The notes under the pieces: generated by a model | The model's database searches: none | What the model saw: only the letters and a program-made list of their open reading frames with translations | What the model was told of the DNA's origin: nothing | From: Auanema rhodensis | Taxonomy: Eukaryota > Animalia > Nematoda | Reading direction: 5' to 3' | Length of the DNA: 64,000 bases | Assembly: GCA_964057225.1 (NCBI GenBank) | Contig: OZ059897.1 | Coordinates: 9,486,001-9,550,000, forward strand | Position numbers and translations under genes: made by a program | In this document: positions 1-64,000 of the stretch, piece after piece | How positions within the stretch are numbered: the stretch's first letter is position 1 | Layout: each line of letters opens with the position of its first letter

Positions 1-339
1 ATCGGGCTTTGAGTTTTACCTTTTATTTGAAATTATAACGTTTATTTTGAAAATTTATTCCTAACCTCTTTCTGATCAGATAGATTTCTGTAGATGTAAC
101 ATTGTTTCAGTTCTTAGAACTCTGTTTAAGTGTTTTCAAACTTTGTATAGATAACAAGAAAAATGAAATGATAGAGATAGAACACTTCTAAGATCTTGAT
201 CCAAGGTTTTTCTGACGGACTGATCCATTAGAACCAAAGATTACAAGAATTATTCTGATTTCATCTGCATAAAGATCCAGTAGAAAATTACCTTTTGCTC
301 TGAACATCTAAATGATTCAATACAATATCAGAAATCACA

Positions 340-412
340 GCCCGGTTAGCTCAGTCGGTAGAGCACCAGACTCTTAATCTGGCTGTCGCGGGTTCGAGCC
401 CCGCATCGGGCT
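340..412 (+). tRNA. tRNA-Lys-CTT: tRNA-Lys(CTT), first complete copy, representative of about 138 full-length copies
   Basis: GCCCGGT TA GCTC AGTCGGTA GAGC A CCAGA CTCTTAA TCTGG CTGTC GCGGG TTCGAGC CCCGC ATCGGGC T folds as a full cloverleaf with anticodon CTT. A box TAGCTCAGTCGG and B box GGTTCGAGCC are present. No intron and no encoded CCA. Confidence 0.98.
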
Positions 413-417
413 TTGAG

Positions 418-428
418 TTTTACCTTTT
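418..428 (+). terminator. RNA Pol III terminator (two T4 runs) after each tRNA; representative copy
   Basis: TTTTACCTTTT begins 6 nt downstream of the tRNA 3' end. Confidence 0.75.
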
Positions 429-470
429 ATTTGAAATTATAACGTTTATTTTGAAAATTTATTCCTAACC

Positions 471-488
471 TCTATCTGATCAGATAGA
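471..488. repeat. 18-bp perfect palindrome TCTATCTGATCAGATAGA in the spacer (one-mismatch allele TCTTTCTG... in many units)
   Basis: The sequence equals its own reverse complement. Confidence 0.9.
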
Positions 489-3400
489 ATTCTGTAGATG
501 TAACATTGTTTCAGTTCTTAGAACTCTGTTTAAGTGTTTTCAAACTTTGTATAGATAACAAGAAAAATGAAATGATAGAGATAGAACACTTCTGAGATCT
601 TGATCCAAGGTTTTTCTGACGGACTGATCCATTAGAACCAAAGATTACAAGAATTATTCTGATTTCATCTGCATAAAGATCCAGTAGAAAATTACCTTTT
701 GCTCTGAACATCTAAATGATTCAATACAATATCAGAAATCACAGCCCGGTTAGCTCAGTCGGTAGAGCACCAGACTCTTAATCTGGCTGTCGCGGGTTCG
801 AGCCCCGCATCGGGCTTTGAGTTTTACCTTTTATTTGAAATTATAACGTTTATTTTGAAAATTTATTCCTAACCTCTATCTGATCAGATAGAATTCTGTA
901 GCTGTAACATTGTTTCAGTTCTTAGAACTCTGTTTAAGTGTTTTCAAACTTTGTATAGATAACAAGAAAAATGAAATGATAGAGATAGAACACTTCTGAG
1001 ATCTTGATCCAAGGTTTTTCTGACGGACTGATCCATTAGAACCAAAGATTACAAGAATTATTCTGATTTCATCCGCATAAAGATCCAGTAGAAAATTACC
1101 TTTTGCTCTGAACATCTAAATGATTCAATACAATTTTAGAAATCACAGCCCGGTTAGCTCAGTCGGTAGAGCACCAGACTCTTAATCTGGCTGTCGCGGG
1201 TTCGAGCCCCGCATCGGGCTTTAAGTTTTACCTTTTATTTGAAATTATAACGTTTATTTTGAAAATTTATTCCTAACCTCTATCTGATCAGATAGAATTC
1301 TGTAGCTGTAACATTGTTTCAGTTCTTAGAACTCTGTTTAAGTGTTTTCAAACTTTGTATAGATAACAAGAAAAATGAAATGATAGAGATAGAACACTTC
1401 TGAGATCTTGATCCAAGGTTTTTCTGACGGACTGATCCATTAGAACCAAAGATTACAAGAATTATTCTGATTTCATCTGCATAAAGATCCAGTAGAAAAT
1501 TACCTTTTGCTCTGAACATCTAAATGATTCAATACAATTTTAGAAATCACAGCCCGGTTAGCTCAGTCGGTAGAGCACCAGACTCTTAATCTGGCTGTCG
1601 CGGGTTCGAGCCCCGCATCGGGCTTTAAGTTTTACCTTTTATTTGAAATTATAACGTTTATTTTGAAAATTTATTCCTAACCTCTATCTGATCAGATAGA
1701 ATTCTGTAGCTGTAACATTGTTTCAGTTCTTAGAACTCTGTTTAAGTGTTTTCAAACTTTGTATAGATAACAAGAAAAATGAAATGATAGAGATAGAACA
1801 CTTCTGAGATCTTGATCCAAGGTTTTTCTGACGGACTGATCCATTAGAACCAAAGATTACAAGAATTATTCTGATTTCATCTGCATAAAGATCCAGTAGA
1901 AAATTACCTTTTGCTCTGAACATCTAAATGATTCAATACAATTTTAGAAATCACAGCCCGGTTAGCTCAGTCGGTAGAGCACCAGACTCTTAATCTGGCT
2001 GTCGCGGGTTCGAGCCCCGCATCGGGCTTTGAGTTTTACCTTTTATTTGAAATTATAACGTTTATTTTGAAAATTTATTCCTAACCTCTATCTGATCAGA
2101 TAGAATTGTGTAGCTGTAACATTGTTTCAGTTCTTAGAACTCTGTTTAAGTGTTTTCAAACTTTGTATAGATAACAAGAAAAATGAAATGATAGAGATAG
2201 AACACTTCTGAGATCTTGATCCAAGGTTTTTCTGACGGACTGATCCATTAGAACCAAAGATTACAAGAATTATTCTGATTTCATCTGCATAAAGATCCAG
2301 TAGAAAATTACCTTTTGCTCTGAACATCTAAATGATTCAATACAATATCAGAAATCACAGCCCGGTTAGCTCAGTCGGTAGAGCACCAGACTCTTAATCT
2401 GGCTGTCGCGGGTTCGAGCCCCGCATCGGGCTTTGAGTTTTACCTTTTATTTGAAATTATAACGTTTATTTTGAAAATTTATTCCTAACCTCTATCTGAT
2501 CAGATAGAATTCTGTAGCTGTAACATTGTTTCAGTTCTTAGAACTCTGTTTAAGTGTTTTCAAACTTTGTATAGATAACAAGAAAAATGAAATGATAGAG
2601 ATAGAACACTTCTGAGATCTTGATCCAAGGTTTTTCTGACGGACTGATCCATTAGAACCAAAGATTACAAGAATTATTCTGATTTCATCTGCATAAAGAT
2701 CCAGTAGAAAATTACCTTTTGCTCTGAACATCTAAATGATTCAATACAATTTTAGAAATCACAGCCCGGTTAGCTCAGTCGGTAGAGCACCAGACTCTTA
2801 ATCTGGCTGTCGCGGGTTCGAGCCCCGCATCGGGCTTTGAGTTTTACCTTTTATTTGAAATTATAACGTTTATTTTGAAAATTTATTCCTAACCTCTATC
2901 TGATCAGATAGAATTGTGTAGCTGTAACATTGTTTCAGTTCTTAGAACTCTGTTTAAGTGTTTTCAAACTTTGTATAGATAACAAGAAAAATGAAATGAT
3001 AGAGATAGAACACTTCTGAGATCTTGATCCAAGGTTTTTCTGACGGACTGATCCATTAGAACCAAAGATTACAAGAATTATTCTGATTTCATCTGCATAA
3101 AGATCCAGTAGAAAATTACCTTTTGCTCTGAACATCTAAATGATTCAATACAATTTTAGAAATCACAGCCCGGTTAGCTCAGTCGGTAGAGCACCAGACT
3201 CTTAATCTGGCTGTCGCGGGTTCGAGCCCCGCATCGGGCTTTGAGTTTTACCTTTTATTTGAAATTATAACGTTTATTTTGAAAATTTATTCCTAACCTC
3301 TATCTGATCAGATAGAATTGTGTAGCTGTAACATTGTTTCAGTTCTTAGAACTCTGTTTAAGTGTTTTCAAACTTTGTATAGATAACAAGAAAAATGAAA

Positions 3401-6400
3401 TGATAGAGATAGAACACTTCTGAGATCTTGATCCAAGGTTTTTCTGACGGACTGATCCATTAGAACCAAAGATTACAAGAATTATTCTGATTTCATCTGC
3501 ATAAAGATCCAGTAGAAAATTACCTTTTGCTCTGAACATCTAAATGATTCAATACAATTTTAGAAATCACAGCCCGGTTAGCTCAGTCGGTAGAGCACCA
3601 GACTCTTAATCTGGCTGTCGCGGGTTCGAGCCCCGCATCGGGCTTTGAGTTTTACCTTTTATTTGAAATTATAACGTTTATTTTGAAAATTTATTCCTAA
3701 CCTCTATCTGATCAGATAGAATTGTGTAGCTGTAACATTGTTTCAGTTCTTAGAACTCTGTTTAAGTGTTTTCAAACTTTGTATAGATAACAAGAAAAAT
3801 GAAATGATAGAGATAGAACACTTCTGAGATCTTGATCCAAGGTTTTTCTGACGGACTGATCCATTAGAACCAAAGATTACAAGAATTATTCTGATTTCAT
3901 CTGCATAAAGATCCAGTAGAAAATTACCTTTTGCTCTGAACATCTAAATGATTCAATACAATATCAGAAATCACAGCCCGGTTAGCTCAGTCGGTAGAGC
4001 ACCAGACTCTTAATCTGGCTGTCGCGGGTTCGAGCCCCGCATCGGGCTTTGAGTTTTACCTTTTATTTGAAATTATAACGTTTATTTTGAAAATTTATTC
4101 CTAACCTCTATCTGATCAGATAGAATTCTGTAGCTGTAACATTGTTTCAGTTCTTAGAACTCTGTTTAAGTGTTTTCAAACTTTGTATAGATAACAAGAA
4201 AAATGAAATGATAGAGATAGAACACTTCTGAGATCTTGATCCAAGGTTTTTCTGACGGACTGATCCATTAGAACCAAAGATTACAAGAATTATTCTGATT
4301 TCATCTGCATAAAGATCCAGTAGAAAATTACCTTTTGCTCTGAACATCTAAATGATTCAATACAATTTTAGAAATCACAGCCCGGTTAGCTCAGTCGGTA
4401 GAGCACCAGACTCTTAATCTGGCTGTCGCGGGTTCGAGCCCCGCATCGGGCTTTGAGTTTTACCTTTTATTTGAAATTATAACGTTTATTTTGAAAATTT
4501 ATTCCTAACCTCTATCTGATCAGATAGAATTGTGTAGCTGTAACATTGTTTCAGTTCTTAGAACTCTGTTTAAGTGTTTTCAAACTTTGTATAGATAACA
4601 AGAAAAATGAAATGATAGAGATAGAACACTTCTGAGATCTTGATCCAAGGTTTTTCTGACGGACTGATCCATTAGAACCAAAGATTACAAGAATTATTCT
4701 GATTTCATCTGCATAAAGATCCAGTAGAAAATTACCTTTTGCTCTGAACATCTAAATGATTCAATACAATATCAGAAATCACAGCCCGGTTAGCTCAGTC
4801 GGTAGAGCACCAGACTCTTAATCTGGCTGTCGCGGGTTCGAGCCCCGCATCGGGCTTTGAGTTTTACCTTTTATTTGAAATTATAACGTTTATTTTGAAA
4901 ATTTATTCCTAACCTCTATCTGATCAGATAGAATTGTGTAGCTGTAACATTGTTTCAGTTCTTAGAACTCTGTTTAAGTGTTTTCAAACTTTGTATAGAT
5001 AACAAGAAAAATGAAATGATAGAGATAGAACACTTCTGAGATCTTGATCCAAGGTTTTTCTGACGGACTGATCCATTAGAACCAAAGATTACAAGAATTA
5101 TTCTGATTTCATCTGCATAAAGATCCAGTAGAAAATTACCTTTTGCTCTGAACATCTAAATGATTCAATACAATTTTAGAAATCACAGCCCGGTTAGCTC
5201 AGTCGGTAGAGCACCAGACTCTTAATCTGGCTGTCGCGGGTTCGAGCCCCGCATCGGGCTTTGAGTTTTACCTTTTATTTGAAATTATAACGTTTATTTT
5301 GAAAATTTATTCCTAACCTCTATCTGATCAGATAGAATTCTGTAGCTGTAACATTGTTTCAGTTCTTAGAACTCTGTTTAAGTGTTTTCAAACTTTGTAT
5401 AGATAACAAGAAAAATGAAATGATAGAGATAGAACACTTCTGAGATCTTGATCCAAGGTTTTTCTGACGGACTGATCCATTAGAACCAAAGATTACAAGA
5501 ATTATTCTGATTTCATCTGCATAAAGATCCAGTAGAAAATTACCTTTTGCTCTGAACATCTAAATGATTCAATACAATTTTAGAAATCACAGCCCGGTTA
5601 GCTCAGTCGGTAGAGCACCAGACTCTTAATCTGGCTGTCGCGGGTTCGAGCCCCGCATCGGGCTTTGAGTTTTACCTTTTATTTGAAATTATAACGTTTA
5701 TTTTGAAAATTTATTCCTAACCTCTATCTGATCAGATAGAATTGTGTAGCTGTAACATTGTTTCAGTTCTTAGAACTCTGTTTAAGTGTTTTCAAACTTT
5801 GTATAGATAACAAGAAAAATGAAATGATAGAGATAGAACACTTCTGAGATCTTGATCCAAGGTTTTTCTGACGGACTGATCCATTAGAACCAAAGATTAC
5901 AAGAATTATTCTGATTTCATCTGCATAAAGATCCAGTAGAAAATTACCTTTTGCTCTGAACATCTAAATGATTCAATACAATTTTAGAAATCACAGCCCG
6001 GTTAGCTCAGTCGGTAGAGCACCAGACTCTTAATCTGGCTGTCGCGGGTTCGAGCCCCGCATCGGGCTTTGAGTTTTACCTTTTATTTGAAATTATAACG
6101 TTTATTTTGAAAATTTATTCCTAACCTCTATCTGATCAGATAGAATTCTGTAGCTGTAACATTGTTTCAGTTCTTAGAAATCTGTTTAAGTGTTTTCAAA
6201 CTTTGTATAGATAACAAGAAAAATGAAATGATAGAGATAGAACACTTCTGAGATCTTGATCCAAGGTTTTTCTGACGGACTGATCCATTAGAACCAAAGA
6301 TTACAAGAATTATTCTGATTTCACCTGCATAAAGATCCAGTAGAAAATTACCTTTTGCTCTGAACATCTAAATGATTCAATACAATATCAGAAATCACAG

Positions 6401-9400
6401 CCCGGTTAGCTCAGTCGGTAGAGCACCAGACTCTTAATCTGGCTGTCGCGGGTTCGAGCCCCGCATCGGGCTTTGAGTTTTACCTTTTATTTGAAATTAT
6501 AACGTTTATTTTGAAAATTCATTTCTAACCTCTTTCTGATCAGATAGAATTCTGTAGATGTAACATTGTTTCAGTTCTTAGAACTCTGTTTAAGTGTTTT
6601 CAAACTTTGTATAGATACCAAGAAAAATGAAATGATAGAGATAGAACACTTCTAAGATCTTGATCTAAGGTTTTTCTGACGAACTGATCCATTAGAACCA
6701 AAGATTACAAGAATTATTCTGATTTCACCTGCATAAAGATCCAGTAGAAAATTACCTTTTGCTCTGAACATCTAAATGATTCAATACAATATCAGAAATC
6801 ACAGCCCGGTTAGCTCAGTCGGTAGAGCACCAGACTCTTAATCTGGCTGTCGCGGGTTCGAGCCCCGCATCGGGCTTTGAGTTTTACCTTTTATTTGAAA
6901 TTATAACGTTTATTTTGAAAATTCATTTCTAACCTCTTTCTGATCAGATAGAATTCTGTAGATGTAACATTGTTTCAGTTCTTAGAACTCTGTTTAAGTG
7001 TTTTCAAACTTTGTATAGATAACAAGAAAAATGAAATGATAGAGATAGAACACTTCTAAGATCTTGATTTAAAATTTTTCTGACGGACTGATCCATTAGA
7101 ACCAAATATTACAAGAATTATTCTGATTTCATCTGCATAAAGATCCAGTAGAAAATTACCTTTTGCTCTGAACATCTAAATGATTCAATACAATATCAGA
7201 AATCACAGCCCGGTTAGCTCAGTCGGTAGAGCACCAGACTCTTAATCTGGCTGTCGCGGGTTCGAGCCCCGCATCGGGCTTTGAGTTTTACCTTTTATTT
7301 GAAATTATAACGTTTATTTTGAAAATTTATTCCTAACCTCTATCTGATCAGATAGAATTCTGTAGATGTAACATTGTTTCAGTTCTTAGAACTCTGTTTA
7401 AGTGTTTTCAAACTTTGTATAGATAACAAGAAAAATGAAATGATAGAGATAGAACACTTCTGAGATCTTGATCCAAGGTTTTTCTGACGGACTGATCCAT
7501 TAGAACCAAAGATTACAAGAATTATTCTGATTTCATCTGCATAAAGATCCAGTAGAAAATTACCTTTTGCTCTGAACATCTAAATGATTCAATACAATAT
7601 CAGAAATCACAGCCCGGTTAGCTCAGTCGGTAGAGCACCAGACTCTTAATCTGGCTGTCGCGGGTTCGAGCCCCGCATCGGGCTTTGAGTTTTACCTTTT
7701 ATTTGAAATTATAACGTTTATTTTGAAAATTTATTCCTAACCTCTATCTGATCAGATAGAATTCTGTAGCTGTAACATTGTTTCAGTTCTTAGAACTCTG
7801 TTTAAGTGTTTTCAAACTTTGTATAGATAACAAGAAAAATGAAATGATAGAGATAGAACACTTCTGAGATCTTGATCCAAGGTTTTTCTGACGGACTGAT
7901 CCATTAGAACCAAAGATTACAAGAATTATTCTGATTTCATCTGCATAAAGATCCAGTAGAAAATTACCTTTTGCTCTGAACATCTAAATGATTCAATACA
8001 ATATCAGAAATCACAGCCCGGTTAGCTCAGTCGGTAGAGCACCAGACTCTTAATCTGGCTGTCGCGGGTTCGAGCCCCGCATCGGGCTTTGAGTTTTACC
8101 TTTTATTTGAAATTATAACGTTTATTTTGAAAATTTATTCCTAACCTCTATCTGATCAGATAGAATTCTGTAGATGTAACATTGTTTCAGTTCTTAGAAC
8201 TCTGTTTAAGTGTTTTCAAACTTTGTATAGATAACAAGAAAAATGAAATGATAGAGATAGAACACTTCTGAGATCTTGATCCAAGGTTTTTCTGACGGAC
8301 TGATCCATTAGAACCAAAGATTACAAGAATTATTCTGATTTCATCTGCATAAAGATCCAGTAGAAAATTACCTTTTGCTCTGAACATCTAAATGATTCAA
8401 TACAATATCAGAAATCACAGCCCGGTTAGCTCAGTCGGTAGAGCACCAGACTCTTAATCTGGCTGTCGCGGGTTCGAGCCCCGCATCGGGCTTTGAGTTT
8501 TACCTTTTATTTGAAATTATAACGTTTATTTTGAAAATTTATTCCTAACCTCTATCTGATCAGATAGAATTCTGTAGCTGTAACATTGTTTCAGTTCTTA
8601 GAACTCTGTTTAAGTGTTTTCAAACTTTGTATAGATAACAAGAAAAATGAAATGATAGAGATAGAACACTTCTGAGATCTTGATCCAAGGTTTTTCTGAC
8701 GGACTGATCCATTAGAACCAAAGATTACAAGAATTATTCTGATTTCATCTGCATAAAGATCCAGTAGAAAATTACCTTTTGCTCTGAACATCTAAATGAT
8801 TCAATACAATATCAGAAATCACAGCCCGGTTAGCTCAGTCGGTAGAGCACCAGACTCTTAATCTGGCTGTCGCGGGTTCGAGCCCCGCATCGGGCTTTGA
8901 GTTTTACCTTTTATTTGAAATTATAACGTTTATTTTGAAAATTTATTCCTAACCTCTATCTGATCAGATAGAATTCTGTAGATGTAACATTGTTTCAGTT
9001 CTTAGAACTCTGTTTAAGTGTTTTCAAACTTTGTATAGATAACAAGAAAAATGAAATGATAGAGATAGAACACTTCTGAGATCTTGATCCAAGGTTTTTC
9101 TGACGGACTGATCCATTAGAACCAAAGATTACAAGAATTATTCTGATTTCATCTGCATAAAGATCCAGTAGAAAATTACCTTTTGCTCTGAACATCTAAA
9201 TGATTCAATACAATTTTAGAAATCACAGCCCGGTTAGCTCAGTCGGTAGAGCACCAGACTCTTAATCTGGCTGTCGCGGGTTCGAGCCCCGCATCGGGCT
9301 TTGAGTTTTACCTTTTATTTGAAATTATAACGTTTATTTTGAAAATTTATTCCTAACCTCTATCTGATCAGATAGAATTGTGTAGCTGTAACATTGTTTC

Positions 9401-10843
9401 AGTTCTTAGAACTCTGTTTAAGTGTTTTCAAACTTTGTATAGATAACAAGAAAAATGAAATGATAGAGATAGAACACTTCTGAGATCTTGATCCAAGGTT
9501 TTTCTGACGGACTGATCCATTAGAACCAAAGATTACAAGAATTATTCTGATTTCATCTGCATAAAGATCCAGTAGAAAATTACCTTTTGCTCTGAACATC
9601 TAAATGATTCAATACAATTTTAGAAATCACAGCCCGGTTAGCTCAGTCGGTAGAGCACCAGACTCTTAATCTGGCTGTCGCGGGTTCGAGCGCCGCATCG
9701 GGCTTTGAGTTTTACCTTTTATTTGAAATTATAACGTTTATTTTGAAAATTTATTCCTAACCTCTATCTGATCAGATAGAATTGTGTAGCTGTAACATTG
9801 TTTCAGTTCTTAGAAATCTGTTTAAGTGTTTTCAAACTTTGTATAGATAACAAGAAAAATGAAATGATAGAGATAGAACACTTCTGAGATCTTGATCCAA
9901 GGTTTTTCTGACGGACTGATCCATTAGAACCAAAGATTACAAGAATTATTCTGATTTCATCTGCATAAAGATCCAGTAAAAAATTACCTTTTGCTCTGAA
10001 CATCTAAATGATTCAATACAATATCAGAAATCACAGCCCGGTTAGCTCAGTCGGTAGAGCACCAGACTCTTAATCTGGCTGTCGCGGGTTCGAGCCCCGC
10101 ATCGGGCTTTGAGTTTTACCTTTTATTTGAAATTATAACGGTTATTTTGAAAATTTATTCCTAACCTCTATCTGATCAGATAGAATTGTGTAGATGTAAC
10201 ATTGTTTCAGTTCTTAGAACTCTGTTTAAGTGTTTTCAAACTTTGTATAGATAACAAGAAAAATGAAATGATAGAGATAGAACACTTCTGAGATCTTGAT
10301 CCAAGGTTTTTCTGACGGACTGATCCATTAGAACCAAAGATAACAAGAATTATTCTGATTTCACCTGCATAAAGATCCAGTAAAAAATTACCTTTTGCTC
10401 TGAACATCTAAATGATTCAATACAATATCAGAAATCACAGCCCGGTTAGCTCAGTCGGTAGAGCACCAGACTCTTAATCTGGCTGTCGCGGGTTCGAGCC
10501 CCGCATCGGGCTTTGAGTTTTACCTTTTATTTGAAATTATAACGGTTATTTTGAAAATTTATTCCTAACCTCTATCTGATCAGATAGAATTGTGTAGATG
10601 TAACATTGTTTCAGTTCTTAGAACTCTGTTTAAGTGTTTTCAAACTTTGTATAGATAACAAGAAAAATGAAATGATAGAGATAGAACACTTCTGAGATCT
10701 TGATCCAAGGTTTTTCTGACGGACTGATCCATTAGAACCAAAGATAACAAGAATTATTCTGATTTCACCTGCATAAAGATCCAGTAGAAAATTACCTTTT
10801 GCTCTGAACATCTAAATGATTCAATACAATATTAGAAATCACA

Positions 10844-10893
10844 GCCCGGTTAGCTCAGTCGGTAGAGCACCAGACTCTTAATCTGGCTGTCGC
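10844..10893 (+). pseudogene. 3'-truncated tRNA-Lys (nt 1-50) in a 135-bp deletion unit
   Basis: ...GGCTGTCGC|CTGATTTCACCTGC: the tRNA is fused to the distal spacer with 269 bp lost. The next tRNA starts 135 bp later, at 10979. Confidence 0.95.
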
Positions 10894-10978
10894 CTGATTT
10901 CACCTGCATAAAGATCCAGTAGAAAATTACCTTTTGCTCTGAACATCTAAATGATTCAATACAATATCAGAAATCACA

Positions 10979-13900
10979 GCCCGGTTAGCTCAGTCGGTAG
11001 AGCACCAGACTCTTAATCTGGCTGTCGCGGGTTCGAGCCCCGCATCGGGCTTTGAGATTTACCTTTTATTTGAAATTATAACGTTTATTTTGAAAATTTA
11101 TTCCTAACCTCTTTCTGATCAGATAGATTTCTGTAGATGTAACATTGTTTCAGTTCTTAGAACTCTGTTTAAGTGTTTTCAAACTTTGTATAGATAACAA
11201 GAAAAATGAAATGATAGAGATAGAACACTTCTAAGATCTTGATCCAAGGTTTTTCTGACGGACTGATCCATTAGAACCAAAGATTACAAGAATTGTTCTG
11301 ATTTCACCTGCATAAAGATCCAGTAGAAAATTACCTTTTGCTCTGAACATCTAAATGATTCAATACAATATCAGAAATCACAGCCCGGTTAGCTCAGTCG
11401 GTAGAGCACCAGACTCTTAATCTGGCTGTCGCGGGTTCGAGCCCCGCATCGGGCTTTAAGTTTTACCTTTTATTTGAAATTATAACGTTTATTTTGAAAA
11501 TTTATTCCTAACCTCTTTCTGATCAGATAGAATTCTGTAGATGTAACATTGTTTCAGTTCTTAGAACTCTGTTTAAGTGTTTTCAAACTTTGTAAAGATA
11601 CCAAGAAAAATGAAATGATAGAGATAGAACACTTCTAAGATCTTGATCCAAGGTTTTTCTGACGGACTGATCCATTAGAACCAAAGATTACAAGAATTAT
11701 TCTGATTTCACCTGCATAAAGATCCAGTAGAAAATTACCTTTTGCTCTGAACATCTAAATGATTCAATACAATATCAGAAATCACAGCCCGGTTAGCTCA
11801 GTCGGTAGAGCACCAGACTCTTAATCTGGCTGTCGCGGGTTCGAGCCCCGCATCGGGCTTTGAGTTTTACCTTTTATTTGAAATTATAACGTTTATTTTG
11901 AAAATTTATTCCTAACCTCTTTCTGATCAGATAGATTTCTGTAGATGTAACATTGTTTCAGTTCTTAGAACTCTGTTTAAGTGTTTTCAAACTTTGTATA
12001 GATAACAAGAAAAATGAAATGATAGAGATAGAACACTTCTGAGATCTTGATCCAAGGTTTTTCTGACGGACTGATCCCTTAGAACCAAAGATTACAAGAA
12101 TTATTCTGATTTCATCTGCATAAAGATCCAGTAGAAAATTACCTTTTGCTCTGAACATCTAAATGATTCAATAGAATATCAGAAATCACAGCCCGGTTAG
12201 CTCAGTCGGTAGAGCACCAGACTCTTAATCTGGCTGTCGCGGGTTCGAGCCCCGCATCGGGCTTTGAGTTTTACCTTTTATTTGAAATTATAACGTTTAT
12301 TTTGAAAATTTATTCCTAACCTCTTTCTGATCAGATAGAATTCTGTAGATGTAACATTGTTTCAGTTCTTAGAACTCTGTTTAAGTGTTTTCAAACTTTG
12401 TATAGATAACAAGAAAAATGAAATGATAGAGATAGAACACTTCTGAGATCTTGATCCAAGGTTTTTCTGACGGACTGATCCATTAGAACCAAAGATTACA
12501 AGAATTATTCTGATTTCACCTGCATAAAGATCCAGTAGAAAATTACCTTTTCCTCTGAACATCTAAATGATTCAATACAATATCAGAAATCACAGCCCGG
12601 TTAGCTCAGTCGGTAGAGCACCAGACTCTTAATCTGGCTGTCGCGGGTTCGAGCCCCGCATCGGGCTTTAAGTTTTACCTTTTATTTGAAATTATAACGT
12701 TTATTTTGAAAATTTATTCCTAACCTCTTTCTGATCAGATAGATTTCTGTAGATGTAACATTGTTTCAGTTCTTAGAACTCTGTTTAAGTGTTTTCAAAC
12801 TTTGTATAGATAACAAGAAAAATGAAATGATAGAGATAGAACACTTCTGAGATCTTGATCCAAGGTTTTTCTGACGGACTGATCCATTAGAACCAAAGAT
12901 TACAAGAATTATTCTGATTTCACCTGCATAAAGATCCAGTAGAAAATTACCTTTTCCTCTGAACATCTAAATGATTCAATACAATATCAGAAATCACAGC
13001 CCGGTTAGCTCAGTCGGTAGAGCACCAGACTCTTAATCTGGCTGTCGCGGGTTCGAGCCCCGCATCGGGCTTTAAGTTTTACCTTTTATTTGAAATTATA
13101 ACGTTTATTTTGAAAATTTATTCCTAACCTCTTTCTGATCAGATAGATTTCTGTAGATGTAACATTGTTTCAGTTCTTAGAACTCTGTTTAAGTGTTTTC
13201 AAACTTTGTATAGATACCAAGAAAAATGAAATGATAGAGATAGAACACTTCTAAGATCTTGATCCAAGGTTTTTCTGACGGACTGATCCATTAGAACCAA
13301 AGATTACAAGAATTATTCTGATTTCACCTGCATAAAGATCCAGTAGAAAATTACCTTTTCCTCTGAACATCTAAATGATTCAATACAATATCAGAAATCA
13401 CAGCCCGGTTAGCTCAGTCGGTAGAGCACCAGACTCTTAATCTGGCTGTCGCGGGTTCGAGCCCCGCATCGGGCTTTAAGTTTTACCTTTTATTTGAAAT
13501 TATAACGTTTATTTTGAAAATTTATTCCTAACCTCTTTCTGATCAGATAGATTTCTGTAGATGTAACATTGTTTCAGTTCTTAGAACTCTGTTTAAGTGT
13601 TTTCAAACTTTGTATAGATAACAAGAAAAATGAAATGATAGAGATAGAACACTTCTGAGATCTTGATCCAAGGTTTTTTTGACGGACTGATCCATTAGAA
13701 CCAAATATTACAAGAATTATTCTGATTTCATCTGCATAAAGATCCAGTAGAAAATTACCTTTTGCTCTGAACATCTAAATGATTCAATAGAATATCAGAA
13801 ATCACAGCCCGGTTAGCTCAGTCGGTAGAGCACCAGACTCTTAATCTGGCTGTCGCGGGTTCGAGCCCCGCATCGGGCTTTAAGTTTTACCTTTTATTTG

Positions 13901-16900
13901 AAATTATAACGTTTATTTTGAAAATTTATTCCTCACCTCTTTCTGATCAGATAGAATTCTGTAGATGTAACATTGTTTCAGTTCTTAGAACTCTGTTTAA
14001 GTGTTTTCAAACTTTGTATAGATAACAAGAAAAATGAAATGATAGAGATAGAACACTTCTGAGATCTTGATCCAAGGTTTTTCTGACGGACTGATCCATT
14101 AGAACCAAATATTACAAGAATTATTCTGATTTCACCTGCATAAAGATCCAGTAGAAAATTACCTTTTGCTCTGAACATCTAAATGATTCAATACAATATC
14201 AGAAATCACAGCCCGGTTAGCTCAGTCGGTAGAGCACCAGACTCTTAATCTGGCTGTCGCGGGTTCGAGCCCCGCATCGGGCTTTAAGTTTTACCTTTTA
14301 TTTGAAATTATAACGTTTATTTTGAAAATTTATTCCTAACCTCTTTCTGATCAGATAGAATTCTGTAGATGTAACATTGTTTCAGTTCTTAGAACTCTGT
14401 TTAAGTGTTTTCAAACTTTGTATAGATACCAAGAAAAATGAAATGATAGAGATAGAACACTTCTAAGATCTTGATCCAAGGTTTTTCTGACGGACTGATC
14501 CATTAGAACCAAAGATTACAAGAATTATTCTGATTTCCCCTGCATAAAGATCCAGTAGAAAATTACCTTTTGCTCTGAACATCTAAATGATTCAATACAA
14601 TATCAGAAATCACAGCCCGGTTAGCTCAGTCGGTAGAGCACCAGACTCTTAATCTGGCTGTCGCGGGTTCGAGCCCCGCATCGGGCTTTAAGTTTTACCT
14701 TTTATTTGAAATTATAACGTTTATTTTGAAAATTTATTCCTAACCTCTTTCTGATCAGATAGAATTCTGTAGATGTAACATTGTTTCAGTTCTTAGAACT
14801 CTGTTTAAGTGTTTTCAAACTTTGTATAGATACCAAGAAAAATGAAATGATAGAGATAGAACACTTCTAAGATCTTGATCCAAGGTTTTTCTGACGGACT
14901 GATCCATTAGAACCAAAGATTACAAGAATTATTCTGATTTCACCTGCATAAAGATCCAGTAGAAAATTACCTTTTGCTCTGAACATCTAAATGATTCAAT
15001 ACAATATCAGAAATCACAGCCCGGTTAGCTCAGTCGGTAGAGCACCAGACTCTTAATCTGGCTGTCGCGGGTTCGAGCCCCGCATCGGGCTTTGAGTTTA
15101 ACCTTTTATTTGAAATTATAACGTTTATTTTGAAAATTTATTCCTAACCTCTTTCTGATCAGATAGATTTCTGTAGATGTAACATTGTTTCAGTTCTTAG
15201 AACTCTGTTTAAGTGTTTTCAAACTTTGTATAGATAACAAGAAAAATGAAATGATAGAGATAGAACACTTCTGAGATCTTGATCCAAGGTTTTTCTGACG
15301 GACTGATCCATTAGAACCAAATATTACAAGAATTATTCTGATTTCATCTGCATAAAGATCCAGTAGAAAATTACCTTTTGCTCTGAACATCTAAATGATT
15401 CAATAGAATATCAGAAATCACAGCCCGGTTAGCTCAGTCGGTAGAGCACCAGACTCTTAATCTGGCTGTCGCGGGTTCGAGCCCCGCATCGGGCTTTGAG
15501 TTTTACCTTTTATTTGAAATTATAACGTTTATTTTGAAAATTTATTCCTAACCTCTTTCTGATCAGATAGATTTCTGTAGATGTAACATTGTTTCAGTTC
15601 TTAGAACTCTGTTTAAGTGTTTTCAAACTTTGTATAGATAACAAGAAAAATGAAATGATAGAGATAGAACACTTCTGAGATCTTGATCCAAGGTTTTTCT
15701 GACGGACTGATCCATTAGAACCAAATATTACAAGAATTATTCTGATTTCATCTGCATAAAGATCCAGTAGAAAATTACCTTTTGCTCTGAACATCTAAAT
15801 GATTCAATACAATATCAGAAATCACAGCCCGGTTAGCTCAGTCGGTAGAGCACCAGACTCTTAATCTGGCTGTCGCGGGTTCGAGCCCCGCATCGGGCTT
15901 TGAGTTTTACCTTTTATTTGAAATTATAACGTTTATTTTGAAAATTTATTCCTAACCTCTTTCTGATCAGATAGATTTCTGTAGATGTAACATTGTTTCA
16001 GTTCTTAGAACTCTGTTTAAGTGTTTTCAAACTTTGTATAGATAACAAGAAAAATGAAATGATAGAGATAGAACACTTCTGAGATCTTGATCCAAGGTTT
16101 TTCTGACGGACTGATCCATTAGAACCAAATATTACAAGAATTATTCTGATTTCATCTGCATAAAGATCCAGTAGAAAATTACCTTTTGCTCTGAACATCT
16201 AAATGATTCAATACAATATCAGAAATCACAGCCCGGTTAGCTCAGTCGGTAGAGCACCAGACTCTTAATCTGGCTGTCGCGGGTTCGAGCCCCGCATCGG
16301 GCTTTGAGTTTCACCTTTTATTTGAAATTATAACGTTTATTTTGAAAATTTATTCCTAACCTCTTTCTGATCAGATAGATTTCTGTAGATGTAACATTGT
16401 TTCAGTTCTTAGAACTCTGTTTAAGTGTTTTCAAACTTTGTATAGATAACAAGAAAAATGAAATGATAGAGATAGAACACTTCTGAGATCTTGATCCAAG
16501 GTTTTTCTGACGGACTGATCCATTAGAACCAAATATTACAAGAATTATTCTGATTTCATCTGCATAAAGATCCAGTAGAAAATTACCTTTTGCTCTGAAC
16601 ATCTAAATGATTCAATAGAATATCAGAAATCACAGCCCGGTTAGCTCAGTCGGTAGAGCACCAGACTCTTAATCTGGCTGTCGCGGGTTCGAGCCCCGCA
16701 TCGGGCTTTAAGTTTTACCTTTTATTTGAAATTATAACGTTTATTTTGAAAATTTATTCCTAACCTCTTTCTGATCAGATAGAATTCTGTAGATGTAACA
16801 TTGTTTCAGTTCTTAGAACTCTGTTTAAGTGTTTTCAAACTTTGTATAGATAACAAGAAAAATGAAATGATAGAGATAGAACACTTCTGAGATCTTGATC

Positions 16901-19900
16901 CAAGGTTTTTTTGACGGACTGATCCATTAGAACCAAAGATTACAAGAATTATTCTGATTTCATCTGCATAAAGATCCAGTAGAAAATTACCTTTTGCTCT
17001 GAACATCTAAATGATTCAATACAATATCAGAAATCACAGCCCGGTTAGCTCAGTCGGTAGAGCACCAGACTCTTAATCTGGCTGTCGCGGGTTCGAGCCC
17101 CGCATCGGGCTTTGAGTTTTACCTTTTATTTGAAATTATAACGTTTATTTTGAAAATTTATTCCTAACCTCTATCTGATCAGATAGATTTCTGTAGATGT
17201 AACATTGTTTCAGTTCTTAGAACTCTGTTTAAGTGTTTTCAAACTTTGTATAGATAACAAGAAAAATGAAATGATAGAGATAGAACACTTCTGAGATCTT
17301 GATCCAAGGTTTTTTTGACGGACTGATCCCTTAGAACCAAAGATTACAAGAATTATTCTGATTTCATCTGCATAAAGATCCAGTAGAAAATTACCTTTTG
17401 CTCTGAACATCTAAATGATTCAATACAATATCAGAAATCACAGCCCGGTTAGCTCAGTCGGTAGAGCACCAGACTCTTAATCTGGCTGTCGCGGGTTCGA
17501 GCCCCGCATCGGGCTTTGAGTTTTACCTTTTATTTGAAATTATAACGTTTATTTTGAAAATTTATTCCTAACCTCTTTCTGATCAGATAGAATTCTGTAG
17601 ATGTAACATTGTTTCAGTTCTTAGAACTCTGTTTAAGTGTTTTCAAACTTTGTATAGATAACAAGAAAAATGAAATGATAGAGATAGAACACTTCTGAGA
17701 TCTTGATCCAAGGTTTTTTTGACGGACTGATCCATTAGAACCAAAGATTACAAGAATTATTCTGATTTCATCTGCATAAAGATCCAGTAGAAAATTACCT
17801 TTTGCTCTGAACATCTAAATGATTCAATACAATATCAGAAATCACAGCCCGGTTAGCTCAGTCGGTAGAGCACCAGACTCTTAATCTGGCTGTCGCGGGT
17901 TCGAGCCCCGCATCGGGCTTTGAGTTTTACCTTTTATTTGAAATTAGAACGTTTATTTTGAAAATTTATTCCTAACCTCTTTCTGATCAGATAGATTTCT
18001 GTAGATGTAACATTGTTTCAGTTCTTAGAACTCTGTTTAAGTGTTTTCAAACTTTGTATAGATAACAAGAAAAATGAAATGATAGAGATAGAACACTTCT
18101 GAGATCTTGATCCAAGGTTTTTCTGACGGACTGATCCATTAGAACCAAATATTACAAGAATTATTCTGATTTCATCTGCATAAAGATCCAGTAGAAAATT
18201 ACCTTTTGCTCTGAACATCTAAATGATTCAATAGAATATCCGAAATCACAGCCCGGTTAGCTCAGTCGGTAGAGCACCAGACTCTTAATCTGGCTGTCGC
18301 GGGTTCGAGCCCCGCATCGGGCTTTAAGTTTTACCTTTTATTTGAAATTATAACGTTTATTTTGAAAATTTATTCCTAACCTCTTTCTGATCAGATAGAA
18401 TTCTGTAGATGTAACATTGTTTCAGTTCTTAGAACTCTGTTTAAGTGTTTTCAAACTTTGTATAGATAACAAGAAAAATGAAATGATAGAGATAGAACAC
18501 TTCTGAGATCTTGATCCAAGGTTTTTCTGACGGACTGATCCATTAGAACCAAATATTACAAGAATTATTCTGATTTCATCTGCATAAAGATCCAGTAGAA
18601 AATTACCTTTTGCTCTGAACATCTAAATGATTCAATAGAATATCAGAAATCACAGCCCGGTTAGCTCAGTCGGTAGAGCACCAGACTCTTAATCTGGCTG
18701 TCGCGGGTTCGAGCCCCGCATCGGGCTTTGAGTTTTACCTTTTATTTGAAATTATAACGTTTATTTTGAAAATTTATTCCTAACCTCTTTCTGATCAGAT
18801 AGATTTCTGTAGATGTAACATTGTTTCAGTTCTTAGAACTCTGTTTAAGTGTTTTCAAACTTTGTATAGATAACAAGAAAAATGAAATGATAGAGATAGA
18901 ACACTTCTGAGATCTTGATCCAAGGTTTTTCTGACGGACTGATCCATTAGAACCAAATATTACAAGAATTATTCTGATTTCATCTGCATAAAGATCCAGT
19001 AGAAAATTACCTTTTGCTCTGAACATCTAAATGATTCAATAGAATATCCGAAATCACAGCCCGGTTAGCTCAGTCGGTAGAGCACCAGACTCTTAATCTG
19101 GCTGTCGCGGGTTCGAGCCCCGCATCGGGCTTTAAGTTTTACCTTTTATTTGAAATTATAACGTTTATTTTGAAAATTTATTCCTAACCTCTTTCTGATC
19201 AGATAGAATTCTGTAGATGTAACATTGTTTCAGTTCTTAGAACTCTGTTTAAGTGTTTTCAAACTTTGTATAGATAACAAGAAAAATGAAATGATAGAGA
19301 TAGAACACTTCTGAGATCTTGATCCAAGGTTTTTCTGACGGACTGATCCATTAGAACCAAATATTACAAGAATTATTCTGATTTCATCTGCATAAAGATC
19401 CAGTAGAAAATTACCTTTTGCTCTGAACATCTAAATGATTCAATAGAATATCAGAAATCACAGCCCGGTTAGCTCAGTCGGTAGAGCACCAGACTCTTAA
19501 TCTGGCTGTCGGGGGTTCGAGCCCCGCATCGGGCTTTGAGTTTTACCTTTTATTTGAAATTATAACGTTTATTTTGAAAATTTATTCCTAACCTCTTTCT
19601 GATCAGATAGAATTCTGTAGATGTAACATTGTTTCAGTTCTTAGAACTCTGTTTAAGTGTTTTCAAACTTTGTATAGATAACAAGAAAAATGAAATGATA
19701 GAGATAGAACACTTCTGAGATCTTGATCCAAGGTTTTTCTGACGGACTGATCCATTAGAACCAAATATTACAAGAATTATTCTGATTTCATCTGCATAAA
19801 GATCCAGTAGAAAATTACCTTTTGCTCTGAACATCTAAATGATTCAATACAATATCAGAAATCACAGCCCGGTTAGCTCAGTCGGTAGAGCACCAGACTC

Positions 19901-22900
19901 TTAATCTGGCTGTCGCGGGTTCGAGCCCCGCATCGGGCTTTGAGTTTTACCTTTTATTTGAAATTATAACGTTTATTTTGAAAATTTATTCCTAACCTCT
20001 TTCTGATCAGATAGATTTCTGTAGATGTAACATTGTTTCAGTTCTTAGAACTCTGTTTAAGTGTTTTCAAACTTTGTATAGATAACAAGAAAAATGAAAT
20101 GATAGAGATAGAACACTTCTGAGATCTTGATCCAAGGTTTTTCTGACGGACTGATACATTAGAACCAAATATTACAAGAATTATTCTGATTTCATCTGCA
20201 TAAAGATCCAGTAGAAAATTACCTTTTGCTCTGAACATCTAAATGATTCAATAGAATATCAGAAATCACAGCCCGGTTAGCTCAGTCGGTAGAGCACCAG
20301 ACTCTTAATCTGGCTGTCGGGGGTTCGAGCCCCGCATCGGGCTTTGAGTTTTACCTTTTATTTGAAATTATAACGTTTATTTTGAAAATTTATTCCTAAC
20401 CTCTTTCTGATCAGATAGAATTCTGTAGATGTAACATTGTTTCAGTTCTTAGAACTCTGTTTAAGTGTTTTCAAACTTTGTATAGATAACAAGAAAAATG
20501 AAATGATAGAGATAGAACACTTCTGAGATCTTGATCCAAGGTTTTTCTGACGGACTGATCCATTAGAACCAAATATTACAAGAATTATTCTGATTTCATC
20601 TGCATAAAGATCCAGTAGAAAATTACCTTTTGCTCTGAACATCTAAATGATTCAATACAATATCAGAAATCACAGCCCGGTTAGCTCAGTCGGTAGAGCA
20701 CCAGACTCTTAATCTGGCTGTCGCGGGTTCGAGCCCCGCATCGGGCTTTGAGTTTTACCTTTTATTTGAAATTATAACGTTTATTTTGAAAATTTATTCC
20801 TAACCTCTTTCTGATCAGATAGATTTCTGTAGATGTAACATTGTTTCAGTTCTTAGAACTCTGTTTAAGTGTTTTCAAACTTTGTATAGATAACAAGAAA
20901 AATGAAATGATAGAGATAGAACACTTCTGAGATCTTGATCCAAGGTTTTTCTGACGGACTGATCCATTAGAACCAAATATTACAAGAATTATTCTGATTT
21001 CATCTGCATAAAGATCCAGTAGAAAATTACCTTTTGCTCTGAACATCTAAATGATTCAATAGAATATCAGAAATCACAGCCCGGTTAGCTCAGTCGGTAG
21101 AGCACCAGACTCTTAATCTGGCTGTCGCGGGTTCGAGCCCCGCATCGGGCTTTAAGTTTTACCTTTTATTTGAAATTATAACGTTTATTTTGAAAATTTA
21201 TTCCTAACCTCTTTCTGATCAGATAGAATTCTGTAGATGTAACATTGTTTCAGTTCTTAGAACTCTGTTTAAGTGTTTTCAAACTTTGTATAGATAACAA
21301 GAAAAATGAAATGATAGAGATAGAACACTTCTGAGATCTTGATCCAAGGTTTTTTTGACGGACTGATCCATTAGAACCAAAGATTACAAGAATTATTCTG
21401 ATTTCATCTGCATAAAGATCCAGTAGAAAATTACCTTTTGCTCTGAACATCTAAATGATTCAATACAATATCAGAAATCACAGCCCGGTTAGCTCAGTCG
21501 GTAGAGCACCAGACTCTTAATCTGGCTGTCGCGGGTTCGAGCCCCGCATCGGGCTTTGAGTTTTACCTTTTATTTGAAATTATAACGTTTAATTTGAAAA
21601 TTTATTCCTAACCTCTTTCTGATCAGATAGATTTCTGTAGATGTAACATTGTTTCAGTTCTTAGAACTCTGTTTAAGTGTTTTCAAACTTTGTATAGATA
21701 ACAAGAAAAATGAAATGATAGAGATAGAACACTTCTGAGATCTTGATCCAAGGTTTTTTTGACGGACTGATCCATTAGAACCAAAGATTACAAGAATTAT
21801 TCTGATTTCATCTGCATAAAGATCCAGTAGAAAATTACCTTTTGCTCTGAACATCTAAATGATTCAATACAATATCAGAAATCACAGCCCGGTTAGCTCA
21901 GTCGGTAGAGCACCAGACTCTTAATCTGGCTGTCGCGGGTTCGAGCCCCGCATCGGGCTTTGAGTTTTACCTTTTATTTGAAATTATAACGTTTATTTTG
22001 AAAATTTATTCCTAACCTCTTTCTGATCAGATAGATTTCTGTAGATGTAACATTGTTTCAGTTCTTAGAACTCTGTTTAAGTGTTTTCAAACTTTGTATA
22101 GATAACAAGAAAAATGAAATGATAGAGATAGAACACTTCTGAGATCTTGATCCAAGGTTTTTCTGACGGACTGATCCATTAGAACCAAATATTACAAGAA
22201 TTATTCTGATTTCATCTGCATAAAGATCCAGTAGAAAATTACCTTTTGCTCTGAACATCTAAATGATTCAATAGAATATCAGAAATCACAGCCCGGTTAG
22301 CTCAGTCGGTAGAGCACCAGACTCTTAATCTGGCTGTCGCGGGTTCGATCCCCGCATCGGGCTTTAAGTTTTACCTTTTATTTGAAATTATAACGTTTAT
22401 TTTGAAAATTTATTCCTAACCTCTTTCTGATCAGATAGAATTCTGTAGATGTAACATTGTTTCAGTTCTTAGAACTCTGTTTAAGTGTTTTCAAACTTTG
22501 TATAGATAACAAGAAAAATGAAATGATAGAGATAGAACACTTCTGAGATCTTGATCCAAGGTTTTTCTGACGGACTGATCCATTAGAACCAAATATTACA
22601 AGAATTATTCTGATTTCATCTGCATAAAGATCCAGTAGAAAATTACCTTTTGCTCTGAACATCTAAATGATTCAATAGAATATCAGAAATCACAGCCCGG
22701 TTAGCTCAGTCGGTAGAGCACCAGACTCTTAATCTGGCTGTCGCGGGTTCGAGCCCCGCATCGGGCTTTGAGTTTTACCTTTTATTTGAAATTATAACGT
22801 TTATTTTGAAAATTTATTCCTAACCTCTTTCTGATCAGATAGATTTCTGTAGATGTAACATTGTTTCAGTTCTTAGAACTCTGTTTAAGTGTTTTCAAAC

Positions 22901-23171
22901 TTTGTATAGATAACAAGAAAAATGAAATGATAGAGATAGAACACTTCTGAGATCTTGATCCAAGGTTTTTCTGACGGACTGATCCATTAGAACCAAATAT
23001 TACAAGAATTATTCTGATTTCATCTGCATAAAGATCCAGTAGAAAATTACCTTTTGCTCTGAACATCTAAATGATTCAATAGAATATCAGAAATCACAGC
23101 CCGGTTAGCTCAGTCGGTAGAGCACCAGACTCTTAATCTGGCTGTCGCGGGTTCGAGCCCCGCATCGGGCT
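10979..23171 (+). tRNA. tRNA-Lys-CTT: Block of 31 full-length tRNA-Lys(CTT) genes (starts 10979+404k)
   Basis: Same gene. Copies at 19463 and 20271 carry C50G; the copy at 22291 carries G59T. Confidence 0.95.
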
Positions 23172-23502
23172 TTAAGTTTTACCTTTTATTTGAAATTATA
23201 ACGTTTATTTTGAAAATTTATTCCTCACCTCTTTCTGATCAGATAGAATTCTGTAGATGTAACATTGTTTCAGTTCTTAGAACTCTGTTTAAGTGTTTTC
23301 AAACTTTGTATAGATAACAAGAAAAATGAAATGATAGAGATAGAACACTTCTGAGATCTTGATCCAAGGTTTTTCTGACGGACTGATCCATTAGAACCAA
23401 ATATTACAAGAATTATTCTGATTTCATCTGCATAAAGATCCAGTAGAAAATTACCTTTTGCTCTGAACATCTAAATGATTCAATAGAATATCAGAAATCA
23501 CA

Positions 23503-23687
23503 GCCCGGTTAGCTCAGTCGGTAGAGCACCAGACTCTTAATCTGGCTGTCGCCTGATTTCACCTGCATAAAGATCCAGTAGAAAATTACCTTTTGCTCTG
23601 AACATCTAAATGATTCAATACAATATCAGAAATCACAGCCCGGTTAGCTCAGTCGGTAGAGCACCAGACTCTTAATCTGGCTGTCGC
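23503..23687 (+). pseudogene. Two tandem 135-bp units with truncated tRNA-Lys (23503-23552, 23638-23687)
   Basis: Same junction as at 10893/10894. Confidence 0.95.
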
Positions 23688-23772
23688 CTGATTTCACCTG
23701 CATAAAGATCCAGTAGAAAATTACCTTTTGCTCTGAACATCTAAATGATTCAATACAATATTAGAAATCACA

Positions 23773-26700
23773 GCCCGGTTAGCTCAGTCGGTAGAGCACC
23801 AGACTCTTAATCTGGCTGTCGCGGGTTCGAGCCCCGCATCGGGCTTTGAGTTTTACCTTTTATTTGAAATTATAACGTTTATTTTGAAAATTTATTCCTA
23901 ACCTCTTTCTGATCAGATAGATTTCTGTAGATGTAACATTGTTTCAGTTCTTAGAACTCTGTTTAAGTGTTTTCAAACTTTGTATAGATAACAAGAAAAA
24001 TGAAATGATAGAGATAGAACACTTCTAAGATCTTGATCCAAGGTTTTTCTGACGGACTGATCCATTAGAACCAAAGATTACAAGAATTATTCTGATTTCA
24101 CCTGCATAAAGATCCAGTAGAAAATTACCTTTTGCTCTGAACATCTAAATGATTCAATACAATATCAGAAATCACAGCCCGGTTAGCTCAGTCGGTAGAG
24201 CACCAGACTCTTAATCTGGCTGTCGCGGGTTCGAGCCCCGCATCGGGCTTTAAGTTTTACCTTTTATTTGAAATTATAACGTTTATTTTGAAAATTTATT
24301 CCTAACCTCTTTCTGATCAGATAGAATTCTGTAGATGTAACATTGTTTCAGTTCTTAGAACTCTGTTTAAGTGTTTTCAAACTTTGTATAGATACCAAGA
24401 AAAATGAAATGATAGAGATAGAACACTTCTAAGATCTTGATCCAAGGTTTTTCTGACGGACTGATCCATTAGAACCAAAGATTACAAGAATTATTCTGAT
24501 TTCACCTGCATAAAGATCCAGTAGAAAATTACCTTTTGCTCTGAACATCTAAATGATTCAATACAATATCAGAAATCACAGCCCGGTTAGCTCAGTCGGT
24601 AGAGCACCAGACTCTTAATCTGGCTGTCGCGGGTTCGAGCCCCGCATCGGGCTTTAAGTTTTACCTTTTATTTGAAATTATAACGTTTATTTTGAAAATT
24701 TATTCCTAACCTCTTTCTGATCAGATAGAATTCTGTAGATGTAACATTGTTTCAGTTCTTAGAACTCTGTTTAAGTGTTTTCAAACTTTGTATAGATAAC
24801 AAGAAAAATGAAATGATAGAGATAGAACACTTCTGAGATCTTGATCCAAGGTTTTTCTGACGGACTGATCCATTAGAACCAAATATTACAAGAATTATTC
24901 TGATTTCATCTGCATAAAGATCCAGTAGAAAATTACCTTTTGCTCTGAACATCTAAATGATTCAATAGAATATCAGAAATCACAGCCCGGTTAGCTCAGT
25001 CGGTAGAGCACCAGACTCTTAATCTGGCTGTCGCGGGTTCGAGCCCCGCATCGGGCTTTAAGTTTTACCTTTTATTTGAAATTATAACGTTTATTTTGAA
25101 AATTTATTCCTAACCTCTTTCTGATCAGATAGAATTCTGTAGATGTAACATTGTTTCAGTTCTTAGAACTCTGTTTATGTGTTTTCAAACTTTGTATAGA
25201 TACCAAGAAAAATGAAATGATAGAGATAGAACACTTCTGAGATCTTGATCCAAGGTTTTTCTGACGGACTGATCCATTAGAACCAAAGATTACAAGAATT
25301 ATTCTGATTTCACCTGCATAAAGATCCAGTAGAAAATTACCTTTTCCTCTGAACATCTAAATGATTCAATACAATATCAGAAATCACAGCCCGGTTAGCT
25401 CAGTCGGTAGAGCACCAGACTCTTAATCTGGCTGTCGCGGGTTCGAGCCCCGCATCGGGCTTTAAGTTTTACCTTTTATTTGAAATTATAACGTTTATTT
25501 TGAAAATTTATTCCTAACCTCTTTCTGATCAGATAGATTTCTGTAGATGTAACATTGTTTCAGTTCTTAGAACTCTGTTTAAGTGTTTTCAAACTTTGTA
25601 TAGATACCAAGAAAAATGAAATGATAGAGATAGAACACTTCTGAGATCTTGATCCAAGGTTTTTCTGACGGACTGATCCATTAGAACCAAAGATTACAAG
25701 AATTATTCTGATTTCATCTGCATAAAGATCCAGTAGAAAATTACCTTTTGCTCTGAACATCTAAATGATTCAATACAATATCAGAAATCACAGCCCGGTT
25801 AGCTCAGTCGGTAGAGCACCAGACTCTTAATCTGGCTGTCGCGGGTTCGAGCCCCGCATCGGGCTTTGAGTTTTACCTTTTATTTGAAATTATAACGTTT
25901 ATTTTGAAAATTTATTCCTAACCTCTTTCTGATCAGATAGATTTCTGTAAATGTAACATTGTTTCAGTTCTTAGAACTCTGTTTAAGTGTTTTCAAACTT
26001 TGTATAGATAACAAGAAAAATGAAATGATAGAGATAGAACACTTCTGAGATCTTGATCCAAGGTTTTTCTGACGGACTGATCCATTAGAACCAAAGATTA
26101 CAAGATTTATTCTGATTTCATCTGCATAAAGATCCAGTAGAAAATTACCTTTTGCTCTGAACATCTAAATGATTCAATAGAATATCAGAAATCACAGCCC
26201 GGTTAGCTCAGTCGGTAGAGCACCAGACTCTTAATCTGGCTGTCGCGGGTTCGAGCCCCGCATCGGGCTTTGAGTTTTACCTTTTATTTGAAATTATAAC
26301 GTTTATTTTGAAAATTTATTCCTAACCTCTTTCTGATCAGATAGATTTCTGTAAATGTAACATTGTTTCAGTTCTTAGAACTCTGTTTAAGTGTTTTCAA
26401 ACTTTGTATAGATACCAAGAAAAATGAAATGATAGAGATAGAACACTTCTAAGATCTTGATCCAAGGTTTTTCTGACGGACTGATCCATTAGAACCAAAG
26501 ATTACAAGAATTATTCTGATTTCACCTGCATAAAGATCCAGTAGAAAATTACCTTTTGCTCTGAACATCTAAATGATTCAATAGAATATCAGAAATCACA
26601 GCCCGGTTAGCTCAGTCGGTAGAGCACCAGACTCTTAATCTGGCTGTCGCGGGTTCGAGCCCCGCATCGGGCTTTGAGTTTTACTTTTTATTTGAAATTA

Positions 26701-27077
26701 TAACGTTTATTTTGAAAATTTATTCCTAACCTCTTTCTGATCAGATAGATTTCTGTAGATGTAACATTGTTTCAGTTCTTAGAACTCTGTTTAAGTGTTT
26801 TCAAACTTTGTATAGATAACAAGAAAAATGAAATGATAGAGATAGAACACTTCTGAGATCTTGATCCAAGGTTTTTCTGACGGACTGATCCATTAGAACC
26901 AAATATTACAAGAATTATTCTGATTTCATCTGCATAAAGATCCAGTAGAAAATTACCTTTTGCTCTGAACATCTAAATGATTCAATAGAATATCAGAAAT
27001 CACAGCCCGGTTAGCTCAGTCGGTAGAGCACCAGACTCTTAATCTGGCTGTCGCGGGTTCGAGCCCCGCATCGGGCT
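23773..27077 (+). tRNA. tRNA-Lys-CTT: Block of 9 full-length tRNA-Lys(CTT) genes
   Basis: Same gene with a 404-bp period, between the two clusters of short units. Confidence 0.95.
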
Positions 27078-27408
27078 TTAAGTTTTACCTTTTATTTGAA
27101 ATTATAACGTTTATTTTGAAAATTTATTCCTCACCTCTTTCTGATCAGATAGAATTCTGTAGATGTAACATTGTTTCAGTTCTTAGAACTCTGTTTAAGT
27201 GTTTTCAAACTTTGTATAGATAACAAGAAAAATGAAATGATAGAGATAGAACACTTCTGAGATCTTGATCCAAGGTTTTTCTGACGGACTGATCCATTAG
27301 AACCAAATATTACAAGAATTATTCTGATTTCATCTGCATAAAGATCCAGTAGAAAATTACCTTTTGCTCTGAACATCTAAATGATTCAATAGAATATCAG
27401 AAATCACA

Positions 27409-27728
27409 GCCCGGTTAGCTCAGTCGGTAGAGCACCAGACTCTTAATCTGGCTGTCGCCTGATTTCACCTGCATAAAGATCCAGTAGAAAATTACCTTTT
27501 GCTCTGAACATCTAAATGATTCAATACAATATCAGAAATCACAGCCCGGTTAGCTCAGTCGGTAGAGCACCAGACTCTTAATCTGGCTGTCGCCTGATTT
27601 CACCTGCATAAAGATCCAGTAGAAAATTACCTTTTGCTCTGAACATCTAAATGATTCAATACAATATTAGAAATCACAGCCCGGTTAGCTCAGTCGGTAG
27701 AGCACCAGACTCTTAATCTGGCTGTCGC
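27409..27728 (+). pseudogene. Three tandem 135-bp units with truncated tRNA-Lys (starts 27409, 27544, 27679)
   Basis: Same junction as at 10893/10894. Confidence 0.95.
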
Positions 27729-27813
27729 CTGATTTCACCTGCATAAAGATCCAGTAGAAAATTACCTTTTGCTCTGAACATCTAAATGATTCAATACAAT
27801 ATCAGAAATCACA

Positions 27814-30800
27814 GCCCGGTTAGCTCAGTCGGTAGAGCACCAGACTCTTAATCTGGCTGTCGCGGGTTCGAGCCCCGCATCGGGCTTTGAGTTTTACCTT
27901 TTATTTGAAATTATAACGTTTATTTTGAAAATTTATTCCTAACCTCTTTCTGATCAGATAGATTTCTGTAGATGTAACATTGTTTCAGTTCTTAGAACTC
28001 TGTTTAAGTGTTTTCAAACTTTGTATAGATAACAAGAAAAATGAAATGATAGAGATAGAACACTTCTAAGATCTTGATCCAAGGTTTTTCTGACGGACTG
28101 ATCCATTAGAACCAAAGATTACAAGAATTATTCTGATTTCACCTGCATAAAGATCCAGTAGAAAATTACCTTTTGCTCTGAACATCTAAATGATTCAATA
28201 CAATATCAGAAATCACAGCCCGGTTAGCTCAGTCGGTAGAGCACCAGACTCTTAATCTGGCTGTCGCGGGTTCGAGCCCCGCATCGGGCTTTAAGTTTTA
28301 CCTTTTATTTGAAATTATAACGTTTATTTTGAAAATTTATTCCTAACCTCTTTCTGATCAGATAGAATTCTGTAGATGTAACATTGTTTCAGTTCTTAGA
28401 ACTCTGTTTAAGTGTTTTCAAACTTTGTATAGATACCGAGAAAAATGAAATGATAGAGATAGAACACTTCTAAGATCTTGATCCAAGGTTTTTCTGACGG
28501 ACTGATCCATTAGAACCAAAGATTACAAGAATTATTCTGATTTCACCTGCATAAAGATCCAGTAGAAAATTACCTTTTGCTCTGAACATCTAAATGATTC
28601 AATACAATATCAGAAATCACAGCCCGGTTAGCTCAGTCGGTAGAGCACCAGACTCTTAATCTGGCTGTCGCGGGTTCGAGCCCCGCATCGGGCTTTAAGT
28701 TTTACCTTTTATTTGAAATTATAACGTTTATTTTGAAAATTTATTCCTAACCTCTTTCTGATCAGATAGAATTCTGTAGATGTAACATTGTTTCAGTTCT
28801 TAGAACTCTGTTTAAGTGTTTTCAAACTTTGTATAGATAACAAGAAAAATGAAATGATAGAGATAGAACACTTCTGAGATCTTGATCCAAGGTTTTTCTG
28901 ACGGACTGATCCATTAGAACCAAAGATTACAAGAATTATTCTGATTTCATCTGCATAAAGATCCAGTAGAAAATTACCTTTTGCTCTGAACATCTAAATG
29001 ATTCAATACAATATCAGAAATCACAGCCCGGTTAGCTCAGTCGGTAGAGCACCAGACTCTTAATCTGGCTGTCGCGGGTTCGAGCCCCGCATCGGGCTTT
29101 GAGTTTAACCTTTTATTTGAAATTATAACGTTTATTTTGAAAATTTATTCCTAACCTCTTTCTGATCAGATAGATTTCTGTAGATGTAACATTGTTTCAG
29201 TTCTTAGAACTCTGTTTAAGTGTTTTCAAACTTTGTATAGATAACAAGAAAAATGAAATGATAGAGATAGAACACTTCTGAGATCTTGATCCAAGGTTTT
29301 TCTGACGGACTGATCCATTAGAACCAATGATTACAAGAATTATTCTGATTTCATCTGCATAAAGATCCAGTAGAAAATTACCTTTTGCTCTGAACATCTA
29401 AATGATTCAATACAATATCAGAAATCACAGCCCGGTTAGCTCAGTCGGTAGAGCACCAGACTCTTAATCTGGCTGTCGCGGGTTCGAGCCCCGCATCGGG
29501 CTTTGAGTTTAACCTTTTATTTGAAATTATAACGTTTATTTTGAAAATTTATTCCTAACCTCTTTCTGATCAGATAGATTTCTGTAGATGTAACATTGTT
29601 TCAGTTCTTAGAACTCTGTTTAAGTGTTTTCAAACTTTGTATAGATAACAAGAAAAATGAAATGATAGAGATAGAACACTTCTGAGATCTTGATCCAAGG
29701 TTTTTCTGACGGACTGATCCATTAGAACCAAAGATTACAAGAATTATTCTGATTTCATCTGCATAAAGATCCAGTAGAAAATTACCTTTTGCTCTGAACA
29801 TCTAAATGATTCAATACAATATCAGAAATCACAGCCCGGTTAGCTCAGTCGGTAGAGCACCAGACTCTTAATCTGGCTGTCGCGGGTTCGAGCCCCGCAT
29901 CGGGCTTTGAGTTTAACCTTTTATTTGAAATTATAACGTTTATTTTGAAAATTTATTCCTAACCTCTTTCTGATCAGATAGATTTCTGTAGATGTAACAT
30001 TGTTTCAGTTCTTAGAACTCTGTTTAAGTGTTTTCAAACTTTGTATAGATAACAAGAAAAATGAAATGATAGAGATAGAACACTTCTGAGATCTTGATCC
30101 AAGGTTTTTCTGACGGACTGATCCATTAGAACCAAAGATTACAAGAATTATTCTGATTTCATCTGCATAAAGATCCAGTAGAAAATTACCTTTTGCTCTG
30201 AACATCTAAATGATTCAATACAATATCAGAAATCACAGCCCGGTTAGCTCAGTCGGTAGAGCACCAGACTCTTAATCTGGCTGTCGCGGGTTCGAGCCCC
30301 GCATCGGGCTTTAAGTTTTACCTTTTATTTGAAATTATAACGTTTATTTTGAAAATTTATTCCTAACCTCTTTCTGATCAGATAGATTTCTGTAGATGTA
30401 ACATTGTTTCAGTTCTTAGAACTCTGTTTAAGTGTTTTCAAACTTTGTATAGATAACAAGAAAAATGAAATGATAGAGATAGAACACTTCTGAGATCTTG
30501 ATCCAAGGTTTTTCTGACGGACTGATCCGTTAGAACCAAATATTACAAGAATTATTCTGATTTCATCTGCATAAAGATCCAGTAGAAAATTACCTTTTGC
30601 TCTGAACATCTAAATGATTCAATACAATATCAGAAATCACAGCCCGGTTAGCTCAGTCGGTAGAGCACCAGACTCTTAATCTGGCTGTCGCGGGTTCGAG
30701 CCCCGCATCGGGCTTTGAGTTTAACCTTTTATTTGAAATTATAACGTTTATTTTGAAAATTTATTCTTAACCTCTTTCTGATCAGATAGATTTCTGTAGA

Positions 30801-33800
30801 TGTAACATTGTTTCAGTTCTTAGAACTCTGTTTAAGTGTTTTCAAACTTTGTATAGATAACAAGAAAAATGAAATGATAGAGATAGAACACTTCTGAGAT
30901 CTTGATCCAAGGTTTTTCTGACGGACTGATCCATTAGAACCAAAGATTACAAGAATTATTCTGATTTCATCTGCATAAAGATCCAGTAGAAAATTACCTT
31001 TTGCTCTGAACATCTAAATGATTCAATACAATATCAGAAATCACAGCCCGGTTAGCTCAGTCGGTAGAGCACCAGACTCTTAATCTGGCTGTCGCGGGTT
31101 CGAGCCCCGCATCGGGCTTTGAGTTTAACCTTTTATTTGAAATTATAACGTTTATTTTGAAAATTTATTCCTAACCTCTTTCTGATCAGATAGATTTCTG
31201 TAGATGTAACATTGTTTCAGTTCTTAGAACTCTGTTTAAGTGTTTTCAAACTTTGTATAGATAACAAGAAAAATGAAATGATAGAGATAGAACACTTCTG
31301 AGATCTTGATCCAAGGTTTTTCTGACGGACTGATCCATTAGAACCAAAGATTACAAGAATTATTCTGATTTCATCTGCATAAAGATCCAGTAGAAAATTA
31401 CCTTTTGCTCTGAACATCTAAATGATTCAATACAATATCAGAAAGCACAGCCCGGTTAGCTCAGTCGGTAGAGCACCAGACTCTTAATCTGGCTGTCGCG
31501 GGTTCGAGCCCCGCATCGGGCTTTGAGTTTTACCTTTTATTTGAAATTATAACGTTTATTTTGAAAATTTATTCCTAACCTCTTTCTGATCAGATAGATT
31601 TCTGTAAATGTAACATTGTTTCAGTTCTTAGAACTCTAATTAAGTGTTTTCAAACTTTGTATAGATAACAAGAAAAATGAAATGATAGAGATAGAACACT
31701 TCTGAGATCTTGATCCAAGGTTTTTCTGACGGACTGATCCATTAGAACCAAATATTACAAGAATTATTCTGATTTCATCTGCATAAAGATCCAGTAGAAA
31801 ATTACCTTTTGCTCTGAACATCTAAATGATTCAATAGAATATCAGAAATCACAGCCCGGTTAGCTCAGTCGGTAGAGCACCAGACTCTTAATCTGGCTGT
31901 CGCGGGTTCGAGCCCCGCATCGGGCTTTAAGTTTTACCTTTTATTTGAAATTATAACGTTTATTTTGAAAATTTATTCCTCACCTCTTTCTGATCAGATA
32001 GAATTCTGTAGATGTAACATTGTTTCAGTTCTTAGAACTCTGTTTAAGTGTTTTCAAACTTTGTATAGATAACAAGAAAAATGAAATGATAGAGATAGAA
32101 CACTTCTGAGATCTTGATCCAAGGTTTTTCTGACGGACTGATCCATTTGAACCAAATATTACAAGAATTATTCTGATTTCACCTGCATAAAGATCCAGTA
32201 GAAAATTACCTTTTGCTCTGAACATCTAAATGATTCAATACAATATCAGAAATCACAGCCCGGTTAGCTCAGTCGGTAGAGCACCAGACTCTTAATCTGG
32301 CTGTCGCGGGTTCGAGCCCCGCATCGGGCTTTGAGTTTTACCTTTTATTTGAAATTATAACGTTTATTTTGAAAATTTATTCCTAACCTCTTTCTGATCA
32401 GATAGAATTCTGTAGATGTAACATTGTTTCAGTTCTTAGAACTCTGTTTAAGTGTTTTCAAACTTTGTATAGATACCAAGAAAAATGAAATGATAGAGAT
32501 AGAACACTTCTAAGATCTTGATCCAAGGTTTTTCTGACGGACTGATCCATTAGAACCAAAGATTACAAGAATTATTCTGATTTCACCTGCATAAAGATCC
32601 AGTAGAAAATTACCTTTTGCTCTGAACATCTAAATGATTCAATACAATATCAGAAATCACAGCCCGGTTAGCTCAGTCGGTAGAGCACCAGACTCTTAAT
32701 CTGGCTGTCGCGGGTTCGAGCCCCGCATCGGGCTTTGAGTTTTACCTTTTATTTGAAATTATAACGTTTATTTTGAAAATTTATTCCTAACCTCTTTCTG
32801 ATCAGATAGATTTCTGTAGATGTAACATTGTTTCAGTTCTTAGAACTCTGTTTAAGTGTTTTCAAACTTTGTATAGATACCAAGAAAAATGAAATGATAG
32901 AGATAGAACACTTCTAAGATCTTGATCCAAGGTTTTTCTGACGGACTGATCCATTAGAACCAAAGATTACAAGAATTATTCTGATTTCACCTGCATAAAG
33001 ATCCAGTAGAAAATTACCTTTTGCTCTGAACATCTAAATGATTCAATACAATATCAGAAATCACAGCCCGGTTAGCTCAGTCGGTAGAGCACCAGACTCT
33101 TAATCTGGCTGTCGCGGGTTCGAGCCCCGCATCGGGCTTTAAGTTTTACCTTTTTTTTGAAATTATAACGTTTATTTTGAAAATTTATTCCTAACCTCTT
33201 TCTGATCAGATAGAATTCTGTAGATGTAACATTGTTTCAGTTCTTAGAACTCTGTTTAAGTGTTTTCAAACTTTGTATAGATAACAAGAAAAATGAAATG
33301 ATAGAGATAGAACACTTCTGAGATCTTGATCCAAGGTTTTTCTGACGGACTGATCCATTAGAACCAAAGATTACAAGAATTATTCTGATTTCATCTGCAT
33401 AAAGATCCAGTAGAAAATTACCTTTTGCTCTGAACATCTAAATGATTCAATACAATATCAGAAATCACAGCCCGGTTAGCTCAGTCGGTAGAGCACCAGA
33501 CTCTTAATCTGGCTGTCGCGGGTTCGAGCCCCGCATCGGGCTTTGAGTTTTACCTTTTATTTGAAATTATAACGTTTATTTTGAAAATTTATTCCTAACC
33601 TCTTTCTGATCAGATAGATTTCTGTAAATGTAACATTGTTTCAGTTCTTAGAACTCTGTTTAAGTGTTTTCAAACTTTGTATAGATAACAAGAAAAATGA
33701 AATGATAGAGATAGAACACTTCTGAGATCTTGATCCAAGGTTTTTCTGACGGACTGATCCATTAGAACCAAAGATTACAAGAATTATTCTGATTTCACCT

Positions 33801-36800
33801 GCATAAAGATCCAGTAGAAAATTACCTTTTCCTCTGAACATCTAAATGATTCAATACAATATCAGAAATCACAGCCCGGTTAGCTCAGTCGGTAGAGCAC
33901 CAGACTCTTAATCTGGCTGTCGCGGGTTCGAGCCCCGCATCGGGCTTTAAGTTTTACCTTTTATTTGAAATTATAACGTTTATTTTGAAAATTTATTCCT
34001 AACCTCTTTCTGATCAGATAGATTTCTGTAGATGTAACATTGTTTCAGTTCTTAGAACTCTGTTTAAGTGTTTTCAAACTTTGTATAGATACCAAGAAAA
34101 ATGAAATGATAGAGATAGAACACTTCTGAGATCTTGATCCAAGGTTTTTCTGACGGACTGATCCATTAGAACCAAAGATTACAAGAATTATTCTGATTTC
34201 ATCTGCATAAAGATCCAGTAGAAAATTACCTTTTGCTCTGAACATCTAAATGATTCAATAGAATATCAGAAATCACAGCCCGGTTAGCTCAGTCGGTAGA
34301 GCACCAGACTCTTAATCTGGCTGTCGCGGGTTCGAGCCCCGCATCGGGCTTTGAGTTTTACCTTTTATTTGAAATTATAACGTTTATTTTGAAAATTTAT
34401 TCCTAACCTCTTTCTGATCAGATAGAATTCTGTAGATGTAACATTGTTTCAGTTCTTAGAACTCTGTTTAAGTGTTTTCAAACTTTGTATAGATACCAAG
34501 AAAAATGAAATGATAGAGATAGAACACTTCTAAGATCTTGATCCAAGGTTTTTCTGACGGACTGATCCATTAGAACCAAAGATTACAAGAATTATTCTGA
34601 TTTCACCTGCATAAAGATCCAGTAGAAAATTACCTTTTGCTCTGAACATCTAAATAATTCAATACAATATCAGAAATCACAGCCCGGTTAGCTCAGTCGG
34701 TAGAGCACCAGACTCTTAATCTGGCTGTCGCGGGTTCGAGCCCCGCATCGGGCTTTAAGTTTTACCTTTTATTTGAAATTATAACGTTTATTTTGAAAAT
34801 TTATTCCTAACCTCTTTCTGATCAGATAGATTTCTGTAAATGTAACATTGTTTCAGTTCTTAGAACTCTGTTTAAGTGTTTTCAAACTTTGTATAGATAA
34901 CAAGAAAAATGAAATGATAGAGATAGAACACTTCTGAGATCTTGATCCAAGGTTTTTCTGACGGACTGATCCATTAGAACCAAATATTACAAGAATTATT
35001 CTGATTTCATCTGCATAAAGATCCAGTAGAAAATTACCTTTTGCTCTGAACATCTAAATGATTCAATAGAATATCAGAAATCACAGCCCGGTTAGCTCAG
35101 TCGGTAGAGCACCAGACTCTTAATCTGGCTGTCGCGGGTTCGAGCCCCGCATCGGGCTTTAAGTTTTACCTTTTATTTGAAATTATAACGTTTATTTTGA
35201 AAATTTATTCCTCACCTCTTTCTGATCAGATAGAATTCTGTAGATGTAACATTGTTTCAGTTCTTAGAACTCTGTTTAAGTGTTTTCAAACTTTGTATAG
35301 ATAACAAGAAAAATGAAATGATAGAGATAGAACACTTCTGAGATCTTGATCCAAGGTTTTTCTGACGGACTGATCCATTTGAACCAAATATTACAAGAAT
35401 TATTCTGATTTCACCTGCATAAAGATCCAGTAGAAAATTACCTTTTGCTCTGAACATCTAAATGATTCAATACAATATCAGAAATCACAGCCCGGTTAGC
35501 TCAGTCGGTAGAGCACCAGACTCTTAATCTGGCTGTCGCGGGTTCGAGCCCCGCATCGGGCTTTAAGTTTTACCTTTTATTTGAAATTATAACGTTTATT
35601 TTGAAAATTTATTCCTAACCTCTTTCTGATCAGATAGAATTCTGTAGATGTAACATTGTTTCAGTTCTTAGAACTCTGTTTAAGTGTTTTCAAACTTTGT
35701 ATAGATACCAAGAAAAATGAAATGATAGAGATAGAACACTTCTAAGATCTTGATCCAAGGTTTTTCTGACGGACTGATCCATTAGAACCAAAGATTACAA
35801 GAATTATTCTGATTTCACCTGCATAAAGATCCAGTAGAAAATTACCTTTTGCTCTGAACATCTAAATGATTCAATACAATATCAGAAATCACAGCCCGGT
35901 TAGCTCAGTCGGTAGAGCACCAGACTCTTAATCTGGCTGTCGCGGGTTCGAGCCCCGCATCGGGCTTTGAGTTTTACCTTTTATTTGAAATTATAACGTT
36001 TATTTTGAAAATTTATTCCTAACCTCTTTCTGATCAGATAGATTTCTGTAGATGTAACATTGTTTCAGTTCTTAGAACTCTGTTTAAGTGTTTTCAAACT
36101 TTGTATAGATACCAAGAAAAATGAAATGATAGAGATAGAACACTTCTAAGATCTTGATCCAAGGTTTTTCTGACGGACTGATCCATTAGAACCAAAGATT
36201 ACAAGAATTATTCTGATTTCACCTGCATAAAGATCCAGTAGAAAATTACCTTTTGCTCTGAACATCTAAATGATTCAATACAATATCAGAAATCACAGCC
36301 CGGTTAGCTCAGTCGGTAGAGCACCAGACTCTTAATCTGGCTGTCGCGGGTTCGAGCCCCGCATCGGGCTTTAAGTTTTACCTTTTATTTGAAATTATAA
36401 CGTTTATTTTGAAAATTTATTCCTAACCTCTTTCTGATCAGATAGAATTCTGTAGATGTAACATTGTTTCAGTTCTTAGAACTCTGTTTAAGTGTTTTCA
36501 AACTTTGTATAGATAACAAGAAAAATGAAATGATAGAGATAGAACACTTCTGAGATCTTGATCCAAGGTTTTTCTGACGGACTGATCCATTAGAACCAAA
36601 GATTACAAGAATTATTCTGATTTCATCTGCATAAAGATCCAGTAGAAAATTACCTTTTTTGCTCTGAACATCTAAATGATTCAATACAATATCAGAAATC
36701 ACAGCCCGGTTAGCTCAGTCGGTAGAGCACCAGACTCTTAATCTGGCTGTCGCGGGTTCGAGCCCCGCATCGGGCTTTGAGTTTTACCTTTTATTTGAAA

Positions 36801-39800
36801 TTATAACGTTTATTTTGAAAATTTATTCCTAACCTCTTTCTGATCAGATAGATTTCTGTAAATGTAACATTGTTTCAGTTCTTAGAACTCTGTTTAAGTG
36901 TTTTCAAACTTTGTATAGATAACAAGAAAAATGAAATGATAGAGATAGAACACTTCTGAGATCTTGATCCAAGGTTTTTCTGACGGACTGATCCATTAGA
37001 ACCAAAGATTACAAGAATTATTCTGATTTCACCTGCATAAAGATCCAGTAGAAAATTACCTTTTCCTCTGAACATCTAAATGATTCAATACAATATCAGA
37101 AATCACAGCCCGGTTAGCTCAGTCGGTAGAGCACCAGACTCTTAATCTGGCTGTCGCGGGTTCGAGCCCCGCATCGGGCTTTAAGTTTTACCTTTTATTT
37201 GAAATTATAACGTTTATTTTGAAAATTTATTCCTAACCTCTTTCTGATCAGATAGATTTCTGTAGATGTAACATTGTTTCAGTTCTTAGAACTCTGTTTA
37301 AGTGTTTTCAAACTTTGTATAGATACCAAGAAAAATGAAATGATAGAGATAGAACACTTCTGAGATCTTGATCCAAGGTTTTTCTGACGGACTGATCCAT
37401 TAGAACCAAAGATTACAAGAATTATTCTGATTTCATCTGCATAAAGATCCAGTAGAAAATTACCTTTTGCTCTGAACATCTAAATGATTCAATACAATAT
37501 CAGAAATCACAGCCCGGTTAGCTCAGTCGGTAGAGCACCAGACTCTTAATCTGGCTGTCGCGGGTTCGAGCCCCGCATCGGGCTTTGAGTTTTACCTTTT
37601 ATTTGAAATTATAACGTTTATTTTGAAAATTTATTCCTAACCTCTTTCTGATCAGATAGATTTCTGTAAATGTAACATTGTTTCAGTTCTTAGAACTCTG
37701 TTTAAGTGTTTTCAAACTTTGTATAGATAACAAGAAAAATGAAATGATAGAGATAGAACACTTCTGAGATCTTGATCCAAGGTTTTTCTGACGGACTGAT
37801 CCATTAGAACCAAAGATTACAAGATTTATTCTGATTTCATCTGCATAAAGATCCAGTAGAAAATTACCTTTTGCTCTGAACATCTAAATGATTCAATAGA
37901 ATATCAGAAATCACAGCCCGGTTAGCTCAGTCGGTAGAGCACCAGACTCTTAATCTGGCTGTCGCGGGTTCGAGCCCCGCATCGGGCTTTGAGTTTTACC
38001 TTTTATTTGAAATTATAACGTTTATTTTGAAAATTTATTCCTAACCTCTTTCTGATCAGATAGATTTCTGTAAATGTAACATTGTTTCAGTTCTTAGAAC
38101 TCTGTTTAAGTGTTTTCAAACTTTGTATAGATAACAAGAAAAATGAAATGATAGAGATAGAACACTTCTGAGATCTTGATCCAAGGTTTTTCTGACGGAC
38201 TGATCCATTAGAACCAAAGATTACAAGATTTATTCTGATTTCATCTGCATAAAGATCCAGTAGAAAATTACCTTTTGCTCTGAACATCTAAATGATTCAA
38301 TAGAATATCAGAAATCACAGCCCGGTTAGCTCAGTCGGTAGAGCACCAGACTCTTAATCTGGCTGTCGCGGGTTCGAGCCCCGCATCGGGCTTTGAGTTT
38401 TACCTTTTATTTGAAATTATAACGTTTATTTTGAAAATTTATTCCTAACCTCTTTCTGATCAGATAGAATTCTGTAGATGTAACATTGTTTCAGTTCTTA
38501 GAACTCTGTTTAAGTGTTTTCAAACTTTGTATAGATACCAAGAAAAATGAAATGATAGAGATAGAACACTTCTAAGATCTTGATCCAAGGTTTTTCTGAC
38601 GGACTGATCCATTAGAACCAAAGATTACAAGAATTATTCTGATTTCACCTGCATAAAGATCCAGTAGAAAATTACCTTTTGCTCTGAACATCTAAATAAT
38701 TCAATACAATATCAGAAATCACAGCCCGGTTAGCTCAGTCGGTAGAGCACCAGACTCTTAATCTGGCTGTCGCGGGTTCGAGCCCCGCATCGGGCTTTAA
38801 GTTTTACCTTTTATTTGAAATTATAACGTTTATTTTGAAAATTTATTCCTAACCTCTTTCTGATCAGATAGAATTCTGTAGATGTAACATTGTTTCAGTT
38901 CTTAGAACTCTGTTTAAGTGTTTTCAAACTTTGTATAGATAACAAGAAAAATGAAATGATAGAGATAGAACACTTCTGAGATCTTGATCCAAGGTTTTTC
39001 TGACGGACTGATCCATTAGAACCAAAGATTACAAGAATTATTCTGATTTCACCTGCATAAAGATCCAGTAGAAAATTACCTTTTGCTCTGAACATCTAAA
39101 TAATTCAATACAATATCAGAAATCACAGCCCGGTTAGCTCAGTCGGTAGAGCACCAGACTCTTAATCTGGCTGTCGCGGGTTCGAGCCCCGCATCGGGCT
39201 TTAAGTTTTACCTTTTATTTGAAATTATAACGTTTATTTTGAAAATTTATTCCTAACCTCTTTCTGATCAGATAGAATTCTGTAGATGTAACATTGTTTC
39301 AGTTCTTAGAACTCTGTTTAAGTGTTTTCAAACTTTGTATAGATAACAAGAAAAATGAAATGATAGAGATAGAACACTTCTGAGATCTTGATCCAAGGTT
39401 TTTCTGACGGACTGATCCATTAGAACCAAAGATTACAAGAATTATTCTGATTTCATCTGCATAAAGATCCAGTAGAAAATTACCTTTTGCTCTGAACATC
39501 TAAATGATTCAATACAATATCAGAAATCACAGCCCGGTTAGCTCAGTCGGTAGAGCACCAGACTCTTAATCTGGCTGTCGCGGGTTCGAGCCCCGCATCG
39601 GGCTTTGAGTTTAACCTTTTATTTGAAATTATAACGTTTATTTTGAAAATTTATTCCTAACCTCTATCTGATCAGATAGAATTCTGTAGATGTAACATTG
39701 TTTCAGTTCTTAGAACTCTGTTTAAGTGTTCTCAAACTTTGTATAGATAACAAGAAAAATGAAATGATAGAGATAGAACACTTCTGAGATCTTGATCCAA

Positions 39801-42800
39801 GGTTTTTCTGACGGACTGATCCATTAGAACCAAAGATTACAAGAATTATTCTGATTTCATCTGCATAAAGATCCAGTAGAAAATTACCTTTTGCTCTGAA
39901 CATCTAAATGATTCAATAGAATATCAGAAATCACAGCCCGGTTAGCTCAGTCGGTAGAGCACCAGACTCTTAATCTGGCTGTCGCGGGTTCGAGCCCCGC
40001 ATCGGGCTTTAAGTTTTACCTTTTATTTGAAATTATAACGTTTATTTTGAAAATTTATTCCTAACCTCTTTCTGATCAGATAGAATTCTGTAGATGTAAC
40101 ATTGTTTCAGTTCTTAGAACTCTGTTTAAGTGTTTTCAAACTTTGTATAGATAACAAGAAAAATGAAATGATAGAGATAGAACACTTCTGAGATCTTGAT
40201 CCAAGGTTTTTCTGACGGACTGATCCATTAGAACCAAATATTACAAGAATTATTCTGATTTCATCTGCATAAAGATCCAGTAGAAAATTACCTTTTGCTC
40301 TGAACATCTAAATGATTCAATAGAATATCAGAAATCACAGCCCGGTTAGCTCAGTCGGTAGAGCACCAGACTCTTAATCTGGCTGTCGCGGGTTCGAGCC
40401 CCGCATCGGGCTTTGAGTTTAACCTTTTATTTGAAATTATAACGTTTATTTAAAAATTTATTAATAACCTCTTTCTGATCAGATAGAATTCTGTAGATGT
40501 AACATTGTTTCAGTTCTTAGAACTCTGTTTAAGTGTTTTCAAACTTTGTATAGATAACAAGAAAAATGAAATGATAGAGATAGAACACTTCTGAGATCTT
40601 GATCCAAGGTTTTTCTGACGGACTGATCCATTAGAACCAAAGATTACAAGAATTATTCTGATTTCACCTGCATAAAGATCCAGTAGAAAATTACCTTTTG
40701 CTCTGAACATCTAAATGATTCAATACAATATCAGAAATCACAGCCCGGTTAGCTCAGTCGGTAGAGCACCAGACTCTTAATCTGGCTGTCGCGGGTTCGA
40801 GCCCCGCATCGGGCTTTGAGTTTAACCTTTTATTTGAAATTATAACGTTTATTTTGAAAATTTATTCCTAACCTCTTTCTGATCAGATAGAATTCTGTAG
40901 ATGTAACATTGTTTCAGTTCTTAGAACTCTGTTTAAGTGTTTTCAAACTTTGTATAGATAACAAGAAAAATGAAATGATAGAGATAGAACACTTCTGAGA
41001 TCTTGATCCAAGGTTTTTCTGACGGACTGATCCATTAGAACCAAAGATTACAAGAATTATTCTGATTTCATCTGCATAAAGATCCAGTAGAAAATTACCT
41101 TTTGCTCTGAACATCTAAATGATTCAATACAATATCAGAAATCACAGCCCGGTTAGCTCAGTCGGTAGAGCACCAGACTCTTAATCTGGCTGTCGCGGGT
41201 TCGAGCCCCGCATCGGGCTTTGAGTTTAACCTTTTATTTGAAATTATAACGTTTATTTTGAAAATTTATTCCTAACCTCTATCTGATCAGATAGAATTCT
41301 GTAGATGTAACATTGTTTCAGTTCTTAGAACTCTGTTTAAGTGTTTTCAAACTTTGTATAGATAACAAGAAAAATGAAATGATAGAGATAGAACACTTCT
41401 GAGATCTTGATCCAAGGTTTTTCTGACGGACTGATCCATTAGAACCAAAGATTACAAGAATTATTCTGATTTCATCTGCATAAAGATCCAGTAGAAAATT
41501 ACCTTTTGCTCTGAACATCTAAATGATTCAATACAATATCAGAAATCACAGCCCGGTTAGCTCAGTCGGTAGAGCACCAGACTCTTAATCTGGCTGTCGC
41601 GGGTTCGAGCCCCGCATCGGGCTTTGAGTTTAACCTTTTATTTGAAATTATAACGTTTATTTTGAAAATTTATTCCTAACCTCTTTCTGATCAGATAGAA
41701 TTCTGAAGATGTAACATTGTTTCAGTTCTTAGAACTCTGTTTAAGTGTTTTCAAACTTTGTATAGATAACAAGAAAAATGAAATGATAGAGATAGAACAC
41801 TTCTGAGATCTTGATCCAAGGTTTTTCTGACGGACTGATCCATTAGAACCAAATATTACAAGAATTATTCTGATTTCATCTGCATAAAGATCCAGTAGAA
41901 AATTACCTTTTGCTCTGAACATCTAAATGATTCAATAGAATATCAGAAATCACAGCCCGGTTAGCTCAGTCGGTAGAGCACCAGACTCTTAATCTGGCTG
42001 TCGCGGGTTCGAGCCCCGCATCGGGCTTTGAGTTTTACCTTTTATTTGAAATTATAACGTTTATTTTGAAAATTTATTCCTAACCTCTTTCTGATCAGAT
42101 AGAATTCTGTAGATGTAACATTGTTTCAGTTCTTAGAACTCTGTTTAAGTGTTTTCAAACTTTGTATAGATACCAAGAAAAATGAAATGATAGAGATAGA
42201 ACACTTCTAAGATCTTGATCCAAGGTTTTTCTGACGGACTGATCCATTAGAACCAAAGATTACAAGAATTATTCTGATTTCACCTGCATAAAGATCCAGT
42301 AGAAAATTACCTTTTGCTCTGAACATCTAAATAATTCAATACAATATCAGAAATCACAGCCCGGTTAGCTCAGTCGGTAGAGCACCAGACTCTTAATCTG
42401 GCTGTCGCGGGTTCGAGCCCCGCATCGGGCTTTAAGTTTTACCTTTTATTTGAAATTATAACGTTTATTTTGAAAATTTATTCCTAACCTCTTTCTGATC
42501 AGATAGAATTCTGTAGATGTAACATTGTTTCAGTTCTTAGAACTCTGTTTAAGTGTTTTCAAACTTTGTATAGATAACAAGAAAAATGAAATGATAGAGA
42601 TAGAACACTTCTGAGATCTTGATCCAAGGTTTTTCTGACGGACTGATCCATTAGAACCAAAGATTACAAGAATTATTCTGATTTCATCTGCATAAAGATC
42701 CAGTAGAAAATTACCTTTTGCTCTGAACATCTAAATGATTCAATACAATATCAGAAATCACAGCCCGGTTAGCTCAGTCGGTAGAGCACCAGACTCTTAA

Positions 42801-45800
42801 TCTGGCTGTCGCGGGTTCGAGCCCCGCATCGGGCTTTGAGTTTAACCTTTTATTTGAAATTATAACGTTTATTTTGAAAATTTATTCCTAACCTCTATCT
42901 GATCAGATAGAATTCTGTAGATGTAACATTGTTTCAGTTCTTAGAACTCTGTTTAAGTGTTTTCAAACTTTGTATAGATAACAAGAAAAATGAAATGATA
43001 GAGATAGAACACTTCTGAGATCTTGATCCAAGGTTTTTCTGACGGACTGATCCATTAGAACCAAAGATTACAAGAATTATTCTGATTTCATCTGCATAAA
43101 GATCCAGTAGAAAATTACCTTTTGCTCTGAACATCTAAATGATTCAATACAATATCAGAAATCACAGCCCGGTTAGCTCAGTCGGTAGAGCACCAGACTC
43201 TTAATCTGGCTGTCGCGGGTTCGAGCCCCGCATCGGGCTTTGAGTTTAACCTTTTATTTGAAATTATAACGTTTATTTTGAAAATTTATTCCTAACCTCT
43301 ATCTGATCAGATAGAATTCTGTAGATGTAACATTGTTTCAGTTCTTAGAACTCTGTTTAAGTGTTTTCAAACTTTGTATAGATAACAAGAAAAATGAAAT
43401 GATAGAGATAGAACACTTCTGAGATCTTGATCCAAGGTTTTTCTGACGGACTGATCCATTAGAACCAAAGATTACAAGAATTATTCTGATTTCATCTGCA
43501 TAAAGATCCAGTAGAAAATTACCTTTTGCTCTGAACATCTAAATGATTCAATAGAATATCAGAAATCACAGCCCGGTTAGCTCAGTCGGTAGAGCACCAG
43601 ACTCTTAATCTGGCTGTCGCGGGTTCGAGCCCCGCATCGGGCTTTAAGTTTTACCTTTTATTTGAAATTATAACGTTTATTTTGAAAATTTATTCCTAAC
43701 CTCTTTCTGATCAGATAGAATTCTGTAGTTGTAACATTGTTTCAGTTCTTAGAACTCTGTTTAAGTGTTTTCAAACTTTGTATAGATACCAAGAAAAATG
43801 AAATGATAGAGATAGAACACTTCTGAGATCTTGATCCAAGGTTTTTCTGACGGACTGATCCATTAGAACCAAATATTACAAGAATTATTCTGATTTCATC
43901 TGCATAAAGATCCAGTAGAAAATTACCTTTTGCTCTGAACATCTAAATGATTCAATAGAATATCAGAAATCACAGCCCGGTTAGCTCAGTCGGTAGAGCA
44001 CCAGACTCTTAATCTGGCTGTCGCGGGTTCGAGCCCCGCATCGGGCTTTGAGTTTTACCTTTTATTTGAAATTATAACGTTTATTTTGAAAATTTATTCC
44101 TAACCTCTTTCTGATCAGATAGAATTCTGTAGATGTAACATTGTTTCAGTTCTTAGAACTCTGTTTAAGTGTTTTCAAACTTTGTATAGATACCAAGAAA
44201 AATGAAATGATAGAGATAGAACACTTCTAAGATCTTGATCCAAGGTTTTTCTGACGGACTGATCCATTAGAACCAAAGATTACAAGAATTATTCTGATTT
44301 CACCTGCATAAAGATCCAGTAGAAAATTACCTTTTGCTCTGAACATCTAAATGATTCAATACAATATCAGAAATCACAGCCCGGTTAGCTCAGTCGGTAG
44401 AGCACCAGACTCTTAATCTGGCTGTCGCGGGTTCGAGCCCCGCATCGGGCTTTAAGTTTTACCTTTTATTTGAAATTATAACGTTTATTTTGAAAATTTA
44501 TTCCTAGCCTCTTTCTGATCAGATAGATTTCTGTAGATGTAACAATGTTTCAGTTCTTAGAACTCTGTTTAAGTGTTTTCAAACTTTGTATAGATAACAA
44601 GAAAAATGAAATGATAGAGATAGAACACTTCTGAGATCTTGATCCAAGGTTTTTCTGACGGACTGATCCATTAGAACCAAAGATTACAAGAATTATTCTG
44701 ATTTCATCTGCATAAAGATCCAGTAGAAAATTACCTTTTGCTCTGAACATCTAAATGATTCAATACAATATCAGAAATCACAGCCCGGTTAGCTCAGTCG
44801 GTAGAGCACCAGACTCTTAATCTGGCTGTCGCGGGTTCGAGCCCCGCATCGGGCTTTGAGTTTAACCTTTTATTTGAAATTATAACGTTTATTTTGAAAA
44901 TTTATTCCTAACCTCTATCTGATCAGATAGAATTCTGTAGATGTAACATTGTTTCAGTTCTTAGAACTCTGTTTAAGTGTTTTCAAACTTTGTATAGATA
45001 ACAAGAAAAATGAAATGATAGAGATAGAACACTTCTGAGATCTTGATCCAAGGTTTTTCTGACGGACTGATCCATTAGAACCAAAGATTACAAGAATTAT
45101 TCTGATTTCATCTGCATAAAGATCCAGTAGAAAATTACCTTTTGCTCTGAACATCTAAATAATTCAATAGAATATCAGAAATCACAGCCCGGTTAGCTCA
45201 GTCGGTAGAGCACCAGACTCTTAATCTGGCTGTCGCGGGTTCGAGCCCCGCATCGGGCTTTGAGTTTTACCTTTTATTTGAAATTATAACGTTTATTTTG
45301 AAAATTTATTCCTAACCTCTTTCTGATCAGATAGAATTCTGTAGATGTAACATTGTTTCAGTTCTTAGAACTCTGTTTAAGTGTTTTCAAACTTTGTATA
45401 GATACCAAGAAAAATGAAATGATAGAGATAGAACACTTCTAAGATCTTGATCCAAGGTTTTTCTGACGGACTGATCCATTAGAACCAAAGATTACAAGAA
45501 TTATTCTGATTTCATCTGCATAAAGATCCAGTAGAAAATTACCTTTTGCTCTGAACATCTAAATGATTCAATACAATATCAGAAATCACAGCCCGGTTAG
45601 CTCAGTCGGTAGAGCACCAGACTCTTAATCTGGCTGTCGCGGGTTCGAGCCCCGCATCGGGCTTTGAGTTTAACCTTTTATTTGAAATTATAACGTTTAT
45701 TTTGAAAATTTATTCCTAACCTCTATCTGATCAGATAGAATTCTGTAGATGTAACATTGTTTCAGTTCTTAGAACTCTGTTTAAGTGTTTTCAAACTTTG

Positions 45801-48800
45801 TATAGATAACAAGAAAAATGAAATGATAGAGATAGAACACTTCTGAGATCTTGATCCAAGGTTTTTCTGACGGACTGATCCATTAGAACCAAAGATTACA
45901 AGAATTATTCTGATTTCATCTGCATAAAGATCCAGTAGAAAATTACCTTTTGCTCTGAACATCTAAATGATTCAATACAATATCAGAAATCACAGCCCGG
46001 TTAGCTCAGTCGGTAGAGCACCAGACTCTTAATCTGGCTGTCGCGGGTTCGAGCCCCGCATCGGGCTTTGAGTTTAACCTTTTATTTGAAATTATAACGT
46101 TTATTTTGAAAATTTATTCCTAACCTCTATCTGATCAGATAGAATTCTGTAGATGTAACATTGTTTCAGTTCTTAGAACTCTGTTTAAGTGTTTTCAAAC
46201 TTTGTATAGATAACAAGAAAAATGAAATGATAGAGATAGAACACTTCTAAGATCTTGATCCAAGGTTTTTCTGACGGACTGATCCATTAGAACCAAAGAT
46301 TACAAGAATTATTCTGATTTCATCTGCATAAAGATCCAGTAGAAAATTACCTTTTGCTCTGAACATCTAAATGATTCAATACAATATCAGAAATCACAGC
46401 CCGGTTAGCTCAGTCGGTAGAGCACCAGACTCTTAATCTGGCTGTCGCGGGTTCGAGCCCCGCATCGGGCTTTGAGTTTAACCTTTTATTTGAAATTATA
46501 ACGTTTATTTTGAAAATTTATTCCTAACCTCTATCTGATCAGATAGAATTCTGTAGATGTAACATTGTTTCAGTTCTTAGAACTCTGTTTAAGTGTTTTC
46601 AAACTTTGTATAGATAACAAGAAAAATGAAATGATAGAGATAGAACACTTCTGAGATCTTGATCCAAGGTTTTTCTGACGGACTGATCCATTAGAACCAA
46701 AGATTACAAGAATTATTCTGATTTCATCTGCATAAAGATCCAGTAGAAAATTACCTTTTGCTCTGAACATCTAAATGATTCAATACAATATCAGAAATCA
46801 CAGCCCGGTTAGCTCAGTCGGTAGAGCACCAGACTCTTAATCTGGCTGTCGCGGGTTCGAGCCCCGCATCGGGCTTTGAGTTTAACCTTTTATTTGAAAT
46901 TATAACGTTTATTTTGAAAATTTATTCCTAACCTCTATCTGATCAGATAGAATTCTGTAGATGTAACATTGTTTCAGTTCTTAGAACTCTGTTTAAGTGT
47001 TTTCAAACTTTGTATAGATAACAAGAAAAATGAAATGATAGAGATAGAACACTTCTGAGATCTTGATCCAAGGTTTTTCTGACGGACTGATCCATTAGAA
47101 CCAAAGATTACAAGAATTATTCTGATTTCATCTGCATAAAGATCCAGTAGAAAATTACCTTTTGCTCTGAACATCTAAATGATTCAATAGAATATCAGAA
47201 ATCACAGCCCGGTTAGCTCAGTCGGTAGAGCACCAGACTCTTAATCTGGCTGTCGCGGGTTCGAGCCCCGCATCGGGCTTTAAGTTTTACCTTTTATTTG
47301 AAATTATAACGTTTATTTTGAAAATTTATTCCTAACCTCTTTCTGATCAGATAGAATTCTGTAGTTGTAACATTGTTTCAGTTCTTAGAACTCTGTTTAA
47401 GTGTTTTCAAACTTTGTATAGATACCAAGAAAAATGAAATGATAGAGATAGAACACTTCTGAGATCTTGATCCAAGGTTTTTCTGACGGACTGATCCATT
47501 AGAACCAAATATTACAAGAATTATTCTGATTTCATCTGCATAAAGATCCAGTAGAAAATTACCTTTTGCTCTGAACATCTAAATGATTCAATAGAATATC
47601 AGAAATCACAGCCCGGTTAGCTCAGTCGGTAGAGCACCAGACTCTTAATCTGGCTGTCGCGGGTTCGAGCCCCGCATCGGGCTTTGAGTTTTACCTTTTA
47701 TTTGAAATTATAACGTTTATTTTGAAAATTTATTCCTAACCTCTTTCTGATCAGATAGAATTCTGTAGATGTAACATTGTTTCAGTTCTTAGAACTCTGT
47801 TTAAGTGTTTTCAAACTTTGTATAGATACCAAGAAAAATGAAATGATAGAGATAGAACACTTCTAAGATCTTGATCCAAGGTTTTTCTGACGGACTGATC
47901 CATTAGAACCAAAGATTACAAGAATTATTCTGATTTCACCTGCATAAAGATCCAGTAGAAAATTACCTTTTGCTCTGAACATCTAAATGATTCAATACAA
48001 TATCAGAAATCACAGCCCGGTTAGCTCAGTCGGTAGAGCACCAGACTCTTAATCTGGCTGTCGCGGGTTCGAGCCCCGCATCGGGCTTTAAGTTTTACCT
48101 TTTATTTGAAATTATAACGTTTATTTTGAAAATTTATTCCTAGCCTCTTTCTGATCAGATAGATTTCTGTAGATGTAACAATGTTTCAGTTCTTAGAACT
48201 CTGTTTAAGTGTTTTCAAACTTTGTATAGATAACAAGAAAAATGAAATGATAGAGATAGAACACTTCTGAGATCTTGATCCAAGGTTTTTCTGACGGACT
48301 GATCCATTAGAACCAAAGATTACAAGAATTATTCTGATTTCATCTGCATAAAGATCCAGTAGAAAATTACCTTTTGCTCTGAACATCTAAATGATTCAAT
48401 ACAAAATCAGAAATCACAGCCCGGTTAGCTCAGTCGGTAGAGCACCAGACTCTTAATCTGGCTGTCGCGGGTTCGAGCCCCGCATCGGGCTTTGAGTTTA
48501 ACCTTTTATTTGAAATTATAACGTTTATTTTGAAAATTTATTCCTAACCTCTATCTGATCAGATAGAATTCTGTAGTTGTAACATTGTTTCAGTTCTTAG
48601 AACTCTGTTTAAGTGTTTTCAAACTTTGTATAGATAACAAGAAAAATGAAATGATAGAGATAGAACACTTCTGAGATCTTGATCCAAGGTTTTTCTGACG
48701 GACTGATCCATTAGAACCAAATATTACAAGAATTATTCTGATTTCATCTGCATAAAGATCCAGTAGAAAATTACCTTTTGCTCTGAACATCTAAATGATT

Positions 48801-49703
48801 CAATAGAATATCAGAAATCACAGCCCGGTTAGCTCAGTCGGTAGAGCACCAGACTCTTAATCTGGCTGTCGCGGGTTCGAGCCCCGCATCGGGCTTTGAG
48901 TTTAACCTTTTATTTGAAATTATAACGTTTATTTTGAAAATTTATTCCTAGCCTCTTTCTGATCAGATAGATTTCTGTAGATGTAACATTGTTTCAGTTC
49001 TTAGAACTCTGTTTAAGTGTTTTCAAACTTTGTATAGATAACAAGAAAAATGAAATGATAGAGATAGAACACTTCTGAGATCTTGATCCAAGGTTTTTCT
49101 GACGGACTGATCCATTAGAACCAAAGATTACAAGAATTATTCTGATTTCATCTGCATAAAGATCCAGTAGAAAATTACCTTTTGCTCTGAACATCTAAAT
49201 GATTCAATACAAAATCAGAAATCACAGCCCGGTTAGCTCAGTCGGTAGAGCACCAGACTCTTAATCTGGCTGTCGCGGGTTCGAGCCCCGCATCGGGCTT
49301 TGAGTTTAACCTTTTATTTGAAATTATAACGTTTATTTTGAAAATTTATTCCTAGCCTCTTTCTGATCAGATAGATTTCTGTAGATGTAACATTGTTTCA
49401 GTTCTTAGAACTCTGTTTAAGTGTTTTCAAACTTTGTATAGATAACAAGAAAAATGAAATGATAGAGATAGAACACTTCTGAGATCTTGATCCAAGGTTT
49501 TTCTGACGGACTGATCCATTAGAACCAAAGATTACAAGAATTATTCTGATTTCATCTGCATAAAGATCCAGTAGAAAATTACCTTTTGCTCTGAACATCT
49601 AAATGATTCAATAGAATATCAGAAATCACAGCCCGGTTAGCTCAGTCGGTAGAGCACCAGACTCTTAATCTGGCTGTCGCGGGTTCGAGCCCCGCATCGG
49701 GCT
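27814..49703 (+). tRNA. tRNA-Lys-CTT: Block of 55 full-length tRNA-Lys(CTT) genes
   Basis: 404-bp period, with a +2 spacer indel near 36655 and a -1 spacer indel near 40451. Confidence 0.95.
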
Positions 49704-50034
49704 TTAAGTTTTACCTTTTATTTGAAATTATAACGTTTATTTTGAAAATTTATTCCTAACCTCTTTCTGATCAGATAGAATTCTGTAGATGTAACATTGT
49801 TTCAGTTCTTAGAACTCTGTTTAAGTGTTTTCAAACTTTTTATAGATAACAAGAAAAATGAAATGATAGAGATAGAACACTTCTGAGATCTTGATCCAAG
49901 GTTTTTCTGACGGACTGATCCATTAGAACCAAAGATTACAAGAATTATTCTGATTTCATCTGCATAAAGATCCAGTAGAAAATTACCTTTTGCTCTGAAC
50001 ATCTAAATGATTCAATAGAATATCAGAAATCACA

Positions 50035-50494
50035 GCCCGGTTAGCTCAGTCGGTAGAGTGTCACATCTGCAAGCACATGGTAAACATGTGCGCGCTATTC
50101 AAATAGCGGGAGCCTGAACAAGCCCCGCCCACAACATGGGACACACATGGCACTCTTGCTTCTGGCCTAACCCAGATAGGTTGTCTTATAGCCATGTGAG
50201 TCTCATCTCTATATCATCTATATATATATACTCTATTTAATACTTTATTAGATCTCTTTATATTCTTTCTTAATGTAATTCTTATATTGTATTTTCTTGT
50301 TATCTGATAATGAATCTTTTTCTCTTTAAGTATTTGTCTTAATAAGGAAATCGGGGCGTTCGGGTCTGCCTACCTAAGGAACAAGGTAGAAGTACATATA
50401 TCTTCCGACCATGAAAAGACGGGAAGAAACAATATGTAACGAGAGCACCAGACTCTTAATCTGGCTGTCGCGGGTTCGAGCCCCGCATCGGGCT
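50035..50494 (+). pseudogene. tRNA-Lys(CTT) split by a solo LTR after nt 24
   Basis: nt 1-24 at 50035-50058 and nt 21-73 at 50442-50494. Confidence 0.93.
50059..50441 (+). mobile_element. Solo LTR (383 bp) inserted in the tRNA D-arm, 4-bp TSD AGAG
   Basis: GGT-AGAG|TGTCACAT...ATGTAACG|AGAG-CACC. Matches the LTRs of the 2.7-kb elements. The array phase shifts by 387 bp, which equals 383+4. Confidence 0.95.
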
Positions 50495-52845
50495 TTGAGT
50501 TTTACCTTTTATTTGAAATTATAACGTTTATTTTGAAAATTTATTCCTAACCTCTTTCTGATCAGATAGAATTCTGTAGATGTAACATTGTTTCAGTTCT
50601 TAGAACTCTGTTTAAGTGTTTTCAAACTTTGTATAGATAACAAGAAAAATGAAATGATAGAGATAGAACACTTCTAAGATCTTGATCCAAGGTTTTTCTG
50701 ACGGACTGATCCATTAGAACCAAAGATTACAAGAATTATTCTGATTTCACCTGCATAAAGATCCAGTAGAAAATTACCTTTTGCTCTGAACATCTAAATG
50801 ATTCAATACAATATCAGAAATCACAGCCCGGTTAGCTCAGTCGGTAGAGCACCAGACTCTTAATCTGGCTGTCGCGGGTTCGAGCCCCGCATCGGGCTTT
50901 GAGTTTTACCTTTTATTTGAAATTATAACGTTTATTTTGAAAATTTATTCCTAACCTCTTTCTGATCAGATAGAATTCTGTAGATGTAACATTGTTTCAG
51001 TTCTTAGAACTCTGTTTAAGTGTTTTCAAACTTTGTATAGATACCAAGAAAAATGAAATGATAGAGATAGAACACTTCTGAGATCTTGATCCAAGGTTTT
51101 TCTGACGGACTGATCCATTAGAACCAAATATTACAAGAATTATTCTGATTTCATCTGCATAAAGATCCAGTAGAAAATTACCTTTTGCTCTGAACATCTA
51201 AATGATTCAATAGAATATCAGAAATCACAGCCCGGTTAGCTCAGTCGGTAGAGCACCAGACTCTTAATCTGGCTGTCGCGGGTTCGAGCCCCGCATCGGG
51301 CTTTGAGTTTTACCTTTTATTTGAAATTATAACGTTTATTTTGAAAATTTATTCCTAACCTCTTTCTGATCAGATAGAATTCTGTAGATGTAACATTGTT
51401 TCAGTTCTTAGAACTCTGTTTAAGTGTTTTCAAACTTTGTATAGATACCAAGAAAAATGAAATGATAGAGATAGAACACTTCTAAGATCTTGATCCAAGG
51501 TTTTTCTGACGGACTGATCCATTAGAACCAAAGATTACAAGAATTATTCTGATTTCACCTGCATAAAGATCCAGTAGAAAATTACCTTTTGCTCTGAACA
51601 TCTAAATGATTCAATACAATATCAGAAATCACAGCCCGGTTAGCTCAGTCGGTAGAGCACCAGACTCTTAATCTGGCTGTCGCGGGTTCGAGCCCCGCAT
51701 CCGGCTTTAAGTTTTACCTTTTATTTGAAATTATAACGTTTATTTTGAAAATTTATTCCTAGCCTCTTTCTGATCAGATAGATTTCTGTAGATGTAACAA
51801 TGTTTCAGTTCTTAGAACTCTGTTTAAGTGTTTTCAAACTTTGTATAGATAACAAGAAAAATGAAATGATAGAGATAGAACACTTCTGAGATCTTGATCC
51901 AAGGTTTTTCTGACGGACTGATCCATTAGAACCAAAGATTACAAGAATTATTCTGATTTCATCTGCATAAAGATCCAGTAGAAAATTACCTTTTGCTCTG
52001 AACATCTAAATGATTCAATACAAAATCAGAAATCACAGCCCGGTTAGCTCAGTCGGTAGAGCACCAGACTCTTAATCTGGCTGTCGCGGGTTCGAGCCCC
52101 GCATCGGGCTTTGAGTTTAACCTTTTATTTGAAATTATAACGTTTATTTTGAAAATTTATTCCTAACCTCTATCTGATCAGATAGAATTCTGTAGATGTA
52201 ACATTGTTTCAGTTCTTAGAACTCTGTTTAAGTGTTTTCAAACTTTGTATAGATAACAAGAAAAATGAAATGATAGAGATAGAACACTTCTGAGATCTTG
52301 ATCCAAGGTTTTTCTGACGGACTGATCCATTAGAACCAAAGATTACAAGAATTATTCTGATTTCATCTGCATAAAGATCCAGTAGAAAATTACCTTTTGC
52401 TCTGAACATCTAAATGATTCAATAGAATATCAGAAATCACAGCCCGGTTAGCTCAGTCGGTAGAGCACCAGACTCTTAATCTGGCTGTCGCGGGTTCGAG
52501 CCCCGCATCGGGCTTTAAGTTTTACCTTTTATTTGAAATTATAACGTTTATTTTGAAAATTTATTCCTAACCTCTTTCTGATCAGATAGAATTCTGTAGA
52601 TGTAACATTGTTTCAGTTCTTAGAACTCTGTTTAAGTGTTTTCAAACTTTTTATAGATAACAAGAAAAATGAAATGATAGAGATAGAACACTTCTGAGAT
52701 CTTGATCCAAGGTTTTTCTGACGGACTGATCCATTAGAACCAAAGATTACAAGAATTATTCTGATTTCATCTGCATAAAGATCCAGTAGAAAATTACCTT
52801 TTGCTCTGAACATCTAAATGATTCAATAGAATATCAGAAATCACA

Positions 52846-53305
52846 GCCCGGTTAGCTCAGTCGGTAGAGTGTCACATCTGCAAGCACATGGTAAACATGT
52901 GCGCGCTATTCAAATAGCGGGAGCCTGAACAAGCCCCGCCCACAACATGGGACACACATGGCACTCTTGCTTCTGGCCTAACCCAGATAGGTTGTCTTAT
53001 AGCCATGTGAGTCTCATCTCTATATCATCTATATATATATACTCTATTTAATACTTTATTAGATCTCTTTATATTCTTTCTTAATGTAATTCTTATATTG
53101 TATTTTCTTGTTATCTGATAATGAATCTTTTTCTCTTTAAGTATTTGTCTTAATAAGGAAATCGGGGCGTTCGGGTCTGCCTACCTAAGGAACAAGGTAG
53201 AAGTACATATATCTTCCGACCATGAAAAGACGGGAAGAAACAATATGTAACGAGAGCACCAGACTCTTAATCTGGCTGTCGCGGGTTCGAGCCCCGCATC
53301 GGGCT
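52846..53305 (+). pseudogene. tRNA-Lys(CTT) split by a solo LTR
   Basis: Same structure as 50035-50494. Confidence 0.93.
52870..53252 (+). mobile_element. Second solo LTR (383 bp), same D-arm site, TSD AGAG
   Basis: Same sequence and junctions as 50059-50441, located 2811 bp downstream. Confidence 0.95.
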
Positions 53306-54797
53306 TTGAGTTTTACCTTTTATTTGAAATTATAACGTTTATTTTGAAAATTTATTCCTAACCTCTTTCTGATCAGATAGAATTCTGTAGATGTAACATT
53401 GTTTCAGTTCTTAGAACTCTGTTTAAGTGTTTTCAAACTTTGTATAGATAACAAGAAAAATGAAATGATAGAGATAGAACACTTCTAAGATCTTGATCCA
53501 AGGTTTTTCTGACGGACTGATCCATTAGAACCAAAGATTACAAGAATTATTCTGATTTCACCTGCATAAAGATCCAGTAGAAAATTACCTTTTGCTCTGA
53601 ACATCTAAATGATTCAATACAATATCAGAAATCACAGCCCGGTTAGCTCAGTCGGTAGAGCACCAGACTCTTAATCTGGCTGTCGCGGGTTCGAGCCCCG
53701 CATCGGGCTTTGAGTTTTACCTTTTATTTGAAATTATAACGTTTATTTTGAAAATTTATTCCTAACCTCTTTCTGATCAGATAGATTTCTGTAGATGTAA
53801 CATTGTTTCAGTTCTTAGAACTCTGTTTAAGTGTTTTCAAACTTTGTATAGATAACAAGAAAAATGAAATGATAGAGATAGAACACTTCTGAGATCTTGA
53901 TCCAAGGTTTTTCTGACGGACTGATCCATTAGAACCAAAGATTACAAGAATTATTCTGATTTCATCTGCATAAAGATCCAGTAGAAAATTACCTTTTGCT
54001 CTGAACATCTAAATGATTCAATACAATATCAGAAATCACAGCCCGGTTAGCTCAGTCGGTAGAGCACCAGACTCTTAATCTGGCTGTCGCGGGTTCGAGC
54101 CCCGCATCGGGCTTTGAGTTTAACCTTTTATTTGAAATTATAACGTTTATTTTGAAAATTTATTCCTAACCTCTATCTGATCAGATAGAATTCTGTAGAT
54201 GTAACATTGTTTCAGTTCTTAGAACTCTGTTTAAGTGTTTTCAAACTTTGTATAGATAACAAGAAAAATGAAATGATAGAGATAGAACACTTCTGAGATC
54301 TTGATCCAAGGTTTTTCTGACGGACTGATCCATTAGAACCAAAGATTACAAGAATTATTCTGATTTCATCTGCATAAAGATCCAGTAGAAAATTACCTTT
54401 TGCTCTGAACATCTTGTCACATCTGCAAGCACATGGTAAACATGTGCGCGCTATTCAAATAGCGGGAGCCTGAACAAGCCCCGCCCACAACATGGGACAC
54501 ACATGGCACTCTTGCTTCTGGCCTAACCCAGATAGGTTGTCTTATAGCCATGTGAGTCTCATCTCTATATCATCTATATATATATACTCTATTTAATACT
54601 TTATTAGATCTCTTTATATTCTTTCTTAATGTAATTCTTATATTGTATTTTCTTGTTATCTGATAATGAATCTTTTTCTCTTTAAGTATTTGTCTTAATA
54701 AGGAAATCGGGGCGTTCGGGTCTGCCTACCTAAGGAACAAGGTAGAAGTACATATATCTTCCGACCATGAAAAGACGGGAAGAAACAATATGTAACG

Positions 54798-54810
54798 TGG
54801 AGGTTCCACC
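54798..54810 (+). promoter_or_regulatory. Primer-binding site complementary to the 3' end of tRNA-Gln
   Basis: TGGAGGTTCCACC directly follows the 5' LTR. Its reverse complement GGTGGAACCT-CCA is the 3' end of metazoan tRNA-Gln (GGTTCCA...GGTGGAACCT), identified from recall. Confidence 0.85.
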
Positions 54811-55918
54811 TTGCTTACTTTACTGTTAATTTATTGACAGCAAGTTTACGAGACTTTTGGACTTAATTACCCAACAGTGAGGAGTAACCGAGCCGTGCAC
54901 CATGATTTCCCCAAAAATTATTTTGGCTACCACTTCTCCTCCGCTCAACGAAAACTGGGAGGTGTCTGAGACGTTTGGGGAAACTATCAGACAATAGTTT
55001 TGACGAGCGTTACCTTTTTGTTATGCACGCGCGTGCTATTTTGATTCATTACTTTATGATGTGAATGTCCAGTGTGGCAACAGAGCTCACTTTTTAGCTG
55101 AGTTGTTTGGAAGCTGGAGGCTGTTGGGATAATTTTATTTACGATTTTTTGATTTTGATTCACATCCAAGGGTTCATCAGGGTTCTACTCCTGTTAACTC
55201 TTTTCTTATTAGTTCAGAGATAATAAGAATATTTAAATTCCTACCCACCCAAGTCCACTCTACGTCTGCCAACGTTTCCTTTTTCCTATATTATTGACAG
55301 ATTACTGAATTTAAATTCCTATATCAATCTTAAATTACCTTCTAAATCTTTTGAAATTAAATTAAAAATTATCTTAATTAAGATTTATTTTGAAATTCTT
55401 TCTACAAATCTTAATAAACTTTATAAAATTGAACTTAATATACGAGATGAGACATTTTTGTTTACTTTAAGCTTACTCACATTCAAATAGTTGGCCCACG
55501 CGTACCAGCTGTTCGACATGTGTAGTCAATAACAGCTGTTAAAATTCAAAAGTTTTCAAACAGGCTTAAGGCACCATCTGTGATTCCTAATTTGTCTCTA
55601 AGCTGACATTAGTGATTATAATATTCAAATATCACGACAGACGGTCAATGGTGGTTTACCATAAGCGCTAACATCTGGTGTCGTGACACATGGCTGGAGG
55701 CGGAGCTTGAAGCTTCAACGATCCTCCTTCATCAGACGCCATTGTCACAAACGTTTTTACTGGAGTCTAGTTGCTTCCAGTACGCGCTCTTATATTCATC
55801 TAACTGTATTCACCAGCCACCATGTCGGACTCGGACATCAGCGAGGACAACAAAGATTAGGAACAAGGATCACCAGAGCCATACCTTTTGTATGTCACAC
55901 AACAACAAAGAAGAATGA

Positions 55919-56126
55919 ACAACGGTTAATGACTTAGTTATGATAAAAGTGAATTCTACACGAAAACAAACTAACACCTTCATTCGAAAGGCCTTATTTA
56001 GTTACAGCAGTTCAAAGATCTTTCGTCGTGGTTCAAACAGATAAAGGAAAAAGCAGAAGAGTACACAAGGACTTCGTCAAACCTTACCAACGGACAACAT
56101 CTATTCCGGTTATCACAATTTCTTGA
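55919..56126 (+). pseudogene. Decayed Ty3/gypsy integrase C-terminal (GPY/F) remnant
   Basis: Manual translation gives TTVNDLVMIKVNSTRK / frameshift / NKLTPSFERPYLVTAVQRSFVVVQTDKGKSRRVHKDFVKPYQRTTSIPVITIS*. This fits the VGDxV...KLxPxFxGPYxV...VHxxxxKPY pattern. Confidence 0.75.
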
Positions 56127-56718
56127 AGGTAGTTTTTTTTTTAACAAAATCAAATTGTTGAAATTTTTCTTATTTTATTTTGTGCCATTTCTAATTGTAA
56201 CACTTCTTTGTTGTTGATTGATTTTCTCTGAGAAGTCTGCTATTGTTTTACAAGGTTTTGTTTTATTACTCCAACTCTCATTGAGTAGATTTTTTTTTCA
56301 ACATTCTCTTGTGAATCATGCTATTTTTTATGCTTAATCATTACTTGTATTCACCTTATGGACATTAGTCATACGGGTTAAACGAGTTTTCATTTTTTTG
56401 TACAAAACGAGCTCGACCTATTCTCAGGGTAACACCGTACCTGTACAACTCAAGAAAATGAACGACTATATCACAGTCGAATGGTTTAGAAGCAAAGCTC
56501 TCGTTTGCAAGCATTTCACTACTCAAGTGAATGAAATAGAATCTACTCGATACTACATTTCGAATTCAACAAACTTGAAGAGACAATAGCTAAACTTTCA
56601 AATCGTATTGTATACATTTTTTTTTATCCACTACACCATGATTTTTTTTTCCAACATCCAACTATCTTAAAAAGTGAATTAATTTATTTTGTTTTTGAAC
56701 GAGGACGTTCAACTTTTT

Positions 56719-56730
56719 AAGGTGGGGGGA
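56719..56730 (+). promoter_or_regulatory. Polypurine tract
   Basis: AAGGTGGGGGGA lies immediately before the TG of the 3' LTR. Confidence 0.88.
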
Positions 56731-57113
56731 TGTCACATCTGCAAGCACATGGTAAACATGTGCACGCTATTCAAATAGCGGGAGCCTGAACAAGCCCCGC
56801 CCACAACATGGGACACACATGGCACTCTTGCTTCTGGCCTAACCCAGATAGGTTGTCTTATAGCCATGTGAGTCTCATCTCTATATCATCTATATATATA
56901 TACTCTATTTAATACTTTATTAGATCTCTTTATATTCTTTCTTAATGTAATTCTTATATTGTATTTTCTTGTTATCTGATAATGAATCTTTTTCTCTTTA
57001 AGTATTTGTCTTAATAAGGAAATCGGGGCGTTCGGGTCTGCCTACCTAAGGAACAAGGTAGAAGTACATATATCTTCCGACCATGAAAAGACGGGAAGAA
57101 ACAATATGTAACG

Positions 57114-57166
57114 AGAGCACCAGACTCTTAATCTGGCTGTCGCGGGTTCGAGCCCCGCATCGGGCT
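57114..57166 (+). pseudogene. 5'-deleted tRNA-Lys (nt 21-73) abutting the 3' LTR
   Basis: AGAGCACCAGAC...ATCGGGCT, with no nt 1-20 on the other side of the element. Confidence 0.93.
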
Positions 57167-59466
57167 TTGAGTTTTACCTTTTATTTGAAATTATAACGTT
57201 TATTTTGAAAATTTATTCCTAACCTCTTTCTGATCAGATAGAATTCTGTAGATGTAACATTGTTTCAGTTCTTAGAACTCTGTTTAAGTGTTTTCAAACT
57301 TTGTATAGATAACAAGAAAAATGAAATGATAGAGATAGAACACTTCTAAGATCTTGATCCAAGGTTTTTCTGACGGACTGATCCATTAGAACCAAAGATT
57401 ACAAGAATTATTCTGATTTCACCTGCATAAAGATCCAGTAGAAAATTACCTTTTGCTCTGAACATCTAAATGATTCAATACAATATCAGAAATCACAGCC
57501 CGGTTAGCTCAGTCGGTAGAGCACCAGACTCTTAATCTGGCTGTCGCGGGTTCGAGCCCCGCATCGGGCTTTGAGTTTTACCTTTTATTTGAAATTATAA
57601 CGTTTATTTTGAAAATTTATTCCTAACCTCTTTCTGATCAGATAGATTTCTGTAGATGTAACATTGTTTCAGTTCTTAGAACTCTGTTTAAGTGTTTTCA
57701 AACTTTGTATAGATAACAAGAAAAATGAAATGATAGAGATAGAACACTTCTGAGATCTTGATCCAAGGTTTTTCTGACGGACTGATCCATTAGAACCAAA
57801 GATTACAAGAATTATTCTGATTTCATCTGCATAAAGATCCAGTAGAAAATTACCTTTTGCTCTGAACATCTAAATGATTCAATAGAATATCAGAAATCAC
57901 AGCCCGGTTAGCTCAGTCGGTAGAGCACCAGACTCTTAATCTGGCTGTCGCGGGTTCGAGCCCCGCATCGGGCTTTAAGTTTTACCTTTTATTTGAAATT
58001 ATAACGTTTATTTTGAAAATTTATTCCTAACCTCTTTCTGATCAGATAGAATTCTGTAGATGTAACATTGTTTCAGTTCTTAGAACTCTGTTTAAGTGTT
58101 TTCAAACTTTGTATAGATAACAAGAAAAATGAAATGATAGAGATAGAACACTTCTGAGATCTTGATCCAAGGTTTTTCTGACGGACTGATCCATTAGAAC
58201 CAAAGATTACAAGAATTATTCTGATTTCATCTGCATAAAGATCCAGTAGAAAATTACCTTTTGCTCTGAACATCTAAATGATTCAATACAATATCAGAAA
58301 TCACAGCCCGGTTAGCTCAGTCGGTAGAGCACCAGACTCTTAATCTGGCTGTCGCGGGTTTGAGCCCCGCATCGGGCTTTGAGTTTTACCTTTTATTTGA
58401 AATTATAACGTTTATTTTGAAAATTTATTCCTAACCTCTATCTGATCAGATAGAATTCTGTAGATGTAACATTGTTTCAGTTCTTACAACTCTGTTTAAG
58501 TGTTTTCAAACTTTGTATAGATAACAAGAAAAATGAAATGATAGAGATAGAACACTTCTGAGATCTTGATCCAAGGTTTTTCTGACGGACTGATCCATTA
58601 GAACCAAAGATTACAAGAATTATTCTGATTTCATCTGCATAAAGATCCAGTAGAAAATTACCTTTTGCTCTGAACATCTAAATGATTCAATAGAATATCA
58701 GAAATCACAGCCCGGTTAGCTCAGTCGGTAGAGCACCAGACTCTTAATCTGGCTGTCGCGGGTTCGAGCCCCGCATCGGGCTTTAAGTTTTACCTTTTAT
58801 TTGAAATTATAACGTTTATTTTGAAAATTTATTCCTAACCTCTTTCTGATCAGATAGAATTCTGTAGATGTAACATTGTTTCAGTTCTTAGAACTCTGTT
58901 TAAGTGTTTTCAAACTTTGTATAGATAACAAGAAAAATGAAATGATAGAGATAGAACACTTCTGAGATCTTGATCCAAGGTTTTTCTGACGGACTGATCC
59001 ATTAGAACCAAAGATTACAAGAATTATTCTGATTTCATCTGCATAAAGATCCAGTAGAAAATTACCTTTTGCTCTGAACATCTTGTCACATCTGCAAGCA
59101 CATGGTAAACATGTGCGCGCTATTCAAATAGCGGGAGCCTGAACAAGCCCCGCCCACAACATGGGACACACATGGCACTCTTGCTTCTGGCCTAACCCAG
59201 ATAGGTTGTCTTATAGCCATGTGAGTCTCATCTCTATATCATCTATATATATATACTCTATTTAATACTTTATTAGATCTCTTTATATTCTTTCTTAATG
59301 TAATTCTTATATTGTATTTTCTTGTTATCTGATAATGAATCTTTTTCTCTTTAAGTATTTGTCTTAATAAGGAAATCGGGGCGTTCGGGTCTGCCTACCT
59401 AAGGAACAAGGTAGAAGTACATATATCTTCCGACCATGAAAAGACGGGAAGAAACAATATGTAACG

Positions 59467-59479
59467 TGGAGGTTCCACC
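59467..59479 (+). promoter_or_regulatory. Primer-binding site (tRNA-Gln), copy 2
   Basis: TGGAGGTTCCACC after the 5' LTR. Confidence 0.85.
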
Positions 59480-60587
59480 TTGCTTACTTTACTGTTAATT
59501 TATTGACAGCAAGTTTACGAGACTTTTGGACTTAATTACCCAACAGTGAGGAGTAACCGAGCCGTGCACCATGATTTCCCCAAAAATTATTTTGGCTACC
59601 ACTTCTCCTCCGCTCAACGAAAACTGGGAGGTGTCTGAGACGTTTGGGGAAACTATCAGACAATAGTTTTGACGAGCGTTACCTTTTTGTTATGCACGCG
59701 CGTGCTATTTTGATTCATTACTTTATGATGTGAATGTCCAGTGTGGCAACAGAGCTCACTTTTTAGCTGAGTTGTTTGGAAGCTGGAGGCTGTTGGGATA
59801 ATTTTATTTACGATTTTTTGATTTTGATTCACATCCAAGGGTTCATCAGGGTTCTACTCCTGTTAACTCTTTTCTTATTAGTTCAGAGATAATAAGAATA
59901 TTTAAATTCCTACCCACCCAAGTCCACTCTACGTCTGCCAACGTTTCCTTTTTCCTATATTATTGACAGATTACTGAATTTAAATTCCTATATCAATCTT
60001 AAATTACCTTCTAAATCTTTTGAAATTAAATTAAAAATTATCTTAATTAAGATTTATTTTGAAATTCTTTCTACAAATCTTAATAAACTTTATAAAATTG
60101 AACTTAATATACGAGATGAGACATTTTTGTTTACTTTAAGCTTACTCACATTCAAATAGTTGGCCCACGCGTACCAGCTGTTCGACATGTGTAGTCAATA
60201 ACAGCTGTTAAAATTCAAAAGTTTTCAAACAGGCTTAAGGCACCATCTGTGATTCCTAATTTGTCTCTAAGCTGACATTAGTGATTATAATATTCAAATA
60301 TCACGACAGACGGTCAATGGTTGTTTACCATAAGCGCTAACATCTGGTGTCGTGACACATGGCTGGAGGCGGAGCTTGAAGCTTCAACGATCCTCCTTCA
60401 TCAGACGCCATTGTCACAAACGTTTTTACTGGAGTCTAGTTGCTTCCAGTACGCGCTCTTATATTCATCTAACTGTATTCACCAGCCACCATGTCGGACT
60501 CGGACATCAGCGAGGACAACAAAGATTAGGAACAAGGATCACCAGAGCCATACCTTTTGTATGTCACACAACAACAAAGAAGAATGA

Positions 60588-60795
60588 ACAACGGTTAATG
60601 ACTTAGTTATGATAAAAGTGAATTCTACACGAAAACAAACTAACACCTTCATTCGAAAGGCCTTATTTAGTTACAGCAGTTCAAAGATCTTTCGTCGTGG
60701 TTCAAACAGATAAAGGAAAAAGCAGAAGAGTACACAAGGACTTCGTCAAACCTTACCAACGGACAACATCTATTCCGGTTATCACAATTTCTTGA
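60588..60795 (+). pseudogene. Integrase GPY/F remnant, copy 2
   Basis: Same sequence as 55919-56126, offset by 4669 bp. Confidence 0.75.
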
Positions 60796-61388
60796 AGGTA
60801 GTTTTTTTTTTAACAAAATCAAATTGTTGAAATTTTTCTTATTTTATTTTGTGCCATTTCTAATTGTAACACTTCTTTGTTGTTGATTGATTTTCTCTGA
60901 GAAGTCTGCTATTGTTTTACAAGGTTTTGTTTTATTACTCCAACTCTCATTGAGTAGATTTTTTTTTCAACATTCTCTTGTGAATCATGCTATTTTTTAT
61001 GCTTAATCATTACTTGTATTCACCTTATGGACATTAGTCATACGGGTTAAACGAGTTTTCATTTTTTTGTACAAAACGAGCTCGACCTATTCTCAGGGTA
61101 ACACCGTACCTGTACAACTCAAGAAAATGAACGACTATATCACAGTCGAATGGTTTAGAAGCAAAGCTCTCGTTTGCAAGCATTTCACTACTCAAGTGAA
61201 TGAAATAGAATCTACTCGATACTACATTTCGAATTCAACAAACTTGAAGAGACAATAGCTAAACTTTCAAATCGTATTGTATACATTTTTTTTTTATCCA
61301 CTACACCATGATTTTTTTTTCCAACATCCAACTATCTTGAAAAGTGAATTAATTTATTTTGTTTTTGAACGAGGACGTTCAACTTTTT

Positions 61389-61400
61389 AAGGTGGGGGGA
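61389..61400 (+). promoter_or_regulatory. Polypurine tract, copy 2
   Basis: AAGGTGGGGGGA before the 3' LTR. Confidence 0.88.
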
Positions 61401-64000
61401 TGTCACATCTGCAAGCACATGGTAAACATGTGCGCGCAATTCAAATAGCGGGAGCCTGAACAAGCCCCGCCCACAACATGGGACACACATGGCACTCTTG
61501 CTTCTGGCCTAACCCAGATAGGTTGTCTTATAGCCATGTGAGTCTCATCTCTATATCATCTATATATATATACTCTATTTAATACTTTATTAGATCTCTT
61601 TATATTCTTTCTTAATGTAATTCTTATATTGTATTTTCTTGTTATCTGATAATGAATCTTTTTCTCTTTAAGTATTTGTCTTAATAAGGAAATCGGGGCG
61701 TTCGGGTCTGCCTACCTAAGGAACAAGGTAGAAGTACATATATCTTCCGACCATGAAAAGACGGGAAGAAACAATATGTAACGATCTAAATGATTCAATA
61801 GAATATCAGAAATCACAGCCCGGTTAGCTCAGTCGGTAGAGCACCAGACTCTTAATCTGGCTGTCGCGGGTTCGAGCCCCGCATCGGGCTTTGAGTTTTA
61901 CCTTTTATTTGAAATTATAACGTTTATTTTGAAAATTTATTCCTAACCTCTTTCTGATCAGATAGAATTCTGTAGATGTAACATTGTTTCAGTTCTTAGA
62001 ACTCTGTTTAAGTGTTTTCAAACTTTGTATAGATAACAAGAAAAATGAAATGATAGAGATAGAACACTTCTAAGATCTTGATCCAAGGTTTTTCTGACGG
62101 ACTGATCCATTAGAACCAAAGATTACAAGAATTATTCTGATTTCACCTGCATAAAGATCCAGTAGAAAATTACCTTTTGCTCTGAACATCTAAATGATTC
62201 AATACAATATCAGAAATCACAGCCCGGTTAGCTCAGTCGGTAGAGCACCAGACTCTTAATCTGGCTGTCGCGGGTTCGAGCCCCGCATCGGGCTTTGAGT
62301 TTTACCTTTTATTTGAAATTATAACGTTTATTTTGAAAATTTATTCCTAACCTCTTTCTGATCAGATAGATTTCTGTAGATGTAACATTGTTTCAGTTCT
62401 TAGAACTCTGTTTAAGTGTTTTCAAACTTTTGTATAGATAACAAGAAAAATGAAATGATAGAGATAGAACACTTCTGAGATCTTGATCCAAGGTTTTTCT
62501 GACGGACTGATCCATTAGAACCAAAGATTACAAGAATTATTCTGATTTCATCTGCATAAAGATCCAGTAGAAAATTACCTTTTGCTCTGAACATCTAAAT
62601 GATTCAATAGAATATCAGAAATCACAGCCCGGTTAGCTCAGTCGGTAGAGCACCAGACTCTTAATCTGGCTGTCGCGGGTTCGAGCCCCGCATCGGGCTT
62701 TGAGTTTTACCTTTTATTTGAAATTATAACGTTTATTTTGAAAATTTATTCCTAACCTCTTTCTGATCAGATAGATTTCTGTAGATGTAACATTGTTTCA
62801 GTTCTTAGAACTCTGTTTAAGTGTTTTCAAACTTTGTATAGATAACAAGAAAAATGAAATGATAGAGATAGAACACTTCTGAGATCTTGATCCAAGGTTT
62901 TTCTGACGGACTGATCCATTAGAACCAAAGATTACAAGAATTATTCTGATTTCATCTGCATAAAGATCCAGTAGAAAATTACCTTTTGCTCTGAACATCT
63001 AAATGATTCAATAGAATATCAGAAATCACAGCCCGGTTAGCTCAGTCGGTAGAGCACCAGACTCTTAATCTGGCTGTCGCGGGTTCGAGCCCCGCATCGG
63101 GCTTTGAGTTTTACCTTTTATTTGAAATTATAACGTTTATTTTGAAAATTTATTCCTAACCTCTTTCTGATCAGATAGAATTCTGTAGATGTAACATTGT
63201 TCCAGTTCTGAGAACTCTGTTTAAGTGTTTTCAAACTTTGTATAGATAACAAGAAAAATGAAATGATAGAGATAGAACACTTCTAAGATCTTGATCCAAG
63301 GTTTTTCTGACGGACTGATCCATTAGAACCAAAGATTACAAGAATTATTCTGATTTCACCTGCATAAAGATCCAGTAGAAAATTACCTTTTGCTCTGAAC
63401 ATCTAAATGATTCAATACAATATCAGAAATCACAGCCCGGTTAGCTCAGTCGGTAGAGCACCAGACTCTTAATCTGGCTGTCGCGGGTTCGAGCCCCGCA
63501 TCGGGCTTTAAGTTTTACCTTTTATTTGAAATTATAACGTTTATTTTGAAAATTTATTCCTAACCTCTTTCTGATCAGATAGAATTCTGTAGATGTAACA
63601 TTGTTTCAGTTCTTAGAACTCTGTTTAAGTGTTTTCAAACTTTGTATAGATAACAAGAAAAATGAAATGATAGAGATAGAACACTTCTGAGATCTTGATC
63701 CAAGGTTTTTCTGACGGACTGATCCATTTGAACCAAAGATTACAAGAATTATTCTGATTTCATCTGCATAAAGATCCAGTAGAAAATTACCTTTTGCTCT
63801 GAACATCTAAATGATTCAATACAATATCAGAAATCACAGCCCGGTTAGCTCAGTCGGTAGAGCACCAGACTCTTAATCTGGCTGTCGCGGGTTCGAGCCC
63901 CGCATCGGGCTTTAAGTTTTACCTTTTATTTGAAATTATAACGTTTATTTTGAAAATTTATTCCTAACCTCTTTCTGATCAGATAGATTTCTGTAGATGT

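What the first reader, a model, noticed from the sequence alone, without database searches (positions are those of the whole stretch)
50059..61787. Candidate tRNA-gene-targeting Ty3/gypsy element: two independent integration sites about 50 bp apart at the Pol III start region
Seen: one LTR family has two different TSD-defined sites in the 404-bp unit. ATCT ends 30 bp upstream of tRNA nt 1 and AGAG is tRNA nt 21-24, next to the A box. All copies share the tRNA orientation. Known: yeast Ty3 and Dictyostelium DGLT-A integrate just upstream of tRNA genes via Pol III factors. I do not know of a well-described animal LTR family that does this. Inference: integrase tethering to TFIIIB/TFIIIC, with the array as a safe-harbour niche. 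Two sites are a very small sample, so chance is not excluded.
Basis: partly seen in the sequence, partly recalled or inferred. Interest (0 to 1): 0.85.

Follow-up and report, generated by a model that had tools for sequence, protein, structure and literature searches.

The report
tRNA-array-seeking retrovirus-like element in a nematode
A young, still intact retrovirus-like mobile element, probably in a nematode genome, lands about a hundred times more often in tandem arrays of tRNA genes than elsewhere, a habit so far described only in yeasts and social amoebae.

Summary
The window is a 404-bp tRNA-Lys(CTT) array. It holds two solo 383-bp LTRs at AGAG (tRNA nt 21-24) and two 2.7-kb elements: one has ATCT duplications 30 bp upstream of the tRNA, and one is an ATCT/AGAG recombinant. 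That makes two integration events, later copied and recombined within the array.

I examined 52 non-redundant insertions genome-wide. Thirty-six lie within 500 bp of tRNA genes, in arrays of at least 16 tRNA species, and one lies in a 5S rDNA array. tRNA arrays make up roughly 2-5% of the genome (p about 1e-34). A 351-bp satellite fills about 24% of the assembly but took only 3 insertions, which argues against plain tandem-repeat, heterochromatin or safe-haven retention.

Within arrays the sites are broad (about -290 to +39) and not Ty3-precise. The tRNA 3' half plus 75 bp downstream is avoided (1 observed, 11 expected). Orientation is biased 26:10 towards that of the tRNA.

The autonomous partner is about 10.1 kb, with PR-RT-RNaseH-IN order, a tRNA-Gln primer site and no chromodomain. 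Its nearest relatives are nematode gypsy-type elements with a gB-like envelope.

Tethering to Pol III factors is inferred and was not tested. Reviews list no animal example. Other first-reader notes from this scan flag the same theme elsewhere in this genome.

The parts
50059..50441 (+). Solo LTR (383 bp) inside a tRNA-Lys(CTT) gene. The AGAG duplication is at 50055-50058 and 50442-50445, which is tRNA nt 21-24.
52870..53252 (+). Second solo LTR at the identical AGAG site, 2811 bp (387 + 6x404) from the first. It is probably a copy made by unequal exchange in the array.
54415..57113 (+). Non-autonomous element A (2699 bp): 5' LTR 54415-54797, internal part 54798-56730, 3' LTR 56731-57113. The left flank is the ATCT site and the right flank is the AGAG site, so this is an LTR-LTR recombinant that lacks the 50 bp between the two sites.
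   Evidence: array phase arithmetic
59084..61783 (+). Non-autonomous element B (2700 bp): 5' LTR 59084-59466, PBS 59467-59479, PPT 61389-61400, 3' LTR 61401-61783. The ATCT duplication is at 59080-59083 and 61784-61787, with 30 nt between ATCT and tRNA nt 1. B is a deletion derivative of the 10.1-kb element: the first 1464 bp, a 45-bp pol fragment and the last 1191 bp.
59467..59479 (+). Primer binding site TGGAGGTTCCACC. It is complementary to the 3' end (+CCA) of the host tRNA-Gln genes.
   Evidence: ten genomic matches with anticodon CTG/TTG and 3' end GGTGGAACCT
1..64000 (+). Host target: a 404-bp tandem array of tRNA-Lys(CTT) genes, 138 called intact, with units 98-99% alike.

Best explanation
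The window holds copies of a young LTR retroelement family of the Ty3/gypsy type. The autonomous form is about 10.1 kb and carries one long frame of about 2,584 aa, read as gag, then a gB-like envelope region, then PR-RT-RNaseH-IN. It has 383-bp LTRs and is primed by tRNA-Gln. The window copies are 2.7-kb internal-deletion derivatives and solo LTRs.

The family's integration machinery places new copies preferentially into tandem arrays of RNA polymerase III genes: many tRNA species and 5S rDNA. It makes 4-bp duplications. Sites fall in a broad zone from a few hundred bp upstream to about nt 39 of the tRNA. The element usually points the same way as the tRNA, and it avoids the tRNA 3' half and the 75 bp downstream.

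In the window there were two such integrations (AGAG and ATCT). Unequal exchange and LTR-LTR recombination within the array then produced the four copies seen.

Shown here: the anatomy, the genome-wide preference, the youth of the copies and the satellite control. Inferred: the preference is set at integration by contact with something bound at active Pol III genes (TFIIIB, TFIIIC, a Pol III subunit, or the chromatin they organise). I consider a Ty1-like broad-window tether more likely than a Ty3-like point tether.
For: - Anatomy.
- Copy number: about 148 5' ends and 143 3' ends of the LTR in the 181-Mb assembly.
- Preference: of 52 non-redundant insertions examined, 36 have a tRNA gene within 500 bp. 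These lie in arrays of Lys-CTT, Lys-TTT, Ile-AAT, Ile-TAT, Pro-TGG, Pro-AGG, Ser-GCT, Ser-AGA, Thr-AGT, Arg-TCG, Arg-ACG, His-GTG, Gly-GCC, Glu-TTC, Ala-TGC and Tyr/Leu, on six chromosomes. One more lies 99 bp upstream of a 5S gene in a 399-bp 5S array.
- Expected share: a B-box count gives about 12,000 tRNA genes, so arrays make up roughly 2-5% of the genome. The binomial p is 7e-35 even at 5%.
- Internal control: a 351-bp satellite has about 122,000 copies, about 43 Mb or 24% of the assembly. It received only 3 of the 52 insertions.
- Youth: most elements have 0-2 differences between their own two LTRs. The zero-difference elements show the same share at Pol III genes, about 12 of 17. At least nine copies keep the full-length frame.
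- Non-uniform placement in arrays: 1 insertion against 11 expected in tRNA nt 40-end plus 75 bp downstream (p=4e-5). Orientation is 26 same to 10 opposite (p=0.011).
- Hot spot: three insertions within 5 bp at about -115 of tRNA-His, in both orientations.
- Pol domains. Integrase is related to Ty3 and PFV integrases.
Against: - No protein contact was tested.
- Integration sites are not at a fixed distance from the tRNA start. The enrichment in -1..-50 is weak (9 against 5.1).
- 12 of 52 insertions are in other sequence: two are nested in other gypsy elements and the others are in unclassified repeats or unique DNA.
- The integrase has no recognisable extra targeting domain.
- Three relatives in other nematodes have no tRNA gene in the flanks available.
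- The genomic share of tRNA arrays is an estimate from a motif count and not from a full annotation.
Confidence: 0.78

Rival explanations
1. Retention bias. The element integrates anywhere, but insertions survive only where they are harmless, and redundant tRNA arrays are such safe places.
For: Arrays of hundreds of identical genes tolerate loss of single units. Four insertions disrupt tRNA genes without visible consequence. Copies are amplified within arrays by unequal exchange.
Against: The 351-bp satellite is about ten times larger than all tRNA arrays together and should be at least as harmless. Yet it holds 3 insertions against 36. Elements with identical LTR pairs, the youngest, are as enriched as the rest. 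The genome is not compact at 181 Mb.
Confidence: 0.1
2. Chromatin or repeat targeting without Pol III factors. The element is drawn to a chromatin state shared by tandem arrays or repeat-rich chromosome regions, for example heterochromatin as in chromoviruses or Ty5.
For: 40 of 52 insertions are in tandem repeats of some kind (tRNA, 5S, satellite). Copies cluster in certain megabase regions.
Against: The main satellite is under-hit (3 of 52 against 24% of the genome, p=0.0015). No chromodomain was found in the integrase. Placement and orientation are patterned relative to the tRNA gene itself.
Confidence: 0.1
3. Target-sequence preference. The integrase favours a short DNA motif that happens to be common in tRNA array units.
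For: There is a weak consensus around the duplication: no T at its first base, and A at the second base after it in 24 of 32 sites. There is a 5-bp hot spot in the His array. ACATC is shared by the Lys-CTT ATCT site and the His hot spot.
Against: The consensus is far too weak to give a 100-fold preference. The arrays hit have unrelated spacers and at least 16 different tRNA species. AT-rich sequence matching the weak consensus is abundant everywhere, including in the satellite.
Confidence: 0.03

Closest known systems
Ty3 of Saccharomyces cerevisiae (also Tj1 of Schizosaccharomyces japonicus and Tyl/Ylt elements of Yarrowia)
   Same: It is a Ty3/gypsy-type element with PR-RT-RNaseH-IN order. 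The integrase matches the Ty3 integrase in the solved intasome (7q5b, E=6e-24). It inserts at tRNA genes and also at 5S genes.
   Different: Ty3 and Tj1 insert within 1-10 bp of the Pol III start site (Table 1 of PMC5911963). Here sites spread over about 330 bp and include the gene's 5' half. The host is an animal, the targets are huge tandem arrays, and the element carries a gB-like envelope region. The closest pol relatives are nematode elements and not fungal ones.
Ty1/Ty2/Ty4 of S. cerevisiae
   Same: It uses a broad window upstream of Pol III genes instead of a point, and it includes 5S genes (PMC5911963). No dedicated folded targeting domain is visible.
   Different: Ty1 is a copia-type element (IN before RT). 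Its tether is integrase to the AC40/Rpc40 subunit, and it does not insert inside tRNA genes. Nucleosome periodicity could not be tested here.
DGLT-A and Skipper-2 of Dictyostelium
   Same: These are gypsy-type elements next to tRNA genes. DGLT-A has one frame for gag and pol and inserts in either orientation.
   Different: DGLT-A inserts 13-33 bp upstream and Skipper-2 inserts 8-23 bp downstream. Here the zone just downstream is avoided and the upstream window is much wider. The amoeba genomes are compact, and this genome is not.
Nematode gypsy-type elements with a gB-like (class III fusion) envelope region, e.g. Diploscapter pachys WR25_20102 and Caenorhabditis japonica A0A8R1I018
   Same: They are the best pol matches (41-53% identity). 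They have the same layout with the fusion-protein region ahead of PR in one frame and a similar size, with LTRs about 9.7 kb apart.
   Different: The three relatives whose flanks I could read have no tRNA gene nearby. The array preference may therefore be specific to this lineage, though three is a small sample.

Membership tests
Ty3/gypsy (Metaviridae-type) LTR retroelement | Direct LTRs, short target duplication, PBS next to the 5' LTR and polypurine tract next to the 3' LTR | tested here: met
   383-bp LTRs, 4-bp duplications in 30+ copies, PBS TGGAGGTTCCACC, PPT AAGGTGGGGGGA
Ty3/gypsy (Metaviridae-type) LTR retroelement | pol domain order protease, reverse transcriptase, RNase H, integrase | tested here: met
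   Pfam on the 1251-aa frame: PR 80-170, RT 416-575, RNase H 638-768, IN 887-1057
Ty3/gypsy (Metaviridae-type) LTR retroelement | RT/IN placed inside Metaviridae in a tree with reference clades | not tested
   No reference set was at hand. Only best-hit evidence exists: nematode gypsy-type proteins and the Ty3 and PFV integrases.
Ty3-like point targeting of Pol III start sites | Insertions within a few bp of the Pol III transcription start | tested here: not met
   Sites range from about -290 to +39. Only two lie at -5..-8.
Pol III-gene-targeting retrotransposons (functional class) | Strong excess of insertions next to tRNA genes over the genomic expectation | tested here: met
   36 of 52 against at most 5% expected, p=7e-35. 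The satellite control took 3 of 52 against 24% of the genome.
Pol III-gene-targeting retrotransposons (functional class) | Other Pol III genes (5S) also hit | tested here: met
   One full-length copy sits in a 399-bp 5S rDNA array, 99 bp upstream of a 5S gene. This is a single case.
Pol III-gene-targeting retrotransposons (functional class) | Dependence on TFIIIB, TFIIIC or Pol III bound at the target | not testable with these tools
   This needs binding or genetic experiments.
Chromoviruses (heterochromatin-targeting gypsy elements) | Chromodomain at the integrase C-terminus | tested here: not met
   There is no chromodomain hit. The protein ends about 35 aa after the GPY/F motif.
Nematode gB-like-envelope gypsy lineage | Class III fusion glycoprotein region ahead of PR in the polyprotein | tested here: inconclusive
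   tblastn links a degraded 8.1-kb copy to the fusion-protein regions of P0001 and P0003. Pfam on the pieces gave nothing. No intact full-length copy could be fetched.

The most novel reading that the evidence does not exclude
This would be an envelope-bearing endogenous retrovirus of a nematode that evolved Pol III-gene targeting independently of the yeast and amoeba elements, using a tether different from Ty3's TFIIIB contact. The host's exceptional tRNA arrays (about 12,000 or more genes) would then serve as, or have grown as, a landing zone that absorbs a whole guild of tRNA-Gln-primed elements.
Probability: 0.3. Interest if true: 0.85.

Novelty: new variant of a known kind. Interest (0 to 1): 0.74.

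Why it matters
Targeting of Pol III genes is the textbook case of a mobile element choosing a harmless address. Every case listed in the reviews I read is from fungi or dictyostelid amoebae, and the habit is explained there as an adaptation to compact genomes.

A clear animal case changes that picture in three ways. It occurs in a 181-Mb genome that is a quarter satellite, so the habit is not tied to compactness. It adds another independent origin. It also offers an animal integrase with a natural preference for redundant gene arrays, which is of interest for safe-site gene insertion.

The case further links two oddities of this genome: its huge tRNA gene arrays and its active retroelements.

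Tried and rejected
- Chance co-occurrence of two sites in one array. Rejected by the genome-wide table.
- General tandem-repeat preference. Three insertions fell in a tRNA-free 351-bp repeat, so I considered it. I rejected it once the repeat proved to be about 24% of the genome.
- Other Pol III genes near the non-tRNA sites. Rfam at gathering and at E<=0.1 found only 5S. A tRNA-like BLAST of those flanks found nothing.
- Counting every copy as an event. Rejected, because identical flanks show array duplication. One 13-kb structure on C3 and the chimeric copies in the Glu array are rearrangements and not extra integrations.
- Wrapping positions by array period. This gave artefacts in irregular arrays, so I used direct distances.
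- Pfam on fragments of the 8.1-kb copy upstream of pol. No hits.
- The fourth batch of flanks and any intact full-length copy could not be fetched.
- Read laying used short contigs only. It could not confirm junctions.
- Relatives in other nematodes showed no tRNA neighbours. With n=3 this is uninformative about the ancestral state.
Full report
**What is in the window.**

ARAGORN finds 138 tRNA-Lys(CTT) genes, all on the + strand, spaced 404 bp apart. Tandem Repeats Finder reports the same 404-bp array at 98-99% identity. Between 50059 and 61783 the array is interrupted four times by one LTR family.
- The LTR is 383 bp and runs TGTCAC...GTAACG.
- Two solo LTRs (50059-50441 and 52870-53252) sit at the same place, flanked by AGAG, which is tRNA nt 21-24. 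They are 2811 bp apart (387 + 6x404). The second is therefore most simply a copy made by unequal exchange in the array.
- Element B (59084-61783, 2700 bp) has ATCT on both sides, with 30 nt between ATCT and tRNA nt 1.
- Element A (54415-57113, 2699 bp) has the ATCT flank on its left and the AGAG flank on its right. The array phase shows that exactly the 50 bp between the two sites is missing. A is therefore an LTR-LTR recombinant of an ATCT copy and an AGAG copy.
- Both elements carry the primer site TGGAGGTTCCACC after the 5' LTR and the polypurine tract AAGGTGGGGGGA before the 3' LTR.

It amounts to two integration events. A third site in the same array (CAAG, about -92) carries two copies just before the window start.

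**What the element is.**

The LTR has about 148 5' ends and 143 3' ends in the 181-Mb assembly. Many LTR pairs lie about 9.75 kb apart.
- A 7.2-kb copy carries a 1251-aa frame with protease, reverse transcriptase, RNase H and integrase in that order.
- In full-length copies this frame is part of a single open frame of about 2,584 aa. At least nine copies keep it.
- The window's 2.7-kb elements are plain deletion derivatives. They consist of the first 1464 bp, a 45-bp pol fragment and the last 1191 bp, and are 97.5-99.3% identical to the long form.
- The best pol matches are nematode proteins from Diploscapter, Heterorhabditis, Caenorhabditis and Auanema, at 41-53% identity. Those proteins carry a class III (herpesvirus gB-like) fusion-protein region ahead of the protease.
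- A degraded 8.1-kb copy here shows similarity to that region, although Pfam on its pieces was blank.
- The integrase matches the Ty3 and foamy-virus integrases. It ends with a GPY/F motif and has no chromodomain.
- The primer site is the complement of the 3' end plus CCA of the host tRNA-Gln genes. About ten dispersed copies with anticodon CTG or TTG were found.
- Most elements have 0-2 differences between their own LTRs, so the family is very young.
- One run guessed to be RNA holds contigs over the element but none over the far more abundant array. This hints at transcription but does not show it.

**Genome-wide placement.**

- I defined insertions by their flanks and duplications, rebuilt the empty sites and scanned them for tRNA genes.
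- I then merged copies with identical flanks and obvious rearrangement products. These were a 13-kb structure on C3 and inversion chimeras in the Glu array.
- This left 52 independent insertions. Thirty-six have a tRNA gene within 500 bp, in arrays of at least 16 tRNA species on six chromosomes.
- One full-length copy lies in a 399-bp 5S rDNA array, 99 bp upstream of a 5S gene and in the same orientation.
- A count of the B-box motif gives 12,041 matches against 233 for the reversed control. That means roughly 12,000-20,000 tRNA genes. With 250-400-bp units, this is about 2-5% of the genome.
- Even at 5%, 36 of 52 has p=7e-35.

**The control that separates the explanations.**

Three insertions lie in a 351-bp tandem repeat without any tRNA or Rfam match.
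- A 27-nt piece of that repeat occurs about 122,000 times. That is about 43 Mb, or about 24% of the assembly.
- The most abundant and presumably most harmless tandem repeat thus took 3 of 52 insertions, about 0.07 per Mb. The rest of the genome shows about the same density.
- tRNA arrays took about 36 in roughly 4-6 Mb.
- This argues against a general liking for tandem repeats or heterochromatin. It also argues against simple survival in harmless DNA.
- The youngest elements, those with identical LTR pairs, show the same share at Pol III genes (about 12 of 17). This again points to choice at integration.

**Placement within the arrays.**

The sites are not Ty3-like.
- Four insertions lie inside tRNA genes, all between nt 21 and 39.
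- Nine lie 1-50 bp upstream (5.1 expected, p=0.09), ten lie 51-135 bp upstream, and the rest lie further out.
- The tRNA 3' half plus the 75 bp downstream holds one insertion against 11 expected (p=4e-5).
- Orientation is 26 with the tRNA and 10 against it (p=0.011).
- In the His arrays, three independent insertions in both orientations start within 5 bp of each other at about -115.
- The sequence consensus at the duplication is weak.

The pattern is an array-level preference with a wide upstream-to-mid-gene zone and an avoided zone over the B-box side and terminator region.

**How it most likely works.**

Established here: integrase-type insertion with 4-bp duplications, the roughly 100-fold preference for Pol III gene arrays, the youth of the copies, and the patterned placement relative to the gene.

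Inferred: the preference arises from contact between the integration complex and something assembled on active Pol III genes. The avoided zone would then reflect occupancy by TFIIIC or a positioned nucleosome. The wide window resembles Ty1, which binds a Pol III subunit and inserts into upstream nucleosomes (PMC5911963). It resembles Ty3 less, since Ty3 contacts TFIIIB and inserts at the start site. No recognisable targeting domain is present, so a short motif, as in Ty1 integrase (PMC7459421, listed), would be my guess.

**Comparison with what is known.**

Table 1 of the 2018 review of Pol III-targeting retrotransposons lists only fungal and dictyostelid elements. The text of that review has no mention of animals or nematodes. 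A 2026 review again cites only yeast for this niche. My full-text searches found no animal case. Three nematode relatives with readable flanks have no tRNA gene nearby.

I therefore file this as a new variant of a known kind. It works like a Pol III-gene-targeting LTR element, but it is not a member of the Ty3 point-targeting group and is not a chromovirus.

**Limits.**
- About a third of the listed LTR copies were not examined.
- The genomic share of tRNA arrays is a motif-based estimate.
- No unrelated transposon family was tabulated as a second control.
- Junctions could not be checked in raw long reads.
- The organism's name is coded in the tools. The nematode assignment rests on protein best hits.
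- Other first-reader notes of this scan flag the same theme on other pieces of this genome. None had been followed up, and I did not count them as evidence.

Noticed in passing
window 10759-11028, 23418-23822, 27324-27863: Inside the 404-bp array, a 135-bp piece is locally repeated 2-4 times in tandem at three places. The piece covers the upstream spacer plus about the first 50 nt of the tRNA.
   Followed up: no
G000 genome-wide; examples C1:2811064-2845899, C3:3.96 Mb, C3:4.856 Mb, C4:19.03 Mb: A 351-bp tandem repeat without tRNA or Rfam match has about 122,000 copies, roughly 43 Mb or 24% of the assembly. Its units contain several short hairpins.
   Followed up: partly
G000 genome-wide: The B-box motif GGTTCGANNCC occurs 12,041 times against 233 for the control. 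This implies a very large tRNA gene complement, mostly in tandem arrays. tRNA-Gln, the element's primer, has only about ten dispersed copies.
   Followed up: partly
G000:C6:14664713-14691170 (L079-L082): In a tRNA-Glu array, copies in opposite orientation have swapped flanks. This is the pattern expected from inversions by recombination between inverted elements.
   Followed up: partly
G000:C5:10334763, 10679245, 10740679 (L060, L062, L025/L026): Three independent insertions, in both orientations, start within 5 bp of each other about 115 bp upstream of tRNA-His.
   Followed up: partly
L067 about 248-262 (G000:C5:11272695 region): A different element carries the same tRNA-Gln primer site next to a ...CG end. 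This fits a guild of related families sharing primer and LTR terminus.
   Followed up: no
L050 154-750 and the flank of G000:C1:17315525: Two insertions of this family are nested inside other gypsy-type elements.
   Followed up: no
window 59437-61658 in run X9 (organism D): A run labelled as another organism holds the element's internal part nearly identically (998 nt with 1 difference). It lacks the 404-bp array spacer, and its tRNA-Lys genes sit in other contexts. This could mean close kinship or transfer.
   Followed up: no
window 59343-61634 in runs X12-X14: Runs guessed to be RNA hold contigs over the element but none over the array, which hints that the 2.7-kb element is transcribed. A variant with 37 extra letters at 60593-60595 is seen in X12 and X9.
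   Followed up: no
G000:C8:26573717-26577346 and C4:5655359-5658988: A second family with 56% pol identity and long open frames exists in the genome. Its insertion sites could not be read.
   Followed up: no
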